Source: Patescibacteria group bacterium
GTDB lineage: Bacteria; Patescibacteriota; Minisyncoccia; Phycocordibacterales; Phycocordibacteraceae
DNA length: 64,000 nucleotides
Direction: 5' to 3'
Assembly (NCBI GenBank): GCA_040388985.1
Contig: JAZKAU010000003.1
Span: 24,557 to 88,556, forward strand
Part shown: positions 1-64,000 of the stretch, piece by piece
Layout of the letters: each line of letters starts with the position of its first letter
Position numbering within the stretch: the first letter of the stretch is position 1
Program-made: the position numbers and the translations under genes
Notes under the pieces: model-generated
Database searches by the model: none
Told to the model about the DNA's origin: nothing
What the model saw: the letters and a program-made list of their open reading frames with translations, nothing else

Positions 1-2
1 TC

Positions 3-632
3 TTGAAGGGATTCCATACAAAGCTTCCCTTCACTACCCGGTTGCTCATAGGACTCTATAGCGGGCTTACGAGACACGCTCTCTTTCTTGGTGCGCTATT
101 GGCATGCGTTTGCATTGGGATTCTCTATCTCTGGCACAAACCTGGCGTTCGCAAACGCGCTGCACTCATTCAACTTCATATACCGCTTCTGAATTCCCTG
201 AGTCGCTCCTATTACTTGGCGACTATTTTCCGCACGCTTGCAACACTGCTTCAGAGCGGTATACGGCTCGAGGCAGCGCTTGCGCTTACTGCAGACGGAC
301 TTAGCGCGAGCATGTATCGCGAATCGCTGAATACTATACGGACTAGCGTGCTCCAAGGAAGCCGTGTGTCTACCCACGTTCGCGCGTATCCCAGCCTCTA
401 CCCATCAACGGTAAGGCAACTCATCGCGCTCGGCGAGGCGACGGGTAGATTGCGTGAGAGCTGCAGCACTATTGCGGAGATATATGAGGAACGACTCGAT
501 GAACTGACTCGTACCCTTTCAGTACTTGTTGAACCTGCACTCATGATAGGTATGGGATGCGTCGTCGGCTTCGTCGCGCTTGCCATCATTACGCCTATCT
601 ACGGCCTTACTCAGAACTTGAACGTACATTGA
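3..632 (+). CDS. pilC: Type IV pilus assembly platform protein PilC/GspF, C-terminal part. The gene is truncated by the window start.
   Basis: GspF-domain motif LIALGEATGRL..ESCSTIAEIYEERLDE and C-terminal TM helices. The ORF runs off the 5' edge of the window. Confidence 0.7.
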   Translation: MKGFHTKLPFTTRLLIGLYSGLTRHALFLGALLACVCIGILYLWHKPGVRKRAALIQLHIPLLNSLSRSYYLATIFRTLATLLQSGIRLEAALALTADGLSASMYRESLNTIRTSVLQGSRVSTHVRAYPSLYPSTVRQLIALGEATGRLRESCSTIAEIYEERLDELTRTLSVLVEPALMIGMGCVVGFVALAIITPIYGLTQNLNVH

Positions 633-633
633 T

Positions 634-1125
634 ATGCATGCTCGATCAAATTCACTCAAAGGATTCACGGTGGCCGAAGTCATGCTCGTCATAGGACTTA
701 TAGCTCTTCTCGGGGGAATGACGGCAGTCGAAGGATTTAACGCCTACCGCCGGGCACTCACGCGCACTGACGCAGAGCGGATATTCGGACTACTTCGACG
801 TGCGCGAAGTGATTCGATTCACGGAGTGTGTCTATCAGGAACATGCACAGAGAGTCCCTTCCATGGCGTATCTCTGAGCGCCCATGGGGCGACGCTCTTC
901 GAGGGATCCGACTTCAAAACGCGATCACAGTCAGTCGACGAGACTCTGAGCCTTGAGGGCACTGGTATCGCAAGCAGTACGGGCGATATACTATTCGCTC
1001 CTCTGACTGGTAAGGCCGATAAAGATGCCACTGTCACGCTGGCAGATCCGTATGGCGCGCGCTGGGATATAACGGTATACGCGTCGGGAGCGATAGATAT
1101 GAGTCTCCAAGACGAGACTGATTAA
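634..1125 (+). CDS. Type IV pilin/pseudopilin-like protein
   Basis: N-terminal prepilin signal KGFTVAEVMLVIGLIALL, a class III leader with G-F-T..E followed by a hydrophobic helix. It starts 1 nt after the pilC stop. Confidence 0.6.
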   Translation: MHARSNSLKGFTVAEVMLVIGLIALLGGMTAVEGFNAYRRALTRTDAERIFGLLRRARSDSIHGVCLSGTCTESPFHGVSLSAHGATLFEGSDFKTRSQSVDETLSLEGTGIASSTGDILFAPLTGKADKDATVTLADPYGARWDITVYASGAIDMSLQDETD

Positions 1126-1130
1126 GTCGT

Positions 1131-2648
1131 ATGCGCGCATTTTCGACTATCGAGATACTGCTTGCGCTTGCGATCCTGACCAGCACCTTGGTCGCCGTTG
1201 CACTCGTGGCACTCGGTACGCCGTTCATGCTCGCAAACATGAAGCTCGAACATGAAGCATACGGACGAGCGAGTATGCAGCTCGAGCGCGTAGAGCACCT
1301 TGCACGCCTTGACTATAGCCGCATCGCTCCGGTCGCAAGTTCGACGCAACACGGATTTACAACGTCTCTTTCGATCGAACCGCTAGACGATGAAGCTTCT
1401 GCGCGCGTATATTCGAATGTCTCATGGACGGATTCGCAGGGCGAGAACAGGTTCGCGTCGCTTGAGACGACCGTAACCGACCCGACGGCTATCGACGCCC
1501 CGTGCGACCCGCTCATCATCGGCGACTGGACACGCCCGAGAGTCGTCGCTACGTATCAACTCAGCGCGGGCAGCTTGCTGCCCGCCGGGACTCCAATCGA
1601 TACCTATTCGGTGTCAGATATCTCAGTACTTGGCTCTACCCTTATCGCATCCGTCAGCGCTACCGGCCAGGCCACGTCCTCAACTCTATTCTTTTTCAAT
1701 GTCGCAGATTCACACCATACTCCTCTACCGTTCGGGATTGGCTTTGATAATGCGAGCACATCGCGCACCGGATTCTCGGCGGTGACCACCGGAGCAGGAT
1801 ATGTCTTTGCTGCCAATGGCTTCGGGAGCGCAAGCGCAGCAACATGTGCAGACAACGTTAGCTGCGCCCAACTACAGATATTCGAAGTTCCTGAAACAGG
1901 GGCCCCGCAACGTATCGGTACACTCGCGTTCAATAAGAACGCGTTCCCGCACGCCGTCACCGCAACCGGCGCCTCGGCGGGTGCGCGAGCTGTCTTTTAC
2001 TATCATGGCTTTCTCTATCTCGGTCTTGAAAAGACGTCCGGAGGTCAGGAATTCGTAATCGTAGACGTACATGATGCTGCACACCCCCGCTTCCTCAGCG
2101 GTGTGCCGATCGGCAGGTCCGTAAATCATATTCTCGTACGTGGTTCATACGCGTACGTTGCTACTGATGATCCTGCGCGCGAGCTTACTATTGTGGACAT
2201 ACACGATCCCCAACATCCCGTCGTTGCTGGCGTATGGAATGCACCTGGAAGCATTGGCTTCGGACTGGGGAGCGCAATTACGGCACACGGGACTATCATC
2301 CGTTTCGGAAGAACGTATGTGAATAATGCGCCCGAACTTCTATCGCTTGCCGCTGATGACCTATCGATGGTCCATCCGCTAGCTGCGAAAGATATCGGTA
2401 CAGCGCTTAGTCCGGAAAGCGTCCGCGGACTTCTTACCCGCGACTTCCTCACCTATGTGCTTACTACTACCTCGCTCCAGTTTTTCGATACATCCACTCC
2501 AACCGCATTCACTCCCTACGCGATGTCCCTCGCACTGCCGAGCGGCACTCAAGGTACGGCACTCGCTTGCCGCGGCAATATGATCTATATCGGGCTTACC
2601 CGCACGAGCGACGGAACCGGATTCATACAAGCTCTTACCAGCTCCTAG
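1131..2648 (+). CDS. Large 505 aa minor pilin-like protein (pilus tip or adhesin candidate)
   Basis: N-terminus FSTIEILLALAILTSTLVAVALV is pilin-like. The long extracellular region is Ser/Thr/Gly/Ala-rich, and the gene sits in the pilin operon. Confidence 0.5.
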   Translation: MRAFSTIEILLALAILTSTLVAVALVALGTPFMLANMKLEHEAYGRASMQLERVEHLARLDYSRIAPVASSTQHGFTTSLSIEPLDDEASARVYSNVSWTDSQGENRFASLETTVTDPTAIDAPCDPLIIGDWTRPRVVATYQLSAGSLLPAGTPIDTYSVSDISVLGSTLIASVSATGQATSSTLFFFNVADSHHTPLPFGIGFDNASTSRTGFSAVTTGAGYVFAANGFGSASAATCADNVSCAQLQIFEVPETGAPQRIGTLAFNKNAFPHAVTATGASAGARAVFYYHGFLYLGLEKTSGGQEFVIVDVHDAAHPRFLSGVPIGRSVNHILVRGSYAYVATDDPARELTIVDIHDPQHPVVAGVWNAPGSIGFGLGSAITAHGTIIRFGRTYVNNAPELLSLAADDLSMVHPLAAKDIGTALSPESVRGLLTRDFLTYVLTTTSLQFFDTSTPTAFTPYAMSLALPSGTQGTALACRGNMIYIGLTRTSDGTGFIQALTSS

Positions 2649-2650
2649 AT

Positions 2651-3115
2651 ATGCGAGGTTTTACCCTTATAGAAACCTTGATATATCTCGCGCTTTTTGC
2701 GCTGCTTATGAGTGGCGCGATTGGCGGCGTGAATGCTATACAAGAATCTGCGGAGCGGACAAGCAAACAAACCATACTCATAGATGAAGCGCTATATCTC
2801 GAAGGTCGTCTTCGTACAGAGGTAGAGCATGCCGACCGTATTATCTCGCCGTCAAAGGACATGCCAAGCGGTACGCTGACTTTTGAAGAAGACGGTCTAC
2901 GTGTCGACATTGAACAAGAGCTGGGGAGTTTGGTACAGCGGATTAGTGATGAAGATACGATCCTGAACGACAATGCGGTTAAAGTAGCGGGTATCGCTTT
3001 CACCAGATCCAGTTCGGCGAATGATCCTCAACATATCGATATATCCCTTACGCTGCAGGCGCAGGGCGCTCCTGCTGCTACGGTATATTCGCAAACGGTA
3101 TACCTTTCGCCATGA
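2651..3115 (+). CDS. Type IV pilin/pseudopilin
   Basis: Internal ATG at 2651 gives MRGFTLIETLIYLALFALLMSG, the canonical GFTLIE prepilin peptidase motif. This ATG lies 3 nt after the previous stop, whereas the ORF-track start at 2567 overlaps the upstream gene. Confidence 0.65.
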   Translation: MRGFTLIETLIYLALFALLMSGAIGGVNAIQESAERTSKQTILIDEALYLEGRLRTEVEHADRIISPSKDMPSGTLTFEEDGLRVDIEQELGSLVQRISDEDTILNDNAVKVAGIAFTRSSSANDPQHIDISLTLQAQGAPAATVYSQTVYLSP

Positions 3116-3552
3116 AGTACCTGCACGTAACGACGCCTTCTTATTCCAAGGCACCAAGCGGCTATATCGCGCTCATATCTGTACTCATACTTTCTGCTGT
3201 CCTTATGGTGCTTGTCTTTGCAGCAAATACGAATGCTTTCTTCGCGCGCGCGAACCTCTCGCGTGCTGAGGATCATGCCGCGGCGCGGCATGCAGCTGAT
3301 GGCTGCGCACTATTCGCACTGCGTGCGCTTGGAATAGATGGTTCCATATTTGAAAGTATTCCCGTCGTAGTACATCTGGATGTTTCTTCGATTTGTACCC
3401 TTCTCGTAGGCTCAATATCCGGAAATACAGCAAAGATCACAGCGCGTGCGACCTCAGGTACAAGCGTAGTCGTAGTCAAAGTAGATGCTACGCGCGACGC
3501 CGCCAGCAAGCCTTTTCATCCAACGACTTGGGGCGAGACTGCAGAAAAGTAG
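3112..3552 (+). CDS. Pilus assembly minor pilin (PilX-like)
   Basis: Its ATGA start overlaps the upstream stop. The N-terminal hydrophobic segment reads YIALISVLILSAVLMVLVF. Confidence 0.45.
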   Translation: MKYLHVTTPSYSKAPSGYIALISVLILSAVLMVLVFAANTNAFFARANLSRAEDHAAARHAADGCALFALRALGIDGSIFESIPVVVHLDVSSICTLLVGSISGNTAKITARATSGTSVVVVKVDATRDAASKPFHPTTWGETAEK

Positions 3553-3669
3553 AATCTTGAGAACTTATAAGAAATATCTGAATGACTTTAGGTGTTATGC
3601 ACGGCTTGGACTATTCCGCGTAAAGAGACATTTGGCAGACTAAACCTATACAGACATAACCTCCCGCCT

Positions 3670-4188
3670 ATGACACATTCCATTCCGCCATCTTCAAAGA
3701 CACACATTTATGAACGAGGCTTCACGCTTATAGAAATACTGGTTGTCATCGGCATGATAGCAGTACTTGCAAGCGTCGTGCTTATAGCCATAAATCCTCT
3801 CCGGCAATTCGCGCAGGCCCGGAACTCGCAGCGCATAAGTAACGTGAATGCGATATTGAACGCCGTCGGTAACCGTCTCGCCGAACACCAAGGCATCTTT
3901 ACTGAGGCCAGTAGCACCTGCCCTGCTATTCCCTCTTCCGATATTGATATCGCAAAGAATCAGTATGATCTCCGGCGATGCCTCGTACCCACCTACATAT
4001 CCGAACTTCCGTTCGACCCGGACGGCGGAAGCAACACATGCATAAATGACGCCTGTAGTGACGGAGACTATGACACCCGCTACACCGTTCGTGAAGACAG
4101 TAGCTCAGGACGCATCACCGTCTGCGCTCCGAACGCCGGGCATGAGTCCTCGATTCCCGACAGCCAGAGGTATTGCCTAACCCGCTAG
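3670..4188 (+). CDS. Type IV pilin, candidate major pilin
   Basis: ATG at 3670 gives ...ERGFTLIEILVVIGMIAVLASVVLIAI, a GFTLIE motif plus TM helix, with Cys residues near the C-terminus suggesting a disulfide loop. Confidence 0.65.
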   Translation: MTHSIPPSSKTHIYERGFTLIEILVVIGMIAVLASVVLIAINPLRQFAQARNSQRISNVNAILNAVGNRLAEHQGIFTEASSTCPAIPSSDIDIAKNQYDLRRCLVPTYISELPFDPDGGSNTCINDACSDGDYDTRYTVREDSSSGRITVCAPNAGHESSIPDSQRYCLTR

Positions 4189-4233
4189 TTACATCCTTCC
4201 GCCATTAACAAAAGAACTTAGATACCTCATACT

Positions 4234-4470
4234 ATGAATATGACTCCAAGCCGAACATTCTTAATTGGCCGTAACGCTAGCACTGGACAACTGGTAAGCG
4301 TTCAAGTTGCTCAAAGTCATCCAAAGACTCATATTGTCGAGCGACTTCATAAATATGCAGGACCTGCCCCACGTGAGTTAAGGAATATAATTATCAAACC
4401 TGCAGTATCCAAGAAGGTTAGACCGAGAAAGACCGGAACGAAGCGAGCCACTTCTTCAAAGAAGAAATAA
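4234..4470 (+). CDS. Putative antitoxin. A small basic protein sits immediately upstream of the PIN gene.
   Basis: 78 aa with a Lys/Arg-rich C-terminus. Its stop is 2 nt before the PIN gene start. It lies in an AT-rich islet. Confidence 0.35.
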   Translation: MNMTPSRTFLIGRNASTGQLVSVQVAQSHPKTHIVERLHKYAGPAPRELRNIIIKPAVSKKVRPRKTGTKRATSSKKK

Positions 4471-4472
4471 CC

Positions 4473-4976
4473 ATGAGGCATTGCGTTGTCTTAGACAGCT
4501 GTTTCCTTGTCGGTGTGCTGGATAGTACTGATTCCTTTCATCAAGATTCAACGTACCTCTTCACTATTCTGTTAAGCACCAGAACGAGGGTCAAGATCAT
4601 ACTACCTGCGGTCGTCCTGTATGAAACTATTGTCATCCTTACGCGAAGAGGTATCTCACATAGGAGAATACTAGGAGCTGTTACCCGACTTATTCATAAT
4701 TCAAAGATAATTATCCTGTCACTCACGGAAACCTCTGCATTAAAACATTGCCGGAGGTTACTATCGCAAACGTCTCAAATAGATGCACTTAGAACAGCAG
4801 ACTATATGATCGCCTGCATTGGAGTTGACTTTGAAGCGCAGATTCTCACATTCGATAAGATAATGAGAAATCGGGTGAAGAAAGTCTACCCAAGTATTTA
4901 CTATTGTTCATCAAAGGGCGGAATGATAGACGAGACGGGGAATTTCTTGGCCGAGTTAGAACTTCAAGCTGTATAG
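4473..4976 (+). CDS. vapC: PIN-domain ribonuclease (VapC-like toxin)
   Basis: Four conserved acidic positions are spaced as in PIN domains: VVLDSCFL, VLYETIV, TADYMIACIG and ILTFDK. Codon usage is AT-rich. Confidence 0.55.
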   Translation: MRHCVVLDSCFLVGVLDSTDSFHQDSTYLFTILLSTRTRVKIILPAVVLYETIVILTRRGISHRRILGAVTRLIHNSKIIILSLTETSALKHCRRLLSQTSQIDALRTADYMIACIGVDFEAQILTFDKIMRNRVKKVYPSIYYCSSKGGMIDETGNFLAELELQAV

Positions 4977-4988
4977 ATCTTTGCTTGA

Positions 4989-5573
4989 TCACTGCGTTAG
5001 AAACTTCAGAACTTTGCGGAAGGCGATGCCGCGCTGCGAGATGCGATTCTCATGGTCGATGTTCATCTGGGCCCAGGTAAGGGTTTCGCCATCCGGCACG
5101 AAGAGCGGGCTATAGGGCATCTTTGGCTGCGGCTTTGCGCGCGGCGCTTCGAGAAGCGTTCCGGCGACTTCGCCCGTAAACGGGTGCTCCTGTCCTTCCG
5201 GCGAGACTAGGACGACCACCGTCCGGAATATCGCAGAGCGATCTTTCGCGCCTCCGAGACGCTTCAGGCAATACTGCATGATCTCGTCAGTTGAGACGTC
5301 CCCGGCCCAGCTGGCGGCGCGGATGCCGGGCGCGCCATCGAGCGCAGTAATGAAGAGACCGGTCTCGTCTGCCATCGTCCAGAGCCCTGGCGCATGCTCA
5401 TGCGCGTACCACGCCTTCTTCGCGGCATTCTCTTCGAGCGTCTCGCCGTTCTCCACGGCTTCGCCTTCTATGCCCGCTTCTTCGAGTGTCCTCACGCGCA
5501 GGCCGCTACCCTCGAATATCTCCTGAATCTGGAGTGCCTTGCTCGGATTGCGAGTGGAGAGGATGATATCCAT
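4989..5573 (-). CDS. rdgB: Non-canonical purine NTP pyrophosphatase (RdgB/Ham1, ITPase)
   Basis: Ham1-family motifs MDIILSTRNPSKALQIQEIF, ADETGLFITALDGAPGIRAASWAG and NRISQRGIAF. The start was chosen at the internal Met (cat at 5571-5573). Confidence 0.75.
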   Translation of the reverse strand: MDIILSTRNPSKALQIQEIFEGSGLRVRTLEEAGIEGEAVENGETLEENAAKKAWYAHEHAPGLWTMADETGLFITALDGAPGIRAASWAGDVSTDEIMQYCLKRLGGAKDRSAIFRTVVVLVSPEGQEHPFTGEVAGTLLEAPRAKPQPKMPYSPLFVPDGETLTWAQMNIDHENRISQRGIAFRKVLKFLTQ

Positions 5574-5672
5574 ACATGGCTTTCCCGGATTATACCAGCA
5601 CGACATCTTGAACCCTCAGATATGTTGGAAGCCGGCGCGGGGGCCGGCTTCTGGGTTGGTGACTGGATGCGG

Positions 5673-5885
5673 TCAGGACTGACCGGCGGCGTAGAGCGCT
5701 GCGTTTTGTCCCTCCGATTGCTCGGAAAGGCTCGCGGCGTAAACGAGCGCCAGGATCAGGAGCGCCAGGATCACGATGGCACGGCGCAGCCGAGGCCATT
5801 GCGACCGCACTTCGTCCTTCGGCTGTGCATCCTTCAGGGCCGCAGCGTGACGCGAACGGTCCAGCGGGTAACTAACATCGTCCAT
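5673..5885 (-). CDS. Hypothetical small membrane protein
   Basis: 70 aa with one hydrophobic helix, AIVILALLILALVYAA. There is no homology signal. Confidence 0.25.
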   Translation of the reverse strand: MDDVSYPLDRSRHAAALKDAQPKDEVRSQWPRLRRAIVILALLILALVYAASLSEQSEGQNAALYAAGQS

Positions 5886-6048
5886 TTAAGCACCTCTTCT
5901 TATACGATTGCGATTGAGCTTCAGTTCATATTGTAGCAGCTTTTATAGGTTCGGTCAAAATGAGTATATTCGTACGCGAATCTATCCTTCATGAAGCGTT
6001 CATGCATAAACGGTGATACTTTGGACATATTAATAACGCTGATCCTGT

Positions 6049-6726
6049 ATGCGCATCCTCATCGTTGAAGACGAACCGAAGCTCGGCGAAGCACTCAAGA
6101 AAGGCCTTGAACTCAAAGGCTATACGGCGGATTATCTCGAGGACGCGCAGAAGGCGCGTACCCGCATAAAGCTATACCGCGACGAATATGACCTGATCCT
6201 GCTCGACCTCATGATGCCGGGCGTCGACGGCGCGACCATCTGCAAGGAAGCGCGCGAGGAAGGCGTGACGACGCCTATCATCATGCTCACGGCCAGAGAC
6301 GAGACGGATATGAAAGTGAAGCTCCTCAATCTCGGAGCCGATGACTATATCGCAAAGCCTTACTCGATAGAGGAGGTGGTCGCCCGCATCAATGCGGTGC
6401 TGCGCCGCCCGGAGGCGGCGCTGCCGACCGTGCTTACGGTGCGCGATATCACACTCGATCCCGGGAAGCACACGGTCACCAAGGGCGGCAAGGAAGTCGC
6501 CCTTACCCTGAAGGAGTTTTCCCTGCTAGAATTCTTCATGCGCCATCCCAACGAGGCGATGAAGCGCGAAGCCGTCCTCGATCACGTCTGGAGCTTCGAC
6601 TTCCCTGCCTTCAGCAACGTGCTCGACGTGCATATGAAGAACCTGCGCAAGAAACTTGATGACTATGCCGACTCCGACCCACTCTTCGAAACTATCCGCG
6701 GTATCGGTTACCGCCTTAACGGATAA
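6049..6726 (+). CDS. OmpR-family response regulator
   Basis: REC-domain motifs MRILIVEDEP and DLILLDLMMPGVDG, plus a winged-helix C-terminus ending ...RGIGYRL. Confidence 0.9.
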   Translation: MRILIVEDEPKLGEALKKGLELKGYTADYLEDAQKARTRIKLYRDEYDLILLDLMMPGVDGATICKEAREEGVTTPIIMLTARDETDMKVKLLNLGADDYIAKPYSIEEVVARINAVLRRPEAALPTVLTVRDITLDPGKHTVTKGGKEVALTLKEFSLLEFFMRHPNEAMKREAVLDHVWSFDFPAFSNVLDVHMKNLRKKLDDYADSDPLFETIRGIGYRLNG

Positions 6727-7798
6727 ATACCGGGAGAATCCGTATTGGCGGAGTGCATTCAATATCATCGCCATACAGACTCTGCTCGTGATATTCACGG
6801 TCGTCGTCTTTGCCTTTGCTATCAAATATCAGCAGACGCAGACCGTGCAGGTCCTGCGCGACCATATTACGCAGATAGCGAGCGGTGCGCCGCCTATTAA
6901 CGGCGCGCTCGCGAACGCCTTCCAGAACGTCCGGTATGAGACGCTCGGCGGCGTCCTCTTAGTGCTCATTACTCTCACGGTGCTCTTCGGCTTTCTCGCC
7001 GCGCGCTACGCCCTTTCTCCGACGCGCAATTCTCTCGAATATCAGAAACGCTTTATCGGCAATATCGCGCACGAGTTGCGCACTCCCCTCTCCATTATCC
7101 GCACGAATACGGAAGTAGCGCTGATGGACCCATCGCTGAACGACTACGCCAGGTCCACACTCACGATGACTATAGAAGAACTTGACCGCGTTTCGGAGAC
7201 TATTAATAACCTGCTTACCTTCGATACGTTGCTTCGCCCGGAGCGAATCCGGAAGGGGCCGGTGAATCTCATGTCCGTGATCGAACTGGTCGTAGAGCGC
7301 CACCGCGATTTGGCTACTACGCGCGGCATCATGCTCACTCACAGCGGATCAGACATCGCCTACCTCTTCGGGAACGAAGTCGCGCTCGGACAGGTCTTCA
7401 CGAATCTGGTGAAGAACGCTCTTAACTACACGCCGCAGCATGAAGGCCGCAGCGTTGAAGTGAGAATCGTCGATAACGATGAGACTATCACGGCCAGTGT
7501 CATCGACACGGGCATCGGCATCGCGCAGAAGGACCTCTATCACGTCTTCGAGCCCTTCTACCGCGGCGACACGTCGCGAGCGCGCCGCATCGGCGGCGGA
7601 ACAAGCGGACTCGGTCTTGCTATCGTCAACGATATCGTGCGCGCTCACCAAGGCTCGATCATCGTGCGCAGCGCGCTCAATCGCGGCACCACCATCGAGA
7701 TATCATTCCCTAAAGCTGACACCACCGAATACGTAAAAGAGATCGCAGCCAAAGAAGATGATGCGGAAGAGTATGAAGCTGCGGTCGTGAAGTCCTAA
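6656..7798 (+). CDS. Sensor histidine kinase (HisKA + HATPase_c)
   Basis: Two N-terminal TM helices, an H-box FIGNIAHELRTPLS, an N-box LVKNALNYT and G-boxes DTGIGI and GGTSGLGLAI. The true start is probably a non-ATG codon downstream of 6656, because the ORF-track start overlaps the response regulator by 71 nt. Confidence 0.85.
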   Translation: MMTMPTPTHSSKLSAVSVTALTDKYRENPYWRSAFNIIAIQTLLVIFTVVVFAFAIKYQQTQTVQVLRDHITQIASGAPPINGALANAFQNVRYETLGGVLLVLITLTVLFGFLAARYALSPTRNSLEYQKRFIGNIAHELRTPLSIIRTNTEVALMDPSLNDYARSTLTMTIEELDRVSETINNLLTFDTLLRPERIRKGPVNLMSVIELVVERHRDLATTRGIMLTHSGSDIAYLFGNEVALGQVFTNLVKNALNYTPQHEGRSVEVRIVDNDETITASVIDTGIGIAQKDLYHVFEPFYRGDTSRARRIGGGTSGLGLAIVNDIVRAHQGSIIVRSALNRGTTIEISFPKADTTEYVKEIAAKEDDAEEYEAAVVKS

Positions 7799-7887
7799 TC
7801 GAATCAGATGCTATATTTGACAATGCCTATAAATATTATACACTGCTCAGGTACCCCTTTGACTCGATAACGACGGAGAAGACAGTA

Positions 7888-8313
7888 ATGACTCGTTATA
7901 CCCGATATCAGGGACTGATCCTTGGCTTCATTCTCATCCTGGGCGGATTCACCATCTGCGGGCTCAGTTCGCTCGCGCTAATGATGACGATGCTCGATCG
8001 CGAGACTATGCTGACGTCGAGCGTGATGAGCTTCGCGTTCGCGTTCGTCGTCTTCGGCGCCGGCGTGGTCATCTTCTGCGAGTGCTATCGCGCATGCTCG
8101 CATGAGGAGCGCCGTACGGTGACCGAGGTCGCAGTCTGCGGCGTCATCGGCGCTCTCGGCCTCGTCTTCGTCCTGGCGCTCGTGCTCATTCCGGACATGA
8201 ATTCCGGCGGGCGGTGGCTCTGCATGGCGTGTGCGACGGCGTTCTTCGTGTTCGCCGCCCTTCGCCTGCGCAAGCGCCTGCACAAGCGCGACGAAGAAGA
8301 ATCTGTCGCCTAG
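7888..8313 (+). CDS. Hypothetical integral membrane protein
   Basis: 141 aa with 4 predicted TM helices and a strong terminator downstream. Confidence 0.4.
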   Translation: MTRYTRYQGLILGFILILGGFTICGLSSLALMMTMLDRETMLTSSVMSFAFAFVVFGAGVVIFCECYRACSHEERRTVTEVAVCGVIGALGLVFVLALVLIPDMNSGGRWLCMACATAFFVFAALRLRKRLHKRDEEESVA

Positions 8314-8328
8314 CGCTCCGGCCAAGCG

Positions 8329-8362
8329 CGACAAAGCCCTCCCCGGTGCGATCGGGGAGGGC
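8329..8362 (+). terminator. Rho-independent terminator
   Basis: Hairpin aaagccctccccggtgcgatcggggagggctttt sits just after the stop of the 7888..8313 gene. Confidence 0.6.
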
Positions 8363-8395
8363 TTTTGACATCTCAATGTTTGTCGAATGTGGACG

Positions 8396-9166
8396 TCACT
8401 TCTTGAGACCTGCGCCGTTTCTAAAAAGCAGCAGTACCCACACGAGCATCAGGATCGTGAAGCCGCCGATGACGGCGAAGCAGGTCGTAAGGCGTACATC
8501 AGAGACGCCGAGGAAGCCGTACCGGAAGGCGTTCACCATATAGAGGATAGGGTTAGCGAGCGAGATGTTCCGAAACAGAGGCGGGAGCAGCGATATGGAG
8601 TAGAAGACGCCTCCGAGGTACGTGAGCGGCGTGAGTACGAAGCTCGGCACGATGGTTATGGCGTCGAAGGATTTCGCGTAGATGGCGTTCACGATGCCCG
8701 CAAGCGCGAATAGGAGCGCCGTTAAAAAAGCAGCGACAAAGAGTATTAATATATTGAAGACGGCGAGATGCGTGAACAGGAGCGCGACGATGATGACGAG
8801 CACGCCGGTCAGTGCCGCCCGTATCATGCCGCCGGTCACGAAGCCTGCGACCACCGCCCACGACGGCATCGGCGAGACAAGTATCTCGTCGATGGTATGC
8901 TGCCACTTCGCGAAGTAGAACGTGGAGACCGTATTCATATAGGAACTTGTGATGATGGTCATCATGATGAGGCCTGGCACGATGTACTGCATGTAGCTAT
9001 AGCCGTCTATAGGCGCGACCTGGCTGCCGATGAACCGTCCGAAGACGATGAAGTAGAGGGTGGTCGTTATTACCGGCGGAAGGAGCGTCTGCGACCAGAT
9101 GCGTATGATGCGCGTGAACTCCTTGTGGACGATAGTGCTGTAGCCGATGAGTGTGGGAGATTTCAT
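8396..9166 (-). CDS. ABC-2 type transporter permease
   Basis: 256 aa with 6 TM helices and an ABC-2 family architecture. It is coupled to the upstream ATPase gene. Confidence 0.8.
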   Translation of the reverse strand: MKSPTLIGYSTIVHKEFTRIIRIWSQTLLPPVITTTLYFIVFGRFIGSQVAPIDGYSYMQYIVPGLIMMTIITSSYMNTVSTFYFAKWQHTIDEILVSPMPSWAVVAGFVTGGMIRAALTGVLVIIVALLFTHLAVFNILILFVAAFLTALLFALAGIVNAIYAKSFDAITIVPSFVLTPLTYLGGVFYSISLLPPLFRNISLANPILYMVNAFRYGFLGVSDVRLTTCFAVIGGFTILMLVWVLLLFRNGAGLKK

Positions 9167-9169
9167 ATC

Positions 9170-10123
9170 TTAAGCATTAGCGTCTTTCTTCTCGATGAGC
9201 TGTATGAATACCTCCTCGAGACGGCTGCCCATCGAGCGGACATTGCTCACGTGCACGCCCACCGACGAGAGCTTGCGGAAGGCCTCGTTCATCGTGCCTC
9301 CGGGACCGAGCGTAAGTTTAAGCGTATGGTCATCCTCGCGTTCGAGCGGTTCGCCGCGCAGAAGCTGCATGACGGCCTCTGTGAGCTGCTCGACCGTGTC
9401 GAGCAGCACGGTAGTTATGTGAAGCTTGGTGAGGAGCTCCTTCACGCTTCCCTGCTCGATGATATCGCCATGATTGATTATGGCGACGCGGCGGCAGAGC
9501 TGCTCGGCTTCTTCGAGGTAGTGCGTGGTGAGGAGGATGGTCGTTCCCTTCTCGTTCAAATCCTTCAGGAATTCCCACATGCTGCGCCGCAGCTCGACGT
9601 CGACGCCGGCCGTCGGCTCATCGAGCAGCAGCACTTGCGGCTTATGGATGAGCGCACGAGCGATCATCAACCGGCGCTTCATGCCGCCAGAAAGGTTCTG
9701 CGCCTGATCGTTGCGCTTCTCCCAGAGACCGAGTTCCTTTAATAGCACTTCCGCATACGGCATCGCATCAGCCTTCCGTATGCCGTAGTATCCGGCCTGC
9801 GCGATGACGATATCGAGTACCTTCTCGAAGATGCTGAAGTTGAATTCCTGTGGGACGAGCCCGATGAACGTCTTCGCCTTGTCGGGGTCGACATCGGTGG
9901 ATACGCCGTGGACCGATACGGTGCCCGACGACTTGCGGCCGAGTCCTGCGAGAATTGAAATGAGCGAGGTCTTGCCTGCGCCGTTCGGGCCAAGCAGCGC
10001 GAAGAACTCGCCCTGGTCGATGGTAAGCGACACGCCTTTGAGCGCTTCGGTGGGCAGTTCCTTATTCCCCTTACTCTGGGGATAGACCTTCTTGAGATCC
10101 TGTATCTCTATCGCGGGCGTCAT
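9170..10123 (-). CDS. ABC transporter ATP-binding protein
   Basis: Walker A GPNGAGKTS, signature LSGGMKRRL and Walker B LLLDEPTAGVD. The start is placed at the internal Met MTPAIEIQDL (cat at 10121-10123). Confidence 0.9.
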   Translation of the reverse strand: MTPAIEIQDLKKVYPQSKGNKELPTEALKGVSLTIDQGEFFALLGPNGAGKTSLISILAGLGRKSSGTVSVHGVSTDVDPDKAKTFIGLVPQEFNFSIFEKVLDIVIAQAGYYGIRKADAMPYAEVLLKELGLWEKRNDQAQNLSGGMKRRLMIARALIHKPQVLLLDEPTAGVDVELRRSMWEFLKDLNEKGTTILLTTHYLEEAEQLCRRVAIINHGDIIEQGSVKELLTKLHITTVLLDTVEQLTEAVMQLLRGEPLEREDDHTLKLTLGPGGTMNEAFRKLSSVGVHVSNVRSMGSRLEEVFIQLIEKKDANA

Positions 10124-10284
10124 TTTTCCTAGTATACGACATTTCTTTCTTAGGAGCCAAATTGGCGAGTTAGAAAGAAAGAAGCGCTCTTGTAGCGTCG
10201 AGTCGCGATGCATTTGGGAAATGTGCTCTATATTGGGTATAGCAGACCGGTCTTCGCAAAGATTGCGGTATCTTTAAGTGAGTT

Positions 10285-12132
10285 ATGGTGGGCACACTTA
10301 TCGTACTTCTTGCTACTCTCGTCGCGCTTCTCGTAAGCGGCTTGTTCGTCTATGTAGGCATCAAGATGACGATGGGGGCGAAGGTCACGGTGCGTGTGGA
10401 TGTGAATCTGCCTGAAACAGGAACGCGCTCACAAGCGATGCCTCACGAGACGACTGACCACACACTGCGTGACCGGCTTGCGACAGTCATGCGTGGTGAC
10501 GTTACTGACGCGCAGGACGAGCGCATCCGCTACAGCCGCGACACGAGCATATTCGTAAGGAAACCATCAGTCGTCGTCTACCCCAAAGATGGCGATGATG
10601 TCTCATATCTCGTACGCCAGGTGGCGGCACTGAAGAAAGAAGGACAGAACGTGTCGATCACTGCGCGCTCGGCAGGCACGGATATGTCCGGCGGTCCGCT
10701 CACCGACTCAGTGGTCGCCGTATTCACGAAATACATGAATCATGTGCCGGAAGTAGTGGGAGACGCACACGGCGGATATGCGATCACCGAGCCAGGTGTC
10801 TACTATCGCGACTTCGAGAAAGAGACGCTCGCGCACGGTGGCCTCATGCTTGAGTCATATCCGGCGTCGCGCGAGCTCGCCGCCATGGGCGGCTTGTTTA
10901 ACAACAACTCGGGAGGCGAACGTACGCTCGAATACGGCAAGACGGAAAAGTACGTCGAAACAGTCGACGTCGTGCTCTCCGATGGCACCATGACGACATT
11001 TAAGGAACTCTCGCAGATGGAACTCGCGCAGAAGAAGAAGTTGGATATGCTCGAAGGCTCGATATATCGCGAGATGGATGAGCTGCTCACCAAGCACCGC
11101 AAAGAGATAGCGCTCGCCAAACCCAGGGTCTCGAAGAACTCGGCTGGTTACGCGCTCTGGAACGTGAAGGACGAGCGCGCGAAGACCTTCAATCTCGCGA
11201 AGCTCATATGCGGCGCTCAGGGTACGCTCGCGCTCACCACGTCTATGAGGCTGCGTCTCGTAAAGGATCAGGGCGCGCGCAGCATGCTCGTCGCCTTTCT
11301 CTCGGAGAACGACATGCGGCATCTCCCCGGTATCGTGCGCGCCGTGCTTCCGCATAATCCCGAATCGTTCGAATCGTTCGACAAGCACACGCTTTCGCTA
11401 GCCATCAAGTTCCTTCCGGGTCTGCTCTCGCAGATGGGAATCTTCCGCGCCGCGCGGCTCGGCCTTTCCTTCCTTCCGGAACTCTGGACATCGATCACCG
11501 GCGGGCTTCCCTTCTTCATCCTCATGGCAGAGTTCTCTCGCGGCTCGCATGAAGAATCACTCGCAGCTGCTCGCGCGGCCGAGGCATCGCTGCGTCCATT
11601 CACACTTCGCACCCGCATCCTCAAGAACGAGCATGCGAGCGAGAAATATTGGATAGTGCGGCGCGAGAGCTTTGCGCTCCTGCGTAAGCATTCGAAGGGT
11701 CTCTACGCTGCACCCTTCATCGACGACATCATCGTCCCGCCGGACTCATATCCAGAATTCCTGCCACGCCTAAACGCGCTGCTCGACGAATATAAGGATT
11801 ACTTCGTCTATACTATCGCCGGACACATCGGCAACGGCAATTTCCATATCATTCCTCTCATGGATCTGAGTCGGCCTGAAGTCCGGGATGTCATAACCGA
11901 GCTTGCGCCGAGAGTCTATAGCCTTGTCATCCGGTACGGAGGCTCGACCACCGGCGAGCATAATGACGGCATCATCCGTACGCCGTATCTTCCCCAGCTC
12001 TTCGGTCCCGAGATCTATGGCCTTTTCAAGCAGACGAAGAATATCTTTGATCCTGAGAATATCTTTAACCCGGGCAAGAAAGTCGGAGGAACCTTCGAGG
12101 ACATTAAGAAGGACATGATAACCAGCGCGTAG
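10285..12132 (+). CDS. Membrane-anchored FAD-linked oxidoreductase (GlcD/D-lactate dehydrogenase-like)
   Basis: N-terminal TM helix, then an FAD_binding_4 (PCMH) region with VVYPKDGDDVSYLVRQ..ARSAGTDMSGGPL, and a large C-terminal oxidase domain. Confidence 0.7.
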   Translation: MVGTLIVLLATLVALLVSGLFVYVGIKMTMGAKVTVRVDVNLPETGTRSQAMPHETTDHTLRDRLATVMRGDVTDAQDERIRYSRDTSIFVRKPSVVVYPKDGDDVSYLVRQVAALKKEGQNVSITARSAGTDMSGGPLTDSVVAVFTKYMNHVPEVVGDAHGGYAITEPGVYYRDFEKETLAHGGLMLESYPASRELAAMGGLFNNNSGGERTLEYGKTEKYVETVDVVLSDGTMTTFKELSQMELAQKKKLDMLEGSIYREMDELLTKHRKEIALAKPRVSKNSAGYALWNVKDERAKTFNLAKLICGAQGTLALTTSMRLRLVKDQGARSMLVAFLSENDMRHLPGIVRAVLPHNPESFESFDKHTLSLAIKFLPGLLSQMGIFRAARLGLSFLPELWTSITGGLPFFILMAEFSRGSHEESLAAARAAEASLRPFTLRTRILKNEHASEKYWIVRRESFALLRKHSKGLYAAPFIDDIIVPPDSYPEFLPRLNALLDEYKDYFVYTIAGHIGNGNFHIIPLMDLSRPEVRDVITELAPRVYSLVIRYGGSTTGEHNDGIIRTPYLPQLFGPEIYGLFKQTKNIFDPENIFNPGKKVGGTFEDIKKDMITSA

Positions 12133-12507
12133 AGCTTCCTAAAATTCCCCAATCTGCTTTGTTGTCGCTATCACTCGAATCCTCACGTACGCCCCTGGTT
12201 ACTTACGACGGGCTGGAGTTAGTAACCAGGAAGTGCCCTTGGGGTGCATCTGAGTACGACTCGGATTCTCGCTCTGCTCCGCCTCGCATCTCGGGTTTTT
12301 TAGAAACCTCTATTTGCGAGTTTGGGGGCGAAGGACTCAAGTTTCGGTATATAAAGTAATCCACACCCACCCCGTAATTCCTTGTGTTTTCATGAAGGAT
12401 ATAGCATAATAGCTACAACTCGCCGGTCTACCCTAGCTTCGTGCGGCCGCAAGGCTTTTCAAGGTTCGGCATCAGCGAGACGTTATTTACCCTAGTCACC
12501 AGCCCAC

Positions 12508-12873
12508 ATGGCAACAAGCAAGCTCTACGTCGGCGGTATTCCGTATCGCACGACTGAGGATGAGATGCGCGCAGCTTTCGAGGAAGCAGGCGCAGTCGTA
12601 TCCACCAGCATTATCAGCGATCGTATGACCGGCCGCTCGCGCGGATTCGGTTTCGTCGAGATGGAAGATGAAGCAGGCGCACAGGCTGCTATCGACCGTT
12701 GGGACGGCAAGGAGTTCGACGGGCGTATGCTCTCGGTCTCACTCGCACGTCCTCAAGGCGACCGCCCTCCCCGCGACAACAACGCTCCTCGGAGCGGCGG
12801 ATACGGAGGCGGTGATCGCGGTGGTTACAGCGGCGGAAGCCGCGGTGGCTACGGAGGTGGTAACAGCTACTAA
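12508..12873 (+). CDS. RRM-type RNA-binding protein with a Gly/Arg-rich (RGG) tail
   Basis: RNP2 KLYVGGI and RNP1 RGFGFVEM, followed by SGGYGGGDRGGYSGGSRGGYGGG. Confidence 0.8.
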   Translation: MATSKLYVGGIPYRTTEDEMRAAFEEAGAVVSTSIISDRMTGRSRGFGFVEMEDEAGAQAAIDRWDGKEFDGRMLSVSLARPQGDRPPRDNNAPRSGGYGGGDRGGYSGGSRGGYGGGNSY

Positions 12874-12919
12874 TACTCTTCAGTATTAGTGAGCATTTCT
12901 CACTGATCGTCTCACAATG

Positions 12920-12950
12920 AAAACAGCCCCGGCGAAGCCGGGGCTGTTTT
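12920..12950 (+). terminator. Rho-independent terminator after the RRM gene
   Basis: aaaacagccccggcgaagccggggctgtttt then cat. Confidence 0.75.
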
Positions 12951-12973
12951 CATATCTGCGACTAAGTGTAATG

Positions 12974-13009
12974 CTGAAAACCGCTATGATATATCATAGC
13001 GGTTTTCAG
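12974..13009. terminator. Perfect 36-nt palindrome, a bidirectional terminator between convergent genes
   Basis: ctgaaaaccgctatgatatatcatagcggttttcag has an A-run and a T-run on either side of a 14-bp stem. Confidence 0.6.
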
Positions 13010-13018
13010 GACCTGGAA

Positions 13019-13459
13019 TCAACGATGTAGGTTTTGCACTTCCATTTTCTTAGCTTCTGCAGACCATCCAATCCAATTAGCGAGCACCTGGAGTAAGGAC
13101 GCGACACTCGCGACCGAGAGGATGAGGATGACCGGCCAGGAATAGATGCTGGCGAAGTAGAAGAAGACCATCACGAAGCCGAACCAGAGACCCGTGCACC
13201 ACGGACACGCGAGGAGCGCGCCGAGCGTCTGTCCGAGCGAACCTTCTGAAGCTCCCACGAACCAGTCGCGGATGAACTTCGTGATGTGGTCGTACGTGAA
13301 GAGGCGTACGAGGCGGAACGTCGCGAGCGCGATGAGTACCATGTCGCGCACCGGAACATCATAGAAGATACGATGCGTGGCGGAGAGCCAACCGATGCTG
13401 ATGATGATCAGCAGGATAAAGAAGAGCGAGAGGACGACGTTCCAGAAATGTATGCGCAT
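13019..13459 (-). CDS. DUF1360-family membrane protein
   Basis: CPWCTGLWFGF motif and 3-4 TM helices, a pattern typical of DUF1360. Confidence 0.55.
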   Translation of the reverse strand: MRIHFWNVVLSLFFILLIIISIGWLSATHRIFYDVPVRDMVLIALATFRLVRLFTYDHITKFIRDWFVGASEGSLGQTLGALLACPWCTGLWFGFVMVFFYFASIYSWPVILILSVASVASLLQVLANWIGWSAEAKKMEVQNLHR

Positions 13460-13608
13460 GTAGATAAAAATTAGATATGTTCAAAGTGTACGGCATATTC
13501 CTTGTGAATAGAAGACTGCATATTCAAGGAACTGCGCAGGTTCCAAACCCACTATCCCATCAGCAACCTGTGAAATAAGAAGAGTCCTGCGCCAAGAAGG
13601 ATCTCTTC

Positions 13609-14004
13609 TCAACACAGGACTTGCCATGGCCTTTCTAGGAAACGGGCGAGCGGCATGAAGCAGTACCTGCTGAAGCGATAGCCGTTCGCTTCATTTAGTC
13701 CGTCAATGATATCGAATCCTACGTGCCGGAGCAGAATTTCTCGGCGATCAGTGTCGCCGAACACTCCTTGTACATCAGTATGCGCCACGAGTCTCGTGAG
13801 CGCATCCATTCCTTCGATAAAGAGACGGCGCAGCTTCGCTGGGCCTCCGCTTTCGAATGCATCGCCGGAATCAAGCCCGAAGGTAATAAATACCCATGAG
13901 CCAGGTTTCAGTCCCTGGTTCTCCTCGAATTCCTCAATCCCGTAACCAAATAGCTCGTTAATGGCGCCCTGCCGAGGTTCAGGAAGTCGTACTATGCTAT
14001 ACAT
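13609..14004 (-). CDS. Hypothetical protein
   Basis: 131 aa ORF with protein-like composition. No confident motif. Confidence 0.3.
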   Translation of the reverse strand: MYSIVRLPEPRQGAINELFGYGIEEFEENQGLKPGSWVFITFGLDSGDAFESGGPAKLRRLFIEGMDALTRLVAHTDVQGVFGDTDRREILLRHVGFDIIDGLNEANGYRFSRYCFMPLARFLERPWQVLC

Positions 14005-14129
14005 GTCGATATCCTCGATTACTCCTGTAGAACCCTATCACGGAGCCAGAGCAGTTCCAACATCGTCCCATACAGCCAGGAATAGACAGGCTGCCGCATT
14101 TATAGTTAGATAGCGAAAGGAGGTATACC

Positions 14130-14381
14130 ATGTCTGTTATCCAGGATGACGGTGAACAAGTGAGCGTCCCCGCTTCTCTGGCCGGTCGCAGGGTGCGAAC
14201 GACCGAGGAGATTCCGCTCCCCGGGTACTCACCGATTCCGAAAGGAGAGATCGGTAATGTATGGGATTCCCGATTCCAGTATCTTCCCGAAGATAAGGGA
14301 GGGGCGGTTCTGGTGAACTTCGACAATGGTGGACCTGGCTACCAGGCCAATATTCCCCCGTCCAAAGTCGAAGTAATCTGA
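14130..14381 (+). CDS. Hypothetical small protein
   Basis: 83 aa ORF. A GGAGG-like purine run (gaaaggagg) ends 7 nt upstream of the ATG. Confidence 0.35.
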   Translation: MSVIQDDGEQVSVPASLAGRRVRTTEEIPLPGYSPIPKGEIGNVWDSRFQYLPEDKGGAVLVNFDNGGPGYQANIPPSKVEVI

Positions 14382-14648
14382 TTAGCCTATGAAGCCCGCT
14401 CCAGCGTGAATGACTGGGGCGGTTTTGCATAGTAAGGTACAGGTTCCAACGTCATCCAACAGAGCCGGCCAACTCGTGCGAAATCATGGCGAGCGAGTCG
14501 CGCCAGAACTCCAGAATGACCTGAGGATAAGAATCTCATGAAATGTAATAGCTAAATAATGCGTGTGCCTCCTGAATCATTAGTATATAGAGACATCTCT
14601 ATTATCTGGCTCGTTCTAAGCCGAGAGCTACGGTAGACTGCAAGCATC

Positions 14649-15392
14649 ATGGCTACCGACCTGGAATTGCTGATTCGGGATAAATATGATGGTGACGTTG
14701 CGCAGGTTACGGACGAAGACCGGGAGAGGCTCGCCGCAGGCGAGCCTCTGGCCTACGTCATCGGCTGGATTCCCTTCCTGGGAATCCAGGTGCACCTTGA
14801 TAGCAAGCCGCTCATTCCCCGTCCTGAGACAGAGTGGTGGACAGAACTTCTGCTCATGCATCTGCGTGAGCGCTTCGGGAATGAGCCATTTTCTTTTCTC
14901 GATCTGTGCGCCGGGTCCGGCGCTATAGGGCTCGCCGTGCTCCGAGCGTTTCCAGAGGCTGCAGTAACCTTCGCAGAACTCATACCTGAGCACTGCGAAC
15001 TCATCGAAAAGAATATTCGTGAGAACGATCTCTTACGAAAATCTACTATGATATATCATAGTGACGTATTCGAAGGAATACCGATGGATGCGAGATTCGA
15101 CTGCATCGCCACAAATCCGCCCTATATTCCAGAAGGCCGGGCGCTCGATACGAGCGTAACGAGATTTGAGCCGGCTGAGGCGCTCTTTGCTGGCAGCGAC
15201 GGATTATCCATTATCAGGAGAATCGCGGCCGGAGCGCGAGAACGTCTGAGTCCAGGCGGCGAAATATGGATGGAATGCGATATCACTAATATCGAGGCTG
15301 CCAGCGTATTGCTCCTGGGGAGCGCGGCATATCGCACCGATATACGCAGCGACCTCTATGGCCGCCCGCGACTGGTGGTGGCATACTTCTAG
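14649..15392 (+). CDS. prmC: Release-factor glutamine N5-methyltransferase (PrmC/HemK)
   Basis: SAM motif LDLCAGSGAIGL and catalytic motif IATNPPY. Confidence 0.8.
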   Translation: MATDLELLIRDKYDGDVAQVTDEDRERLAAGEPLAYVIGWIPFLGIQVHLDSKPLIPRPETEWWTELLLMHLRERFGNEPFSFLDLCAGSGAIGLAVLRAFPEAAVTFAELIPEHCELIEKNIRENDLLRKSTMIYHSDVFEGIPMDARFDCIATNPPYIPEGRALDTSVTRFEPAEALFAGSDGLSIIRRIAAGARERLSPGGEIWMECDITNIEAASVLLLGSAAYRTDIRSDLYGRPRLVVAYF

Positions 15393-15394
15393 GT

Positions 15395-15673
15395 ATGGGT
15401 ACTTCCTCAGCGACCTCTGCCAGCGGCGCCTTGAATCCGTTCCCCTCTCCGTTTGCGGGCGGCGTGAATCCGCTCGCGCACATCATCTCTCCGGAAAAGA
15501 TCATTCCGATAGTATTCTTCATCATCTTCGCTATCTGGGCTATCTACACCATAGTTGCCGCCTATCACTGGTTCCGCTATGGGCACCGGTCGTGGTTCGC
15601 GGTCCCGGCACTCGCGCTTCATCTCTTCGTTTCCGGCTGCCTCGCGCTCTATATGATGAGCGGTCTTAGGTAA
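15395..15673 (+). CDS. Small membrane protein
   Basis: 92 aa with 2 TM helices. It starts 3 nt after the prmC stop. Confidence 0.4.
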   Translation: MGTSSATSASGALNPFPSPFAGGVNPLAHIISPEKIIPIVFFIIFAIWAIYTIVAAYHWFRYGHRSWFAVPALALHLFVSGCLALYMMSGLR

Positions 15674-15676
15674 TAC

Positions 15677-16243
15677 TTGATTATGGAAGAATTCGACCTA
15701 CAGCCAGGAGAACATGTCATCCGCGCAGTGCGGCAGCACCCCTTCGTGCTCGCATTAAAGCTCGTCCCTTTACTGCTGCTCGCCTATGTACCGAGTCTTA
15801 TCACATTCGCGCTTAGCTATTTTGCAAGCGCGAGTCCTCAGGCAGCGACTGCTATAGCTAATCTCCCGGTCGGAAGCGCTATAGGAACCTTTCTCACCGG
15901 CGTATGGTGGCTCTTCCTTTGGCTTGCTGCCTTCAGCACCTTCACGCGCTACTACCTCACCGTCTGGATCATCACGAACGTGCGCATCGTGGACATCAAG
16001 CAGTACGGCTTCTTCAATCGCGAAGTCTCGAGCTTCCTCTTGCTGCGCGTGCAGGACGTGAGCACGGAGATATACGGCTTTCTCGCCACCCTCGTCGGCT
16101 TCGGCCGGCTTAACGTCGAGACGGCCGGCAGCGTCGAGAAATTCACCATGACCGGCATCGTGCATCCGCAGGTCATCCGTGATGTGATTATGGACCAGGT
16201 AGCGGCGCTGCACCCGGCGGAGACGGACAAATCGGGAGTGTAG
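15677..16243 (+). CDS. Membrane protein with a bacterial PH (bPH_2/YdbT-like) domain
   Basis: Two N-terminal TM helices followed by ...ITNVRIVDIKQYGFFNREVSSFLLLRVQDV, a bPH-like pattern. Confidence 0.5.
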   Translation: MIMEEFDLQPGEHVIRAVRQHPFVLALKLVPLLLLAYVPSLITFALSYFASASPQAATAIANLPVGSAIGTFLTGVWWLFLWLAAFSTFTRYYLTVWIITNVRIVDIKQYGFFNREVSSFLLLRVQDVSTEIYGFLATLVGFGRLNVETAGSVEKFTMTGIVHPQVIRDVIMDQVAALHPAETDKSGV

Positions 16244-16295
16244 TTTGATTCGTTCGTAGTATGTAGTATCCTACCGCGAGGAAGAGGAGGCTTGC

Positions 16296-16463
16296 ATGGA
16301 TTCAGCCAGGCGAAGATCTCGTGGCAAGAAATTACGCTGTTCGGTGGAAAACTGCGAATGGGAAACGAGACTCAAAAAAATAAGCTGGAGTCGAGACCGC
16401 GTCAGACGAACGGCAGAAGACAGGCTGGCCATTCATATGAAATATGCTCACAGTGATGAGTAA
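16296..16463 (+). CDS. Candidate small ORF (55 aa) in the hisS leader region
   Basis: A perfect AGGAGG sits 5 nt upstream of the ATG. The product MDSARRRSRGKKLRCSVENCEW...HMKYAH is basic, with a possible Cys2/His2 arrangement. Confidence 0.25.
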   Translation: MDSARRRSRGKKLRCSVENCEWETRLKKISWSRDRVRRTAEDRLAIHMKYAHSDE

Positions 16464-16549
16464 GCGCGAGCTTGGCAACATCCCTTTGGGGCTCGCTTCG
16501 GCTGAGTCCCATTGATTTTATCTGAAAGATTTTCTGTTAGACTTGCTGT

Positions 16550-17821
16550 ATGTCTGACTCTCTATCAACCGAGCCCTATAAAGGAGTGCGGGATTTCTAT
16601 CCGGCGGACTGGGCGAAGCTGCAGTACGCCTTCGACATGATGCGCGCGCTCCTGCACAGCTACGGCTTCGAGGAATATCAGGCTTCACCGCTTGAACGCG
16701 CCGAACTCTATGAAAGCAAATCATCAGAGGAGATAGTGAACGAGCAGACGTATACCTTCACCGATCGCGGGGACAGGAAAGTGACCCTGCGCCCTGAAAT
16801 GACGCCGACGCTTGCGCGCATGATAGCCCACAAGCGACGCGAGCTGGTCTTCCCGGTGCGATGGTTCTCGATACCGAACGTATTCCGATATGAGCGGCCG
16901 CAGCGCGGCCGCCTGCGAGAGCATTACCAGCTAAACGTCGACATTCTCGGCATGGCGGACCAGAAGGCCGACGGCGAGATCATCGTCTTGGCGTCCAAGA
17001 TCCTGCGCGCCTTCGGCGCGCAGGACTCCGACTTCACTATCCGGGTAAGTTCGCGGACTCTCCTTAATACTGCCGGGCAGGCGCTCTCGCTTTCCGAGGA
17101 AGAGATGGGAGGATATATGGCACTGCTCGACCGTAAGAACAAGATGAGTGGCGAGGAATTCGAGAGCCAGCGAGCGCCGTTCCGCCGGGGTGGCGTCGAT
17201 CCGCTCGAGCTCATAGAAGCGGGTACCGACGCATCGGTCGAGACAGAGCGCCAGAATCTGATGAATCTGCTTGAAGCGTTCAAGGCGCGCGGCATGACCA
17301 ACGTCGTCTTCGACCCTACCATCGTTCGCGGCTTCCTCTATTACACCGGCATCACCTTCGAAGTATTCGATACGGACCCTGAGAATTCCCGATCCCTATT
17401 CGGCGGCGGCAGGTATGACAATCTTGTTTCGTTATTCGGGGGCGATCCGATACCTGCGATGGGCTTCGGCATGGGCGACGTCACTCTGCTTGATTTCCTT
17501 ACGACTCACAACCTCCTTCCGGAGAATCTAACGGGCGCGCCAGACGTATTTGTCGGGACGCCTTCTGAGACTGATATTCCTGCAGCGCATGCCTTTGCCG
17601 ACACGCTTCGCGATCAGGGTCTTAACGTGCTCGTGAACGTCTCAGAAAAGAGCCTGGGAGATCAGGTCAAGGAAGCCGTCAGACGGACAATCCCCTACTT
17701 CATTGCCTACGGAGAGACGGAAGCCGCGACCAGTATGGTAACGCTCAAAATACTCGCGAAGAGTTCGCAGGAGGAGATCCAAGCTACGGATGTAGCCGCG
17801 TGCATAGCGCGGCTTGGGTAG
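16550..17821 (+). CDS. hisS: Histidyl-tRNA synthetase
   Basis: Class II aaRS motifs (FRYERPQRGRLREHYQ, GGGRYD) and a C-terminal anticodon-binding domain. Confidence 0.9.
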   Translation: MSDSLSTEPYKGVRDFYPADWAKLQYAFDMMRALLHSYGFEEYQASPLERAELYESKSSEEIVNEQTYTFTDRGDRKVTLRPEMTPTLARMIAHKRRELVFPVRWFSIPNVFRYERPQRGRLREHYQLNVDILGMADQKADGEIIVLASKILRAFGAQDSDFTIRVSSRTLLNTAGQALSLSEEEMGGYMALLDRKNKMSGEEFESQRAPFRRGGVDPLELIEAGTDASVETERQNLMNLLEAFKARGMTNVVFDPTIVRGFLYYTGITFEVFDTDPENSRSLFGGGRYDNLVSLFGGDPIPAMGFGMGDVTLLDFLTTHNLLPENLTGAPDVFVGTPSETDIPAAHAFADTLRDQGLNVLVNVSEKSLGDQVKEAVRRTIPYFIAYGETEAATSMVTLKILAKSSQEEIQATDVAACIARLG

Positions 17822-18401
17822 TATGAGGGCGGTCACGTTTGATATAGAGACAGCCAACGCCTTTCCGAGTCTCGCTCGGAACGATTTCAGCCGCATGGAG
17901 ATATCCATCGTGGGCATCCATGATTCAGGGACCGGCGAATATTCGTCGTATACCAAAGAAGAATTTCCGAAACTTTGGTCCATCATCGAGAGCGCTGACA
18001 TGCTCATCGGTTTCAATTCCGATACCTTCGATATTCCGATCTTGAACCGCTATTATCCTGGCGATCTTTCGAGCATCCGTTCGCTCGACCTACTGGTTGA
18101 AGTACAGAAAATGTTGGGGCGGCGCGTGCGCCTTCAGTCGCTCGCCGAGGCGACACTTGGACGCGGAAAAGGCGGGAACGGCCTTCAGGCTGTGGAATGG
18201 TGGCAGCAGGGACTCGTGGATAAGGTGCGCGAGTATTGTATCGAAGACGTACGCATCACTCGCGAGCTCTATGACTATGCGCTTAAGCACGGTTCGCTCA
18301 AATACAAGGACCTCTCAAGCAACCGCGAGTTCAAGATAGATACGACCGGCTGGACCGACGTAGGAGAAGCTAAGAGCATCACGCATACGCTTCCCTTCTG
18401 A
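17814..18401 (+). CDS. DEDD-family 3'-5' exonuclease (DnaQ/RNase T-like fold)
   Basis: Exo I motif VTFDIETAN and an Exo III-like motif YCIEDVRITRELYDY. It overlaps the hisS stop by 8 nt. Confidence 0.55.
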   Translation: MGSMRAVTFDIETANAFPSLARNDFSRMEISIVGIHDSGTGEYSSYTKEEFPKLWSIIESADMLIGFNSDTFDIPILNRYYPGDLSSIRSLDLLVEVQKMLGRRVRLQSLAEATLGRGKGGNGLQAVEWWQQGLVDKVREYCIEDVRITRELYDYALKHGSLKYKDLSSNREFKIDTTGWTDVGEAKSITHTLPF

Positions 18402-18430
18402 TCTCTCGTCGCGCGGGGAATGCGAAAACG

Positions 18431-18464
18431 GGCCGCCCGAGCTTGTGCCCGGGCGGCCCGTCAT
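18431..18464. terminator. Bidirectional terminator hairpin with a 12-bp GC stem
   Basis: acgggccgcccg agcttgtgc cgggcggcccgt lies between the convergent genes 17814..18401 (+) and 18477..18803 (-). Confidence 0.6.
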
Positions 18465-18476
18465 TGGGCCCGGCTA

Positions 18477-18803
18477 TTAGCCGTCGTAGTCCTTGAGCGC
18501 CGCCTGATAGGCTGCGCCATCTCCCGGGGTCACGATCTTCACGATCGAGCCCGGATTGTTCCGGGCGTGCGTGAGCACGTTCTTCCAGCGATCCGGTCGC
18601 AACCGCTCGATGAGTCGTGGCTGGTTCTTGTCATATTCGACATAAAACAAGTCACCGGCGCACGGCTTGAGGTCCCTGACGCACGTGGCGATCCATCGTG
18701 CGACCTTCGGACTATCGGCTGCGGGCTTGCTTGCGGTCGCGTGACCCTGTTGGCACGCAGAAAGCGTCAGCAAGCTGGCGCATAATAAGATCTGATTCCT
18801 CAA
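18477..18803 (-). CDS. Small secreted lipoprotein
   Basis: Signal peptide with lipobox LSAC, in MRNQILLCASLLTLSAC. Confidence 0.5.
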   Translation of the reverse strand: MRNQILLCASLLTLSACQQGHATASKPAADSPKVARWIATCVRDLKPCAGDLFYVEYDKNQPRLIERLRPDRWKNVLTHARNNPGSIVKIVTPGDGAAYQAALKDYDG

Positions 18804-18917
18804 TTGGTTTCCCCTCGCTCTTTTTTATTCGGGAGCGCACTCCCGATACTTTTATAATCCATATCCAGAAATTTGTCAAAATCCGTACAACGCGTCGGCA
18901 TGTAGCATACGTATAGT

Positions 18918-19643
18918 ATGCTAGTAGCTATGAGTGATACTGAACACGCCATCATACAGAAGCGGGAGACGTGGATCCTGCCGGGAGCCATACTGGCAGC
19001 CGGCCTTCTGCTCGCCATCGCGCTCTTCGTGCTCCGCCATCACACGGCGCCAGGGTCTGTCGTCGCTGACCTCTCCCTGCTCCGGCCTGTGAATGCTCAG
19101 GACCATATCGTCGGGAGTCCGGATGCGCCGGTCAAGCTCGTCGAATACTCGGATATCGATTCCTCCTATTCAAAGTCGTTCCAGGAGACCATGGAGCAGC
19201 TCATGAGCGAATATGCCGCTGGGGGGAAAGTCGCCTGGGTATACCGCCATCTTCCGCTCATAGACCAACATGTGCATGCTGCCGATCACGCCGAGGCGGC
19301 TGAGTGCATCGCGTCCCTGGGCGGTCCTAACATCTTCTGGCGCTTTATCAGCGCGCTCAATGCGCAGGCGCCCGGCGACCTTCAGTTCGATCCAGGCCAG
19401 TATGACAGCGTCGTGCAGTCGCTCGGCATCCTTCCGCAGAGTTTCGATGCCTGCGTAAATGCGCATACCTATCAGCAACGCGTGGCAGATGACTTCAGCA
19501 ACGGGCTCGCCATAGGCGCAGGCGGCAGCCCGTTCTCCGTACTTCTCGTGAAAGGTCAGCCGCCGGTGACCATAAACGGCGCTGTTCCATATGACGGCAT
19601 GAAGAGGATACTTGATAAGGCGACTTCGCAGGTTGGACAATAA
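18918..19643 (+). CDS. DsbA/BdbD-like thioredoxin-fold protein with a degenerate active site
   Basis: N-terminal TM anchor. VKLVEYSDIDSSYSKSF aligns to the DsbA motif V.VVEF.DY.CPxC..F, but both cysteines are replaced, giving SSYS. A cis-Pro-like SPFSVL follows. Confidence 0.55.
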   Translation: MLVAMSDTEHAIIQKRETWILPGAILAAGLLLAIALFVLRHHTAPGSVVADLSLLRPVNAQDHIVGSPDAPVKLVEYSDIDSSYSKSFQETMEQLMSEYAAGGKVAWVYRHLPLIDQHVHAADHAEAAECIASLGGPNIFWRFISALNAQAPGDLQFDPGQYDSVVQSLGILPQSFDACVNAHTYQQRVADDFSNGLAIGAGGSPFSVLLVKGQPPVTINGAVPYDGMKRILDKATSQVGQ

Positions 19644-19739
19644 GGTTCGTCAGATCGAATCGTCCAATCGAGCATGTCTGTCATACAGTCGCTTCATGAG
19701 AATGTGCCGTCCCGTACGTCTATTACCTAACAATCATCT

Positions 19740-20648
19740 ATGCAAAAGAAATACCTGTATCCGCTTATGGCAATCATATTCGCGGGAGCCGTCAGTCTGT
19801 ACGGGCCTGCGGTCTATGCTTCCGTCTGGAGTGCATATGCTCCTTTCACGGTCGGATTGGCGAGTAGTAGCACACCCTTCCTGTCAGTGGGTGCCGACGG
19901 GAAGGTCGGCATCGGGACTGCTGCACCGATCTCGCTCCTTACGGTCCAAGGAACCGAGGCCTTCATTACGCTTAAGAAATCCCTGACTGGTCAGACCTGG
20001 CAGATTCGTAATGGCGGGGGCGGGACCTTCGATAGCGCGCTTGATTTCTATGACCCAGTCTCGCATACGTCGGCACTTACGATCGGAAGTAATGGAAACG
20101 TATCGATGGGTACTACGACCATAGCGACGAACAGCAGGCTCTATGTCTTCGGTGGCCCGACGGGAGCTAATATCGACGTGCGCGGAGACAACCGAGTATA
20201 CGCCGGGGACCAGGCGACGCTCGAACTTGAGGGCAATGACTACGACACGACGCCTAATTCCCTGGTCATGCAGTATTACGGCGCAGGAGGAGTCGGTAAC
20301 ACGATGGGATTCTCGAACAATCACCTTGGCGTCATCGAATTCAACAACGCGCGCGCAGGAGTGATATTTACAGCGGGTGGTGAGAACGCTCCGCTTGTCT
20401 TCGGGACCGACGCCATGGAACGTATGCGCATCGCCGGAAACGGAAATGTCGGCATCGGAAGCTTGGATCCTCAGGGCAAGCTGCAGGTAACTGCGGGCGC
20501 GAATGCCACGACAACGATATCTGTCGGCGAACGCAATGTCACGACCTCAAAGTCATGTGTGAATATGAATCGTAGTGACGGCGGTCCGGCAAGCTTCTAT
20601 ATCAATGCGGATGGGGTCATGGTAGTCGAAAAGGCGTACTGCAAGTGA
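19740..20648 (+). CDS. Secreted repeat protein (tail-fibre/collar-like G-rich beta repeats)
   Basis: Signal peptide MQKKYLYPLMAIIFAGAVSLYGPAVYA. Repeated motifs GKVGIGTAAP and GNGNVGIGSLDPQGKLQV, with a C-terminal Cys pair. Confidence 0.5.
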   Translation: MQKKYLYPLMAIIFAGAVSLYGPAVYASVWSAYAPFTVGLASSSTPFLSVGADGKVGIGTAAPISLLTVQGTEAFITLKKSLTGQTWQIRNGGGGTFDSALDFYDPVSHTSALTIGSNGNVSMGTTTIATNSRLYVFGGPTGANIDVRGDNRVYAGDQATLELEGNDYDTTPNSLVMQYYGAGGVGNTMGFSNNHLGVIEFNNARAGVIFTAGGENAPLVFGTDAMERMRIAGNGNVGIGSLDPQGKLQVTAGANATTTISVGERNVTTSKSCVNMNRSDGGPASFYINADGVMVVEKAYCK

Positions 20649-20989
20649 CCTTGGAAGGCTGCCACTCCAATAACGATAGGTGGCGCAATGAAAACCAGCA
20701 TTGACAATTCATAGGCAAGTGGAATACTTACATCATCTAGCAATAATATATTCCCTATATTTGAATCAGCTGCCGGATCGAGTGTTCCAGAAGAGTCTGT
20801 GGGTGGAGCATCCACTCCGTCCCCAGAATCTAAAGTAGAAGAAGTCCCGACTGTCGAACACATAATACGAGTTACCGACTCTCAGGGAAACTATATCGGC
20901 AATGCGAAGAGTCAGGCCGAAGTGAAGCAAATGATAGAGGCTCATATGACTGCAGTTCGAGAGAACGCGTAAAGAAAGATGGAAATAAG

Positions 20990-21018
20990 AAAAGGCCCGG
21001 GCTTCGCCCGGGCCTTTT
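20990..21018. terminator. Bidirectional rho-independent terminator
   Basis: aaaaggcccgggcttcgcccgggcctttt lies immediately downstream of the helicase gene, which is on the minus strand. Confidence 0.7.
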
Positions 21019-21032
21019 CTTATTTCTAAGTC

Positions 21033-23852
21033 TTACTTGAAAAGCTCAAGCAAACCGTCGTAGTCCGAAGGCTCCCCTTCCCGCCATGTCCCGGTCAGCA
21101 GCTCGCCCATCACTGCTTCGAGAGTCGCGAGCAGGTCTTCGCGCGTCTCGTCATCGAGCGGCACCGGATATTCCTTCACGCCTTCGGTACCGACCTGGAT
21201 GATGGCAGCGCCGGTAGGAGCGTGGCCGTTTGCGCGCAGGAGAAGGTCGTAGAAGGCCAGCTGGCGGGCGTATTTCTCGTCCTTGATATGGATGTCGCTC
21301 GAGGTCTTGAAGTCGATGATGCGCTCGCCGCCCTGCGTCTCGAACACGGCATCAATCTTCCCTTGCAGCTTTATGGACTCCCCCGCGAATTCGCGAGTGA
21401 GCGTGAAGACTTTCTCAATAGCTGCAGTCTCGGGTATGGCATCCAGCGCCAGATAACTCGCGAGGCTCTGACGGCTGTGTTCCACGATGCGCTCATAGGC
21501 GGCGTTGCGCGGCAGCAAGGAGCGCTTGAGGCATCCTTCGAGCGCGGCATAGGCTTTGGCATCAATCTTGGTCGAGAGGTATTCCGCAATACCTGCATGA
21601 ACGGCGGTACCAATGGTGGCCGCAGGCGACTCCGGCTCATGAAGCCGCAGGACACGCCGAGCGAAGAAGGTGGGCGGAGATTCCAGATACTCGTTAAATG
21701 CTGAAGGCGAGAGACCTTCTACCGTGAGGAATCGCTTCACGAGCGCGTTCACGGCAGGGAGAGGCTCTATCGTCGTGTGCAGGAGTGGCAATGGATCGAA
21801 GGAGGACGTGATAGCCGGTAAACCCTCCGGAATAAGCACGGACGGCGGCGTATCGCGTCCGTCGCCGTTCTCGGCGCTGTACGACAGAATGACGGAATCC
21901 TTCGCGCGCGTAAGCGCCACGTAGAAGAGCTTGGTCACGTCCTCAAGCGATCGGCTCTGGTCGACCGGTGAAGGTATCTTCGCCGGAAGTCCCCCTTTCT
22001 CCCAGGCGCGCGCCGTGAGGCCCACGATGAAGACATCCTTGAATTCCATCCCTTTGGCCTTATGCGCGGTAATGATGGTCACCTTCCCTTCTTCGGTCGT
22101 TACGCTCGTCTTCACGCTCTCAAGTCCGTGTTCATGCGCCTTCGTGAAGGCTTCGACGACCCGGGCGAAGCTCTGGCCGGGATCTCGCGCGACTATCTCC
22201 TCCAGGTGCATGAATACCCGGCGCAGGAGCTGCACGTCCTCGAAATGATCCGCGTGCGAGAGGACGTAGTCGCGCGCTCCTGTCTGCGCGAGCAGCTGCG
22301 ACAGGAGCGGGAGCGGAGCAGTTGCGAGCGCAGCGTTCTGGAGCTCGCGCAGCGAGGCCGCAAGTTCCGGATATCCGTTCTCAAGCGACGTCCATAGTTC
22401 CCGATCGCGATTTTTCAGAAGCAGGCTCGCCCGGTCCTCAAGGCTCATAGGCCACCAGGGCGCGAGCAGCGCCTCGCGCAGCGCCGCTATATCGAGCGGA
22501 TTGGCAACCGCGCGCATAAGCGCGAGCACGGAGCGCATGAAGGGGCGGCTTGAGAGCATCACGTCGCCGGCGCGCAGTATCGGAATTCCCATAGCTCCCA
22601 GATGCTCGGCGAAAAGATTCGCCGTCGCGTTGCGGCTTGAGATGATGGCTATCTCATGGGGTAGCGTGCCGTCCGCGATAAGCGCCTCTACGAGGCGCGC
22701 CACTTGGTCGCGCTCAGCGAGCGGATCGGGGGCGGTCAGGAGTTCTATCTTGGCCTCTCCATCGCGCGAGCTTGCGAGCGGCTGATGCTCTCCTGTGGAG
22801 GCCGGGACGGCTTGTATGAGCGTGTGTGAGGCGTCGAGGACGCCCTGGAGGGAGCGGTAACTCTGCGTCAGGTATACCAGCTCGGTTCGCGGATACTGCT
22901 CTATGAAGGTTCCGAAATGCGAGGAGTCGGCGCCTTGGAAGCGGTAGATGGCCTGTTTCTCATCCCCCACCACGAAGATGTTCGGATGCTCGTCGTAGGC
23001 CATGCAGTCGAGGAAGGCATGCTGCAGCGCATTGGCGTCCTGGTGCTCGTCGGCGAGCACATATTGATATTGCTCCTGCACGCTCGCGCGCAGATCAGCG
23101 TCCGCGCGCAGACCATCCACCGCGATACGTAGCACGTCCGCGAAGTCGTACACATCTCGCTTCTCCTTGAGCGCCTCGTACGCCTCTATGAGCCGCGCAG
23201 CCTCCTCGCCCTTCTGGAGTCGCTCAAGCTTCTTCGCGCCTTCGGGCTTGAAGTCCCCTTTCTTGCCGTACTTGCTATCGCGCGCGTAGTAGAGGCTCTC
23301 ATCAACTCGGATACGGTCTCCTTCAGCTTCGAGCCAGGCGCGGTAGTCAGAAAGGCTAATGCGCTCACGCAGCAGGTCGTCACGCAAGCGCGCGAGGTCG
23401 CGCAGATAGAAATACGGAGACTTTGCAGTACGCAGCGCGACTAAGTCTTCGGTCTCAAGCACCTCGCGCCAGAGCAGCGTACTCTCCACGTCCCCTGCCA
23501 GGCGCTTCCCGCGCGCCTCCGGGAATGAATCCGCATAAGTCGAGAGCAAGTGTTCGGCGAAGCCGTGGAAGGTCGCGATATAGACTTCGCGCGCTGCCGT
23601 CTCGCCGATAAGCGTGCCGAGCCGTTTACGGATGGTGCGCGCAGCCGACTCCGTGAAGGTGAGCGCGAGGATATTCGTCGCGTTCGCCTGCGTAAGGCGG
23701 AGAATGTTGGCGATACGTAGCGTGAGGATATGCGTCTTCCCGGTCCCGGGGCCCGCGATGACCATGACCGGCCCTTCCACCGTATCCACCGCCTTCTTCT
23801 GCGCCGGATTCAGCCTTTGGTATGCCTCGTCGAATGCCGTGGTGTCCTGCAT
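21033..23852 (-). CDS. UvrD/PcrA-family helicase fused to a C-terminal PD-(D/E)XK (RecB/AddA-like) nuclease
   Basis: Walker A VIAGPGTGKTH, helicase motifs (TFTESAA, YQYVLADEHQDAN, VVGDEKQAIYRFQGA) and a C-terminal IDAVFE...IIDFKTSS...QLAFYDLLL nuclease motif. Confidence 0.85.
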   Translation of the reverse strand: MQDTTAFDEAYQRLNPAQKKAVDTVEGPVMVIAGPGTGKTHILTLRIANILRLTQANATNILALTFTESAARTIRKRLGTLIGETAAREVYIATFHGFAEHLLSTYADSFPEARGKRLAGDVESTLLWREVLETEDLVALRTAKSPYFYLRDLARLRDDLLRERISLSDYRAWLEAEGDRIRVDESLYYARDSKYGKKGDFKPEGAKKLERLQKGEEAARLIEAYEALKEKRDVYDFADVLRIAVDGLRADADLRASVQEQYQYVLADEHQDANALQHAFLDCMAYDEHPNIFVVGDEKQAIYRFQGADSSHFGTFIEQYPRTELVYLTQSYRSLQGVLDASHTLIQAVPASTGEHQPLASSRDGEAKIELLTAPDPLAERDQVARLVEALIADGTLPHEIAIISSRNATANLFAEHLGAMGIPILRAGDVMLSSRPFMRSVLALMRAVANPLDIAALREALLAPWWPMSLEDRASLLLKNRDRELWTSLENGYPELAASLRELQNAALATAPLPLLSQLLAQTGARDYVLSHADHFEDVQLLRRVFMHLEEIVARDPGQSFARVVEAFTKAHEHGLESVKTSVTTEEGKVTIITAHKAKGMEFKDVFIVGLTARAWEKGGLPAKIPSPVDQSRSLEDVTKLFYVALTRAKDSVILSYSAENGDGRDTPPSVLIPEGLPAITSSFDPLPLLHTTIEPLPAVNALVKRFLTVEGLSPSAFNEYLESPPTFFARRVLRLHEPESPAATIGTAVHAGIAEYLSTKIDAKAYAALEGCLKRSLLPRNAAYERIVEHSRQSLASYLALDAIPETAAIEKVFTLTREFAGESIKLQGKIDAVFETQGGERIIDFKTSSDIHIKDEKYARQLAFYDLLLRANGHAPTGAAIIQVGTEGVKEYPVPLDDETREDLLATLEAVMGELLTGTWREGEPSDYDGLLELFK

Positions 23853-23945
23853 ATATTCCCAGTGTACCAGGCTCTGCCAAGGGGCTTAATGGCGGGAATT
23901 CTTGTGGTATCGTGATTGCGGGACAAAGTGTCCGGGAGGTAAGCC

Positions 23946-24089
23946 ATGCAAAAGAATCGGAAGCGCCGCATCGACTGGAGAATCTTCGGCGGCCTCATGG
24001 GTATCGGCTCGTTGCTGATAGTCGGAGGTGTTGCAGTATTCGTTGTCGACCAGCTCAGCGATGACGGGTTGGGCAGCGAAGCGGCGTAG
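23946..24089 (+). CDS. Candidate small membrane protein (47 aa)
   Basis: GGGAGG sits 6 nt upstream of the ATG. The product has one TM helix, IFGGLMGIGSLLIVGGVAVFVV, and is basic at the N-terminus. Confidence 0.3.
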   Translation: MQKNRKRRIDWRIFGGLMGIGSLLIVGGVAVFVVDQLSDDGLGSEAA

Positions 24090-24175
24090 GACGCAAGCCA
24101 GGCACGAACGAGCACAGCCAGCGCGCAGCGCCACACAAGCTCGCCGGAGGGTGATTCCTTCCGGCGGCTTTGCTT

Positions 24176-24733
24176 TTAATACCGATACCTATGCAGTTCG
24201 CAGCGCTTATTTTTATAGTCGAGGATAGTGCGGGCGACCTGCGCCCAGAAGCGCGCGGAGTGATTATGTTCGCGCACGTGGCAGAGCTCATGGACGATAA
24301 GATAGTCAGCGAGGTCTGGCGGCAGGTGCGCGATGCGGTAGTTGAAGGATAGGTTGCCCGCTGCCGAACAGCTTCCCCACCGCGTCTTCTGATTGCGTAT
24401 CGAGAGCGTGCCGTACGGAAATTCGTAGAGCGCGTTGAAATACTGGAGGCGCTCGCGAGCGAGCGCTCGCGCAGCTTCCACCGCTTCCTTGTATCCTCTC
24501 GTGCCGCGGCGCAACCGCGGCAGTTCTATTCCCTCCTCTCGCTTACCTGAATTCTTACGCTTCCTGAACGCCTCTCGTGCTTTCTCTATCCAGGCCTCCT
24601 TCTCCCGCACCCACTTCTCCACCGCTCTCATACCGACTCTCGCGGGCTTCGTGACCACAACCCGTCCGTCCGGAAACACCGAGATGCGCAGGTGCCTTGC
24701 TCGCGCACTCTCCCTAATTTCTAAGCCTTCCAT
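24176..24733 (-). CDS. YgjP/DUF45-family zinc metallohydrolase (M48/WLM-like HExxH)
   Basis: Motif HELCHVREHNHSARFW. Confidence 0.65.
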   Translation of the reverse strand: MEGLEIRESARARHLRISVFPDGRVVVTKPARVGMRAVEKWVREKEAWIEKAREAFRKRKNSGKREEGIELPRLRRGTRGYKEAVEAARALARERLQYFNALYEFPYGTLSIRNQKTRWGSCSAAGNLSFNYRIAHLPPDLADYLIVHELCHVREHNHSARFWAQVARTILDYKNKRCELHRYRY

Positions 24734-24807
24734 ATTCCCATCCTACAAGACATAATGGAAGGTTTCTTATCTCTAGGTATTGCATCTTTAAATCGTAGAT
24801 ATATACT

Positions 24808-25362
24808 TCATCTATCACCACGAGAAGCGCCCTGCGAGGTTCCGTCCTCTCGGGGTTCTTTTCTTTTATAGGCAAGCTTTGGGTGTAGATCATTCATAAA
24901 GGCAAGGTAGCCTGATTCAAGACGCTTAAGCAATACAGAATATTTATATTGATTAGGAATCAATAATTTCCTGAGCTTCTTCTGTTCGACCAGGTATTTT
25001 ACTAAGCAGTGAAAATCACCATCGCCGGTTACTAGTACCGCCTGCCCGTAGTTAGGATATTCAATCATGGCATTAAGGACTAGCTCGGCATCTACGTTAC
25101 CCTTGGTGCTACCGTCCCGGTATCTGAGCGTCGGTTTAAATATACAGATAAACCCTGATTCTTGGAGCCTCGTATACAGATCAGCATTACCTTCTACGTA
25201 TCCTATAAACAAATAAGCCTTCTCAACGCCATATTTCTCAGTCAGATATATGCGAAAGCGACGCATATCCAGTTTCCAACCAAGAGCGCGAATGCTCAAA
25301 TATAGATTCTGACTATCGATAAATGCATAATTCTCCTTCTTCCTCGACATACGGTAAAGCAT
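24808..25362 (-). CDS. NYN-domain (LabA-like, PIN-fold) predicted RNase
   Basis: AFIDSQNLY ... NVDAELVLNAM ... VLVTGDGDF matches the NYN/COG1432 pattern. The local sequence is AT-rich. Confidence 0.65.
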   Translation of the reverse strand: MLYRMSRKKENYAFIDSQNLYLSIRALGWKLDMRRFRIYLTEKYGVEKAYLFIGYVEGNADLYTRLQESGFICIFKPTLRYRDGSTKGNVDAELVLNAMIEYPNYGQAVLVTGDGDFHCLVKYLVEQKKLRKLLIPNQYKYSVLLKRLESGYLAFMNDLHPKLAYKRKEPREDGTSQGASRGDR

Positions 25363-25493
25363 ATCGAGATATAGGTAACCAATATCTCAAGAAAATATGG
25401 GCCAAAGATGAGCGCCGGTGGTATCTGCACACTTATCCTGTGAATAAAGGGTTGAGGCATTCCGAGCTTACTCCAGCATGCTACTCTTTTGAC

Positions 25494-25949
25494 ATGGATA
25501 TCGCCTTCGACTCAAAAGCTATAAAAGACCGGACCTTCGTCCTGGCCTTCTTTACCCTCTTCTTCCTCATCGCGCCGGGCATCGCCGGCATCTATCTCTA
25601 TTTCCCTGCGTATATAGTCGAACTCGACTCGATAAAGCTCATCCTCCTCTCAGTGACCTGCACCATGCCTATAGCGGTACTTAACGCCATAACCATAGGC
25701 ATGTGCGAACGCCGGCAGAAGGAACGGCGGGATGACCTGTTCCATGATTTCGTCTTCGGGACCATCGTGAGCGGCACGCTCATATATTTCGTTGTGATCC
25801 TCTCGCACCTCATGCACTGGTCAGTACCCCGGCTCGGCGCTCTCCTCCTCGTCGTCGAGATCCTGACCATCCTGGGCATCTGGCTGAACGGCAAGCGTGC
25901 CCACAAGCTCCTCCTGCGCCGCACCACCGAGGACGAAGAAGCTATCTAA
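25494..25949 (+). CDS. Hypothetical membrane protein
   Basis: 4 TM helices. The start is placed at an internal ATG to avoid overlapping the NYN gene. The longer ORF from 25323 remains possible. Confidence 0.35.
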   Translation: MDIAFDSKAIKDRTFVLAFFTLFFLIAPGIAGIYLYFPAYIVELDSIKLILLSVTCTMPIAVLNAITIGMCERRQKERRDDLFHDFVFGTIVSGTLIYFVVILSHLMHWSVPRLGALLLVVEILTILGIWLNGKRAHKLLLRRTTEDEEAI

Positions 25950-26296
25950 GTATCAAAGCTGCCTCAAGGCAGCACGTAACCCAGGCCTATAAATAAGAAG
26001 AGTCCGTATCGCCGCCGGCGACACGAACCCCTTTCTACAAGCACTGCGACTGCGACTACTCGCCGTCGCTCGAGCCGCGCTCGGCGGAATAATGCGGATG
26101 GCGCCTGTGCCCAGGCCGATAGCTCGCGCCCATATGCGCCGGCCTCGGATCGGGCCGACGGTTACCGCGGTTATTCCCCTTGCTCCAGCTGCTATTGCTC
26201 ATTGCAATCCTCTCCCCTATTACAGGACTTCACAAAACACCGGCCCTTCTGGACCGGATTTCCCCATACTAAACCACACTTCCCCCCGTGTCAAAG

Positions 26297-26716
26297 TCAA
26301 TCTTCTATTTCCAATAAGAAATTCTTTATCTTCTCGAAAGCCGCGAGCTTCTTCTTTTCAGTCAGCTCGTGCTCCCATACGCGCATGACTCGCCACCCGT
26401 TCCTTCTGAGACGTGCGAGTGTCCTTCGGTCACGCTTGATATTCGCCTCGATCTTGTCCTGCCAATAGACCTTGGGGAGCTTGTGCTTCCAATCCGGAAA
26501 ACGATATCCGTGCCAGAAATCTCCGTCTATGAAGATGGCGAGCTTCTTGCTCGGTACTGCTACGTCCGGACTTCCTGATACCCGCTTATAATGCCGTTGG
26601 AAATGTATCCTCTCCTTCCGCAGGTATCGGAACACCTTCATCTCCGGCTTCGTTCCTTTGGGCCGGATGCGAGACATTACTTCGCTCCTCTTCTCTTTCG
26701 TGAAGATATCAGCCAT
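26297..26716 (-). CDS. vsr: Very-short-patch repair endonuclease Vsr
   Basis: Vsr motifs MADIFTKEKRSEVMSRI and FIDGDFWHG, with a size near 139 aa. It overlaps the upstream C5-MTase gene by 8 nt, the classic dcm-vsr arrangement. Confidence 0.75.
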   Translation of the reverse strand: MADIFTKEKRSEVMSRIRPKGTKPEMKVFRYLRKERIHFQRHYKRVSGSPDVAVPSKKLAIFIDGDFWHGYRFPDWKHKLPKVYWQDKIEANIKRDRRTLARLRRNGWRVMRVWEHELTEKKKLAAFEKIKNFLLEIED

Positions 26717-27959
26717 CCGCTCTCTTGATGAGTTCCCTGCCAAGACGTTCGACTATGCCGACCACGAGCGCATTGCCCATGAAGAATGCACGCTGGTTAT
26801 CTGATGCTCCAGCGGTGTGGTTCTCGGGAAACATATTCAGCTTCTCGAGCTCGAGAGGGATGAGCCGGCGATAACGTCCTGAGCTAGTACGTATGACATG
26901 TTTGAAGCGTGACGCGCCGGATCCTCCCTCACCGGTAACGATGGTGCGCGACGGCTTATCGAGCGGATCGGGGAACGCCATCGATCCTTCCGAATAGTTA
27001 TATTTGAATCCATCCTTGCTCCTACGTTCTTCCGTCTTACCGCTTTTATGCCTTCTCCATTCCTCGAGCCTATCCTTAGGTATGAAATACTCTTCAGGGA
27101 TCTTGCTTTCAGGGACTACTATATGCTTCAGGAAGGTGCTTTCCCCTTCATAATTGGGCATGATCTTTACGGTCAAGACGTTTCCGTCTATCATGACCCC
27201 GGCATTGTGGAATATGCTGGCTTTGCTGTTCAGATTCAGCTTGGATTCGACTTCATTCGCGACAGGCAGCTGAATCGTATCTATGGAGCCGCCCAGAGGA
27301 TGAATCGGGAAGGCCTTCGGCATCACGCCTGCTTTCATTAGCCAGCCGAGAGCATCCTTCTTGATGGCTTGATACTGAGTGGTTCCTTTCTTATAGCCAA
27401 GGATATACACTCTGCGTCTGCGCTGCGGCATCCCGTAATCCGCAGCGTTTATCACTCTCCACTCGATCGCATAGCCGAGCTCGGCGAGCGAGGCGAGCAT
27501 GATGGCGAAGTCCCTTCCCCTCTTGGACACGGGAGATTTCAATAACCGGTCGACGTTCTCTAGCATAAGATATCTCGGCGCTTTCTTTCCTTTCTCTCGC
27601 AGGATCCGATATATCTCCCACCAGAGAACGCCTTTCTTGCCGACGAGTCCGGCCGCCTGACTCAAGGTCCGCGCTACGGAGTAATCCTGGCATGGGAAAC
27701 CTCCGACCAGGAGATCGTGATCAGGAATCTCATCGACAGGCACATCGGAGATATCAGTATTCGTGAATCTGCGCCTGGAGGACTGAGGTTCATGACCGAA
27801 TACGCGGCAATATGTCGTCCAGGCATGCTGGGAAGAATCCGGCTTACCCGGCTCCCATTGGTTGAACCAGACGGTATCGAAATCCTTCGAGGCTCGTTCG
27901 AAACCGACTCTGAAACCTCCGACTCCTGCGAACAGCTCAGCGACGCGCAATCTTTTCAT
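26709..27959 (-). CDS. dcm: DNA (cytosine-5)-methyltransferase
   Basis: Motif I ELFAGVGG, motif IV GGFPCQDYS and motif VI ENV. At 416 aa its size matches M.Sau3AI-type enzymes. Confidence 0.9.
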   Translation of the reverse strand: MKRLRVAELFAGVGGFRVGFERASKDFDTVWFNQWEPGKPDSSQHAWTTYCRVFGHEPQSSRRRFTNTDISDVPVDEIPDHDLLVGGFPCQDYSVARTLSQAAGLVGKKGVLWWEIYRILREKGKKAPRYLMLENVDRLLKSPVSKRGRDFAIMLASLAELGYAIEWRVINAADYGMPQRRRRVYILGYKKGTTQYQAIKKDALGWLMKAGVMPKAFPIHPLGGSIDTIQLPVANEVESKLNLNSKASIFHNAGVMIDGNVLTVKIMPNYEGESTFLKHIVVPESKIPEEYFIPKDRLEEWRRHKSGKTEERRSKDGFKYNYSEGSMAFPDPLDKPSRTIVTGEGGSGASRFKHVIRTSSGRYRRLIPLELEKLNMFPENHTAGASDNQRAFFMGNALVVGIVERLGRELIKRADG

Positions 27960-28004
27960 AACCCTATTCTATACAAGTATCCGGAATCGATCAAGCCCTT
28001 GCTG

Positions 28005-29423
28005 TCAGGCCTTCAGTACGGATTCTATATACTTCGCATTCAGCCAGAATGAACGCTTGATTTCCTGTGTCCCTTGCGGGGTCTCCTGCGTATCGCTGCT
28101 ATCTTTGGCATGAGGCCTGACATGAGCTACGGGACTGCCTGTAATCTTGGGCAGATCTCGATATCTTCCTTCCTCTATGCACCTGAGAGCAAGGTCGAAG
28201 ACACGTTCTGCTTCCGGAAAGTCTTCCGCCGGAAAGTTCCAGAACTTCACCTTTGACAGCCTTACCGCGCCCTCCGCTGTCTTCTGGAAAACGACGAACA
28301 GGAAGCGGCTCATTTCTAGTTCTGCATGGAAATCCGACATGATCTCTTCCTTCTGGTCATACCAGAGCTGAGTAATCAGATTCTTATAATCGAAAGCCGG
28401 GAATGATATTGATTCTCTCAGCGACCCGTCCGTCTCGAGCGTGACTACTCTCAGGGTCACATCGGCTTTCTCGAATTCCTCTATCTTATTCGACCCGGTG
28501 CCGGTAAGTATCCGGTTCGCCAGGAGTCGCTTGAAATTCTTAGGCCGGCTATCTGTCCTCCACCCCAGGATCTGCATGATTTCCGTATCGGACTTTCCTA
28601 TATACGGACCGAACTTATCCTCTACGACCTCATCGATGGTCATGTCATGCTTCTCTCCTCTATATATGGATTCCGCATCAGGTCTTGCGCCGAGCAGATT
28701 CCGCTGGATCAGATGATTCAGATAAGCCTGTTTCAAGGAGAATGCCCGAGGCTTCGCTGGAGTACGCGACATGGGCTGGTCGCGGACCACCCTGCTATTC
28801 CGAGCCTTCGTACAGGCGCCCAGGTAGAACGTATCCCCTTCAGAGAGCAGGTGCGCGTCGCCGCGGCGTATCTTATCGATGATGAATTGCCAATCCTTGC
28901 GAATCTGCTCGGCGTCCTGCTCTGATATATCTTCGAGGAGATCAAGGAGATGCACGAACTCGAATTCATAGTCGAGCACGCTCTGTCCCTTGTCCAGGTA
29001 CAGGTAGAACATGATCAGCAGGAGCCTGTTCTTCTCGAGGAACGAACTGGTCTCCCAGCGTTCGCTGATGACCTTGTCGTAGTCGATCATCGAGAACACG
29101 AGCCGTTCCTTGGCCACGTATCGCTTTGTCTTATGCCGCCTGAGCGGAGTCGACTTCAGCTCGATGCCGGCTAGCTTGAAATCGGCTTCTGCACGGCCAT
29201 TGTTAGCGATTCCGAATACATAGCGCTCTATGAGGTCCCCTAAGTAGCCTTTCCGGTTGGTGCCGTATCCGGCCAGCTTATCCTCTATCTCATCGAGCTC
29301 TTCTCGAGGAATGAACTCTTTCAGGGTCTTGTGCAAGGCACGGTTCGCGGCGGTGACGACTTCTTCCTCGGTTCTGTAGATAGTTTCAGGCATGGTATCT
29401 GATGCGGAATCAGTCATTTCCAA
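28005..29423 (-). CDS. Sau3AI/MutH-family type II restriction endonuclease (predicted GATC-specific)
   Basis: The N-terminal domain contains EADFKLAGIELKSTP, matching the MutH catalytic D..E.K block DFAALGVELKTIP. A second, degenerate MutH-like half resembles two-domain Sau3AI, and the 472 aa length is close to Sau3AI's 489. Confidence 0.7.
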   Translation of the reverse strand: MEMTDSASDTMPETIYRTEEEVVTAANRALHKTLKEFIPREELDEIEDKLAGYGTNRKGYLGDLIERYVFGIANNGRAEADFKLAGIELKSTPLRRHKTKRYVAKERLVFSMIDYDKVISERWETSSFLEKNRLLLIMFYLYLDKGQSVLDYEFEFVHLLDLLEDISEQDAEQIRKDWQFIIDKIRRGDAHLLSEGDTFYLGACTKARNSRVVRDQPMSRTPAKPRAFSLKQAYLNHLIQRNLLGARPDAESIYRGEKHDMTIDEVVEDKFGPYIGKSDTEIMQILGWRTDSRPKNFKRLLANRILTGTGSNKIEEFEKADVTLRVVTLETDGSLRESISFPAFDYKNLITQLWYDQKEEIMSDFHAELEMSRFLFVVFQKTAEGAVRLSKVKFWNFPAEDFPEAERVFDLALRCIEEGRYRDLPKITGSPVAHVRPHAKDSSDTQETPQGTQEIKRSFWLNAKYIESVLKA

Positions 29424-30066
29424 GGATACTCTTCCAGGAGCCTTTCGTCACTATCACATGGTCGATAACGGCTATATCGAGGATCCGTCCCGCTTGCACG
29501 AGTCTCTTGGTGACTTCCAGATCCGCAGCTGACGGCTCAGTATCTCCTGACGGATGATTGTGAGCGAATATGACTGACGAAGCGTGGCTGACTATGGATT
29601 GCTCGAATACCTCGCGCGGATGGACCAGGCTCTCGTTCAAGGTCCCTATCGACACCACGTCCCTACGTATCTCTTGCTCCCTGCTGTCCAGGTAGAAAAC
29701 CACGAAATGCTCCCTCTTGCTCTCGCGTATGTCCGACATCCTTTCCCAGACATCCTTCGCGGAGAGTAACACTGACGTCTTCTTATCCTTAAGTAATCTC
29801 CTTCCGAGCTCGAAACAAGCGACGATTCCGCTGGCTTTAGCTTTTCCTAGTCCGGGTATCTCACAGAGCTCAAGGAGGGTAGCTGTTCCAAGACCGATAT
29901 CCTTCCATCGCGCGAGCACTCTGCTTGATAGTTCGATTGCATTCGTGCCTTTCATGCCCGTACCGAGGAGGATCGCGAGCAACTCAGCATCCTTGAGCCT
30001 TTCCGGGCCATATCTCTCAAGCTTCTCGCGCGGTCGGTCCTTGCTATGAAACTCCTTTATCTTCAT
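29410..30066 (-). CDS. radC: RadC-like JAB/MPN-domain protein
   Basis: HhH region LLAILLGTG and JAMM motif HNHPSGDTEPSAAD. Confidence 0.8.
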   Translation of the reverse strand: MKIKEFHSKDRPREKLERYGPERLKDAELLAILLGTGMKGTNAIELSSRVLARWKDIGLGTATLLELCEIPGLGKAKASGIVACFELGRRLLKDKKTSVLLSAKDVWERMSDIRESKREHFVVFYLDSREQEIRRDVVSIGTLNESLVHPREVFEQSIVSHASSVIFAHNHPSGDTEPSAADLEVTKRLVQAGRILDIAVIDHVIVTKGSWKSILGND

Positions 30067-30075
30067 TGCTCAGGA

Positions 30076-30918
30076 TTAGACCGAGGATGCGTAATTCCGT
30101 ATGGCCAATTCGATGATGCTAGCGTCAGCTCCTACGCTTGCACCGAGGCTGCGCGGAGCGAGTATCCTGTGATACTCGAATCCAGGATATAAGTTCCTCA
30201 CCTTCTTTATGTCGTTATTACTCAAGAGCACCTTTCCGCCTCTTGCCTGCAGAGATCTCACGAAATCCGCGAGGTTGATCCTGTCCATTTCTGAGAATGT
30301 CTCAGGAGTATATTGAACGAAGCTTGTCCTTTTTATCGGATCGTAGCAAGGATCAAGATAGATAAAATCTCCTGACGATATATGAGGTACGATCTCCCTA
30401 TAATCTTGATGCACTATATCTACTCCCTGCAAGAGCCTGCTGGCTTCCAATATGACCTCTCTTGAGAAGACTTCCGCTTTCTTATATCGTCCATAAGGGA
30501 CATTGAATTCATTCTTAGAGTTCACTCTGAATAGACCGCTGTAGCAAGTCTTGTTCATATATATGAAGGCTGCGGCTCGCTCGACTCCTTTAAGGGCTTT
30601 CAGGTTGAATTCCTCCCTCGTCTGATAATAAAATTCTTCCGAATCTCTCTTCTTGAACCTTGACAGAGCGGTTAGCAATCCCTTCGGATTATCTCGTACG
30701 GCTTGATAAGTGAGCACGAGATCAGCATTAGCATCCGATATCAGGGAGAAATCCGGATTGTATTTCTGCTTTACGTAGAAGAAGACAGATCCGCCTCCGA
30801 GAAAAGGCTCGAAGTATCTTTCTATGGTCTCCGGAAAGAGAGTGTCAAGCGTATCGAGAATCCTGCGTTTTCCGCCTGCCCACTTCAGGAATGTCGGTAT
30901 GTTTAAGGTGTTCTTCAT
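30076..30918 (-). CDS. dam: Dam-family N6-adenine DNA methyltransferase
   Basis: The protein is collinear with E. coli Dam, matching FLKWAGGK, EPFLGGGSVF, YYQTREEFN, MNKTCYSGLFRVNSKNEFNVPYGRYKK and a DPCY variant of DPPY. Confidence 0.85.
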   Translation of the reverse strand: MKNTLNIPTFLKWAGGKRRILDTLDTLFPETIERYFEPFLGGGSVFFYVKQKYNPDFSLISDANADLVLTYQAVRDNPKGLLTALSRFKKRDSEEFYYQTREEFNLKALKGVERAAAFIYMNKTCYSGLFRVNSKNEFNVPYGRYKKAEVFSREVILEASRLLQGVDIVHQDYREIVPHISSGDFIYLDPCYDPIKRTSFVQYTPETFSEMDRINLADFVRSLQARGGKVLLSNNDIKKVRNLYPGFEYHRILAPRSLGASVGADASIIELAIRNYASSV

Positions 30919-32045
30919 CTTGTGCTTAATCCGGATTTCTCCATCAGATCTTTATACAGATCTGATTGGCCCTGTCCTCCCGGTATATATCTGCTCTTCG
31001 TAAAGTCATCCTGCTTCAAGTCTATCCTAGCGAAGACCTGTTGAAAATCCTCTTTGCTTGCAACCTTGCCAGGAGTATCGAATGAAAGATAGACGTCTCT
31101 CATGAATCTCATGAGAGCCACGAAACCTGTAGATTTATTCAATATCATCTGTACTCTCACCTCATTCCAAGCATCGGGCCACTTCAGCGACACCGCAGAG
31201 AAATAATTCCATACAATCTGAGCTATCTCCGCATCCTTTTCCTCGAGGAAGAGGTTCCTGAAAATCAGCTTGCTCGCCGAATCCCCTTCCGCTCTCTTCG
31301 GTACTCCTCCTCTCTTGTATATATCCCTATCAGTCATCGGATTCAGAGACAGGTACTTTAATAAGTATTCGACAAAAGTCGCTTGAGTTATCGTCTCTCT
31401 CTCTCCATCCTCTGCCACCCCCAGAATCTTGACTTTTCCTTCAAAAGGGCTCCCTTCTTTCTCGTTCAGGGCGCGTACGATCTGATGTGCGGTCTTCTGC
31501 GGACTTCTTGAAGTCGCGAAGGCGAATAAGTCCGCCACCAGCGACTTATTCACCTTCGTCTGAGATTTGTTTATCGTTGCAAACAATATCGCCTGGTCTT
31601 CAAGATCAATGTCGACGAAAATAGCGACGTTTGTCTCAAAACTAGAGGGTCGAGGACTGGCTTTTTCGAATCCAGCGGCTCGATGTTGTCCGTCGAGTAT
31701 CTTCGCAATCTCTCCATCCCTTCTAATCCGCATCCTCGAGCTCTTCTCGTCGTATTGAACGTTCGTGGAAGAGACAGAGAGTATTATCGCAGTCGGGAAA
31801 GCCGCGTCGACCAGATTCACGTATCTTGCAATCTCCTTGACCCTGGAGGCTGAGAGAGGTCTCTGTATACCGATGTATTTCTCAATCTCAGTCTCATTCC
31901 TCTCTCTATGACGGATGTCGCTATAGGAAATATCTACCAGATCTTGCATCTGCATTACGCCCATGTAAAAATCGCCTATAGGCTGCCTTACCTTGATAGA
32001 CTGGAATTCCACCCACTCATCCTTTAATGAAATTTTCATAGGCAT
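30915..32045 (-). CDS. DGQHR-domain protein (DndB-like, ParB/Srx fold)
   Basis: An exact ILDGQHRAAG motif together with an upstream IGIQRPLSASRVKEIARYV block. Its ATGA start overlaps the Dam gene, and its stop overlaps the downstream membrane gene. Confidence 0.75.
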   Translation of the reverse strand: MPMKISLKDEWVEFQSIKVRQPIGDFYMGVMQMQDLVDISYSDIRHRERNETEIEKYIGIQRPLSASRVKEIARYVNLVDAAFPTAIILSVSSTNVQYDEKSSRMRIRRDGEIAKILDGQHRAAGFEKASPRPSSFETNVAIFVDIDLEDQAILFATINKSQTKVNKSLVADLFAFATSRSPQKTAHQIVRALNEKEGSPFEGKVKILGVAEDGERETITQATFVEYLLKYLSLNPMTDRDIYKRGGVPKRAEGDSASKLIFRNLFLEEKDAEIAQIVWNYFSAVSLKWPDAWNEVRVQMILNKSTGFVALMRFMRDVYLSFDTPGKVASKEDFQQVFARIDLKQDDFTKSRYIPGGQGQSDLYKDLMEKSGLSTR

Positions 32046-32551
32046 TATCTTAGACTTTTCTTAATACCGTCGATGCTGCGCCTTTCTTCTTCCGCTACAT
32101 CGATTCCCTTGCTTAGCCTATCTATATAGTTAGAGAAATAATGTGCAAAAAGAGCGATTAACAGGAAGACGAGTGACGAATAGAATATGACAGCCTTATC
32201 CGGATTAATAAGCCCATCTATCGGAATCGAAAGCGTAGTGGCTAATATGGCATATAGGACCGAGGAGAGTATCAGGAAGCATATGCAAAGCCAGAACAGG
32301 ACCGAGGAGAAATCAAAATTCTTTTTCTTTGTAGCGTAAAGCAGATATGCTGAATTTATGTAGAAAGCTGCAGCATAAAGATAAAACTCTCCATGTGACC
32401 AGAATACGGTCCAGCCATGCCATTGAGACAAGATTAAGGAGATAGCTAATCCTATAATAAGTGGCAATAATCCGCCTATCACCGTCACGCTAAAGAGCAT
32501 GCTGGTTTCTTTGAAAATATTTGATCTGAATGTCAATGCCGAAAGAAACAT
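32045..32551 (-). CDS. Small 4-TM membrane protein, first gene of the DGQHR-Dam module
   Basis: 168 aa with 4 hydrophobic helices and a charged C-terminal tail, DVAEEERRSIDGIKKSLR. Its TAATG stop overlaps the start of the DGQHR gene. Confidence 0.45.
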   Translation of the reverse strand: MFLSALTFRSNIFKETSMLFSVTVIGGLLPLIIGLAISLILSQWHGWTVFWSHGEFYLYAAAFYINSAYLLYATKKKNFDFSSVLFWLCICFLILSSVLYAILATTLSIPIDGLINPDKAVIFYSSLVFLLIALFAHYFSNYIDRLSKGIDVAEEERRSIDGIKKSLR

Positions 32552-32771
32552 GTCGATTCGTTAAAATCTAAGACGACTAAACCTCATGAGGTGATTTTAC
32601 AACGAATGTCGGTATAACCTAGAGATATCAGGAGTATTGATATCTAGAAACTTCATAAAGATCTTATGTGCTCGAGGAAGCCATATCCTAAGGGCTATTA
32701 GCCGTCGCAATCTTGATATGAGGTTATCAATAATTACTCGTGGATTCCTAGAGAATCACGACTAGGCTGAC

Positions 32772-32806
32772 AAGCAAAGAGGCGCCCGGGTCTGGGACGC
32801 CTCTTT
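32772..32806 (-). terminator. rpoD terminator hairpin
   Basis: gcaaagaggcgcccgggtctgggacgcctctttgc abuts the rpoD stop. Confidence 0.6.
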
Positions 32807-32808
32807 GC

Positions 32809-34095
32809 TTAGTATGATTTCAGTCTTCGGGATTTTTCATGGGTCCGGATCTTTTCAAGAGCCTTCGCCTCGATCTGGCGGATGCGCTCGCGGGTGACGC
32901 CGAACTCCTTCCCTACTTCCTCGAGCGTGTGGTACACGCCGTCAAGGAGACCGTGGCGCATCTCAAGGATCTTGCGCTCCTTAGGGGAAAGATCATCGAG
33001 AATGTCGCGGACCTGTTCGGTGAGGATGCGTTCGGATGATTCCTGGACCGGGGACGGAATCTTATCGTCTGCGATGAAGTCGCCAAGCGTCGAATTCTGG
33101 TCGTCGTCAGAGCCTACGGGATTCTCGAGCGAGAGGGTGTCCTGATTAATCTTCTCGATCTGGTAGATCTTATCTACTTCGACACCCATCTCGACTGCCA
33201 CTTCTTCCGGTTGCGGATCGCGGCCGAGCGTCTGCGCGAGGCGGCGGGATACCTGCTTGTACTTGGCGATGGTCTCGACCATGTGCACCGGGATACGGAT
33301 GGTACGGGACTGATCGGCAAGCGCGCGAGTGATGGCCTGGCGAATCCACCAGGTAGCGTAGGTCGAGAACTTATAGCCCTTCTTCCAGTCGAACTTGTCG
33401 ACGGCCTTGAAAAGGCCGATATTACCTTCCTGGATAAGGTCGAGGAGGGTGAGGTCGGGTGAGCGTCCGACGTATTTCTTGGCGATAGACACGACGAGGC
33501 GGAGGTTGGAACGGGCGAGGATGTTGCGCGCCTCGTCGTCGCCGCTCTCAATGCGCTTGGCGAGCTCCTTCTCCTCGTTCCCGGTCAGAAGCGGGTACTG
33601 ACCGATCTCACGCAGGTATATCTGGATGGAGTCGTAGCTTCCGCTATCGCGGCTCTTGATGTTGCGTCCGGCGAGGTACTCGTCAGCCTGATCCTCGAGC
33701 ATGCCGCCTTCGAGGATGTCGATGCCGGAGATGGTGAAGCGCTCATAGAGCTCATCGAGGAAGGTGACGTCGTCCTCGATGTGCGGGAATTCGCGGAGGA
33801 TCTCGCTGTACGTAATATAGCCGCGCTCCTTTCCTTTCTGGATGAGGCGTTCGGCCTTGTCGGTGCGGTCGCTTGCGGCCTTCGCCTTCACGCCGGTTAC
33901 GGCCTTACGTACGACATTCATCGCGCGGGCGTTCTTAGCTACCTTCTTGGGTGCAGTCTTCTTAACCGCCTTCTTTACGGCTTTCTTGACTGCCTTCTTT
34001 ACTACTTTTTTGGTAGTCTTCTTAACAACTTTCTTCGGAGCTGCCTTCTTTGGTGCAGACTTTTTCTTCGGAGCTGCCTTCTTCTTTATAGCCAT
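32809..34095 (-). CDS. rpoD: RNA polymerase sigma-70 factor RpoD with a Lys/Ala-rich histone H1-like N-terminal tail
   Basis: Regions 1.2-4 are present ([46 protein letters not shown]). The N-terminal 50 aa consist of [11 protein letters not shown] repeats. Confidence 0.9.
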
Positions 34096-34152
34096 AGGTG
34101 AAATGTAAAAAGCGGGTAATGGATTCGTTATAAAATCTGTGATGTCTGGAAA

Positions 34153-35865
34153 CTAGGGTATCTGAGCCAAACGGGTAGAGACATCCCGCGCGAGGATGGC
34201 TGCTTCTTGTATGCCGTCAGTGTCGTTCGCGGCTTCTGCACGCCGCAATTTCAGGGTCGCTTCGCGGAGCGCGTCCGTCAGGATCATGCGCTCGAAGGTG
34301 TATATGAGATCGTCTGCCGCGTCTTCCGGGGGTTCCTCACCGAAGACGAGTCCTGCCTCGAACAGGGCGCGCTCATCCAAGTCCGCATCATTTGGGACCG
34401 GTGCGCCAATAATACGAGAATACTCGCTATTGAGCCGTTTCGCAAGGGGCGTATCGGGATAGGTCTGTATCGCGGCAAAGATGAGGGCGCGACGGGACTC
34501 GAGGCCAGACATCTTGGTAGACGTTTGGAGACCAGCTCCCTTTCCGGTCTCCATAGGCGCTGCGGTATCCACAGGGGTGCTTTCAGGACGCGGCAGCGAA
34601 GCGCGCACGGCTTCAGGGGTTGAAGACAGGGAGCGGGCAATTATGTCGACATAGCGATTGCGCTCAAGCGGGCTCCCGACCGCCACGACAAGTGGCAGCA
34701 CGATGGCCTCCACCTGCCGGAGGAGCTTGAATTCGTCGCGCTCGGAGCTTGCGAGCACGCTCAGGAAGAACTCGATGACGGACTGAGAATTCTTGACGAG
34801 CTCACTGAATCTCTTCGCGCCTCCCTCTTCAGACACGACATCCGCCGGATCCTTGCCTTCGGGCAGGCGCACGGCTTTCACGCGCATGCCGGCGCGCAGC
34901 GCCGCATGCGCGTTCTTCGCACTTGCTGCGAGGCCTGCGCGATCGCCGTCAAGGCAGAGCATGAGGTTATCGGCGTAACGTTTGATGAGCCCCAGGTGCG
35001 TGCTTGAGAGCGCAGTACCGGAAAGTGCGATGGTATTGGTAAAGCCGGCCTGGTGCAGGAGAACGAGATCGAACTGGCCCTCGACGAGTATGGCGTATCC
35101 CTGCTTGCGTATGGCGTCTTTCGCACGGTCCATACCGAACAGGACTTCGGACTTCCGGAAGAGTCCGGTCTCGGGACTGTTGAGATACTTCGCGCTGTCG
35201 TCTTTATCGAGGGCACGGCCCGTGAACGCAACCGTGCGGCCGGCCGCATCGCGTATCGGAAACATCAGGCGATTGCGGAAACGGTCGTACCAGGTACCGG
35301 GCTTCTCGTCCGCTTCTTTGACAAGTCCGGCTTCAGCAAGTTCCTTCGGAGAATACCCGCGCGCACCAAGCGCTTCTAAGAGTCCGCGCCATCCAGCTGG
35401 CGCAAGGCCGAGCTTCCAGGCTGCGATAGTCTCGGGAGTGAGACCCCTGTCGGTAGCGTACGTATATGCAGAAGACTCTGAGGTAAGGGAGTCATGGAAG
35501 AACATCTCGGCCTGTGCCATCGCTTCACGAATGCGGTCAAGCCGGTCGCGCGCCTTGGCGTCTTCAGGACGAAGTGCGACGAGTTCGACTCCTGCCTTCT
35601 CTGCAAGGATCTTGAGTGCTCCCTTGAAATCGACCCCTTCCATCTTCTCGATGAAGGTTAAATGGTCGCCGCCCTGTGAGGTCGAGAAACAGTAGTAGCT
35701 GCCTCGCTCCATATTCACGTAGAAGGACGGAGTCTTCTCTTTGCCGAAGGGAGAGAGTCCGCGCCAGTACTTTCCTGCGCGGGTGAGTTTTACGTATGGT
35801 TGTATAACCTCAAGAATCGAGAGCTTGTCTTTGATCTGGGTGACGGTGTCGTTCGGAGTGCTCAT
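34153..35865 (-). CDS. dnaG: DNA primase DnaG
   Basis: Zinc-binding region ...GLSPFGKEKTPSFYVN...YYCFSTSQGGDHLTF and TOPRIM motif AILVEGQFDLV. It sits directly upstream of rpoD. Confidence 0.9.
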   Translation of the reverse strand: MSTPNDTVTQIKDKLSILEVIQPYVKLTRAGKYWRGLSPFGKEKTPSFYVNMERGSYYCFSTSQGGDHLTFIEKMEGVDFKGALKILAEKAGVELVALRPEDAKARDRLDRIREAMAQAEMFFHDSLTSESSAYTYATDRGLTPETIAAWKLGLAPAGWRGLLEALGARGYSPKELAEAGLVKEADEKPGTWYDRFRNRLMFPIRDAAGRTVAFTGRALDKDDSAKYLNSPETGLFRKSEVLFGMDRAKDAIRKQGYAILVEGQFDLVLLHQAGFTNTIALSGTALSSTHLGLIKRYADNLMLCLDGDRAGLAASAKNAHAALRAGMRVKAVRLPEGKDPADVVSEEGGAKRFSELVKNSQSVIEFFLSVLASSERDEFKLLRQVEAIVLPLVVAVGSPLERNRYVDIIARSLSSTPEAVRASLPRPESTPVDTAAPMETGKGAGLQTSTKMSGLESRRALIFAAIQTYPDTPLAKRLNSEYSRIIGAPVPNDADLDERALFEAGLVFGEEPPEDAADDLIYTFERMILTDALREATLKLRRAEAANDTDGIQEAAILARDVSTRLAQIP

Positions 35866-35966
35866 TTCCTCTTATTTTACCTCGTATGTACCGGTTCTGG
35901 CAGCTACTTGACAATATAGGTCATAGATGCTATGTTAATTATGGCAACAATAGCAGGAAGACGATA

Positions 35967-36200
35967 ATGAACATGTCCCCTCGTCAGCAGGTTCAGCTCC
36001 TGATCGGCTGGATCATCATCACCTCAATCGCGCTGGCCACCGCTCTCTGGTTGGGGCTGTTCTTCAGCCTTCCCAAGGAGACCGGCTTCGTGCTCGCCGT
36101 GATTGCGTCCGGGCTCGTCGGAATCGCCGGCCTGGCTCATGTGGGCGCGAACGCGTTCATCCGTCAGCTCGGCAAGGGGCTCGTCCCCGACCGCGCCTGA
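35967..36200 (+). CDS. Small membrane protein (77 aa)
   Basis: The start is placed at the internal ATG, with AGGAAG about 7 nt upstream. The product has 2 TM helices, and terminator hairpins lie downstream at 36234..36263 and 36276..36312. Confidence 0.35.
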   Translation: MNMSPRQQVQLLIGWIIITSIALATALWLGLFFSLPKETGFVLAVIASGLVGIAGLAHVGANAFIRQLGKGLVPDRA

Positions 36201-36317
36201 TCGGCAAGCTTCCCCCAGCTGCCGATCCAGGAAGAGGCCGTCCACCGTGACGGCCTCTTTTTACTTTATATACGAGCAAAGCCTGCCCCATTCGGGGGCA
36301 GGCTTTGCTTTATTGAA

Positions 36318-36418
36318 TTTTCCGTCGGGAGCGAGGGCTTGAGAATAAAAGCGGTTCAGGATTCCCAAGTGCAGGGTAATCCCGCAACGGCGCTTTTATT
36401 CTTAACCCGAGTGACTCG

Positions 36419-36425
<7 letters not shown>
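36318..36425. repeat. Copy 1 of an approximately 110-nt palindromic repeat element
   Basis: The core ccgtcgggagcgagggcttgagaataaaagcggttcaggatt.ccaagtgcag...cgcttttattctta has 13-bp terminal inverted repeats, agaataaaagcg and cgcttttattct. It is about 85% identical to the reverse complement of 53641..53753. Confidence 0.7.
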
Positions 36426-40195
<3,770 letters not shown>

Positions 40196-40207
40196 ATAAG
40201 TGAAAGG

Positions 40208-43399
<3,192 letters not shown>

Positions 43400-43644
43400 G
43401 AGAAGTGGAAATTATGTCTGAAACGCGAAGAGGACTCGTACACGTGTACGAGCCGCGTCCGTCGTTTTCCGAGACGCTTTTGTAAAAATGTAGCCCTAAA
43501 TTTGCCTGTTTGCCCCCCAGAGTCCCCCGCGACTCATCCGTTTCTGGTTAAGGACAGTATACGCTCTGTATGAATAAACCGTCAAGGCAGGGTGTGAAGA
43601 ACCTGAAGAAACCTTAAATACTGTCTGGGATAATCTTGGAATCG

Positions 43645-44445
43645 CTATAAAAGCGCCTTTATCTCTCTAAGATCAGGATGGCAGGGAGAAAGGTAGATTA
43701 CAAAAGTATCATCAAGTATTTTTAGTTCACGGAGATAATCTGCATAACTATCTCGCAGATTATAGGCTTTGAAGTTAGCGTGGAGTATCTTTTGCCCGGA
43801 TGGTTTAGCTCGTGACATGGCGCTTGCGATCTCCATCGTTTTTACCACTGAGTTGCAGGCAGAGCCTAATATTAAACCTGATATGTTCTCATCTGTGAGA
43901 ATTTGTTCCGTGCGCTCTGGAGTAGACCGACCGCCGTAAATAAGTGGGATGCGATCTCCCGCTTCTCGACCGAATCTATCGATAAGCCAATCATGCAGTG
44001 ACCTACACACTCCCGAAATAACTTCCGGAGCAGGAGGCGGCATGTCGTCACGTCCGCTTCCCCGAGATCCCCATTTCGGTTCATATCCAACAACTAAGTT
44101 CGTAAGGTAATTCGCAGGTATGTCATGAAGAATCGAGGCCAGGTGTACACGGACACGCTCCTCGATCTCTTGCGGCAAGGCCGATTCAAATTCTTCCCAT
44201 GTTTCGCCAACGAGTATCGTCAATCTATCGAGAAGTGCTACTTCACCCCCTCTTGCGATAATAGTCTGTAACTTCTTAGCTACCACCTCTAGAGTGTCAC
44301 CGACTTCTGAATGGCCGAGAATGACACCCTCCGCGCCCGCCTTGCAAACCTGCTCCGCGCTAACCGCCCCTGTTCGTGCAAAAAGATCGTCGCCATCGCC
44401 ATCGTATATATCTATATTCTGTGCCGAGAGAATGATTCGAGCCAT
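43645..44445 (-). CDS. tpiA: Divergent triosephosphate isomerase-like (TIM) protein
   Basis: VILGHSEV matches the GHSERR region, VGYEPKWGSRGSG matches AYEPVWAIGTG, and IYGGRSTP matches YGGS. The overall sequence is divergent. Confidence 0.55.
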   Translation of the reverse strand: MARIILSAQNIDIYDGDGDDLFARTGAVSAEQVCKAGAEGVILGHSEVGDTLEVVAKKLQTIIARGGEVALLDRLTILVGETWEEFESALPQEIEERVRVHLASILHDIPANYLTNLVVGYEPKWGSRGSGRDDMPPPAPEVISGVCRSLHDWLIDRFGREAGDRIPLIYGGRSTPERTEQILTDENISGLILGSACNSVVKTMEIASAMSRAKPSGQKILHANFKAYNLRDSYADYLRELKILDDTFVIYLSPCHPDLREIKALL

Positions 44446-44512
44446 GCAAAAAGTATACTCCTGCCACTCGCTTTTAACATAGAGCTGATAGCTGACAAAC
44501 CAGGTTGAGGAG

Positions 44513-45166
44513 CTACTGCTTCCCTTTCTTCCACTTCTCTATCTCGGCGTGGTTGCCGGTGGCGAGGACTTTAGGGATCGGGTACTTCTTCTTTTCCCAC
44601 TCGATCGTGTCCGGGCGGGTATAGACTTCGCGCGCCGCGGTGCGGCGCTCTTCGATGGATTCGTCCTTGCCGAGGACTCCCGGCAATCGGCGCGTGACGG
44701 CGTCGACTATCGCCATCGCAGGTACTTCCCCACCCGTGTAGGTGGCAGCGCCCACGGCATATTTCTTCACGGTACCAAATGTCTTCATGATTTTGAGCGC
44801 TCTGTCGTCGATGCCTTCGTAGCGCCCGCAGACGAGCACGACGTCATCGAACTTCGCGAGCGCGTCCGCTTCCTTGTTTGTGAATTCTTTTCCGCCGGGT
44901 ACGAACCAAACGAGGGCGATCTTTCCTTTGCGGCGCGTGAGCGACTTCTTGATAGCTTTGACGACCGGAAGCGCCGTCATGACCATGCCCGGGCCTCCGC
45001 CGTACGGTCGCTCGTCTACTTTCCCCCATCTGTTGGTGACGTAGTCGCGCGGATTCTGATAATCCACGAGTATCTTCTTATCTTTCCGTGCGCGGCCCAG
45101 TATCGACGCGGATAGATACGCGTCGCAAGCTTCCGGAAAGAGGGTTACAAGATGGAATCGCAGCAT
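44513..45166 (-). CDS. trmD: tRNA (guanine37-N1)-methyltransferase
   Basis: MLRFHLVTLFPE and DERPYGGGPGMVM (the trefoil-knot SPOUT fold). Confidence 0.9.
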   Translation of the reverse strand: MLRFHLVTLFPEACDAYLSASILGRARKDKKILVDYQNPRDYVTNRWGKVDERPYGGGPGMVMTALPVVKAIKKSLTRRKGKIALVWFVPGGKEFTNKEADALAKFDDVVLVCGRYEGIDDRALKIMKTFGTVKKYAVGAATYTGGEVPAMAIVDAVTRRLPGVLGKDESIEERRTAAREVYTRPDTIEWEKKKYPIPKVLATGNHAEIEKWKKGKQ

Positions 45167-45230
45167 GGAAGAGATTAAGAAGATACTTTGGCGTTAAGAA
45201 AAAGGCCTCGCCTGCGGCGAGGCCTTTTTC

Positions 45231-45533
45231 TTAACTTAAATCATTTAATACTTCGTCGAGCGGCTTATCGCTTTCCATGCGCTTGCCGCCGAGAGGCTCG
45301 TTGATCTTCAGGTTCACGCGCGCATTGTGCTTCATGCCGACGACGCGCAGAAGGGTGCGAAGCGCCTTGGCGATGTTGCCATCGCGGCCGATTATTTTTC
45401 CCATATCTTCGGGAGCGACTGAGAGCGTGAGGAGTACGCCCATCTCGTCTACTGAGCGTACGACGACGACCGCATCTGTCTTATCGACGAGCGCTTTTAC
45501 GACGTATTCGAGAAATTCGTGATCGGATTCCAT
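45231..45533 (-). CDS. KH-domain RNA-binding protein (YlqC/UPF0109)
   Basis: GKIIGRDGNIAKALRTLL, a KH GxxG motif. It sits between rpsP and trmD. Confidence 0.75.
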   Translation of the reverse strand: MESDHEFLEYVVKALVDKTDAVVVVRSVDEMGVLLTLSVAPEDMGKIIGRDGNIAKALRTLLRVVGMKHNARVNLKINEPLGGKRMESDKPLDEVLNDLS

Positions 45534-45613
45534 ATCGTTTCAGAGTGAAGGTTTAACGGAGTAAGGGAGTCGCACGGGGCCGCGCGGAGCGCGGCGGAAA
45601 CTGAAAAGAGCGG

Positions 45614-46153
45614 CTAGGCTGCAGGTTCCTCGGGAGCAGCGTCTGCAGCAGGTGCGTCAGTCGTCTCTTCGGGTGCAGGTGCTTCCTCAGCAGGTGCAGC
45701 TTCTTCTGCAGCGGGGGTCTCTTCGGTAGGAGCCTCGGTCGGTGCTTCTGCTTGTGCGGCGACCTCCTCAGCAGGAGCGGCTTCTGCGGCTGCCTTCGCA
45801 TCTTCAGCGGCCTTGGCATCAGCCTCTGCCTTTGCAGCCGCTGCTTCCTCTTCAGCCTTCTTTTTCGCGACGTTCTTCTCGAGGTTCTTCTTCGATACGA
45901 CAGCGACCTTCGAACCCTCCATGACGCCCTGGGACACGAGGAGGTTCATGACCGACGGAGAGACTTGCGCGCCCTTGGCCATCCAGGCCTTTATGGCATC
46001 ACCCTTCACGTTCACGTCTTTGGTCTTCGGGTTATAGGTGCCGACCAATTCGACGTACTTGCCAGCCTTGGGACCACTGGATTTCTCGAGCACGGCAATG
46101 CGAAAAGCCGGGTCATTCCGGCGTCCGATGCGCTGAAAACGAATCATCAACAT
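45614..46153 (-). CDS. rpsP: Ribosomal protein S16 with an approximately 100-aa Ala/Glu/Pro-rich C-terminal extension
   Basis: MLMIRFQRIGRRNDPAFRIAVLEK... is a canonical S16 N-terminus, followed by a KAEADAKAAEDAKAAAEAAPAEE... tail. The start is placed at the S16-like Met. The start coordinate may be off by 1 nt, because the printed bases here disagree with the ORF track by one position. Confidence 0.8.
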   Translation of the reverse strand: MLMIRFQRIGRRNDPAFRIAVLEKSSGPKAGKYVELVGTYNPKTKDVNVKGDAIKAWMAKGAQVSPSVMNLLVSQGVMEGSKVAVVSKKNLEKNVAKKKAEEEAAAAKAEADAKAAEDAKAAAEAAPAEEVAAQAEAPTEAPTEETPAAEEAAPAEEAPAPEETTDAPAADAAPEEPAA

Positions 46154-46427
46154 AGTGAGAGGAAATGTACCAGAAAAGCCATATTCGGGCAAGCATAGGG
46201 CAGGACGGTTCTCCTGGCAGAGTGTCGGGAGGGACTATTGTCGGGATCAAAGAGAAAAGACGGCGACCACAAGGATCGCCGCCTCTTTAAATCAGACTCC
46301 TGTCGGGGAGATCCGATACTTCCGTTGTATGGATTGAATATGGAGCCTGTGACGCCATAGTACCGACGGAGGGTTCCGCCAGCCCCGTCCTTATACCATT
46401 CATGAGTAATCTGGTACAGTTGGCTAC

Positions 46428-48404
46428 ATGACACAAGCTCCAGACGGGACCTTCGAAGGTCCGATCACGGTCACCCGCACAGGCAAGGGGTTCTTTACGT
46501 ACGACCCTGAAAAGGACGATCTGTTCATCCCTGACGAGAATCTTGGAAATGCCTTCCCGGGAGATATCGTACGCGTATCGCTCGCAGGCACGCAGACAGA
46601 CCCGCGAAGCGGTGAGATGCGTTCTATCGGAAAAGTGGAGAGTATCGTACGCCGTAACCGCACGACCTTCGTAGGCAAGCTCGTATCAGGTAAGGACATA
46701 AATCAGAATCCGGCTGATACGTATCTGATGCCGGACTGGAAGAAGATGTATACGCCGTTCCTGGTCCGCGGCGAATCGCTTCCCCTTGGACAGAAGGTGT
46801 TAGTGCGCTTTACGGATTGGCTACCCGGCGCTCCGTTCCCGGAATCGACTCTTGAGGAGATTATCGGCCCGGCTGGCGTGCACGAGACGGAGATGCGCGC
46901 TTTGGCGCTTGGCAGTGGCTTTCGCAGCGACTTCCCTCCCGGCGTCATCCATGAAGCAGAAGAGCTCGAGAAGACCGGCGAAGCGAAGCTTGCCGGCGAA
47001 GCTGCGGAGGCTGTCGCTGCTGGCCGCCGTCGCGACTTCCGCGGCGTACCGACCTTTACTATCGACCCGTACGACGCCAAGGACTTCGATGACGCGCTTT
47101 CCGTACAGATACTTCCGAACGGAAACACCGAAGTGGGTATCCACATCGCCGACGTCTCCTTCTATGTCCGACCGGGCAGTGCTATCGATGACGAAGCGCG
47201 CAATCGCGCAACGAGCGTATACCTCGTCGATCGCACCATCCCCATGCTTCCAGAAATCCTCTCGAACGGCCTCTGTTCGCTGAACCCCAACGAAGACCGT
47301 CTCGCCGTCTCAGCGGTCTTCGAGCTCGATAGCAATGCGGGCATTATTTCTAAATGGTTCGGTCCGACCGTCATACACTCTGACCAGCGCTTCACGTATG
47401 AGAACGCGCAGGAAGTGCTCGATACAGGAAACGGTCCTATGGCCACCGAGCTCGCCTCCCTCAAGACGCTCGGCGAGAAGCTGCGCACGCGCCGCGCCGC
47501 AAACGGCACCATCGCCTTCGACACGCCGGAAGTGAAAGTGAGACTAAATGAGGAAGGCAAGCCTATCGCGGTCGAGGTAAAGGAGCGCCTCGAGACGAGC
47601 ATGCTCATCGAGAACTTCATGCTGCTCGCTAACGAGAACGTCGCGGAATTCCTAAGCGCACAGATGAAAGGAGCGCACATGACCGGCGGCACCATATTCC
47701 GCGTGCACGACGTGCCGGACGCCGACCGCATAGCGAATCTCTCAGAGTTCCTGAAGGTCCTCGGCTATCACCTGGAAACCGGCGGAGGCAAGGTGAAAGG
47801 TACGGATCTGAATGCGCTCTTGGCTTCCGTCAAAGGAAAGCCGGAAGAATATCTCATCAAGATGGCGGCGCTGCGCTCCATGTCCAAGGCCATCTACTCG
47901 ACCAAGAACATCGGCCACTACGGCCTCGCCTTCGAGTTCTACACGACCTTCACCTCCCCTATCCGTCGGTATCCCGACGTCTTAGGTCATCGGCTCGTCA
48001 AGCATTTCACCGTGAACGGCCCGTTCACGAAGCAAGAACTGTCTGAGATAGACGCGCTTGCGCTCCATTCGAGCGAGCGCGAAGTCGCGGCAACCGAAGC
48101 GGAACGCGACTCCATAAAGATGAAGCAGGTGGAGTTCCTCGAGAGCCGCGTGGGTGAGGAATTCGATGCCGTCATCTCGGGCGTCTCAAACAGTGGGCTC
48201 TACGTCGAGCTCAAGGAGACCCGCGCCGAAGGTATGGTGCGCATGCGCGACATCGGCAACGACTACTTCACGTACGACGAGAAGCGGTATCGCCTGGTCG
48301 GAGAACGGACTAAGAAGCAGTATGCGCTCGGCGACCCGGTCAAGGTGCGCCTGGTGGCCGCGCGCATCGCTGAGAAGGAGCTTGATTTCGCGCTCGTCGC
48401 GTAG
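46428..48404 (+). CDS. rnr: Ribonuclease R / RNase II family exoribonuclease
   Basis: The RNB domain contains FTIDPYDAKDFDDALSV, there are N-terminal OB folds, and there is a C-terminal S1 domain. Confidence 0.9.
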   Translation: MTQAPDGTFEGPITVTRTGKGFFTYDPEKDDLFIPDENLGNAFPGDIVRVSLAGTQTDPRSGEMRSIGKVESIVRRNRTTFVGKLVSGKDINQNPADTYLMPDWKKMYTPFLVRGESLPLGQKVLVRFTDWLPGAPFPESTLEEIIGPAGVHETEMRALALGSGFRSDFPPGVIHEAEELEKTGEAKLAGEAAEAVAAGRRRDFRGVPTFTIDPYDAKDFDDALSVQILPNGNTEVGIHIADVSFYVRPGSAIDDEARNRATSVYLVDRTIPMLPEILSNGLCSLNPNEDRLAVSAVFELDSNAGIISKWFGPTVIHSDQRFTYENAQEVLDTGNGPMATELASLKTLGEKLRTRRAANGTIAFDTPEVKVRLNEEGKPIAVEVKERLETSMLIENFMLLANENVAEFLSAQMKGAHMTGGTIFRVHDVPDADRIANLSEFLKVLGYHLETGGGKVKGTDLNALLASVKGKPEEYLIKMAALRSMSKAIYSTKNIGHYGLAFEFYTTFTSPIRRYPDVLGHRLVKHFTVNGPFTKQELSEIDALALHSSEREVAATEAERDSIKMKQVEFLESRVGEEFDAVISGVSNSGLYVELKETRAEGMVRMRDIGNDYFTYDEKRYRLVGERTKKQYALGDPVKVRLVAARIAEKELDFALVA

Positions 48405-48495
48405 GCGCTTCTGCCAGAGGAGTATGTCTGGGACATTCATGCGGTCTTCATGACATTGCGCATAAGATGAAAGCGTATTCATAACGCACGAATAT

Positions 48496-48627
48496 ATGGC
48501 TGAAGATATTGATACGGAAGATCAGGGAACGCCGCCTGAGCTGCCTCAAGAAGAGGGACAGGTGGCCAAGGAGGGGCTAGCGGAAGATGATGAGGAGAAT
48601 GAGGATAAGGATGATGAGGAGAAGTAA
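48496..48627 (+). CDS. Candidate small acidic protein (43 aa)
   Basis: MAEDIDTEDQGTPPELPQEEGQVAKEGLAEDDEENEDKDDEEK. It has no clear SD sequence and is followed by a strong terminator. Confidence 0.2.
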   Translation: MAEDIDTEDQGTPPELPQEEGQVAKEGLAEDDEENEDKDDEEK

Positions 48628-48642
48628 TCTGGACTGATAGAT

Positions 48643-48682
48643 AAAATAGATACGCCGCGCGGAAGCGCGGCGTATCTATTTT
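48643..48682. terminator. Bidirectional terminator between rnr and smc
   Basis: aaatagatacgccgcgcggaagcgcggcgtatctatttt. Confidence 0.75.
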
Positions 48683-50931
48683 GCGACTTGTACGGCTTCG
48701 TCGAACTTTATAGAAAGGAGCTTGCTAATGCCATCGCCGCCCATAGTGACGCCGTAGAGGATACCCGCGCGACTCATGGTCTCGCGATTATGGGAGATGA
48801 CGATGAGCTGGGACTTCTTCGCTAGCTCTTCGATCATGTCGCCATAGCGACGGGAGTTGGCCTCGTCGAGCGCAGCGTCGGTTTCGTCGAGTATGAGGAA
48901 CGGCGGCGGATTCACCTGGCTCATGGCGAAGATGAGCGCGATGGAGGTCAACGCGCGCTCGCCGCCTGAGAGCTGCATCAAGGACTGCACGCGCTTCTTG
49001 GGCAGTGCCACCGATATCTCGATACCTGCCTTGCCTGGCTTGCGGATACGGCTCTCCTCGTATGAATCTTCGTCATCTTCGTCCTCATTCTCCTCGATAT
49101 CCTCGTCCGCGCGTCCAGCAGTCGGCAGGTCCTCCAGCACGAGCTTCGCATTCCCTCCCCCGAACATGAGGCTGAAGAATTCGCTGAATGATACATTCAC
49201 CTTCGTCAGGCCTTCGGTGAATGTCTTGTTGAGTTCCGTATCAAGATCGGTGATAAGCTCGCGCAGGCCGGTCGACGACTTCGTAAGGTCCTCGAGTTCG
49301 CGGGCGAGGAATTCCTCGCGGGCGACCGCCTCGTCGTATTCCTTCTGCACGTCTTCCCCGCCCCCGCCCGCCTCCTCGACCCGTATCTTGAGGCGCTCGA
49401 GTCCTCGTTTGCGGTCTTCCTGGAGACTGCGGTCCTCGGTCGGGAGCGCAGTCAGAGGCGCGTACGACAGAGCGCTCGCGCCAGCGAGCGCGAGCGCTTC
49501 GGCGCGTTCGCGCTCAAGCGACTGGCCGGCATTCTCGAGTTCGCGGAGCCTGGCGTCTAGCCGCACGACGGCCGCTTCAGCGGCAGCCTTGGACTCTGCG
49601 AGTCCAAGCACCCGGTGCCGCTCTTCGCGGCCGGTCTCGTCATAGGCCATGCGCGCTTCGCGCGCGCGAAGCAGTGCCTCGCGATTCTCGTCTATATCGC
49701 GGGCGAGCTGCGCTTCCTTCTCGAGGAAGCTTGCGCGCTCGTTCTCGAGCGTGTGCACGAGCTGTTCCTCGTCTGCGAGATAGTCGTCGTTCGGCGTGCC
49801 GAATCGCTCGAAGAAGGCGACCACGACGCTCTTGAGCGACTCTAGGGCGGCGCGCAGCGCCGCCGGTTCTGATTCTTCTGACCGTGCCGCTTCGCGCTCT
49901 ACTTCCGCGCGCAGCGTATCGAGATCCTCACGCGGAATCTTCACGTATGGGTCATGCGCGACCGCGACGCTGCGCTTCTTCGCCCCTTCGAGCGCGCCTT
50001 CCACGCGCCCGAGCTCGCGCGCGAGCGTACCGCGCTCCTGACCGAGCCTGTCGAGCGTGCGCTCGATCGTCCGTATACGCTCAGCATGCTTGGCACCCTC
50101 CACATCGCTCGTCGCGCGCTCGTCGAAGGCGGCAAGTTCGCGTGCGGCTGCGGCCAAGCGCTCGTTCGCCCCGGCACGCTCGCTGGTCGCCTTCTTCGTT
50201 TCCGTATCGATATAGAATTCCTCGATGGCAAAATAGGTTCTGCACACCTCTGCCAATTCCTGTGCAAGAGATGCCGCGCGTTCGATGCGTTCGACCTGCT
50301 TCTTGAGGAATCGGATATGAGGCGCAATCTCGCGGCGCAGACTTTCCACCTCGCGCATGTTGCTGTCCGTCTTCTCGAGCTTACGCTCGGCTTCTTGCTT
50401 CTTGAATTCGAAGGATTTGAGGCCGAGCGCGTCCTCAAGCATAGCGCGGCGCTCGCGCGGATGCGCAAGCAGGATGCGGTCGGCTTCGCCTTGGGAGATG
50501 ATGTGGTGTCCTGTCTCGCCGATGTTGGCGGACGAAAGAAGTTCCTGCACGTCGCGCAGGCGGACTTTTGAGCCATTCACGAGATATTCGCTTGCGCCGT
50601 CGCGGAAGACCGCGCGCTCGATGGATACTTCGTCGAAGTCGAGCTTCGGGAAGATTCGCGCTCCTCCTCGCGGCTGATTATCGAAGACGATGGCCACTGC
50701 CGCGCGTGAAGCTCGCGGATTCGTATTAGACCCGCTCCAGATAAGGTCCTCGCTGCGCTTCCCGCGCATGCTCTTCATGGATTGCTCGCCGAGCGCGAAG
50801 CGGAAGGCTTCGGCGACATTGCTCTTTCCGGAGCCATTGGGCCCCACTATCGCGGTGGTCGCATTACTGAAGTCGAGCACGGTCTTACGCGCGAATGACT
50901 TGAATCCCACTATCTCGAGCCGTTTCAACAT
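48676..50931 (-). CDS. smc: Short SMC-family chromosome segregation ATPase
   Basis: N-terminal Walker A GPNGSGKSN, a long coiled-coil and a C-terminal signature LSGGERALTSIALIFA...LILDETDAALD. The start is at internal MLKRLEIVGFKSF. The protein is only about 752 aa and no hinge motif was recognised. Confidence 0.75.
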   Translation of the reverse strand: MLKRLEIVGFKSFARKTVLDFSNATTAIVGPNGSGKSNVAEAFRFALGEQSMKSMRGKRSEDLIWSGSNTNPRASRAAVAIVFDNQPRGGARIFPKLDFDEVSIERAVFRDGASEYLVNGSKVRLRDVQELLSSANIGETGHHIISQGEADRILLAHPRERRAMLEDALGLKSFEFKKQEAERKLEKTDSNMREVESLRREIAPHIRFLKKQVERIERAASLAQELAEVCRTYFAIEEFYIDTETKKATSERAGANERLAAAARELAAFDERATSDVEGAKHAERIRTIERTLDRLGQERGTLARELGRVEGALEGAKKRSVAVAHDPYVKIPREDLDTLRAEVEREAARSEESEPAALRAALESLKSVVVAFFERFGTPNDDYLADEEQLVHTLENERASFLEKEAQLARDIDENREALLRAREARMAYDETGREERHRVLGLAESKAAAEAAVVRLDARLRELENAGQSLERERAEALALAGASALSYAPLTALPTEDRSLQEDRKRGLERLKIRVEEAGGGGEDVQKEYDEAVAREEFLARELEDLTKSSTGLRELITDLDTELNKTFTEGLTKVNVSFSEFFSLMFGGGNAKLVLEDLPTAGRADEDIEENEDEDDEDSYEESRIRKPGKAGIEISVALPKKRVQSLMQLSGGERALTSIALIFAMSQVNPPPFLILDETDAALDEANSRRYGDMIEELAKKSQLIVISHNRETMSRAGILYGVTMGGDGISKLLSIKFDEAVQVAK

Positions 50932-50974
50932 TGCTCTCAGTATAGCGTACGAGAAACGCTCAGCGCGCGAGTTT

Positions 50975-51661
50975 TTACCACCCGGTCTTCTGAAGCGCGT
51001 TCTGCGCAGCTGCCTGTTCTGCTTCTTGTTTAGATTGACCCTCGCCGGTCGCAATCTGTTCCTTACCGAGGAAGACGCCTACCGTGAAGCGCTTATCGTG
51101 ATCCGGGCCTTTCTCCTGCATGGTCGTGTAGGTGGGAGTGGTACCGCGCTTGTCCTGAGCAAGCTCCTGGAACTTGCTCTTGGCGTCCTGCCAGCTTCTC
51201 TGCTGGACGACGGTGTCGATCTTCCCGTAGAGATGCTGCGCAAGGAAGGCTTCGGCAGCGTCGTATCCCTGATCGAGATAGAGAGCGCCGAGAAGCGCCT
51301 CGAAGGCGTTCGCAAGGATGATCTGGCGCGCGCGGCCGGTATCCTTTGACTCGCCTTTTGAGAGCAGCAGCATGGAGTTGAGTCCGAGCACCTCGGCAGT
51401 ATCGGCGAGCGAATAGGTATTCACGAGCGCGGCGCGGAAAGCCGTGAGCTCTCCCTCTGGCTTGTTCGGATATTTATCAAAAAGGAAGCGCGTGACCGCA
51501 AGCTCAAGCACGGCATCGCCGAGAAACTCAAGACGTTCGTTATGCGCCTTCGAACTCTTGTTCTCGTTCAGATACGAACGATGCGTCAGCGCCTCTTCCA
51601 GGAGCGCCATATTCTTGAACGTGAGGCCGAGCGTGCGCGCGTGCGTATGAAAGTCGGTCAT
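50975..51661 (-). CDS. rnc: Ribonuclease III
   Basis: Signature ERLEFLGDAVLE and a C-terminal dsRBD. It sits upstream of smc. Confidence 0.9.
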   Translation of the reverse strand: MTDFHTHARTLGLTFKNMALLEEALTHRSYLNENKSSKAHNERLEFLGDAVLELAVTRFLFDKYPNKPEGELTAFRAALVNTYSLADTAEVLGLNSMLLLSKGESKDTGRARQIILANAFEALLGALYLDQGYDAAEAFLAQHLYGKIDTVVQQRSWQDAKSKFQELAQDKRGTTPTYTTMQEKGPDHDKRFTVGVFLGKEQIATGEGQSKQEAEQAAAQNALQKTGW

Positions 51662-51746
51662 AGATACGTATATGGTAGCAGAACTACCGTACTAAAAGGA
51701 AGCGCCCGGAGGAGCAGGAGATGTTCTCCAGGGCTCCTTCGGGCGT

Positions 51747-52013
51747 TCATGCGCTCATGGTGTAGCCTTCGCCGACCAGAACGTCGGGAGTCAACGCGTC
51801 TTCCGATGACGCCGGCTCCTGATGCTGCGTCCTCCGCATATGGTCCAGAACGGCCAGGATGCCGGCACCCATGAAGAAGACGAGGGATATCGACACCGTA
51901 GTGGCGGCGTTGACCAGATTCTCGTGCGGGTAACTGCCGGCCAGCGCGAGGCCGCCTGCAACACCGACGAGCAAGACGCCAATTGACAAAGAGATCAATG
52001 AGGAATACTTCAT
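51747..52013 (-). CDS. Hypothetical small membrane protein
   Basis: 88 aa with 2 TM helices. Confidence 0.35.
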   Translation of the reverse strand: MKYSSLISLSIGVLLVGVAGGLALAGSYPHENLVNAATTVSISLVFFMGAGILAVLDHMRRTQHQEPASSEDALTPDVLVGEGYTMSA

Positions 52014-52084
52014 CGCCTAATCCTCCGAGGACAACTAGAAAATCTATACCATGTTTATCCGGTACGGCAAAATGTTTGATTGAT

Positions 52085-52117
52085 GTTCCCTGTCTAGGTG
52101 ACACCTAGACAGGGAAC
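52085..52117. promoter_or_regulatory. Perfect 33-nt palindrome (16-bp arms)
   Basis: gttccctgtctaggtgacacctagacagggaac lies in the 5' region of the 51747..52013 gene. It may be an operator or a hairpin. Confidence 0.4.
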
Positions 52118-52176
52118 GAAAAAGGGCCGCCCGAAGACGACCCCTTTTGCGAGTACCTGCAAGCGGTACTCGTCGG

Positions 52177-52539
52177 CTACGCAGCAGCCTTGAGGCTCTC
52201 CAGGAACTCCTCGATGGGCGGTGGCGTGGGAACCGTGCTCGCGCTGAAGTCGATGGCGTTCTTCCTAAGCAACGCCATCATCCAATCAGCTACGCGGGTA
52301 GCCCAGATGTGATTGCCCTTGATGAACATGGGGTATCGACTGGCCGGAGCACGGTCGAGCTCCGTCAGCTCCATGGCAGTCATCTTGTCGGGCCGTTCCG
52401 GCAACTCCTTGATCGAGTATCCGCCGCTCCCCATAGGACCGAATGTGTTGTCGGCATTCTTGATGAGGAGCACGAGGCTATCCTCGATGTCGGTCTCGTT
52501 GTCCGTGCCAACAAGAATCAATGTACAAGGCTTCGTCAC
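52177..52539 (-). CDS. Hypothetical protein
   Basis: 120 aa ORF, followed by the hairpin cgagtacctgcaagcggtactcg immediately downstream. Confidence 0.4.
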   Translation of the reverse strand: MTKPCTLILVGTDNETDIEDSLVLLIKNADNTFGPMGSGGYSIKELPERPDKMTAMELTELDRAPASRYPMFIKGNHIWATRVADWMMALLRKNAIDFSASTVPTPPPIEEFLESLKAAA

Positions 52540-52652
52540 CGCTTTCCTCCCTACTTATGATCAGGTTCGGCATCAGCTATCTGATGCCTTCGCTTAGCTT
52601 TTTACGCGCGTAATGACAGACTGTCAACGCAGGATTCTTAAGGCGCGATGTA

Positions 52653-53579
52653 TTAAAAACGAGCTTCGAGGGGCTGCGTCGCTCCTGCGCGCGCCTTATC
52701 GAGGAGCTTCTGCACGGCGCTGGTCACGATAGGCAGCATATCGTCATAGAAATTGAGCTCGAGGATGTCGGGCAAGCGGAACCATTTCGCGTCGTCGAGT
52801 CCCCCGCTCTTCTTGAGCGTGATGGTCTCGAACTCCGCATGTACGAGGAAGAACCAGACATGCTTGCGGACCTTTCCCTTCTCGGGATGCGATGCGACGT
52901 ATTCGTTCTCGCCGACCATCTCTTCTACCTTGCCTATAAGCCCGAGCTCTTCCTGCACGACGCGCGCGACGCCTTCCTCAGGCGAAGGGTCGGTCTCGAT
53001 ATGGCCTTTAGAGAGCGTCCAGCGGCCGAAGACGTCGTGCACGAGAGCAAGATAGTATTGGCCCTGGTGTTCAGCGTAGACGATGGCGCCGCCTAATTTC
53101 TCGAGTGGCAGATCCTCGCGCTTCACGCGCTCCTTCTTCCCGACCTCGTCCTTGCCGGGCTCGCCCATCTCCTTATAGACGGCTCCGAGGACACCGTTGA
53201 CGAAGCGGCCACTCGAGTCGCCGCCGAAGATCTTGGCAAGCTCGATGGCTTCGTTTATGGCGACTTTCGCAGGAACCTGGGTGCGGTCAGCGAACAATAA
53301 TTCAAAAAGCCCGATGCGCAGAATGTTGCGATCAACCGGCGCGATCTTATCGAGCGGCCAGTCAGGGGCGGCTTTCGTGATGACGAGGTCTAGGTCAGGA
53401 CGCTTAGCGAGTACGCCCGTAATGAGAGCTTCCATGAAGGCCTTGTCCGAATCTTCCCCGCCGAACTCCGCGATATTGCGGGCGAGCATATCGGGCACCG
53501 CCGATTCTTCACTAGCTGAAGTATCCCACTCGAAGAGCGTCTGGAGGACTACGGAACGTGCAAGGTGGCGGTTGGCCAT
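52653..53579 (-). CDS. nusB: NusB transcription antitermination factor fused to a C-terminal NUDIX hydrolase domain
   Basis: The N-terminal 140 aa are NusB-like (ARSVVLQTLFEW, FVNGVLGAV). The C-terminus has a Nudix-box-like stretch KGHIETDPSPEEGVARVVQEELGL that aligns to GX5EX7REUXEEXGU but carries RV in place of RE. Confidence 0.8.
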   Translation of the reverse strand: MANRHLARSVVLQTLFEWDTSASEESAVPDMLARNIAEFGGEDSDKAFMEALITGVLAKRPDLDLVITKAAPDWPLDKIAPVDRNILRIGLFELLFADRTQVPAKVAINEAIELAKIFGGDSSGRFVNGVLGAVYKEMGEPGKDEVGKKERVKREDLPLEKLGGAIVYAEHQGQYYLALVHDVFGRWTLSKGHIETDPSPEEGVARVVQEELGLIGKVEEMVGENEYVASHPEKGKVRKHVWFFLVHAEFETITLKKSGGLDDAKWFRLPDILELNFYDDMLPIVTSAVQKLLDKARAGATQPLEARF

Positions 53580-53640
53580 ATGAAAGAGCTGGTATAGCTA
53601 GAGTAGCAGTAAAGGCGAGAAAGGTGCAACCGACCACACG

Positions 53641-53753
53641 TGTGCATAACGAGTCGCTCGGACCTAAGAATAAAAGCGCCGTTCCGCATAGGAATGCTGC
53701 ACTTGGCAATCCTGAACCGCTTTTATTCTCAAGCCCTCGCTCCCGACGGGTGA
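53641..53753. repeat. Copy 2 of the approximately 110-nt palindromic repeat element, in inverted orientation
   Basis: Its reverse complement aligns to 36318..36425 with a variable central approximately 15 nt. Confidence 0.7.
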
Positions 53754-53804
53754 GAGGTTAGCGTGTTTATGTAGTGTTTAGGTGACGATATAGATTCTGA
53801 GACC

Positions 53805-54323
53805 TTATGCCTTGTAACGACTTTGCCAAGCCTCTAATTCAGTAAAAATTGAGTCTGTGCTATTCTCTGGCTTACGCTGAAGAATGGCATTTGCATTTCG
53901 CATGCAGTATTGGACCTCATCCATGTTATTTTCTTCCGTGTAGTATTTAAAACTATCCAGGATATCGACCGCTTTCACTACAAGAGCATCTTCTCCATTC
54001 TCGGCACAACGCTTGATAAGCTCTTCTGTCCTACTGGGCTCATCTGAAATCGAATCGTCTTTGGTGCAGGCACGAACGAGCCTGAGCACAGTATCTCCAA
54101 ATCCATCGGTTAGTTCTTTCTCTGTCACCTCGGTATCCTCAAGAATGTCGTGCAGTACTCCTGCCAAGACCATGTCCCGTGAATAGCCCTTTTCATACAA
54201 ATATACGCCTACCCTAATTCCATGAAATAGCACGGGCTTTCGGGTCCCTTCATGAGATATGGGCATTACTTGGGAAAGCAAGCGAATTGCTTTTTCAAAT
54301 TCAATATTGAGAGATTGCTTCAT
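53805..54323 (-). CDS. HD-domain protein resembling a small alarmone ((p)ppGpp) hydrolase
   Basis: SpoT/Mesh1-like HD motif HGIRVG...AGVLHDILEDT. The gene is AT-rich. Confidence 0.65.
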   Translation of the reverse strand: MKQSLNIEFEKAIRLLSQVMPISHEGTRKPVLFHGIRVGVYLYEKGYSRDMVLAGVLHDILEDTEVTEKELTDGFGDTVLRLVRACTKDDSISDEPSRTEELIKRCAENGEDALVVKAVDILDSFKYYTEENNMDEVQYCMRNANAILQRKPENSTDSIFTELEAWQSRYKA

Positions 54324-54541
54324 ACACCAATTTAACCATGAAAGTCCCGAGCATCGCTCCAGATTGCTTGAAGTAATTGAAATCCGAGTCTAACGAAAAC
54401 CGCGCCCTAATGGGCGCGGTTTTCGTGGCGAAGGAAAATGGCTTTAGATGCGAGGCGCGGGCAGGCCGCTGAGTGAGCCGTACTAAACGTACGGTGAGCG
54501 AAGCGGACGGGACCCGCAACAAAGCAGATGAAGCTATTTTG

Positions 54542-54910
54542 CTAGACTCCGCCGCCGAAACCGGAACGGCTCTTGGCCTTCCCGAGCGTCATGCGTCCGA
54601 TGAGTCCCTGCTTCTTCTCAGTCGCGTTGATCTCCTTCTCTGCGTGGACAGGTTCCTTATATCCTTCAGCGTGCTCGTGGATGTGCTCCTTCTTATGCTT
54701 TGCCTTGGTCTTCTCTTTGTCGGCCTTCGCCTTCATTTCCTTCTTAGGAAGGATCTGCTTGCCGCGATACATGCCGGTGGTCTCGTCCAGGCGATGTGGA
54801 AGGCGGAGCGCACCGCTATCCTTATCGGTAACGATGGAAGCCGCCGAGAGCGCGTGGTGGCTGCGGCGATTCTTAGTATGGGAACTGGTGTGGCGCATTC
54901 GTACTGACAT
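54542..54910 (-). CDS. Hypothetical Lys/His-rich protein
   Basis: The minus-strand ORF has protein-like composition, and the terminator hairpin cgaaaaccgcgccctaatgggcgcggttttcg lies at 54386..54422 on the same strand. Overlapping plus-strand ORFs look spurious. Confidence 0.35.
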
Positions 54911-54917
54911 ATACGGA

Positions 54918-55535
54918 CTACCCTACCACAGGGACCCCGGAAACGGAAGGTAGCCGGTCTGGGCGGATGAACGTGGCACGGTGGATGTCGCAGAGGCCGT
55001 GAGCTCGTAGAGCGTCCATATGGGCCTTCGTACCATACCCTTTATGCTGCGCAAAGCCGTATTCTGGGTACGTATCCGAGACCTGTACCATGAGCCGATC
55101 GCGGGTTACCTTCGCGGCGATGCTTGCCAGCATGATGGCCGGAACGAGTCCGTCGCCGCCTATGACAGTTTCTTGCTCATAGATTTCCGGCGCTATGAGC
55201 GCGCCGTCGAGCCATACCTTCCCTCCCGACGTATCCGGGAGCAGTGGCTTCAGTCCGCTCGCTATTGCTTCGCGTATCACGACCGCTATCCCGCGCTGAT
55301 CAATATCCTGCGCGGTCCGTAGCTTCACGACGTACGTGAGGTCGCCTGCGGCGACCCGCTCCTCAAGGAGCGCGAAGAGTGCTTCCCTTTTCTTCTCGGA
55401 CAGCTTCTTTGAATCATTGAGCCCTGGGAATGCAGCCAAGAAGTCGAATCCTTCAGGCGCGCGCACTATTCCCACCGCGACGGGCCCTGCAAGCGGACCC
55501 CGTCCTGCTTCATCTATTCCAACTACCATTCTCAT
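54918..55535 (-). CDS. rnhB: Ribonuclease HII
   Basis: [19 protein letters not shown] and the conserved DSK, with a start at the internal Met. Confidence 0.85.
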
Positions 55536-56145
55536 ACTCTTCAAATCGAAGTTCGGGCCATAGGGTATACCAGCCCTTCGCAGCCGCACGTTCTTTCGTC
55601 CAGGTCGAAAGCTCCGGACGAGTCGGTCGCACGATACCTTCTACCAGATCCTGTATACCCCAAGGTGCGCAGAGCTTGAGACTCCCGTCAGACGCAATCC
55701 GTATTCCGACGGCAGTCGCCGTCTCTACCCAATCGGCAATACCATCAGCTGCAGAATCATACGGTTTACGTTCATGGGCGCGTGCTGACCAAAGGTGCAT
55801 GCGTGCCTGGTTCTTCACTTCAAAAGTTACTGATGGTATTTGTTCTTGGAATTCATGGGCCAGACGTTCTTCCTCCTCCGAAACCGGATTCGACTCATCT
55901 TTTTGAATACTTCCAACTAGCTGTGCCTCGGGAACGCCGTATGAGGAAAGCGGTTTCCAATATGCTACGTCGATATCATTCAATGGCACCGCTTTACCCG
56001 TACCAAAACGAGCTTCCCAGACCGTATTGCGTAGGAACCCTGCTCCAATCCACCAGTCGCCGAGATCCGCTGCTGCCACTACCTCGAGTATCCGCATCTT
56101 TACTGCATCATTTCTGAATAGATCGAGGATCTGTTGCTTAGTCAT
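55510..56145 (-). CDS. Nucleotidyltransferase-fold family protein (uncharacterised)
   Basis: An hG[GS]-like GAGFLRN followed by NDIDV suggests a minimal nucleotidyltransferase fold. This is a weak call. Confidence 0.4.
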   Translation of the reverse strand: MTKQQILDLFRNDAVKMRILEVVAAADLGDWWIGAGFLRNTVWEARFGTGKAVPLNDIDVAYWKPLSSYGVPEAQLVGSIQKDESNPVSEEEERLAHEFQEQIPSVTFEVKNQARMHLWSARAHERKPYDSAADGIADWVETATAVGIRIASDGSLKLCAPWGIQDLVEGIVRPTRPELSTWTKERAAAKGWYTLWPELRFEEYENGSWNR

Positions 56146-56190
56146 GGCCTGATTTTAGCACTTGGCCTGCGGCGGGTATAATCAAGCGTA

Positions 56191-59100
56191 ATGGGTCGCT
56201 ATATACACCTCCACACGCATAGCCATTATTCCTTTTTGCAGGCGCTTCCCAAGGTCCCGGCCCTGGTCGCAGCAGCTTCGGACGCAGACATGCCTGCTCT
56301 CGCGCTCACTGACACTGGCAACATGCACGGCGCCATCGATTTTTATAAGGCGGCGATAAGGAAAGGCATCAAGCCCATCATCGGCGTCGATGCCTACATC
56401 GCCCCGCGCAGCAGGTTCGACAAGGATCCGGTGCAGGACGCCAAGCGCACGCGCCTGGTGCTACTCGCCGAGAATAATGCGGGCTATCAGAATCTGCTCA
56501 AGCTTGTAAGTGCTTCTCACATCGAAGGCTTCTTCGAGAAGCCGCGCATGGACCGCGATCTGCTACGTGCGCATAAGGAAGGACTCATCGCCATCATGCC
56601 GTCGTTCGCGGGCGATGTCGCGCGGCTCCTGGCTAGCGGCGACCCGAGGGGAGCCGCAGCGGCTCTGGCCGAATATAAGAGCATCTTCGGCGAGGATAAT
56701 CTTTACCTCGAGATATCGCATCATCCTCAGATCGCGGGACACGAGGCGCGCATGCGAAAGATAGTGGAACTCGGAGCTGAAGCTGAAATAAAAGTCGTCG
56801 CGCAGCACGATGTCTATTACCTCAAGCCTGAAGACCGGGAAGCTACTGAGGTGATGCGCCGTATCGGGCTCGGAGGCCAAGGCGGCAATGAGGAAGAAGA
56901 CTTCTCCTTCGTAACAGAGACGCAGATGCGTGAGTGGTTCAAGGACGTACCGGAGAGCGTCGACGAGAGCGGTCGTATCGCTGACCGCTGCGAAGTGTCG
57001 TTCGAGCTCGGAAGCTGGGTCTTCCCGAAGTTCGAGGTTCCGGAAGGCACCACCCATGAACAGATACTCCGTGAGCGTACCTATGCGGGGCTTGTTACGC
57101 GCGGCATGGAAAAGACGAACGAGGTCTTGGAGCGCATCGAGTATGAGCTCTCCATCATAAACGGCAAGGGCTTCGCACCATACTTCCTCGTCGTCTCCGA
57201 TCTCCTTAATCACGCCAAGGAAGAAGGAATCCTGACGACCACTCGCGGAAGCGCCGCGGGCTCGCTTGTCTCCTACCTCACAGGCATCACCACGGTGGAC
57301 CCGCTCGCCTATAAGCTTCCCTTCGAGCGCTTCCTCAATCCGGAGCGTCCTACGGCGCCTGACATCGACATGGACTTCGCCGATAACCGGCGCGATGAGA
57401 TGATCGCCTACGCGAAGGAGAAATACGGCGCGGACAACGTCGCGCAGATAGGGACGTTCGGTACCATGATGGCGCGCGCGGCAGTGCGCGATGTCTCGCG
57501 TGCGCTCGGTCATGCGTACGGCACCGGCGACCGGCTCGCGAAACTCATACCACTCGGCGCCCAGGGCTTCCCGATGACTATCGACCGCGCGCTGTCCATG
57601 GAGCCGGAACTCAAGACCCTTTACGACGAGGACGACGACACGCGCGAAATCCTGGACCTGGCGCGCCGTATCGAGGGCTGCGCCCGCCAGACGGGCGTGC
57701 ACGCGGCGGGCATCGTGATCTCCCCTACGCCGCTCACGGAGTGGACCGCGCTCCAGGTCGACCCCAAGACCGGAAAGCTCATCACGCAGTACGACATGCA
57801 CGCCATCGAGGACGCAGGACTCCTCAAGTTCGATTTTCTTGGCATCAAGAACCTTTCCATACTCGCGGACGCCGTCGCGCGCGTGAAAGAGACGCGCGAC
57901 ATCGATATCGACATCGAGAACGTGCCTATCGACGACGCAAAGACCTTCGAGATGCTCGCGCGCGGCGAGACGGAAGGCACGTTCCAGTTGAACGGTTCGG
58001 GCATGACGCGGTACTTGAAGGAACTCAAGCCGACAACCATTCACGATATCAATGCGATGGTCGCCTTGTACCGTCCGGGCCCTATGGAGACCATCCCGAC
58101 CTATATCGAGCGCAAGCACAATCCGAGCCTCATCCGCTATCTCGACGAGCGCATGAAAGAATATCTCGACATGTCGTACGGTCTCCTAGTGTATCAGGAA
58201 GACGTGCTTCTCACTGCCATCACGCTCGGCGGGTATTCCTGGCTCGAAGCCGATACGCTGCGCAAAGCTATGGGTAAGAAGATCCCGGCCGAGATGGCGG
58301 CGCAGAAGGAGAAGCTGCTCAAGGGATTCCAGGAGCATGCGGGCCTATCGCTCGCTAAAGGCGAGCAGATCTGGAAGCTTATCGAGCCGTTCGCGGCGTA
58401 CGGCTTCGGCAAGGCGCACGCAGCCTGCTACGGGAAGGTCGCCTATCAGACCGCGTATATGAAGGCTAACTATCCGGTCGAATACATGGCTGCGGTCCTC
58501 ACCGCGGACGCAGGCGATACGGAAGCCATATCCATCTTCGTTGCCGAGTGCGAGCGCATGAATATTCCGGTGCTTCCGCCGGATGTGAACGAGAGCGGCA
58601 CGGACTTCACGCCGCTCGAGATAGACCCGGAGAACAGCGTCCCTCAAACGGGACGCGCAGACCTGCGCGGCAGACGCGCCATCCGTTTCGGCATGTCGTC
58701 CATCAAGAACTTCGGCGAGGGCATCGCGGGCGCCATCCTCTCGGAACGAGAGAAGAACGGGCCGTATATCTCGCTTCAGGACTTCCTTTCGCGCGTTGGC
58801 TCAAGAGTGCACAGAGGCGTTGAAATGGCTGCAGATGCCAGGGCGCCGAGGAAGTCTGCCGAAGTAGACGTACTCGAACGTACGGCGGATGAGACAGACG
58901 GGCCCCGCAACAAAGCAGGTGCGGCTATTTCAGCGTCTCTGAATCGCAAGTCGCTAGAGAGTCTCATCAAGGGCGGCGCGCTCGACCGCTTCGGCGATCG
59001 CGCCTATCTTCTCTCAAATATAGAGACGCTGCTCGCCTTCCATCGCGACGCAACCGCACCCGCTCCGCAGGACTCCCTCTTCGGCGGAATGATGCTGACC

Positions 59101-59520
59101 TCGACGCTCATACTTCCCGAGAGCACGCAGACTACCCCGCTCCTTGAGAAGCTCATGTGGGAGAAGGAACTGCTCGGCATCTACGTCTCCGGCCACCCGC
59201 TTGATGCCTACGCGGACAAGCGTGCAAAAGCGGGCACAGACCTCAAGACTCTCAAGGAAGATCCGCAGCCCGGAAAAGTCGTCATCCTACCGGTGCTGGT
59301 GACGCAAGCCAAGATTCACCTCACCAAGGGCGGCGATCGCATGGCCTTCGTCACCTTCGACGATATGAGCGACTCCATAGAGGCCGTCATCTTCCCGAAG
59401 CTCTTCAAAGAATTCGCGAACGACATCAAGCCGGGAGCATGCCTCCTCGTTAAGGGAGCCGTGTCCATTCGTAATGGAGAATCCACACTGGCTATTGATA
59501 ATGTGAAGGTTCTCTCCTAA
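56191..59520 (+). CDS. dnaE: DNA polymerase III alpha subunit
   Basis: PHP domain HLHTHSHYS, a polymerase core and a C-terminal OB fold. It is 1109 aa. Confidence 0.95.
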   Translation: MGRYIHLHTHSHYSFLQALPKVPALVAAASDADMPALALTDTGNMHGAIDFYKAAIRKGIKPIIGVDAYIAPRSRFDKDPVQDAKRTRLVLLAENNAGYQNLLKLVSASHIEGFFEKPRMDRDLLRAHKEGLIAIMPSFAGDVARLLASGDPRGAAAALAEYKSIFGEDNLYLEISHHPQIAGHEARMRKIVELGAEAEIKVVAQHDVYYLKPEDREATEVMRRIGLGGQGGNEEEDFSFVTETQMREWFKDVPESVDESGRIADRCEVSFELGSWVFPKFEVPEGTTHEQILRERTYAGLVTRGMEKTNEVLERIEYELSIINGKGFAPYFLVVSDLLNHAKEEGILTTTRGSAAGSLVSYLTGITTVDPLAYKLPFERFLNPERPTAPDIDMDFADNRRDEMIAYAKEKYGADNVAQIGTFGTMMARAAVRDVSRALGHAYGTGDRLAKLIPLGAQGFPMTIDRALSMEPELKTLYDEDDDTREILDLARRIEGCARQTGVHAAGIVISPTPLTEWTALQVDPKTGKLITQYDMHAIEDAGLLKFDFLGIKNLSILADAVARVKETRDIDIDIENVPIDDAKTFEMLARGETEGTFQLNGSGMTRYLKELKPTTIHDINAMVALYRPGPMETIPTYIERKHNPSLIRYLDERMKEYLDMSYGLLVYQEDVLLTAITLGGYSWLEADTLRKAMGKKIPAEMAAQKEKLLKGFQEHAGLSLAKGEQIWKLIEPFAAYGFGKAHAACYGKVAYQTAYMKANYPVEYMAAVLTADAGDTEAISIFVAECERMNIPVLPPDVNESGTDFTPLEIDPENSVPQTGRADLRGRRAIRFGMSSIKNFGEGIAGAILSEREKNGPYISLQDFLSRVGSRVHRGVEMAADARAPRKSAEVDVLERTADETDGPRNKAGAAISASLNRKSLESLIKGGALDRFGDRAYLLSNIETLLAFHRDATAPAPQDSLFGGMMLTSTLILPESTQTTPLLEKLMWEKELLGIYVSGHPLDAYADKRAKAGTDLKTLKEDPQPGKVVILPVLVTQAKIHLTKGGDRMAFVTFDDMSDSIEAVIFPKLFKEFANDIKPGACLLVKGAVSIRNGESTLAIDNVKVLS

Positions 59521-59734
59521 GATATTCCCAGGAGCTTCCGAATGCAGCTTGGATGTCTCGTCCAATGATCCCCTGGACGAGCATGGTGCGTCGGTAACGG
59601 AAACCGACGGCCCGCGGGCGGCCCTTTCCCCCTCCCTTTAGGAGAGGGTCGCCCAAGCGAGCTCCTGCGGAGCTATTGATTATATTGAATTCGCGTCGGT
59701 CGAGCTCTGGCGGAGCCGGTGTGAATACGCCCGC

Positions 59735-59807
59735 GGCCTCCGAATCTTCTCAGGAAGATTCGGAGGCCGGATGCTTTTAGGCCGCTCATGTACGAGCGGC
59801 TCTTTCC
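59735..59807 (+). promoter_or_regulatory. thrS leader: a 15-bp perfect hairpin followed by a terminator-like hairpin with a U-tract (candidate attenuator)
   Basis: ggcctccgaatcttc tcag gaagattcggaggcc spans 59735-59768. It is followed by gccgctc atgtac gagcggc tctttcc at 59781-59807, about 28 nt before the thrS ATG. Confidence 0.4.
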
Positions 59808-59834
59808 ATACACTTATGGTATTCTCCTATCTAT

Positions 59835-61577
59835 ATGACAACGCTCGAAGAAAAACGGCATACGCTCGCCCACCTCCTCGCAGCAGCGATCCTCGAGCTA
59901 TACCCCGACGCCAAGCGCACCATAGGCCCGGCTATCGACGACGGCTTCTATTTCGACTTCGAATTCCCGAGCGCGAAGCCTTCTGAAGAGGATTTCGCGC
60001 ACATCGAGGAGACGATGCGCGACTTGCTCCCTACTTGGACCAGCTTCACCCGTTCCGAGCTCACCAGTGAAGAAGCGAAGGCGGAGTATCCAGGTAATCC
60101 ATACAAGCAGGAGCTTATCGACGAATTCACCAAGGACGGTCAGAAAGTCTCCTTCTACAAATCAGGCACGTACTCGGATCTTTGCCGCGGGGGCCACTCC
60201 GAGAATCCCGCGGCTGAGATAGCGCCCGACTCTTTCCAGCTCTCGCGCATCGCGGGCGCGTACTGGCGGGGTGATGAGAAGAACACGATGCTCACCCGTA
60301 TCTATGGTCTCGCCTTCGACACGAAAGAGGAGCTTGAGGCGCATCTGGCACAAATGGAAGAAGCGAAGAAGCGGGACCATCGTAAGCTCGGGGTCGAACT
60401 TGATCTTTTCACGTTCTCGCCGCTCGTGGGTTCGGGTCTACCTCTGTACACGCCAAAGGGAACCATCATCCGCGAAGAACTTGCAGCATTCTCTGAAGAA
60501 CTTCAGCGTGCACGCGGTTTTGAGAAAGTCTGGATACCACACATCACAAAAATTGACCTTTATAAGACATCGGGTCACTGGGATAAATTCGGCGACGAAC
60601 TCTTCCTCGTGAAAAGTCAGGAATCTTCAGATGAGTTCGCACTCAAGCCGATGAATTGCCCGCATCATACGCAGATTTATACCTCGAAGCCACGGAGCTA
60701 CCGTGACCTTCCTATTCGTTACATGGACACTACTACGTGCTATCGCGACGAGAAGACCGGCGAACTCTCTGGTCTTACGCGCGTCCGCTCTCTCACGCAG
60801 GATGACGGTCATGTCTTCTGCCGACCTGATCAGATCGAGGCTGAGTTTGAAGCGATCATGTCGATGGTAAAGAGCATGTATGGCACGCTCGGTATGAATT
60901 TTAAAGCTCGCCTTTCTTTCTCCGATCCGAAAAATCCTGATAAATATCTGGGTGATCCGCTCGTATGGAAACAGGCAGAATCGACGATCGAGGGGATAGC
61001 GAAGAAGCTTGAACTTGATTACTTCGTCGCGCCTGGCGAAGCCGCATTCTACGGCCCAAAGATAGATATCATGGTCATGGATGCTATTGGGCGCGAGTGG
61101 CAGTGCGCGACACAGCAGCTCGATTTCGTACAGCCAGAGAGATTCAACCTGGAATATACCGATACTGACGGCGTGAAAAAGACACCCGTTATGATTCATA
61201 AGGCGCTGCTCGGCACGATTGATCGCTTCATGGGAGTCTATATCGAACACACCGCTGGCGCCTTCCCCACCTGGCTCGCGCCCGTGCAAGCGTCGATCCT
61301 CCCTGTATCTGAGAAACAGATTGAGTATGCGACGAGCGTACGCGAGGCGCTGGTGGCTGCGGGCGTACGGGTTGAACTGGATGATGCGAATGACTCGCTG
61401 GGCAAGCGTATCCGCAATGCCAAACAATCCAAGGTTCCGTATGTACTCATCGTCGGCGACAAGGAAGTCGAGGATCAGACCGTAACGGTCGAGAGTCGCG
61501 ACAAAGGAAAGCTTGAGCCTGTAGCTATCGCCGATTTTGTTGTAGCTATTTCGAAAGAGATCTCTGAACGAGTATAA
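59835..61577 (+). CDS. thrS: Threonyl-tRNA synthetase (short form lacking the N-terminal TGS domain)
   Basis: N-terminal editing domain HLLAAAILELYP, class II motifs (FRDE-like YRDEKTGELSGLTRVR, GPKID) and an anticodon-binding C-terminus. Confidence 0.9.
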   Translation: MTTLEEKRHTLAHLLAAAILELYPDAKRTIGPAIDDGFYFDFEFPSAKPSEEDFAHIEETMRDLLPTWTSFTRSELTSEEAKAEYPGNPYKQELIDEFTKDGQKVSFYKSGTYSDLCRGGHSENPAAEIAPDSFQLSRIAGAYWRGDEKNTMLTRIYGLAFDTKEELEAHLAQMEEAKKRDHRKLGVELDLFTFSPLVGSGLPLYTPKGTIIREELAAFSEELQRARGFEKVWIPHITKIDLYKTSGHWDKFGDELFLVKSQESSDEFALKPMNCPHHTQIYTSKPRSYRDLPIRYMDTTTCYRDEKTGELSGLTRVRSLTQDDGHVFCRPDQIEAEFEAIMSMVKSMYGTLGMNFKARLSFSDPKNPDKYLGDPLVWKQAESTIEGIAKKLELDYFVAPGEAAFYGPKIDIMVMDAIGREWQCATQQLDFVQPERFNLEYTDTDGVKKTPVMIHKALLGTIDRFMGVYIEHTAGAFPTWLAPVQASILPVSEKQIEYATSVREALVAAGVRVELDDANDSLGKRIRNAKQSKVPYVLIVGDKEVEDQTVTVESRDKGKLEPVAIADFVVAISKEISERV

Positions 61578-61589
61578 CTAGATAGTAAT

Positions 61590-61627
61590 GAGAAAACCCG
61601 CAGCCACGAGTGGCTGCGGGTTTTCTC
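61590..61627. terminator. Bidirectional terminator between thrS and the surface-protein gene
   Basis: gagaaaacccgcagccacgagtggctgcgggttttctc. Confidence 0.75.
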
Positions 61628-61650
61628 ATTCATGGCTCTTTATTTCCCTA

Positions 61651-63777
61651 TTACCCCTGAGCTACGGCAAGAGCGCGGGTAAGTGCGAGCTTGATGCCCG
61701 TAATGCCCGTCGCGTAGCTTCCGTCGACGGCCGTCGTGAGGCTCGTTACGAGGCGCTCGAGGAACGGCGTCGCGCAGTGCGCGGTCGCGCGCTCGATGTC
61801 CTCGTGAACCGGCGTACCGTCGATGCGAGCGTGATACGCGTCATCGAGCGCCAGGATGGCGTGCGAGACGAACTCCTCGACATCATGTCCGGCCTGATTT
61901 ATGTGGCGGATAGTGGCAAAGACTGCGTCGCGCTCGCCGTCGAGTATCGAAGCGATGAACGACGTTATCTCAGGATGTACCGGCGCCGCTTCTGCCTTCG
62001 CGGTCGCCATAGAGGCCCGGCTCTCTGCAGGAGCTGCTGACTGCGGCATCTCGAGCTCTATCGGGTGCACGGCTGCCGTGGAAGGCAGGGTTGAGGGCTC
62101 AACAGCGTCTGCGACTTCAGTACGAGCTGGTTCGCTGGCGAACTGGATGCCGGACTCGCGCGAGAGTCCCTTGACGATGTCGTCGATAGTGAGCGCGTCG
62201 CTCGACGCAAAGGCCTTGAAGCCCTCGCCGTTCGTACGGGTGCGCGAAGGCGCGACGGTCGCATGAGAGAATACAGCGGGCTTCGATACCTGCGGCATAG
62301 CCGTTGCGACTGCTGCTGCGTGAATGGCCTGGTGACTTGAAGCCGCTACCGGCACCGAGTACGTATCGTGCTCGAAATGGGTGGGTTCAACTTCGTTTCC
62401 AGATGCAGTCGAGTGTAGCGTATCGCGTACCGACGCTCCGAATGTCGCTACCCTGCGACGCAGTACCGGCATGCCTCCGAAGAGGACGAGGTACGCGGCT
62501 GCGAGGCTCCAGATAGTAAGGATGGTCCAGTAGACGATCGTTCCGACAGGTCCCAGATCAAGACCGGTGTATGGGATCTGTGAGAGGTACACGCTTGCGA
62601 GCGGTGCCTCTGCCGGACGGTTGGTCGAACCGAAGATGACATGGCGACTGCTGTGGCTTCCGCCACCGCCTCCTCCGCCTCCTCCTCCCCCACCGCAGGA
62701 TCCAGTATCGCTACAGCTCGTGGTCTGTATCGTTACCGATGCCTGGCAGGAGTTATTGGCAGCAGCTCCGGGCACTGTACCGACGTAGGTCGTCGCTGCG
62801 GTCGGATGCACGATGGTCGAACCGGTGACGCCACTGAAGGTGCCAGTCGCCGTATTCGTGATGTTTATGGTGCTCGCATTCTGGAGAGTCCAGGTAAGGG
62901 TCACGTCCTGGCCGCCAGCGGGAATAGTCTGCGCGCTCGCCGTAAGGGTGAGACACGCTGGTACGCTCGTTGATGGCAGGATGTGGACGCTCGCCTGACA
63001 GTGGACGCTCTGCTTGCCGTCGGTGACCGTTGCCGTATACGTAGTATCGACGGTCGGACGGACGACGACGGTGCCATGGTCGGTTGGACTGACGAGGCCG
63101 ACTCCGTGATCGATGGTGATGGAAGTAGCATTCTCCGTCTGCCACGCCAGCGTCACTGCATCCCCGGGACTTATATTCTGCGGCGTTCCCGTAAGGAATA
63201 CGCAGCGCGCTACCGGTACTACGGGAGGTGGTGGAGGTGGAATAGGGATGATCGGAATGATCGGGATGATCGGAGTCGTCGGAGGTACCTGGACCGGCGT
63301 TGAACCGCCGCAGCAAGGTGACGTGAACGGACTGTCGACGGTTGGCGCGTTTATGGTTGGAATATCGTCAGTCGGAGGATTTGCATAGTCCTCATCGCCG
63401 CCATTACAGCAGGGTGACGTGAACGGGCTGTCGACGGTGGGCGCCTGAGTTCCGGAGGCATCCGTGCCATCGCTATCGGTCGAACCGGTAACGACGATTT
63501 CGTCCTTCTTCGTACCCGTGTTCGGGGTATTCACGGTGACCACCGGGAGCGTAGGGAGCAGGACAGGGGGAAGAAGTATCGGAGCAGGAGCAGGGGCTGG
63601 AGCAGGGGCTGGACTACCGATGACGACGATTGCGTCCGCGAGCGTCTTTGCCGGAGCGCTGAAACCGAAGATGAAGCCTGCCGCCGTTCCGGCGACAAGA
63701 ACGGCAAGCACGACGAACAGTCCGGTCCGTTGCGGTTTCGACGTATTCTTTGCGATGTAGCGTGTGATGTGTGACAT
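61651..63777 (-). CDS. Large repeat-rich bitopic surface protein
   Basis: The start is at internal Met MSHITRY (cat at 63775-63777). The product has an N-terminal TM anchor, a (PA)6 linker, an (IIP)3-PPPPPP tract, two homologous roughly 90-aa Ig-like repeats (TLAWQTENATSITI.../TLTWTLQNASTINI... each ending CQASV), a G14 run, an IPYTG motif followed by a TM helix and RRR, and a roughly 280-aa C-terminal domain. Confidence 0.6.
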   Translation of the reverse strand: MSHITRYIAKNTSKPQRTGLFVVLAVLVAGTAAGFIFGFSAPAKTLADAIVVIGSPAPAPAPAPAPILLPPVLLPTLPVVTVNTPNTGTKKDEIVVTGSTDSDGTDASGTQAPTVDSPFTSPCCNGGDEDYANPPTDDIPTINAPTVDSPFTSPCCGGSTPVQVPPTTPIIPIIPIIPIPPPPPPVVPVARCVFLTGTPQNISPGDAVTLAWQTENATSITIDHGVGLVSPTDHGTVVVRPTVDTTYTATVTDGKQSVHCQASVHILPSTSVPACLTLTASAQTIPAGGQDVTLTWTLQNASTINITNTATGTFSGVTGSTIVHPTAATTYVGTVPGAAANNSCQASVTIQTTSCSDTGSCGGGGGGGGGGGGSHSSRHVIFGSTNRPAEAPLASVYLSQIPYTGLDLGPVGTIVYWTILTIWSLAAAYLVLFGGMPVLRRRVATFGASVRDTLHSTASGNEVEPTHFEHDTYSVPVAASSHQAIHAAAVATAMPQVSKPAVFSHATVAPSRTRTNGEGFKAFASSDALTIDDIVKGLSRESGIQFASEPARTEVADAVEPSTLPSTAAVHPIELEMPQSAAPAESRASMATAKAEAAPVHPEITSFIASILDGERDAVFATIRHINQAGHDVEEFVSHAILALDDAYHARIDGTPVHEDIERATAHCATPFLERLVTSLTTAVDGSYATGITGIKLALTRALAVAQG
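62660..62697. repeat. Simple-sequence tract encoding poly-Gly (GGN x about 13) inside the surface-protein gene
   Basis: cgccaccgcctcctccgcctcctcctcccccaccgc. Confidence 0.8.
63225..63273. repeat. Tandem 9-nt repeats (gggatgatc/ggaatgatc) plus a ggaggtgg run, encoding IIPIIPIIP-PPPPPP
   Basis: Direct reading of the sequence. Confidence 0.8.
63581..63612. repeat. Tandem hexanucleotide repeats (gcaggRgct) encoding (PA)n
   Basis: ggagcaggagcaggggctggagcaggggctgg. Confidence 0.8.
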
Positions 63778-64000
63778 ACGTAGTGTGACTGCGATTGATA
63801 ATTTGTTAAACGATTCCCCTGCCCTTTCGGGCGTATAAAAAGAAGAGTGAAGTCGGGGAGCGGTGTGGGCTCGAGAGCCCGCACCGTCACCGCTAGTGCG
63901 GCAGCTGGATAAGCCGCGGGTCGCATCCGACCGTCCAGTAGAGCCGGCGCCACTTCCAGTCCGCAGGGAACTTGTCCTGGTCGTAGAAGATAACCGCATG

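Follow-up and report, generated by a model that had tools for sequence, protein, structure and literature searches.

A Patescibacteria locus that probably combines two separate DNA-modification modules, a Sau3AI-type restriction operon and a TM-DGQHR-methyltransferase cassette

Background

Restriction endonucleases (REases) of the Sau3AI family, including Sau3AI and LlaKR2I, cleave GATC, an activity shown directly for DpnIII, which is accompanied by an m5C methyltransferase (MTase) (PMC4471560). Methylation to GAT(m5C) protects against Sau3AI, while G(m6A)TC has no effect on it (PMC5608340). In the adenine MTase EcoDam, residues K9, Y119, L122, R124, P134 and Y138 have roles in contacting GATC (PMC4417163). 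DGQHR proteins are known from another modification, as the TIGR04172 family was defined as strictly dependent on phosphorothioation (PMC3226654). DndB is documented as a transcriptional regulator acting negatively on its own modification operon (PMC4507180; discussed in PMC10853773), and SspE is regarded as its equivalent in Ssp systems (PMC10853773). Cassettes of a transmembrane (TM) protein, a DGQHR protein and an MTase are widespread yet uncharacterised. Here one such cassette is described next to a Sau3AI-type restriction-modification (R-M) operon in a Patescibacteria group bacterium.

Organisation of the locus

The window, that is the whole 64-kb stretch of contig JAZKAU010000003.1 that was analysed, contains seven co-directional ORFs on the minus strand at 26297-32551, in the order TM, DGQHR, Dam, RadC, REase, C5-MTase and Vsr. 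An earlier note on this DNA spoke of eight genes, a miscount, for it names seven itself. TM and DGQHR overlap by 1 nt and DGQHR and Dam by 4 nt, Dam and RadC are 9 nt apart, RadC and the REase overlap by 14 nt (8 nt with the REase start at ATG 29417), the REase and the C5-MTase are 45 nt apart, and the C5-MTase and Vsr overlap by 8 nt with the Vsr start at ATG 26716 or by 35 nt with an upstream TTG. These junctions match those reported earlier (1, 4, -9, 14, -45 and 8 nt), the last only with ATG 26716. All of the earlier domain calls stand, those of DGQHR, Dam, RadC, Sau3AI-family REase, C5-MTase and Vsr by family profiles and that of TM by its three to four segments, and the gene identities are secured in this way.

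The transcription unit presumably starts in the AT-rich 257-bp spacer (GC 0.43) between rpoD and the array (32552..32808, minus strand), within which a terminator-like hairpin of rpoD is also found (32772-32810). Shuffled sequences yield no fewer promoter-like matches, and the promoter of the array is one that we infer. A terminator-like GC hairpin with a T-rich tail (26240..26257, minus strand), 40 nt past the Vsr stop, is likely to be the end of the unit; it is no more than a match to the consensus, of a kind that shows no enrichment over shuffles. No tRNAs were found, nor do convincing direct repeats flank the array. GATC occurs 271 times in the window against 373 expected (Markov O/E 0.73), a mild under-representation that is second only to CTAG among the 4-bp palindromes.

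The array had been described as AT-rich. This is true of the Dam, DGQHR and TM genes, with GC contents of 0.40-0.46 (z -2.2 to -3.6 against the 43 background ORFs of the window), but not of RadC, REase, C5-MTase and Vsr, with GC contents of 0.51-0.53 (z -0.7 to -1.3), GC3 z-scores near 0 and codon-usage z-scores of -0.5 to +0.2. Four of the seven genes are thus indistinguishable from the other genes of the window in GC and codon usage, the outcome that the earlier note itself had named as refuting its conclusion, which fails for these four. The claim of a single AT-rich island has to be abandoned, as the R-M block has a native composition and keeps its synteny in a relative.

The Sau3AI-type restriction module

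Module A (26297-30066, minus strand) groups together RadC, the REase, the C5-MTase and Vsr. Its first gene, which overlaps the REase start, encodes a full-length RadC (29410..30066) with HhH and JAB domains and an intact HNHPSG...D metal site (NF000642, 218 bits against a cutoff of 180). RadC lies directly 5' of a Sau3AI homologue in loci L082, L085, L107, L108 and L109, and belongs to the Sau3AI block rather than standing between two systems. The REase (28005..29423) is a type II enzyme of 470-472 amino acids with two MutH-like halves, NCBI protein P0121 being the 470-aa version that starts at ATG 29417. It passes the NCBIfam equivalog NF040973 (420 bits against a cutoff of 300), which bears out its assignment to the Sau3AI family, matches PF02976 and aligns with PDB 4pxg over residues 28-420 (2.3e-52). 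The catalytic block D81-x6-E88-x-K90 is intact, and its D, E and K are invariant in 24 homologues.

The C5-cytosine DNA MTase (26709..27959, 416 aa) possesses all of the motifs FAGVGG, GFPCQ, ENV, QRRRR and GNALV (PF00145, 201 bits; TIGR00675, 225 bits; PADLOC MTase_II PDLC03329, 491 bits). It adjoins the REase in every homologous locus examined and is presumed to be its cognate MTase, with GAT(m5C) as the predicted product. Vsr, a very-short-patch T:G mismatch endonuclease (26297..26743; TIGR00632, 112 bits against a cutoff of 98; PF03852), probably starts at ATG 26716, and is kept 3' of the MTase in L082, L083, L085 and L108.

In L085, whose RpoD is 94% identical, rpoD is followed by an unrelated gene, by RadC-R-M-Vsr with 71.6% nucleotide identity over 3.7 kb, and then by YgjP and a UvrD-like gene; TM-DGQHR-Dam is absent from this locus. 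Module A is therefore a resident and not a recent arrival, being syntenic in a relative that has no module B. RadC also abuts the REase in L107, L108 and L109, again without module B and with differing flanks. Module A, which does not depart from the window background in GC3 or codon usage, is an ordinary Sau3AI-type restriction system, long resident as a type II R-M operon in this Patescibacteria lineage.

The TM-DGQHR-methyltransferase cassette

Module B (30076-32551, minus strand), between rpoD and radC, consists of TM, DGQHR and a Dam/M.DpnIIA-like MTase. The TM protein (32045..32551, 168 aa), encoded by the first gene, has three to four TM helices and a charged C-terminal helix. It belongs to no family in Pfam, NCBIfam or PADLOC, but matches an HMM of small proteins whose genes stand ahead of DGQHR elsewhere (E=1.5e-45); these proteins, from other genomes, form two sequence clusters that are homologous by hhalign (99%). 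The DGQHR protein (30915..32045, 376 aa; TIGR03187, 217 bits; PF14072, 65.6 bits) carries an N-terminal DndB-like ParB/Srx domain, which contains D118-G-Q-H-R122; its C-terminal half is all-alpha and includes R180-x6-H187, which is invariant. It has 2305 homologues and stays under the cutoffs of TIGR04172 (207 against 450), DpdB (70 against 300) and DndB (23.5 against 328). Its AF2 model has a pLDDT of 77 and weak ParB-N matches. No nuclease or other effector domain could be recognised in TM-DGQHR, and no PADLOC model covers the cassette.

The MTase (30076..30918, 280 aa), which shares its first 4 nt with the end of DGQHR, is a D12-class N6-adenine MTase (TIGR00571, 258 bits; PDB 2dpm, M.DpnIIA, 6.5e-58; EcoDam, 6e-36). 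It keeps the equivalents of all six GATC-contact residues of EcoDam, those of R124 and P134 being invariant in 64 of 64 DGQHR-linked D12 MTases. The earlier proposal of a second GATC MTase beside the Sau3AI R-M genes is supported by this protein, which most likely targets GATC to give G(m6A)TC, judging from the retained contacts and from M.DpnIIA as nearest solved relative. Its activity is not assured, as motif IV reads DPCY instead of DPPY. DPCY is specific to its clade, and DPPY is kept in 147 of the 150 nearest representatives and in 61 of 64 other DGQHR-linked MTases. Motif IV retains its D and Y, and the AdoMet loop FLGGGS is intact.

Distribution of the cassette in other genomes

The survey covered 80 genome loci, drawn from Bacteroidota, Pseudomonadota, Acidobacteriota, Chloroflexota and other phyla. 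The TM homologue lies directly 5' of DGQHR in 74 of them, and in 73 the two genes are separated by -29 to +17 nt. In 72 loci a D12 or N6_N4 MTase gene is no more than three genes away; six to eight loci have TM-DGQHR without a nearby MTase, two of these being truncated contigs. DGQHR and TM, taken earlier for loose defence genes, are instead conserved partners of the Dam gene. The cassette shows 41-69% identity across phyla, a patchy distribution and a GC content low against its hosts, and occurs also on 50 plasmid records and five IMG/VR contigs. Its flanks vary from locus to locus, with 91 Pfam families matched among 89 flanking proteins. Module B is a self-contained mobile three-gene cassette.

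Most cassettes have no recognisable REase, and the 80 loci have no Sau3AI, C5-MTase or Vsr gene near the cassette. Several settings nevertheless link TM-DGQHR pairs to GATC methylation. L049 and L060 each contain a pair within a complete DpnII system (DpnII REase, 319 bits), pTR3_1 and pRiA4 have one next to BglII/BstYI REases, and Sau3AI-type R-M genes adjoin the pair in three gene orders (the window and L082; L083/84; L092). Flanks are visible for five DPCY-clade cassettes, of which four adjoin an M.Sau3AI-like MTase and Vsr; the DPCY cassette of L098 is located alone among housekeeping genes. In the locus described here only the TM-DGQHR-Dam cassette looks inserted. A recent insertion is weakened by L082, as its identical seven-gene order (61-68% amino acid identity) means that the junction is old or that the block is mobile as a whole. 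Distant DGQHR proteins of TIGR04172 have their own small partner directly 5', with four TM segments in Rhizobium, and are found beside dndBCDE or dptFGH.

Proposed function and alternative explanations

The comparative data demonstrate two separable modules and a conserved MTase-TM-DGQHR linkage, and of the two readings offered earlier they favour that of layered systems. We hold, with reasonable confidence, that the locus is not one island but a head-to-tail arrangement of two DNA-modification modules that are independent of each other. The REase would cleave unmodified GATC and the C5-MTase would shield the host as GAT(m5C), with Vsr nicking the T:G mismatches that arise from m5C deamination; RadC, co-transcribed with module A, probably takes part in DNA processing or repair. 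The cassette MTase would produce G(m6A)TC, and the translationally coupled TM-DGQHR may act as a membrane-associated, NTP-dependent switch of ParB/Srx type that reads or depends on the m6A mark and attacks unmarked DNA or triggers abortive infection, by analogy with SspE, the ParB-like protein of Ssp systems. With GATC as the predicted target of both MTases, it is plausible that the site is methylated on both A and C by the two layered systems; host GATC would be doubly marked, and DNA entering the cell would escape only with both marks. The modules would not be interchangeable, since Sau3AI-type enzymes ignore m6A. The likeliest role of the TM-DGQHR pair is that of a defence effector coupled to modification. 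A toxic restriction partner would not, however, be expected to occur without a nearby MTase, as the pair does in six to eight of the 80 loci.

A single integrated system made up of all seven genes, for example with m6A tuning the REase or MTase or with TM-DGQHR serving as back-up effector of the R-M genes, is in agreement with their tight co-directional packing, the order shared with L082, the two further gene orders, the DPCY-clade neighbourhoods and the other complete R-M systems adjoining TM-DGQHR pairs. We regard it as unlikely, because each module is often alone (no Sau3AI, C5-MTase or Vsr gene near the 80 cassettes; the R-M block without cassette in L085 and L107-L109; the L098 cassette among housekeeping genes) and the two blocks differ in composition. 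Somewhat more weight, while still doubtful, is given to a cassette without defensive function, in which an orphan Dam would serve epigenetic control or replication and DGQHR would be a DndB-like ATP-dependent repressor or methylation limiter. DndB offers the precedent of a negative regulator of its modification operon (PMC4507180; PMC10853773), most cassettes lack a recognisable REase, some are located among housekeeping genes, and a few pairs have no nearby MTase. A regulatory role, however, leaves the coupled 4-TM partner (74 of 80 loci) unexplained, and fits poorly with the patchy distribution, the plasmid and viral copies, the low GC and the repeated location within or beside R-M and other defence genes.

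The cassette MTase might also be catalytically impaired, a subunit that binds or senses GATC instead of modifying it, and GATC would then carry m5C only. The clade-wide replacement of the second proline of motif IV by Cys, where nearly all relatives keep DPPY, points in this direction, as does the inactive DAM domain of DndH, proposed to work through binding alone (PMC10853773). We judge this improbable in view of the intact motif IV D and Y, FLGGGS loop and GATC-contact residues, and of the conservation of DPCY across 50-69% identity, a pattern suggestive of a functional protein under selection. Finally, a MutH Pfam domain in the REase and a Dam-type MTase two genes away would suit a methyl-directed mismatch-repair pair instead of restriction. 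This is very hard to reconcile with a 470-aa protein of two MutH-like halves that passes the Sau3AI equivalog and fails both MutH equivalogs (55 against 243 and 43 against 230), always precedes a C5-MTase and occurs in relatives without any Dam.

Comparison with known systems

Module A shares with the Sau3AI, LlaKR2I and DpnIII type II systems the full-length REase, the D-x6-E-x-K block, the alignment to 4pxg and the adjacent C5-MTase. It differs in that the Patescibacteria operon has a full-length RadC as its first gene and, in most cases, Vsr as its last, both absent from the two Firmicutes plasmid Sau3AI-type systems examined; GATC specificity is here predicted. The overlap of an m5C MTase gene with a Vsr gene recalls Dcm-Vsr of E. 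coli, where the context is CCWGG and not the presumed GATC.

The cassette MTase resembles M.DpnIIA, its nearest solved relative, and EcoDam, whose contacts it keeps, and TM-DGQHR pairs occur inside the DpnII systems of L049 and L060; no DpnII/MboI-type REase is present in this locus. Unlike E. coli Dam, the MTase is under the Dam equivalog cutoff (152 against 441), carries DPCY and is partnered with TM and DGQHR. The DGQHR protein has the DGQHR/ParB-Srx domain in common with DndB and with TIGR04172 ("DNA phosphorothioation-associated DGQHR protein 1"), to which it aligns over its full length (3e-61), and both settings have a small upstream partner (with four TM segments in one) and a modification operon alongside. 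Here, however, the partner is an adenine MTase and not dndBCDE, the score is below every family cutoff, and the 168-aa TM protein has no detectable homology to the small partners of dnd-linked DGQHR proteins. SspE, GmrSD and BrxU (DUF262, ParB-like, DGQQR) possess a related NTPase module of ParB/Srx type, which bears a DGQ(Q/H)R motif (PMC4619093), and the likeness may be seen as a mechanistic analogy, that of an NTPase reading a DNA mark.

Gene content and composition of the array

Seven co-directional minus-strand ORFs were counted at 26297-32551 of a window that comes from a Patescibacteria MAG, where an earlier note had proposed an array of eight genes. The HMM searches used to assign them upheld the identifications made in that note, and the junctions between neighbouring genes are as it gave them. 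The upstream three genes form a cassette (30076-32551) of a small protein of no recognised family (168 aa, 32045-32551) with 3 to 4 transmembrane (TM) segments, a DGQHR-domain protein (376 aa, 30915-32045; TIGR03187, 217 bits against a cutoff of 58.85; PF14072) and a Dam-family D12 methyltransferase (280 aa, 30076-30918; TIGR00571, 258 bits against 114.85). The following four genes form a restriction-modification (R-M) block (26297-30066) encoding full-length RadC (218 aa, 29410-30066; NF000642, 218 against 180; PF20582 and PF04002, that is HhH and JAB), a Sau3AI-family restriction endonuclease (REase; 472 aa, 28005-29423), a C5-MTase (416 aa, 26709-27959; PF00145, 201 bits) and Vsr (148 aa, 26297-26743; TIGR00632, 112.4 against 97.85).

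A set of 43 further ORFs from the window, averaging 0.561 in GC (sd 0.044), served as the compositional background. The genes for RadC, REase, C5-MTase and Vsr are compositionally ordinary for the window, with GC z of -0.7 to -1.3, GC3 z of about 0 and codon-usage z of -0.5 to +0.2, while those for Dam, DGQHR and TM show GC z of -2.2 to -3.6, GC3 z of -0.9 to -1.7 and codon-usage z of -0.6 to -1.4. The description of the array as AT-rich therefore holds for the second group (30076-32551) and fails for the first (26297-30066); since only Dam, DGQHR and TM deviate in GC, the term AT-rich island fits just these three genes and the 257-bp spacer adjoining rpoD (GC 0.43). Neither of the boundary marks suggested for such an island was found: there is no tRNA in the whole window, and the flanking direct repeats are short and at chance level, none being credible. 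A scan of the ten proteins encoded from 24176 to 32551 gave no integrase, and matches to promoters and terminators are no more frequent than in shuffled sequence. The rpoD gene (32809-34095), whose product has a repetitive N-terminus rich in Lys and Ala (KKAAPKK...), is followed at its stop by a hairpin (32772-32810) with 16-nt arms, 94% complementary, and a 7-nt loop. Other low-GC ORFs of the window lie at 4473-4976, 43645-44445 and 53805-54323 (GC 0.42-0.48, z -1.8 to -3.1).

Synteny and modularity

The same division is seen in synteny. L085, a contig of a Patescibacteria relative, encodes an RpoD 94% identical to that of the window, followed by an unrelated SAM-MTase gene on the opposite strand, RadC-Sau3AI-M-Vsr, variable genes, YgjP and a UvrD-like helicase. 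Its RadC-Sau3AI-M-Vsr block shares 71.6% nucleotide identity with that of the window across 3.7 kb. The array of the window is likewise flanked by YgjP and UvrD-like genes. TM-DGQHR-Dam is absent from L085. In this lineage of Patescibacteria, the arrangement makes the R-M block a resident, with the cassette filling the gap between rpoD and radC. Composition and synteny both split the array, and on these grounds a single AT-rich island, as earlier proposed, was rejected. The seven-gene order of the window is repeated in a second contig, L082, at 61-68% amino acid identity, which means that the junction either is old or has been passed on as a block.

The interval between Vsr and YgjP in the window is variable and unlike that of L085. 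It carries an NYN-domain gene of very low GC (0.427, z -3.0) and a divergent 208-aa ORF (24808-25362 and 25323-25949), which overlap by 40 nt; the ORF has no family match and shows hydrophobic stretches in translation. This stretch may be another acquired element.

The RadC-Sau3AI-C5-MTase-Vsr block

Placement of the REase in the Sau3AI family, already suggested by the earlier note, is confirmed by NF040973 (420.3 bits against a cutoff of 300, residues 16-470) and by the Sau3AI structure 4pxg (2.3e-52), which aligns with residues 28-420 and covers both the N- and C-terminal MutH-like domains; structures of the C-terminal domain, 2reu and 7xm0, match residues 259-420. Residues D81, E88 and K90, a D...E-x-K arrangement of the PD-(D/E)xK type in the N-terminal domain, are invariant in 24 homologues. 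A MutH/Dam mismatch-repair pair was also considered and rejected, as the REase scores below the cutoffs of both MutH equivalog models and has the Sau3AI architecture. Sau3AI and LlaKR2I cut GATC, and DpnIII of the same family is a demonstrated GATC cutter accompanied by an m5C MTase (PMC4471560); GAT(m5C) blocks Sau3AI, whereas G(m6A)TC leaves it unaffected (PMC5608340). GATC cleavage that is blocked by GAT(m5C) and not by G(m6A)TC, known for Sau3AI and DpnIII, would be predicted for the window REase. In translation the C5-MTase contains motifs I, IV (PCQ), VI (ENV), VIII and X, and it adjoins the REase in all homologous loci; from this pairing alone it is predicted to methylate the C of GATC.

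The Sau3AI homologue is directly preceded by a full-length RadC gene, which touches or overlaps it, in the window (29410-30066), L082 (2576-3238) and L085 (1434-2081), as well as in three long Patescibacteria contigs with unrelated flanks, L107 (7313-7999), L108 (7337-8011) and L109 (7337-7981); the C5-MTase follows, usually with Vsr. Both RadC and Vsr are missing from two Sau3AI-dcm pairs that were examined on plasmids of Firmicutes; in Patescibacteria, RadC-R-M(-Vsr) is a lineage-specific operon. RadC is a protein with HhH and JAB domains that is believed to act on DNA, its function being debated (PMC3239186). No description of an operonic link between RadC and R-M genes was found in the literature search, and the lineage-wide RadC-Sau3AI operon is an additional hint at what RadC does, a question of long standing. 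A search of IMG/VR with the Sau3AI profile returned no relatives.

Distribution and company of the cassette

In total, 2305 homologues of the DGQHR protein were detected, and 80 genome loci from Bacteroidota, Pseudomonadota, Acidobacteriota, Chloroflexota and other phyla were examined. A small TM homologue lies directly upstream of the DGQHR gene in 74 of the 80 (with a gap of -29 to +17 nt in 73), and a D12 or N6_N4 DNA MTase is located within three genes in 72. MTase-TM-DGQHR is the common order, and TM-DGQHR-MTase is that of the clade closest to the window. The flanking genes are unrelated to one another, as 89 flanking proteins match 91 Pfam families; with only two DpnII REases among them, a conserved REase partner of the cassette was rejected. 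Sau3AI, C5-MTase and Vsr are absent from the vicinity of the cassette in all 80 loci. The cassette is also found on 50 plasmid records (19 conjugative) and five IMG/VR contigs, and in locus L098 it stands alone among housekeeping genes. A single-protein metagenome scan yielded four loci only, its patterns being overly specific. PADLOC holds no model of the cassette, giving weak DpdB and DndB matches only, and no description of it was found in the literature searched.

Some TM-DGQHR pairs are joined to classical R-M genes. In two Bacteroidota loci, L049 (7661-12256) and L060 (about 7739-12900), a complete DpnII-type system encloses the pair in the order D12 MTase, DpnII REase (319 bits), TM, DGQHR, N6_N4 MTase. 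The pair lies beside REases of the BglII/BstYI family and adenine MTases in L086 (Acinetobacter plasmid pTR3_1, 1084-5051) and L087 (pRiA4, 1279-6158), and the clade of the window's cassette adjoins Sau3AI-type R-M genes and Vsr in three gene orders (window and L082; L083 and L084; L092). DpnII and Sau3AI recognise GATC, which is also the core of BglII/BstYI-type sites; each of the three REase families is thereby linked to GATC. The cassette displays a striking affinity for GATC-methylation systems. Locus L092 further contains, between its M.Sau3AI-like C5-MTase (PADLOC PDLC03329, 529 bits) and the Vsr gene, a 255-aa ORF (5574-6341) that matches no family in Pfam or PADLOC and could represent a REase family not yet recognised.

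The cassette methyltransferase and GATC

The cassette MTase is nearest to M.DpnIIA (2dpm, 6.5e-58), followed by EcoDam, and falls below the cutoff of the E. coli Dam equivalog NF008152 (152.6 against 441 bits). In EcoDam, K9, Y119, N120, L122, R124, P134 and Y138 contact GATC (PMC4417163); the aligned residues of the cassette MTase are K, Y, S, L, R, P and Y, six of the seven being identical and N120 replaced by S, and every one of the 64 DGQHR-linked D12 MTases retains the equivalents of R124 and P134. Motif IV departs from the expected (D/N/S)PP(Y/F/W) and reads DPCY (window 30346-30357), a variant of the closest clade that is rare outside it, shared by the window, L082, L083, L092, L098/99 and two protein entries, P0241 and P0289. 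P0241 is the closest MTase representative, on contigs too short for gene context. DPPY occurs in 147 and DPCY in two of the 150 nearest representatives, and DPPY in 61 of 64 other DGQHR-linked MTases. The persistence of DPCY across 50-69% identity and in hosts of 30-56% GC suggests that the variant is under selection, MTase activity being predicted.

The idea of two systems layered on GATC, raised in the earlier note, is backed by evidence, and it is rather probable that GATC in the host is doubly methylated as G(m6A)T(m5C). GATC is somewhat rarer in the window than expected (271 sites against 373, O/E 0.73). If the cassette serves defence or epigenetic control, such a host would be a natural instance of two systems marking one 4-bp site on different bases, which bears on the countering of phages with their own Dam and on DpnI-type enzymes. 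The latter require m6A and are blocked by m5C.

Domains and possible role of TM-DGQHR

The pentapeptide D118-G-Q-H-R122 is invariant among homologues of the DGQHR protein. A DndB-like ParB/Srx domain makes up the N-terminal half of the protein; the other half, at the C-terminus, is entirely alpha-helical and carries R180-x6-H187, which is likewise invariant. Fold searches gave weak ParB-N matches only, and the family profile matched no PDB sequence. DndB has been described as ParB plus HEPN (PMC3632139); neither HMM nor fold searches matched HEPN (R-x4-6-H, four helices) in the DGQHR protein. An extra DGQHR paralogue of 760-778 aa lies between MTase and TM-DGQHR in loci L005 (6965-9265), L024 (7118-9400) and L071 (7040-9376). 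At the C-terminus, the copies in L005 and L024 weakly match a Swt1-like HEPN domain, short of the cutoff (E 1.4e-4), and the L071 member has no Pfam match.

A comparable pair is found with TIGR04172 (dnd-associated DGQHR protein 1), a family of distant relatives defined as strictly phosphorothioation-dependent (PMC3226654). A small hypothetical protein precedes these proteins, and the pair lies beside or between dndBCDE and the phosphorothioate-dependent restriction genes dptFGH, as in loci L110 (8457-10230), L114 (6465-8260) and L115 (5378-7281, with dptGH); the small partner in L110, from Rhizobium, has four predicted TM segments. It is a parallel two-gene unit joined to a different DNA modification from that of the cassette pair.

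ParB-like DndB, DpdB and SspE are NTPases, regulators or effectors that work alongside DNA-modification machinery (PMC4507180, PMC10853773, PMC4619093). The most economical reading of TM-DGQHR is a modification-coupled, membrane-associated NTPase switch. Such a switch is probably a defence effector, the main rival being that the pair is purely regulatory. As a defence or epigenetic-control system, if it is one, the cassette would bring a new kind of effector to the ParB/Srx modification readers and account for many Dam genes now seen as orphans in Bacteroidota and further phyla.

The switch reading can be extended, tentatively and with more doubt than confidence, to a new and widespread class of mark-reading effectors. 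The 4-TM and DGQHR proteins, translationally coupled, would together make a ParB/Srx NTPase tethered to the membrane, reading a DNA mark that is putatively m6A-GATC in the cassette family and phosphorothioate in the TIGR04172 relatives. TM-DGQHR with its MTase would be a minimal three-gene self/non-self system, and the pair would also provide classical R-M systems (DpnII, BglII/BstYI, Sau3AI, type I, Dnd/Dpt) with a second line. In the genome of the window, doubly marked G(m6A)T(m5C) would then stand under the guard of two unrelated effectors, and the DPCY MTase of the cassette's clade may be adapted to GATC that contains m5C.

Among known systems, the DGQHR protein does not reach the cutoffs of DndB TIGR03233 (23.5 against 328), DpdB NF041060 (70.1 against 300) or TIGR04172 (207.5 against 450), and no dnd or dpd genes are present among the ten proteins scanned at 24176-32551, the next two genes being rpoD and dnaG. 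Unlike the dnd- and dpd-linked families, the window's cassette has a D12 MTase as its modification partner. The Sau3AI R-M block is routine, a fresh example of an already known type. What matters is its neighbour, the cassette, an undescribed variant among modification-based systems and the part that merits follow-up.

Follow-up and report, generated by a model that had tools for sequence, protein, structure and literature searches.

The 64-kb stretch of DNA analysed here (the window), from a contig of a Patescibacteria group bacterium, carries inside a GC-poor patch three tightly coupled minus-strand genes that encode a small transmembrane (TM) protein, a DGQHR protein and a Dam methylase. 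Together they form a widespread and apparently undescribed module of three genes, probably self-contained and horizontally mobile. By analogy with SspE and DndI, the trio may be a methylation-based self/non-self defence system in which a methylation-gated, ParB-like NTPase switch would act with a membrane partner, a reading to which we give slightly less than an even chance.

Results

A coupled trio beside a separate restriction-modification system

All three minus-strand genes proposed in an earlier, sequence-only reading were recovered in the list of open reading frames: the TM protein gene (32045..32551, minus strand; 168 aa), the DGQHR protein gene (30915..32045, minus strand; 376 aa, or 374 aa if the ATG at 32039 is used) and dam (30076..30918, minus strand; 280 aa), which encodes an N6-adenine methyltransferase of the D12 class. 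The overlap of the DGQHR stop with the dam start was seen in the sequence as ATGA, just as claimed. For the other junction a TAATG had been described; the TM stop codon TAA does overlap an ATG, but in the public annotation the DGQHR gene begins 6 nt further on and encodes 374 aa. The tight coupling of the two genes is independent of which start is used. The GC-poor stretch was likewise borne out, with the GC content falling from about 0.52-0.62 in the flanks to 0.44-0.47 at 30-33 kb. One flank of the trio contains rpoD, dnaG and rpoC, and the other RadC, a Sau3AI restriction-modification (R-M) system, Vsr, NYN, YgjP and a UvrD-type helicase.

From its sequence and GC profile, the AT-rich intergenic region that separates the TM gene from rpoD (32552..32808, minus strand) probably holds the promoter of the array. 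It opens with a hairpin after rpoD, and a promoter scan gave no strong sigma-70-type match and nothing above shuffled expectation. In the terminator scan, the first terminator-like hairpin was found downstream of seven co-directional genes (26240..26257, minus strand); the only other minus-strand terminator-like site in the array is weak and located inside the TM open reading frame.

The earlier description of the methylase as a lone Dam was wrong. Downstream of it on the same strand, separated by no more than 45 nt each, are genes for a RadC-like protein, a Sau3AI-family restriction endonuclease (REase), a C5-cytosine DNA methyltransferase and Vsr, and a complete Sau3AI-type R-M system with Vsr thus stands one gene away from dam. 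The intervening RadC-like JAB protein (29410..30066, minus strand; PF04002, PF20582) follows dam after 9 nt. It is doubtful whether it belongs to the module, and we rejected it as a fourth component, as just 2 of 80 other loci have a RadC homologue nearby. The REase (28005..29423, minus strand; NF040973 420 bits, cut-off 300; MutH domain; PADLOC REase_II 264 bits) is part of the adjoining, separate GATC-type R-M system and not of the trio. Its presumed cognate is the C5-methyltransferase (26709..27959, minus strand; PF00145 201 bits, PADLOC MTase_II 491 bits), and a 55%-identical C5-methyltransferase also flanks the trio at locus L090. The very-short-patch repair endonuclease Vsr (26297..26743, minus strand; TIGR00632 112 bits) is the usual companion of such an enzyme.

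The TM-DGQHR pair is the conserved core of a recurrent module

We compared 80 genome loci with a DGQHR orthologue, covering more than 12 phyla. The trio recurs among them and is translationally coupled elsewhere, so that the first refuting condition set by the sequence-only reading, no co-localisation in other genomes, does not apply. A small TM protein is encoded directly upstream of the DGQHR orthologue in at least 75 loci, and a DNA methylase adjoins DGQHR in 75, this being Dam in 67 and a D12 variant, MT-A70 or N6_N4 enzyme in the remainder. The gene order inferred from the window alone, TM-DGQHR-Dam, did not generalise: the association recurs, but the usual order elsewhere is Dam-TM-DGQHR, contiguous in 51 loci with median gaps of 2-3 nt. 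Similarly, the linkage of the trio holds, but the conserved core is the TM-DGQHR pair, and the methylase is exchangeable. Pairwise identities of DGQHR correlated with those of the TM protein at rho 0.83 and with those of Dam at rho 0.36 (Mantel p=0.002 in both cases); TM and DGQHR proteins co-evolve tightly, and the methylase is swapped more freely.

Flanking genes are otherwise unrelated among the loci. The module lies inside DpnII cassettes at L048 and L059, and a DpnII REase is also present at L058. BglII-family REases adjoin it at L039, pTR3_1 and pRiA4, and a BamHI-family REase at L071. Further neighbours include Mrr-type nucleases, AAA_21 plus HNH, HerA, toxin-antitoxin genes and integrases, and the module is also found on plasmids. 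Most loci consist of methylase-TM-DGQHR alone without any REase. Cultured strains with the module, which measures about 2.5 kb, include Echinicola vietnamensis, Tenacibaculum adriaticum DSM 18961 and Flavobacterium anhuiense FLA4; Acinetobacter pTR3_1 and pRiA4 carry it as well. A search of 2.9 M viral contigs returned no relatives, and phage GenBank entries only distant DGQHR proteins (23-26% identity).

The proposal that the trio is undescribed agrees with our literature searches (DGQHR, DndB-like, PF14072, and combinations of ParB, methylase and transmembrane), which found no description of it. PADLOC-DB v2.0.0 assigned no named system either: the TM protein had no match, the DGQHR protein matched only DpdB and DndB over its N-terminal domain, and Dam matched generic methyltransferase models.

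These data bear on the idea that TM-DGQHR is an independent selfish or exclusion cassette (addiction, plasmid or DNA-entry exclusion) which acts irrespective of methylation and lodges near methylase or R-M genes in variable islands. The weak co-evolution of the methylase with the pair would suit such a cassette, as would the variation of the methylase in type, position and orientation and the three full-length loci, one of them with an IS element inserted upstream, that have no recognised methylase in the stretch examined. However, a modification gene adjoins the pair in 75 of 80 loci, and in 51 the genes overlap or have almost no gap between them, which is much more than shared residence in an island would produce. 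In addition, each recurrent partner is a DNA-modification enzyme.

The small membrane protein and the methylase

The four TM helices attributed to the small protein are backed by hydropathy of the protein itself and of 75 homologues, which were taken from the DGQHR loci. A single-sequence AF2 model was all-helical (residues 2-45, 47-74, 81-106 and 117-167) and of low confidence (pLDDT 65). Overall, the protein comprises approximately four TM helices and a charged C-terminal helix, and the family conserves P30 and G54-E-F..LY. It had no match in Pfam, NCBIfam or PADLOC, and a word-index homologue search retrieved only the protein itself. An assignment to AgrB (PF04647) was rejected, as the window protein gave no match at E<=1; the E. 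coli TM partner from a related clade associated with dnd genes (see below), which RefSeq names AgrB, scores a borderline 24.0 against a cut-off of 23. By its conserved position, the TM protein is the obligate upstream partner of the DGQHR protein.

Assignment of the methylase to the Dam family was correct (TIGR00571 258 bits against a cut-off of 114.85; PF02086 197 bits). Its SAM motif, of the FxGxG type, reads EPFLGGGSV, and its best PDB match is DpnM (2dpm, 6.5e-58). From its similarity to DpnM and EcoDam, the enzyme is probably GATC-specific. Motif IV reads DPCY, against the canonical (D/N/S)PP(Y/F/W), and all 67 other module-linked Dams have DPPY (n=68 compared). The 69%-identical Dam orthologue of L090 also keeps DPCY, so the variant is conserved. 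We counted this non-canonical motif against a methylation-gated model.

The DGQHR protein falls outside DndB and DpdB

The exact DGQHR motif that had been noticed is present at residues 118-122 (D118-G-Q-H-R122), together with the family motifs QR at 61-62 and FxxxN at 155-159, and the protein matches TIGR03187 (DGQHR) with 217.3 bits against a cut-off of 58.85. Its N-terminal domain has a ParB/Srx (sulfiredoxin) fold of the NTP-binding type, with the QR, DGQHR and FxxxN constellation intact. The C-terminal domain is conserved, helical and without structural match. Structural matches to the protein include SspE and BrxU; a PDB sequence search with the DGQHR profile returned nothing. A DndB-like protein has been found to bind ATP and GTP (bioRxiv 10.1101/2025.10.10.680097).

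The Pfam domain name 'DndB', and the fact that DpdB and DndB were the sole PADLOC matches, could suggest an ordinary DndB or DpdB whose dnd, ssp or dpd cluster extends beyond the three genes. In agreement with the sequence-only reading, however, the protein scored 23.5 bits with TIGR03233 (equivalog cut-off 328) and 70.1 bits with NF041060 (cut-off 300), the latter over the N-terminal domain only. No dnd, ssp or dpd partner was found in the neighbourhood, no corresponding model matched the large ORFs of the window, and no dnd or dpd partner recurred among the 80 orthologous loci. This explanation is refuted for the window, and we regard it as practically negligible.

Neither the TM nor the DGQHR protein has a recognisable nuclease or other effector domain in HMM and structure searches, and neither matches an REase family in Pfam, NCBIfam or PADLOC; these three resources also gave no DUF1524/HNH (His-Me) nuclease domain in the DGQHR protein. 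A HEPN RNase has been proposed for DndB, described as ParB plus HEPN (Makarova 2013; PMC3632139). Taking as a criterion an Rx4-6H motif conserved family-wide within a four-helix HEPN fold, we rejected HEPN for the DGQHR protein: the Rx6H-like R180-SPQKTA-H187 is invariant within the m6A-linked clade but not retained in dnd-clade proteins or in DndB, and there was no structural or HMM match to HEPN. Only a separate DGQHR paralogue of 766 aa, which interrupts the operon in four loci, gave a weak match, to HEPN_Swt1.

A sister clade accompanies phosphorothioation genes

The nearest relative of the DGQHR protein is the TIGR04172 clade ('DNA phosphorothioation-associated DGQHR protein 1'), its sister. 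The match, at 207.5 bits, is below the cut-off of 450, yet full-length (residues 15-370 against model positions 2-379 of 381). TIGR04172 proteins are described as strictly co-occurring with DNA phosphorothioation (PT) genes (PMC3226654), an association that is not seen here, as the window has no dnd or pbe genes. The two groups share full-length homology (25-28% identity), a protein of about 172-180 aa with four hydrophobic segments coupled immediately upstream, and a position adjoining DNA-modification genes. We found the TM + DGQHR layout beside dnd or pbe genes on four plasmids and in E. coli 55989. The partner modification is phosphorothioate there and probably m6A here, and several residues invariant in the present clade, R180 and H187 among them, are not found in the dnd clade. 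Homology between the TM partners of the two clades was undetectable (hhalign probability 2.7%), the layout alone being common. In E. coli, the TM-DGQHR pair sits between dptH and dndE, and the DGQHR gene has an in-frame stop, which we counted against the methylation-gated model.

Occurrence beside chemically unrelated PT systems could again be read in favour of a selfish cassette, but a cassette that reads modifications would be the simpler explanation for a link to two different ones, and we consider the cassette explanation distinctly improbable.

A separate DndB is present beside the sister-clade DGQHR protein, and hence the latter is not simply the regulator. This is relevant to a further explanation, that TM-DGQHR is an accessory or regulator of the methylase, tuning its expression as DndB does or helping it as an ATPase like DpdB, rather than an effector. 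These are exactly the roles of the two characterised DGQHR proteins, and the DGQHR gene, with its adjacent methylase in 75 of 80 loci, is taken to be co-transcribed with the modification enzyme. Nevertheless, the protein is far under the DndB and DpdB cut-offs and related to them in the N-terminal domain only, and coexistence of its sister with a bona fide DndB in dnd clusters shows that neither makes the other redundant. Enzymes of the Dam family act alone, and the interchangeability of four unrelated methylase families is contrary to a specific enzyme-helper contact. Nor does a regulator or helper leave a place for an obligate, co-evolving membrane partner. We thus find this explanation unlikely, although less so than a selfish cassette.

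Discussion

A proposed model of methylation-gated defence

In the methylation-gated defence that we favour, the N6-adenine methylase (here a DpnM-like Dam, probably acting at GATC) would mark host DNA, and the DGQHR protein would serve as a ParB/Srx-fold, NTP-dependent DNA-binding switch that reads the presence of the methyl mark and works with its co-evolving 4-TM partner against incoming DNA without the mark. On the analogy of SspE and DndI, contact with modified self DNA would stimulate the DGQHR protein to hydrolyse NTP and let go, whereas on unmodified DNA it would stay engaged and set off the output. It is from these analogies that we infer NTPase or nickase activity, DNA binding, methylation sensing, a defence function and an effector role. 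The output is the least certain step. As no nuclease domain is recognisable, either the TM partner may exert an effect at the membrane, by abortive infection or a block of DNA entry, or the conserved C-terminal domain of the DGQHR protein may have a novel activity.

An MT-A70 or BglII-type methylase in place of Dam would modify other sites, so the DGQHR protein would have to read varied contexts or co-vary with the enzyme. This requirement, the three loci without an adjacent methylase and the absence of an effector domain were counted against the methylation-gated model.

More broadly, TM + DGQHR could be a general 'modification reader + membrane output' cassette serving at least two chemically distinct self-marks, m6A and phosphorothioation, and the m6A version would be the first immunity based on an m6A-gated ParB-like NTPase with a membrane effector instead of a fused nuclease. 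We regard this wider proposal as possible, with the balance somewhat against it.

If the defence model is true, Dam-type methylases now regarded as 'orphans', hundreds of them across Bacteroidota, Proteobacteria, Patescibacteria and other phyla, would provide the self-mark for an immunity system that has gone unrecognised. The SspE/DndI sensing principle, in which a ParB-like NTPase reads a modification, would extend from phosphorothioate to base methylation, and a membrane-coupled output would be added to modification sensing. A function would also be gained for the TM-DGQHR cassette of dnd islands, including those of 125 E. coli genomes. Its small size and the cultured carriers make the module directly testable.

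Comparison with known systems

The trio resembles SspABCD-SspE and IscS-DndBCDE-DndI in combining a modification module with a ParB/Srx-superfamily protein that has a D-G-Q-x-R phosphate-binding motif. In Salmonella, dndI encodes a ParB-like, PT-sensing ATPase and nickase, adjoins dndBCDE and is co-transcribed with dndFGH; on modified self DNA the ATPase is stimulated and DndI is released (PMC11662687). In E. coli, the TM-DGQHR pair has as neighbours the dnd and dpt genes with which dndI is associated in Salmonella. In contrast to SspE and DndI, the window protein has no DUF1524/HNH nuclease domain and carries DGQHR instead of DGQQR (DUF262), and the trio has an obligate membrane partner and probably employs base methylation.

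With DndB and DpdB, the window protein shares the DGQHR domain (TIGR03187), and Q61-R62, DGQHR, F155 and N159 are invariant across all of them. The C-terminal half differs, however, and the dnd and dpd genes are missing here. DpdB is an ATPase helper of DpdA. DndB is an ATP-modulated repressor (PMC4507180), and its co-occurrence with the sister clade indicates that their roles are distinct.

Type II R-M systems of the GATC group (DpnII, Sau3AI, BglII/BstYI and BamHI) likewise use a Dam/DpnM-like methylase as self-marking component. The TM-DGQHR pair is embedded in or located beside such systems, and the methylase can be swapped between families. Unlike these systems, the trio has no recognisable REase of its own, and the nearby Sau3AI-family REase comes with its own C5-methyltransferase.

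Finally, in Kiwa the small protein KwaA, with about four TM helices, is encoded immediately upstream of KwaB, a cytosolic DNA-binding effector. Although there is no sequence similarity (no PADLOC match to KwaA or KwaB) and Kiwa has no methylase, the two systems have an analogous architecture, with a small protein of about four TM helices encoded upstream of a soluble, DNA-directed partner.

A three-gene module beside a Sau3AI-type system

All three minus-strand ORFs that the sequence-only reading had put forward as a candidate undescribed modification-linked defence module were present exactly as described there: a TM gene encoding a small hydrophobic protein (32045-32551, 168 aa), a DGQHR gene (30915-32045, 376 aa) and dam (30076-30918, 280 aa). 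Their coupling was also borne out, with an ATGA overlap between the DGQHR gene and dam and a TM stop codon (TAA) overlapping an ATG of the DGQHR gene; the public annotation of an identical protein places the DGQHR start 6 nt later, which shortens the product to 374 aa. In agreement with the proposed AT-richness, GC content was 0.44-0.47 over 30-33 kb, compared with roughly 0.52-0.62 in the surroundings. Upstream of the trio lie the housekeeping genes rpoD, dnaG, rpoC and rpoB, and the rpoD-like sigma factor (32809-34095) carries a long Lys/Ala-rich N-terminal repeat resembling a histone-H1-like tail.

The TM protein, with about four hydrophobic helices followed by a charged C-terminal helix, had no family match anywhere in our HMM searches. 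Dam scored 258 bits as a Dam-family methylase of the D12 class and probably targets GATC, since its closest relative is DpnM (6.5e-58). Its motif IV (residues 189-192, window 30352-30363) is DPCY, whereas the canonical DPPY is found in all 67 other module-linked Dams. DPCY is also carried by the 69%-identical Dam orthologue (3373-4209) of L090, the locus most closely related to the window, and is therefore a variant conserved within the lineage; sequencing error does not explain it.

However, Dam is not the lone enzyme it had been taken for, as the same-strand array runs on with short gaps through RadC, a Sau3AI-family restriction enzyme (NF040973, 420 bits), a C5-methylase and Vsr. The last three form a complete restriction-modification system (26297-29423, minus strand) directly downstream of the trio and RadC, and the first terminator-like hairpins on this strand occur only beyond vsr. 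Sau3AI-type enzymes are blocked at GATC by m5C, not by m6A; the system is therefore self-sufficient with its own C5-methylase, leaving the two genes upstream as functional partners for Dam. As this system adjoins the trio, and the trio of L090 is likewise flanked by a C5-methylase (55% identical to that of the window), GATC in this lineage may carry both m6A and m5C. GATC is mildly under-represented in the window (1-64000): a second-order Markov model predicts 373 sites and 271 are present, although base composition alone predicts 243.

Past vsr, the stretch 21033-25949 contains a plus-strand ORF for a 208-aa hydrophobic protein and genes for an NYN-domain protein, a YgjP-like metallopeptidase and a UvrD/PD-(D/E)XK helicase-nuclease of 939 aa. 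Two ABC/SMC-type ATPases (48676-51054 and 9170-10213) matched the PADLOC models mad3, LmuB and AriA, probably through generic ABC-ATPase similarity and not as defence genes. A plus-strand ORF run at 634-4188 has pilin-like hydrophobic N-termini (e.g. GFTVAEVMLV, GFTLIETLIY), which suggests a gene cluster for type IV pili or a competence pseudopilus.

The DGQHR protein is distinct from DndB and DpdB

The window protein passed the TIGR03187 DGQHR-domain model (217 bits, cut-off 59) and failed both the DndB (23.5 vs 328) and DpdB (70 vs 300) equivalogs, and no Dnd, Ssp or Dpd model matched the large ORFs of the window. The view that it is neither DndB nor DpdB thus held, and a conventional dnd/dpd component is refuted for the window. 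Its best full-length relative was TIGR04172, the "DNA phosphorothioation-associated DGQHR protein 1" family (207 bits, below the cut-off of 450), while the Pfam DndB model spanned residues 17-171 only. Across 29 orthologues from several phyla (52-69% identical), Q61-R62, D118-G-Q-H-R122, E149-D150-Q151 and F155...N159 were invariant, as were many positions of the C-terminal half.

Foldseek searches with an AF2 model (pLDDT 76.8) returned weak matches to CTP-bound ParB and ATP-bound sulfiredoxin; against viral models, DndB-like, GmrS-N, AIPR and ParB/Srx proteins were matched, down to E=3e-11. The helical C-terminal domain was without structural match in these fold searches.

With PADLOC v2, the TM protein had no match, and for the DGQHR protein the DpdB and DndB models were the sole hits, both confined to its N-terminal domain. 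The trio thus corresponds to no PADLOC v2 system, and we found no paper describing it in the full-text literature available without subscription, which is in line with the suggestion that it is not a named system. The fullest recent survey of dnd systems mentions no DGQHR protein but DndB.

A conserved TM-DGQHR pair with an exchangeable methylase

Scanning one genome per species yielded 80 loci with DGQHR orthologues 42-60% identical, spanning Bacteroidota, Alpha-, Beta- and Gammaproteobacteria, Campylobacterota, Acidobacteriota, Chloroflexota, Verrucomicrobiota, Gemmatimonadota, Elusimicrobiota, Planctomycetota and others. Gene-neighbourhood analysis confirmed that TM, DGQHR and Dam co-localise across this sample. 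ORF clustering gave three large conserved families, namely DGQHR (80 loci), Dam (67 loci) and a hydrophobic protein of 150-240 aa directly upstream of DGQHR (71 loci, with divergent equivalents in several more). All other clusters had at most six members, and the small recurrent families adjoining the module were methylases and restriction enzymes only. In an exhaustive profile search, the number of clusters (50% identity) was 558 at E<=1e-30 and rose to 1551 at E<=1e-10.

The usual order was Dam-TM-DGQHR, with the three genes directly adjoining in 51 loci (median gaps 2-3 nt); the window order, TM-DGQHR-Dam, was shared by L090 (69% identity), L047 and L065. Where a classic Dam was missing, a D12 variant, MT-A70 or N6_N4 methylase adjoined instead. 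In a Parcubacteria locus (L091), TM-DGQHR is followed by a D12-variant methylase. Only L013, L021 and L028 lacked a recognised methylase within the stretch examined, and in L021 an IS integrase has inserted upstream. Pairwise identities of DGQHR correlated strongly with those of TM (rho 0.83) but weakly with those of Dam (rho 0.36; Mantel p=0.002 for both). From the synteny, the methylase swaps and these correlations, we conclude that the conserved core is the TM-DGQHR pair and that the methylase is exchangeable. A mechanistically independent cassette that merely hitchhikes is hard to reconcile with methylase adjacency in 75 of the 80 loci at operon spacing.

Genomic contexts of the pair

The pair sits inside DpnII cassettes in L048 and L059 (order Dam, DpnII enzyme, TM, DGQHR, DpnA-like methylase), and a DpnII-family enzyme lies further upstream of it in L058. 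A BglII-family enzyme with an MT-A70 methylase adjoins it in L039 and on pRiA4, and a BamHI-family enzyme in L071. On pTR3_1, a 15-kb Acinetobacter plasmid, its neighbours are a BglII/BstYI-family enzyme, an HTH regulator and an adenine methylase. Type members of the DpnII, BglII/BstYI, BamHI and Sau3AI families recognise cut sites with a GATC core, and the identifiable type II enzymes next to the pair (L048, L058, L059, L039, L071, L082, L083 and the window) all belonged to GATC-core families. Other operon-linked genes encoded Mrr-type nucleases, AAA_21 with HNH, a HerA-like ATPase and integrases; pTR3_1, pRiA4 and L090 also had toxin-antitoxin genes close by. Four loci had an extra 760-780-aa protein between Dam and TM (L003, 278-2584; L004, 4965-7265; L069, 5040-7376; and L023), which in L004 is a DGQHR paralogue that carries a DndB/DGQHR domain and, at its C terminus, matches HEPN_Swt1 weakly.

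No relatives were found in 2.9 million viral contigs, and phage GenBank held only DGQHR-type proteins at 23-26% identity. The module thus resembles a set of island genes carried by cells or plasmids and not by phages.

A similar pair in dnd clusters

TIGR04172 proteins are defined as strictly dnd-dependent (PMC3226654). In all five loci sampled from this sister clade (four plasmid loci and E. coli 55989), a coupled 172-180-aa ORF with four hydrophobic segments immediately preceded the TIGR04172 gene, and the pairs adjoined dndBCDE or pbe-type genes. Homology between the two sets of TM partners was not detectable (hhalign 2.7%), the layout alone being common to both. In the E. coli 55989 dnd island (L095, 12071-13753), the pair lies between dptH and dndE, and the DGQHR gene has an in-frame stop codon and is annotated as two ORFs. 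This island pair occurred in 125 E. coli genomes, and the RefSeq name of its TM partner, "AgrB family", goes back to a borderline Pfam score. In Salmonella, dndI is adjacent to dndBCDE and co-transcribed with dndFGH, and DndI, a ParB-like (DUF262) phosphorothioation-sensing ATPase and nickase, is a shown defence effector (PMC11662687).

A genuine DndB is encoded in the same cluster as the TIGR04172 protein, which is therefore not the dnd regulator. This co-occurrence weakens the main rival explanation, in which the DGQHR protein regulates or assists methylation in the manner of DndB or DpdB, as do the interchangeable methylase families and the lack, in this explanation, of any role for the membrane partner.

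Predicted function

The trio is a putative modification plus ParB-like reader system, well supported computationally as a module and with a predicted function. The simplest reading, which we hold tentatively and with slightly less than even confidence, is a modification-based self/non-self system. This reading is favoured by the obligate association with several families of DNA-modifying enzymes, the linkage of the sister clade to modification of a different chemistry, the tight co-evolution of the membrane partner, and the restriction-modification, plasmid and island contexts together with absence from viral contigs. The DGQHR protein would read the mark and the membrane protein would take part in the output. 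As no nuclease domain was recognisable in either protein, the output may take place at the membrane, through abortive infection or a block to entry, or may be a new activity residing in the C-terminal domain. The self/non-self reading is also favoured by comparison with known modification sensors, since SspE, DndI and GmrS/BrxU share the ParB/Srx NTP-switch fold of the DGQHR protein.

Follow-up and report, generated by a model that had tools for sequence, protein, structure and literature searches.

Hairpin-forming intergenic insertions beside rpoC and nusB in a Patescibacteria genome: a small repeat family, possibly REP/MITE-like

The 64-kb stretch of DNA analysed here (the window) carries two copies of a hairpin repeat in opposite orientations, each in the intergenic DNA beside a core gene. 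Copy 1 occupies 36322–36417, with its GAGCGA-bearing strand on the plus strand, and abuts the stop codon of rpoC (36419–40195, minus strand). The 553-nt spacer between rpoC and dnaG that holds it also contains a small hydrophobic open reading frame (ORF) 5′ of copy 1 (35886–36200, plus strand, likely start near 35965), which is convergent with rpoC, and, between this ORF and the repeat, two canonical intrinsic terminators on the plus strand (36229–36262 and 36274–36310). The small-ORF unit comprises its own promoter-like site and two terminators; the ORF matched no Pfam family and has no homologue in the rpoC–dnaG spacers of relatives. Copy 2 (53651–53749, minus strand) lies between the stop codon of a gene for a small HD hydrolase directly 5′ of it (Pfam HD_4; 53805–54323, minus strand) and the upstream region of a nusB–NUDIX fusion gene (52653–53579, minus strand), which is 71 nt downstream of the copy. 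The HD_4 gene is lineage-specific, is absent from the slot between L32 and nusB in relatives, and has a GC content of 43.7%, against approximately 57–59% in its neighbours. The best match to RpoC was 87% identical, and the named relatives are Patescibacteria/Paceibacterota metagenome-assembled genomes. GCA_040384165.1 contains short contigs of the same strain, which is also represented in the Logan assembly of SRR26324622. A tRNA/tmRNA scan of the window returned no match.

Comparison with orthologous loci showed that both copies are insertions, since the element is lacking from the rpoC–dnaG spacers of four related loci (L036–L039), where an ordinary terminator directly follows rpoC, and from the L32–nusB slots of six relatives (L041–L046), which are either empty or occupied by a 156-amino acid ORF or an FAD oxidoreductase. 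In all six of these relatives, the nusB-upstream block GTTATRCACA begins exactly where copy 2 ends, at GTTATGCACA, and the limits given above for the two copies follow from such sharp boundaries at native sequence. The native flank of copy 1, GTTACGC (36418–36424, plus strand), contains the rpoC stop codon (36419–36421, TAA on the minus strand), while that of copy 2, GTTATGC (53644–53650, minus strand), is the start of the nusB-upstream block. These flanks are identical at six of seven positions and can be written GTTAYGC, a match with a calculated chance probability of approximately 0.001, or approximately 0.005 if the first G is disregarded. The C-terminus of RpoC is full length in comparison with relatives, so the TTA at 36419–36421 is native and a truncation of rpoC by the insertion was rejected. 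An invertible 17-kb segment between the inverted copies was likewise rejected, as the order rpoB–rpoC–dnaG–rpoD is the same as in relatives. The Logan assembly breaks inside copy 2, where one contig ends (L002, ~53719) and another starts (L040, ~53694); assemblers break at repeats, so the hairpin repeat explains these short-read breaks and may fragment other assemblies of the lineage.

Several further features of these loci were recorded. The HD_4 block (53750–54395) is a sharp low-GC island, with 37–49% GC in most 100-nt windows and around 60% on either side, and CGTTA stands at both ends of the HD_4 block plus element. Within the L32–HD_4 spacer, positions 54435–54545 are ~78–80% identical, in the same orientation, to 58825–58935, which lies 4.4 kb away inside dnaE (the coding region of the DNA polymerase III alpha subunit); this stretch of about 110 nt may be the scar of a local duplication or rearrangement beside the L32–nusB slot. 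The NusB–NUDIX fusion itself is conserved at 81–92% identity in more than 100 related Patescibacteria proteins. Among the related rpoC–dnaG spacers, those of L037 (13751–14133), L038 (9545–9918) and L039 comprise ~380 nt of non-coding DNA, and the L038 and L039 spacers contain a stretch resembling a tRNA T-arm and acceptor (GGTTCGAGTCCCTCTGGTGGCTA) that had no convincing Rfam match and may represent an undescribed small RNA. Other accessory islands in the window, several of them low in GC, have no adjoining hairpin element (26297–32551, 4234–4976 and 24808–25362); one is a restriction/defence cluster (Vsr, C5 methylase, MutH-like, RadC, Dam methylase, DndB-like and a 168-amino acid protein of unknown function), and the others feature a PIN-domain gene with a small upstream ORF and an NYN-domain gene. 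Near the end of the window, a large ORF with no Pfam domain (61651–63999) probably encodes a repeat-containing surface protein; it carries 38-nt repeats spaced 96 nt apart and 92% identical (63311–63444), with GAGCAGGGGCTG in tandem nearby.

The first-pass annotation of this DNA had reported a palindromic element of about 85% identity in two opposite orientations, and both copies are present where it placed them, sharing the identical blocks that it quoted. Alignment with MAFFT and BLAST gave 86–87% identity over ~100–105 nt (86.7% across 105 aligned positions with BLAST), a repeat search identified 53-nt arms (36322–36374 and 53697–53749) that are 98% complementary, with 52 of 53 bases matching, and the covariance model scored copies 1 and 2 at 112.6 and 122.3 bits, respectively. 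Each copy is a ~100-nt imperfect palindrome that matches its own reverse complement at 70–74% over 76–80 nt in BLAST. In copy 1, an inverted-repeat search placed the left inner-stem arm AGAATAAAAGCG, on the A-tract side, at 36342–36353 and the right arm CGCTTTTATTCT, on the T-tract side, at 36391–36402; the equivalent 12-nt inverted repeats of copy 2 pair 53667–53678 with 53718–53729. These arms had been described as 13-bp terminal inverted repeats, which is not what they are, as they measure 12 nt and lie internally, with ~20 conserved nucleotides outside each. The variable centre of ~15 nt that was assigned to the element had to be redefined in a similar way: the arms are spaced 37–39 nt apart, and it is ~15–19 nt of that interval that differ between the copies (36375–36389 in copy 1). 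The end sequence taacgagtc is indeed shared, but its first four bases are native flank outside the element, consisting in copy 1 of the rpoC stop codon plus one base and in copy 2 of the start of the nusB-upstream block that element-free relatives also possess.

Outside the inner arms, the left family motif GAGCGAGGGCT (36329–36339, plus strand) provides the GA/GC/GA internal loops and the first part of the long stem, and the right family motif consists of CCCGAGTG followed by ACTC (36406–36417, plus strand), as defined by alignment and folding. The CTCG that serves as the outer-stem partner of copy 1 reaches one base past the element, to the flanking base G36418. The same analyses delimited the variable apex (36375–36389), where the small apical hairpins of copies 1 and 2 occupy different registers. 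Complementarity of the arms begins at GGGCT.GAGAAT and continues inwards, whereas the outermost 6 nt are a direct rather than an inverted repeat, with GAGCGA 5′ and GAGCG 3′ of the palindrome in the same direction. Tandem G-A pairs are possible on the GAGCGA strand; the opposite strand would have C/U mismatches.

Within the window, the pattern GAGAATAAAAGCG-N20–50-CGCTTTTATTCT has two sites, which are copies 1 and 2, with none expected in 100 shuffles, and the four occurrences of the 12-mer AGAATAAAAGCG are divided equally between them. No further copy was detected in the 64 kb by BLAST or by a covariance model run with filters off, which matched copies 1 and 2 on either strand and otherwise only ordinary terminators. 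This first model was built from copies 1 and 2, and it identified a third, diverged copy on an overlapping contig, L048, at 6702–6813 (28 bits; E ~2e-5, with 4e-5 over 154 kb and 1e-7 locally). The contig derives from the same strain, being 99.98% identical to the window over a 4.85-kb overlap (megablast), and places copy 3 ~1.9 kb past the right edge of the window and ~12 kb from copy 2. It lies between divergently oriented genes for a sortase and a CARDB-domain protein, ending 22 nt before the called CARDB start, so that the three copies occupy three kinds of intergenic context, between convergent, tandem and divergent gene pairs. BLAST of L047 and L048, which add 8.3 kb, found no close copy, and copy 3 was seen by the covariance model only; the count is thus three in 72.4 kb of the strain (window plus L047/L048), with element lengths of 95–112 nt. 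The exact 11-mer GAGCGAGGGCT occurs at three sites in the examined DNA of the strain, one in each copy (36329, 53742 on the minus strand and L048 6709), and copy 3 also shares GAGAAT...ATTCT and CCCGAGCG with copies 1 and 2. It has a longer apex and is without the A/T tract, the GTTAYGC flank and the TAAC flank. None of the three copies is bordered by a target-site duplication.

All three copies adopt a common fold, in which an outer stem of 4–5 bp is followed by a GA loop, a G-C/C-G step, a GA/GA loop, a long stem that begins GGGCU.GAGAAU in every case, and a variable apex; the GA/GC/GA internal-loop motif, GAGCGAGGGCU ... CCCGAGCG, is present in each. Sequence within this framework has changed considerably. 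The inner stem reads CAGAGAATGTGT/ACACATTCTCTG in copy 3 and TGAGAATAAAAGCG/CGCTTTTATTCTTA in copies 1 and 2, and the outer stem reads UACGU/GCGUG in copy 3 and CGGG/CUCG in the other two. In the three-copy alignment, 98.7% of cells are paired and nine of the 26 long-stem pairs are altered on both sides, figures that derive from three sequences in an alignment fitted to the structure, where a DNA palindrome would keep its pairing by construction. None of 500 column shuffles matched the observed values for paired cells, double-changed pairs or covariation score, and controls with a slid register gave between zero and two double-changed pairs, compared with the nine observed; with three sequences, a structured RNA and a DNA palindrome cannot be told apart statistically.

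Folding of copies 1 and 2, which had been proposed as a check on the element, showed that both strands are more stable than shuffled sequences as RNA (z −2.5 to −4.4) and that the copies are similarly stable as DNA (z −2.8 to −5.0). As RNA, copy 1 reached −43.4 kcal/mol (z −4.0), while copy 2 reached −46.1 kcal/mol on its minus strand versus −35.6 kcal/mol on its plus strand. The GAGCGA strand gave the lower energy than the opposite strand throughout, at −41.4/−39.3 (copy 1), −45.4/−30.4 (copy 2) and −63.5/−54.1 kcal/mol (copy 3), and has 10 G-U pairs versus 4 on the opposite strand, an asymmetry that is not significant. This hints that the single-stranded form of one strand, whether DNA or RNA, may matter.

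The inner stem of copies 1 and 2 resembles the terminators of this genome, which are ordinarily compact, perfect palindromes with an A-tract, a GC stem and a T-tract, such as AAATAAGAAAAGGCCCGGGC...GCCCGGGCCTTTTCTTATTT at 20968–21038. These perfect palindromes are unusually long (20968–21038, 45182–45249, 48625–48698, 61574–61643 and 12905–12970), with extended A and T tracts paired on either side of a GC-rich stem, and look bidirectional. Weak matches to the covariance model within the window (48625, 20968, 45182 and others) were rejected as family members because they are ordinary terminators of this kind. With AGAATAAAAGCG and CGCTTTTATTCT as their arms, copies 1 and 2 have the same A-tract ... 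T-tract layout as local bidirectional terminators (for example, 20968–21038 and 61574–61643), and a hairpin followed by UUUUAUUCU is read on both strands. However, the local terminators are compact GC-rich hairpins with loops of 3–4 nt, whereas the element has an irregular interior of 37–57 nt and ~20 conserved nucleotides beyond each tract, and a T tract is missing from copy 3 altogether. A terminator scan did not call copies 1 and 2, owing to their 37–39-nt interiors, and found no canonical terminator besides the element on the sense strand of rpoC. If transcribed, copies 1 and 2 would probably also stop or insulate transcription, after rpoC and between HD_4 and nusB, respectively. Such a side effect is plausible given the UUUUAUUCU layout, the lack of another terminator for rpoC and the position of copy 2 between a foreign gene and the nusB promoter region. 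Termination cannot define the family, as copy 3 is without a T tract, and the suggestion in the first-pass annotation of a conserved terminator is weakened accordingly by the absence of the entire A/T tract from that copy.

Searches for relatives were made in a range of collections. A search of Rfam, another of the checks originally proposed, matched no family: the whole window yielded nothing at gathering thresholds, and at E ≤ 10 around copy 1 nearly all matches fell on the neighbouring terminators, with a single match spanning the element (TD-1, 28.9 bits) that is far below its gathering score. Across the GTDB one-per-species genomes, the pattern GAATAAAAGCG-N20–50-CGCTTTTATTC returned 32 loci, all of which were rejected as single, unrelated terminator-like hairpins that resembled the element in the pattern alone, and the only match to GGGCTTGAGAATAAAAGCGG in JGI metagenomes was a chance match inside an unrelated coding region. 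Both patterns predate the discovery of copy 3 and needed the A-tract stem of the subfamily represented by copies 1 and 2, so members like copy 3 would be missed by these scans. Viral contigs gave no match to a two-arm pattern; the family motif was present at 42 viral loci, all of which lacked a matching inner palindrome and scored below significance with the model. There was no match in plasmids or phages (blastn), nor in ~150 kb from nine related loci (BLAST and covariance model). A concatenated six-frame translation of the element, intended to find spurious ORFs called across other copies, matched nothing at E ≤ 10 among 5.8 billion predicted proteins. By these sequence comparisons, the hairpin family appears to have no detectable relatives in the collections searched, which does not establish its absence elsewhere. 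Pfam analysis detected no transposase, Y1/HUH enzyme, RAYT or integrase in 62 of the 64 window ORFs of at least 70 amino acids and no mobilising enzyme in the five ORFs around copy 3 on L048, where precomputed gene calls were used for the remaining ORFs. No description of REP- or MITE-like repeats in Patescibacteria was found in the literature searched, nor any paper that mentions the accession of the source assembly.

Intergenic repeats that form hairpins are well known, and the most likely explanation, to which we give an even chance, is that the small family of 95–112-bp non-coding insertions seen here, defined by one long imperfect hairpin, is a lineage-restricted selfish repeat of REP/MITE type. 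The first-pass annotation had listed a MITE or REP-like repeat among its options, and had regarded similarity confined to two loci, or a hairpin devoid of structure-preserving changes, as grounds to abandon its element; the presence of a diverged third copy and the maintenance of the hairpin through compensatory changes, within the limits of a structure-fitted alignment of three sequences, instead support a repeat family. Such a repeat would spread via a single-stranded hairpin intermediate, mobilised by an enzyme whose gene lies in another part of the genome, and would survive in intergenic DNA only. Copies 1 and 2 would be recent products of one subfamily that inserted beside the same native heptamer, GTTAYGC, and any terminator activity would be incidental and limited to this subfamily. 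Against a mobile repeat are the small number of members known in the 72.4 kb, the lack of true terminal inverted repeats and of a variable target-site duplication, the absence of a mobilising enzyme from the scanned ORFs and of relatives from the collections searched (the large scans being blind to members like copy 3), and the fact that a selected RNA would explain the covarying stems and the better-folding strand just as well.

The main rival to this reading is accordingly a selected, cis-acting RNA hairpin transcribed from the GAGCGA strand, whose long stem with two tandem G-A loops could serve as a terminator or insulator, a site for RNase III or protein binding, or a 3′-end stabiliser of neighbouring genes; we consider this possible, if somewhat unlikely. 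It would account for the compensatory changes seen in the outer as well as the inner stem, although a DNA palindrome preserves pairing by its nature, and for the better folding of the GAGCGA strand in three of three copies, although its excess of G-U pairs falls short of significance. Conservation of the purine-rich GA/GA loop motif is limited to one strand, and an RNase III gene is annotated in the window (50975–51661). A role at gene ends would fit copies 1 and 2, which carry the hairpin and UUUUAUUCU in both orientations as bidirectional terminators do, as well as the sense strand of rpoC, which has no other canonical terminator where relatives have one directly after the gene. However, the orthologous genes of relatives manage without the element, the GAGCGA strand of copy 1 lies downstream of two strong terminators, and copy 3 is without a U tract and is situated between divergent genes with no promoter detected upstream of it. 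No Rfam family was matched above its gathering score, even in the search at E ≤ 10.

A non-mobile origin, in which copies 1 and 2 arose by a one-off local duplication or gene conversion and copy 3 is a hairpin of separate origin with a coincidental resemblance to them, is unlikely. It is compatible with there being just two close copies, with the lack of matches in the public collections searched and with the lack of a mobilising enzyme nearby. Chance resemblance is difficult to reconcile with an E value of ~2e-5 to 1e-7 under a model built without copy 3, or with the exact 11-mer, loop motif and architecture that copy 3 has in common with copies 1 and 2, while a local duplication does not readily explain their sharp boundaries at native sequence and their similar native flanks.

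Still less probable, in our estimation, is a recombination system that has yet to be described in Patescibacteria, acting on single-stranded DNA, which would recognise its sites through the strand-specific hairpin and the two tandem G-A loops within it. This system could place accessory genes, namely the HD hydrolase gene and the small hydrophobic-protein ORF, beside essential operons at GTTAYGC-like sites, by analogy with insertion of an integron attC site at a secondary site, except that an unknown enzyme would act on sites of a different architecture.

A related and minor alternative is that the element is itself an attC-like site at the 3′ end of gene cassettes, one consisting of the small ORF with copy 1 and the other of HD_4 with copy 2; a site-specific recombinase would have inserted each cassette as a whole at the G|TT of GTTRRRY-like sites beside core genes. 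GTTRRRY is the consensus of the integron core site R′, and RYYYAAC that of R″. Like integron attC sites, including solitary ones, which are imperfect palindromes of 57–141 nt with a variable centre and strand-specific folding, the element is ~100 nt long and varies at its centre. Copies 1 and 2 are each located 3′ of a lineage-specific ORF, in the same relative orientation, an argument from two cases. These copies are followed by an R′-like G|TTAYGC (six of seven positions matching the consensus), the 5′ junction of the HD_4 block, GTTAGAC (54394–54388), matches it perfectly, the L32–nusB slot holds different accessory genes among relatives, and CGTTA bounds the low-GC block on both sides, although this repeat has a chance probability of ~5% given the free choice of boundaries. 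We judge this the least probable of the readings considered, as an attC site pairs RYYYAAC with GTTRRRY in a conserved R box whereas the outer stem of the element varies, there is no R″ partner upstream of copy 1 or at copy 3 and only a five-of-seven candidate 16 nt away at copy 2, copy 3 is neither 3′ of a gene nor at a GTT junction, the small-ORF unit brings a promoter-like site and two terminators of its own, the copies are solitary rather than arrayed, and no tyrosine recombinase or other integrase was found among the scanned window ORFs.

Patescibacteria (CPR) genomes are small and streamlined, and hairpin repeats positioned against the rpoC stop codon and the nusB promoter indicate that selfish or regulatory repeats persist in them. 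The covarying stems and fixed GAGCGA...GAGCG loop motif provide a concrete search model for other CPR genomes, and, if the link to accessory genes holds, the element would suggest that Patescibacteria acquire genes by a new route.

Among known systems, the Correia (Neisseria), ERIC/IRU (enterobacterial) and RUP/BOX (pneumococcal) elements are, like the family described here, intergenic imperfect palindromes, 100–150 bp in length, that often lie in co-transcribed DNA and vary in presence between relatives. These elements can act as terminators, promoters or RNase III targets. They occur in high copy number with recognisable terminal inverted repeats and, in most cases, a target-site duplication, which is TA for Correia, whereas no variable duplication accompanies the element and its outermost stem covaries instead of being conserved; the copy-specific target-site duplication that characterises MITEs was likewise absent from all three copies. 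PATEs derived from IS200/IS605 elements also generate no duplication, have a short specific sequence on one side, comparable to the RTAAC located 5′ of copies 1 and 2, and depend on a single-stranded hairpin, as is proposed for the element. They differ in having separate left-end and right-end hairpins and a constant target, while the element forms one hairpin overall and copy 3 is without TAAC. REP sequences are shorter (20–40 nt), begin with a GTAG-type tetranucleotide and exist in tens to hundreds of copies mobilised by RAYT (TnpA-REP) proteins, whereas the element is 95–112 nt long, carries its GAGCGA motif on both sides and is known from three copies in 72.4 kb, with no RAYT or other Y1 transposase in the window. 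REP/BIME elements located at the 3′ ends of genes affect termination or mRNA stability. In common with them, the element is an intergenic, strand-asymmetric imperfect palindrome that has a short conserved motif at the foot of its stem, is often found at the 3′ ends of genes and is conserved in structure more than in sequence.

Follow-up and report, generated by a model that had tools for sequence, protein, structure and literature searches.

A NusB protein joined to a degenerate Nudix domain in a patescibacterial genome

NusB and Nudix proteins described so far

Few transcription factors are as conserved and as well studied as NusB, which is held to consist of a single domain. With ribosomal protein S10 (NusE) as partner, it binds BoxA RNA and initiates assembly of the rRNA antitermination complex. 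Canonical NusB (E. coli 3D3B/6TQN, Thermotoga 1TZT, Aquifex 3R2C) consists of one domain of about 140 residues and is encoded in a ribH-nusB context. RsmB/Sun, the 16S rRNA m5C967 methyltransferase, sets a precedent for fusion, as its N-terminal RNA-binding domain is NusB-like and its enzymatic part modifies rRNA. Nus factors can also control their own expression: BoxA, with the consensus GYTCTTTAANA, mediates translational repression of suhB in E. coli and of rpsJ and ribH-nusB in other gamma-proteobacteria (PMC5725501).

Nudix proteins are described both as enzymes and as binding modules. The Ap4A/Ap6A hydrolases (Aquifex aq_158 3I7U, T. thermophilus Ndx1 1VC8, Chlamydia CT771, C. elegans 1KTG and human NUDT2) are stand-alone proteins with a complete Nudix box. 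The bacterial NrtR has a degenerate box fused to a winged-helix DNA-binding domain, and is an ADP-ribose sensor controlling transcription. In human cells CF Im25/NUDT21, the 25-kDa subunit of cleavage factor Im, is a Nudix protein without two of the four box glutamates; it is part of an RNA-processing complex and binds Ap4A and ATP but does not hydrolyse them (PMC2425470).

The gene described here, nusB-nudix, lies in a 64-kb stretch of patescibacterial DNA (the window, meaning the whole stretch that was analysed). Its product aligns end to end with canonical NusB over residues 1–138 and has 170 residues more, comprising a linker and a Nudix domain; it is encoded between rpmF and rnc instead of next to ribH. 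The partner domain is a Nudix fold, where RsmB has a methyltransferase. No paper describing a NusB-Nudix fusion was found in the literature searched, and the fusion is apparently undescribed.

Architecture, distribution and neighbourhood of nusB-nudix

The gene and its domains are located as follows.

52653..53579, minus strand: nusB-nudix gene, 308 codons plus stop (ORF list and translation)
53166..53579, minus strand: NusB domain, residues 1–138, all-helical (Pfam, TIGR01951, AF2 model, alignment to E. coli NusB)
53106..53165, minus strand: Lys/Glu-rich flexible linker, residues 139–158 (AF2 pLDDT, recurring motif)
52692..53105, minus strand: Nudix-fold domain of the Ap4A/Ap6A-hydrolase type, residues 159–296 (Pfam, family profile, Foldseek)

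The 308-aa frame opens with an ATG at 53579 and has zero internal stops (ORF list, translation). An NCBI protein named 'transcription antitermination factor NusB [Patescibacteria group bacterium]' is 100% identical to it. An earlier note on this DNA had read the ORF as a single NusB plus Nudix protein, which was confirmed; the strand, absent from that note, is minus. Both Pfam families it had named for checking were matched, NusB PF01029 at residues 7–136 (E=9e-34, 117 bits) and NUDIX PF00293 at residues 167–281 (E=8.5e-12, 45.7 bits against a cut-off of 21.1). The fusion to a degenerate Nudix domain is genuine, and the ORF is probably the NusB of its host.

The N-terminal half scored 122.9 bits with the nusB equivalog model TIGR01951 (NCBIfam, cut-off 88.35, residues 4–137). 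Residues 3–132 aligned end to end with residues 5–128 of E. coli NusB, Phe16 falling on Tyr18, so that this position is aromatic in both proteins. The core KVAINEAIELAK...FVNGVLG of canonical NusB is retained. In the AF2 model this half forms seven helices with a pLDDT of about 95, and Foldseek matched it to M. tuberculosis NusB (1EYV) with a TM of 0.85. RsmB models matched it weakly and far under their cut-off (61 bits vs 319, NCBIfam). A second, unfused NusB-like ORF was found neither in the 64-kb window nor in the 12-kb loci of 80 relatives. The best reading of this half is a genuine NusB. It would presumably bind S10 and BoxA, to which the conserved core motifs, the aromatic residue at the Tyr18 position and the BoxA-like motif enriched at the gene's start codon (see below) point indirectly.

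The two halves are connected by about 20 residues with low AF2 confidence (pLDDT about 50 at 141–150 and <50 at 144–148), and the model of the whole protein had a pTM of 0.57 vs a mean pLDDT of 91.7. The linker opens with a conserved GEPGKD motif; GEPGK(D) recurs in many members of only 30–55% identity.

Both Pfam domains were present in all of the best 120 database homologues (81–100% identity). Related loci were collected with a profile built from a 13-sequence alignment, the best 80 being taken from species-representative genomes, and in each of these 80 loci one continuous protein covered query residues 1 to about 295. When the Nudix half alone was used as query, 54 of the best 150 cluster representatives at 50% identity also contained NusB. 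An artefact, in which a sequencing or assembly error had joined adjacent nusB and Nudix hydrolase genes, has a practically negligible probability: the ORF is uninterrupted in 120/120 close homologues, which come from independent assemblies, in 80/80 species genomes and in members down to 30% identity. Two apparently Nudix-only relatives that were examined were both fragments cut by a contig end. A hidden frameshift or stop between the halves, raised by the earlier note as a possible objection, is likewise ruled out by these uninterrupted frames.

All named loci belong to Patescibacteria (Paceibacteria/Parcubacteria), and judged from these genomes Paceibacteria/Parcubacteria normally have their NusB in this fused form. 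The architecture had been called non-standard for bacteria; this holds in comparison with the NusB of model bacteria, but within a large patescibacterial lineage it is the regular form. Annotation is affected as well. Database entries call the fusion proteins simply 'NusB' or occasionally '8-oxo-dGTP diphosphatase'.

The gene is part of a conserved row, rnhB, rpmF, nusB-nudix, rnc and smc, of which the direct neighbours in the window are the following.

50975..51661, minus strand: rnc (RNase III), downstream partner (Pfam Ribonucleas_3_3, E=6.9e-38, plus dsrm)
54542..54910, minus strand: rpmF (ribosomal protein L32), upstream neighbour (Pfam Ribosomal_L32p)

RNase III is the enzyme that cuts pre-rRNA, and its proximity suggests a link of nusB-nudix to rRNA processing. 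Its gene lies directly downstream of nusB-nudix on the same strand in 79 of the 80 loci, the 40 smallest gaps measuring 2–74 nt. On the other side, rpmF precedes nusB-nudix in the same orientation in 75 loci out of 80. In the most divergent members rnc overlaps or abuts nusB-nudix, and it is still found downstream at only 30–35% identity. In the window the two genes are separated by a 1-kb lineage-specific insert. An HD_4 gene next to it is an improbable functional partner, as none of the 80 related loci has a counterpart; the NTP_transf_6 gene and two small ORFs of the window also had no counterpart in any of these 80 loci.

The degenerate Nudix domain

With a profile of the fusion family, the Aquifex Ap4A hydrolase 3i7u was the top match (E=3.4e-20), followed by CT771, Ndx1 and the C. 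elegans and human Ap4A hydrolases. Foldseek matched the Nudix half to 3i7u with a TM of 0.88 and an rmsd of 2.1. ApnA hydrolases (3I7U, CT771, Ndx1, 1KT9 and NUDT2) head both the sequence and the structure match lists. The Ap4A/Ap6A hydrolases, the best matches of the C-terminal half (TM 0.84–0.88), have in common with it a W-x-x-x-K-G motif before the box and conserved Tyr and Lys positions. The related RNA pyrophosphohydrolase BdRppH was a weaker match further down the list (TM 0.66). NrtR was among the top Foldseek matches by E-value, but its superposition on the window protein was poor (TM 0.67, rmsd about 10) and it is of the ADP-ribose type. The best explanation of these matches is descent of the Nudix half from Ap4A/Ap6A-hydrolase or RppH-like enzymes. 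Of the substrates suggested earlier, Ap4A (ApnA) and 5'-polyphosphate RNA ends are in line with the nearest solved relatives; NAD caps and 8-oxo-dGTP are not.

The Nudix box was located by reading of the sequence and by alignment to 3i7u.

52938..53006, minus strand: Nudix box G192–L214, GHIETDPSPEEGVARVVQEELGL

Its register was set by direct counting and by alignment to the box of 3i7u, KGNIEPGEKPEETAVREVWEETGV. In this register the window protein does not have a complete box GX5EX7REUXEEXGU. Pro198 (52986–52988) sits at the position of the GX5E Glu and Val207 (52959–52961) at that of the RE Glu, whereas Arg206, Glu210, Glu211 and Gly213 are retained. The box had previously been described with one deviation. 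The replacement of the RE Glu by Val stands, but the second loss, that of the GX5E Glu to Pro198, had been overlooked.

Neither loss is peculiar to the window protein. Among the best 120 homologues, position 198 was never Glu and position 207 was always Val or Ile. Of the 80 species, 33 had Glu207 and only 26 showed the complete pattern G..E..RE..EE..G. The canonical box is retained in sister lineages at 66–73% identity, including the nearest ones. A neighbour-joining tree required at least 17 state changes of Glu207 across the family, and no box glutamate was invariant among 54 deep fusion representatives. More distant matches without NusB keep their glutamates (E207 in 29/38, E210 in 37/38).

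The domain as a whole nevertheless remains under purifying selection. In the dead-box clade the Nudix half matches the NusB half in conservation (75.8% vs 78.2%). Asp182, Trp187, Thr188, Lys191, Glu211, Tyr227, Trp266 and Tyr278 were present in 80/80 species, Lys239 in 79/80 and Lys236 in 77/80. The invariance of Trp187, Trp266, Tyr/Phe243 and Gly164 probably reflects the fold core and is uninformative on a ligand. Other conserved positions coincide with those of Ap4A hydrolases. In the family profile Lys191, which falls in WTLSKG, aligns with Lys36 of the C. elegans enzyme, and Tyr278 with its Tyr121. Tyr227, located 13 residues past the box, aligns with a Tyr of the Aquifex, Thermus and Chlamydia enzymes, the loop alignment being ambiguous for the C. 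elegans enzyme, so that Tyr227 is only a candidate equivalent of the adenine-stacking Tyr of Ap4A hydrolases. We take Lys36, Tyr76 and Tyr121 of the latter to contact the ligand, either its phosphate or its base. Features expected of the ApnA-hydrolase subgroup are a Tyr or Phe that follows the box and stacks on the base (PMC2425470), and a Lys that binds phosphate within a W-x-x-P-K-G motif.

The domain resembles pseudo-enzymes such as CF Im25 and NrtR, with two glutamates lost clade-wide under continued purifying selection. Because this selection acts on the whole domain, including the Lys and Tyr at positions aligned with ligand contacts, while two glutamates are gone, we infer binding rather than efficient hydrolysis. 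The reading that we favour on balance, with moderate confidence, is a NusB with a Nudix module that would bind, and not efficiently hydrolyse, a nucleoside-polyphosphate moiety. The linker and the Nudix domain would then be an extension of a NusB whose gene, in the family, lies just upstream of that for RNase III. As ligand, the 5' end of nascent transcripts with a BoxA, in the form of (p)ppN or Np4N, would be most likely; free ApnA or NTP would be the alternative. With either ligand the NusB-S10-BoxA module would gain recognition of 5' ends or nucleotides. CF Im25 is a precedent, resembling the window protein in its Nudix fold and in the lack of two box glutamates, which in CF Im25 are replaced by hydrophobic residues. 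It differs in that the second and fourth, and not the first and second, are lost. It is also eukaryotic and dimeric, acts in mRNA 3'-end processing, has no NusB and is no close sequence relative of the window domain.

The main proposal of the earlier note was an active hydrolase for surveillance of RNA 5' ends or nucleotides, with a degenerate, non-catalytic Nudix for binding as its alternative; the alternative now fits better than the hydrolase. In its elaborated form the active enzyme would be an RNA 5'-pyrophosphohydrolase or a decapping hydrolase for Np4A/Ap4A, which NusB would hold at the antitermination complex. By converting or decapping the 5' end of nascent pre-rRNA it would license processing. 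We consider this unlikely, although it agrees with the nearest relatives being Ap4A/Ap6A hydrolases, with the match to BdRppH, with the retained Arg206, Glu210 and Glu211 and with RNase III as operon partner. The GX5E and RE glutamates have been replaced by non-acidic residues in 120/120 close homologues, so that two of the four box glutamates are gone, and the RE Glu is essential in mutagenesis of MutT and RppH. The repeated changes of Glu207 and the absence of any invariant box glutamate also count against an enzyme, as does CF Im25, which lacks two glutamates and shows no hydrolysis (PMC2425470). Glu210, Glu211 and Arg206 are still present, and the acidic Glu195, Asp197, Glu201 and Glu202 nearby could conceivably rescue metal binding and leave residual activity. 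Since the full canonical box occurs in about a third of the species (26/80), nearest sister lineages included, the common function of the family could also be catalytic and the window clade exceptional.

Dispensable catalytic residues would also fit a pure docking module, in which the Nudix fold binds no nucleotide and serves as a protein interface to RNase III, RNA polymerase, S10 or a Nus factor. An analogue would be SuhB, whose enzyme fold moonlights in rRNA antitermination in E. coli as part of the complex. The conserved GEPGKD motif in the linker and the tight linkage of nusB-nudix to rnc point in the same direction, and non-enzymatic Nudix proteins acting via protein interaction are known (PMC5389931). 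An unused pocket, however, would not be expected to keep Lys191, Lys236, Lys239, Tyr227 and Tyr278 essentially invariant in 80 species, at positions aligned with what we take to be phosphate or base contacts of Ap4A hydrolases, and we regard pure docking as improbable.

A very large lineage with reduced genomes (Paceibacteria) uses a NusB joined to an Ap4A-hydrolase-type Nudix domain of which the catalytic residues are evolutionarily dispensable. This suggests that rRNA antitermination and processing have an accessory function not recognised before, namely recognition of nucleotides or RNA 5' ends. The active-looking and dead-box variants form a clean natural series for biochemical comparison.

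The BoxA-like element at the start codon

Two elements lie at or before the start codon.

53579..53589, minus strand: BoxA-like element GCUCUUUCAUA, its last base being the A of the nusB-nudix start codon
53600..53608, minus strand: extended -10-like element TGcTACTCT, 10 nt upstream of the BoxA-like element (sequence reading)

The BoxA-like element agrees with GYTCTTTAANA at 10 of 11 positions; this consensus is gamma-proteobacterial and the BoxA of the hosts may differ from it. A single copy is not above chance by itself, as 4 matches were found in the window vs 4.2 expected. One near-BoxA match, at 32852–32862, was rejected as chance because it lies inside a sigma-factor coding region. Searching the window alone with the E. 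coli BoxA gave matches at chance level, and the signal appeared only when genomes were compared: G[CT]TCTTT occurred within 30 nt of the nusB-nudix ATG in 24 of the 80 genomes vs 0.6% of other ORF starts.

A consensus scan for promoters and terminators around nusB-nudix was uninformative. In 23 of the 35 loci with the motif, a TATACT-type hexamer was located 7–14 nt upstream of it. The composite of a -10-like and a BoxA-like element occurred 28 times in 957 kb, 24 of them at a nusB-nudix start. The BoxA-like element is predicted to form the extreme 5' end of a near-leaderless nusB-nudix mRNA. No rRNA leader was obtained for comparison of BoxA; Rfam and tRNA scans of the 64-kb window were empty, and regular expressions for universal 16S/23S motifs had no match there or in 85 loci, with 957 kb of sequence from relatives covered.

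The position of the element over the start codon suggests that NusB-Nudix represses its own translation. As in the described cases of BoxA-mediated autoregulation, a Nus-factor gene has a BoxA-like sequence no more than 50 nt from its start codon. The nusB-nudix element differs from these in overlapping the start codon, in its predicted location at the mRNA 5' end and in positions 8–9 of the gamma-proteobacterial consensus; a variant of the upstream motif reads GUUCAUUA. The conserved element would also offer a handle for Nus-factor targets in organisms that have not yet been cultured.

An extension of the binding reading, which we put forward as speculative and rather unlikely, would make the protein a bipartite reader of 5' ends. 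NusB and S10 would grip BoxA, only a few nucleotides from the transcription start, while the tethered Nudix domain, derived from an Ap4A hydrolase, would clamp the neighbouring nucleotide, 5'-triphosphorylated or Np4-capped, and leave it uncleaved. The chemistry of the 5' end would then decide both the loading of the antitermination/rRNA-folding complex and the repression of the protein's own mRNA; where a lineage has kept an intact box, its Nudix module would trim this end as well. If true, bacteria would have here an analogue of cap-binding that is coupled to transcription elongation and to processing by RNase III.

The fused gene and its distribution

The nusB-nudix gene is a single frame of 308 codons (52653-53579, minus strand) with an ATG start and no internal stops, in agreement with the earlier note, and the Pfam comparison proposed there gave significant scores for both halves: a NusB domain at residues 7-136 (E=9e-34) and a NUDIX domain spanning residues 167-281 (E=8.5e-12, with 45.7 bits where the gathering score is 21.1). 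With TIGR01951, the NCBI nusB equivalog, the product scored 122.9 bits, above the cut-off of 88.35; RsmB models scored far under their own cut-offs. The NusB half could be aligned over its full length with that of E. coli, placing Phe16 opposite E. coli Tyr18. An AlphaFold2 model built with a 38-sequence alignment (mean pLDDT 91.7, pTM only 0.57) contained a NusB domain of seven helices and a Nudix domain with the alpha/beta/alpha fold, each with pLDDT >90, and a linker (residues ~140-155) with pLDDT about 50. This low-confidence linker opens with the motif GEPGKD (residues 139-144; 53148-53165, minus strand), whose retention in fusion members with identities as low as about 30% (30-55% range) suggests a short linear docking motif. 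No second NusB-like or related Nudix ORF was found within the 64-kb window.

Both Pfam domains were present in 120/120 best homologues (81-100% identity, many independent assemblies), and 80/80 best loci from species-representative genomes (the best 80 of more than 80 candidates) encoded the full-length fusion. Uninterrupted in both sets, the gene is not two genes joined by a sequencing or assembly error or separated by a hidden stop, the case named in the earlier note as refuting; that it is not a real single gene is extremely improbable. The architecture, previously called unusual, is thus a real fusion but not a rare one. Named loci among the best 80 were labelled Kaiserbacteria, Adlerbacteria, Nomurabacteria, Zambryskibacteria, Parcubacteria and Paceibacterota; a few were titled 'Saccharibacteria' or 'Bacillota', which look like placeholder labels.

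When the Nudix half alone was searched against 1.84 billion 50%-identity cluster representatives, only 823 matches reached E<=0.001, and 142 of them E<=1e-10. A NusB domain was also present in 54 of the 150 best representatives matched. Most of the closest 'Nudix-only' matches began within NusB or at the linker, and the two inspected were both contig-end fragments, one followed by rnc. A 100%-identical NCBI protein is entered as 'transcription antitermination factor NusB [Patescibacteria group bacterium]', and public annotations of the fusion proteins read 'NusB' only, plus once '8-oxo-dGTP diphosphatase'. No description of the fusion was found in the open full-text literature or the Nudix-clan review, subscription-only papers and InterPro architecture tables lying outside this scope.

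Descent and decay of the Nudix half

The top match of a profile of the fusion-family Nudix halves was the Aquifex Ap4A hydrolase 3I7U (E=3.4e-20), followed by Chlamydia CT771, T. thermophilus Ndx1 (an Ap6A hydrolase), the Ap4A hydrolases of C. elegans and human, and Dcp2. Foldseek also returned 3I7U (TM 0.88, rmsd 2.1) and Ndx1 (TM 0.84), with BdRppH and NrtR among the matches. Because profile and Foldseek matches agree, we assign the Nudix half, on sequence and modelled fold, to the ApnA-hydrolase/RppH-like branch, and not to NudC (NAD caps) or MutT (8-oxo-dGTP) descent.

The Nudix box (G192-L214, GHIETDPSPEEGVARVVQEELGL) aligned opposite KGNIEPGEKPEETAVREVWEETGV of 3I7U. Replacement of the RE Glu by Val (Val207) had been reported as its lone defect; the substitution stands, but a second loss, Pro198 at the GX5E Glu, had been overlooked. 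Arg206, Glu210, Glu211 and Gly213 are retained.

Residues at Nudix box positions
120 close homologues, position 198: Glu 0, Pro 77, Ala 36, others 7
120 close homologues, position 207: Val 110, Ile 10
54 deep fusion representatives: Glu198 40, Glu207 14, Arg206 39, Glu210 33, Glu211 47
38 more distant full-length relatives without NusB: Glu198 36, Glu207 29, Glu210 37, Glu211 36

Among the 80 best species genomes, 26 kept the full canonical box. Both Glu were always lost in the window's clade (Nudix identity >=74%), and the nearest sister lineages (66-73%) had a canonical box; on a neighbour-joining tree Glu207 required at least 17 state changes. With both of these Glu gone, a Nudix domain that is still an active hydrolase seems rather unlikely.

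Eight residues of the Nudix half (Asp182, Trp187, Thr188, Lys191, Glu211, Tyr227, Trp266 and Tyr278) were each found in 80/80 species, and Lys239, Lys236 and Arg238 in 79, 77 and 73, respectively. Within the dead-box clade, identity to the query was 75.8% for the Nudix half vs 78.2% for the NusB half. The two halves are equally conserved there, and loss of catalytic residues has not freed the Nudix domain from selection. Several of the invariant positions probably belong to the fold core. In the alignment, Lys191 and Tyr278 lie opposite Lys36 and Tyr121 of C. elegans Ap4A hydrolase, in which Lys36 touches phosphate and Tyr76/Tyr121 sandwich adenine. Tyr227 lies opposite a Tyr of the Aquifex, Thermus and Chlamydia enzymes, 13 residues past the box, the same spacing as in these bacterial enzymes. 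It maps only probably to the adenine-stacking Tyr of Ap4A hydrolases, because the C. elegans enzyme can be aligned only ambiguously in this loop; a Tyr or Phe that stacks, some 17 residues past the box, is a shared feature of Nudix Ap4A hydrolases (PMC2425470). With these probable ligand-site counterparts conserved, a domain kept purely for protein docking is distinctly unlikely.

Gene neighbourhood and BoxA-like element

Across the 80 loci nusB-nudix belongs to a row of co-directional genes in fixed order: rnhB, rpmF, nusB-nudix, rnc, smc. The rnc gene (RNase III) is directly downstream in 79/80 loci (with 2-74 nt between the genes in the 40 tightest pairs) and rpmF (L32) upstream in 75/80. 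In the most divergent members, rnc overlaps by 14 nt (L081) or follows after 9 nt (L083). The RNase III linkage fits a role in co-transcriptional pre-rRNA handling. In the window the row is broken by lineage-specific genes.

Features around nusB-nudix in the window
51662-52652: 1-kb insert between nusB-nudix and rnc, which abut in most relatives
51747-52013, minus strand: putative ORF in the insert, 88 aa
52177-52539, minus strand: putative ORF in the insert, 120 aa
53805-54323, minus strand: HD_4 protein, 172 aa (Pfam E=2.4e-11), RelA/SpoT-type HD hydrolase family, inserted between rpmF and nusB-nudix
54542-54910, minus strand: ribosomal protein L32, 122 aa; Pfam covers residues 6-54 only, followed by a Lys/Glu/His-rich C-terminal extension (L32 of L083 has 69 aa)
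55510-56145, minus strand: NTP_transf_6 nucleotidyltransferase, 211 aa (Pfam E=1.9e-45), overlapping the listed rnhB ORF at its 5' end

No counterparts of the HD_4 and NTP_transf_6 genes or the two small ORFs were found in the 80 related loci; the small ORFs had no Pfam match and no tblastn match there.

Immediately upstream of the nusB-nudix ATG, GCUCUUUCAUA (53589..53579, mRNA strand) agrees at 10/11 positions with GYTCTTTAANA, the BoxA consensus of Baniulyte et al. (PMC5725501), which may not be the host's own. In the window alone near-matches were not above chance (4 vs 4.2 expected). Across genomes the motif is significantly enriched at the nusB-nudix start: G[CT]TCTTT occurred <=30 nt from the ATG in 24/80 loci vs 0.6% of 481 other ORF starts, and [GA][CTA]TCTTT in 35/80 vs 1.7%, counts that are not independent events as the loci share kinship. 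Rates in random windows were similar to those at other ORF starts, and the intergenic sequence flanking the motif showed no conservation across loci.

Of the 35 motif-bearing loci, 23 have a TATACT-type hexamer whose end lies 7-14 nt before the motif; with this spacing the mRNA would be near-leaderless and carry the motif at about +1 to +5. Hexamer and motif together occurred 28 times in 957 kb (both strands), 24 times at the nusB-nudix start and twice at the start of a small ORF inserted just before it. In these two loci (L004:5836-5857 and L011:3187-3208) the pair precedes the extra ORF (MPDTLQGI...), about 145 nt upstream of nusB-nudix, and so marks where the transcription unit begins, not nusB itself. 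In about 13 more distant species (L032-L045, L049, L050, L066) AGUUCAUUA or AGUUUAGUAC replaces G(N)UCUUU within the 20 nt before the ATG, and may be a lineage-specific BoxA variant. Nus-factor genes are repressed through BoxA by translational inhibition (PMC5725501), and from this precedent we infer that nusB-nudix may be autoregulated via its BoxA-like element.

Proposed function and accompanying observations

The best-supported reading is a genuine NusB whose Nudix module, in the window's clade, binds a nucleoside-polyphosphate moiety and does not efficiently cleave it; binding in place of efficient catalysis is somewhat favoured. The closest functional precedent is CF Im25, which serves an RNA-processing complex; its Nudix fold lacks two of four Glu and binds Ap4A and ATP without hydrolysing them (PMC2425470). 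As likeliest ligand we tentatively propose a 5'-(p)pp or Np4 end on transcripts that bear BoxA, because the Nudix relatives act on ApnA and 5'-polyphosphate RNA ends, a 5' end close by could be within reach of the flexible linker, and the nusB-nudix mRNA itself appears to carry its BoxA-like element at the 5' end. Sensing of free Ap4A or NTP is the alternative. With a transcript end as ligand, the NusB half would sit on BoxA and the tethered Nudix half would reach the 5' polyphosphate end of that transcript.

P0247 (L081:5001-5900, GCA_054047225.1, JBPLFY010000016.1), at 30% identity the most divergent member of the fusion family, has both invariant Trp of its Nudix half encoded by in-frame TGA (TTT GGT AAA TGA ACT TTG CCA = FGK-W-TLP); judging by these codons, the AT-rich organism evidently reads UGA as Trp. 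Elsewhere in the window, a 428-aa ORF (32809-34095, minus strand) is, by its motifs, the primary sigma-70 factor; AKK/VKK repeats make up roughly its first 60 residues and form a basic tail like that of histone H1. The translation of a 376-aa ORF (30915-32045, minus strand) contains a DGQHR motif and resembles DndB-like/DGQHR-domain proteins tied to DNA modification or defence.
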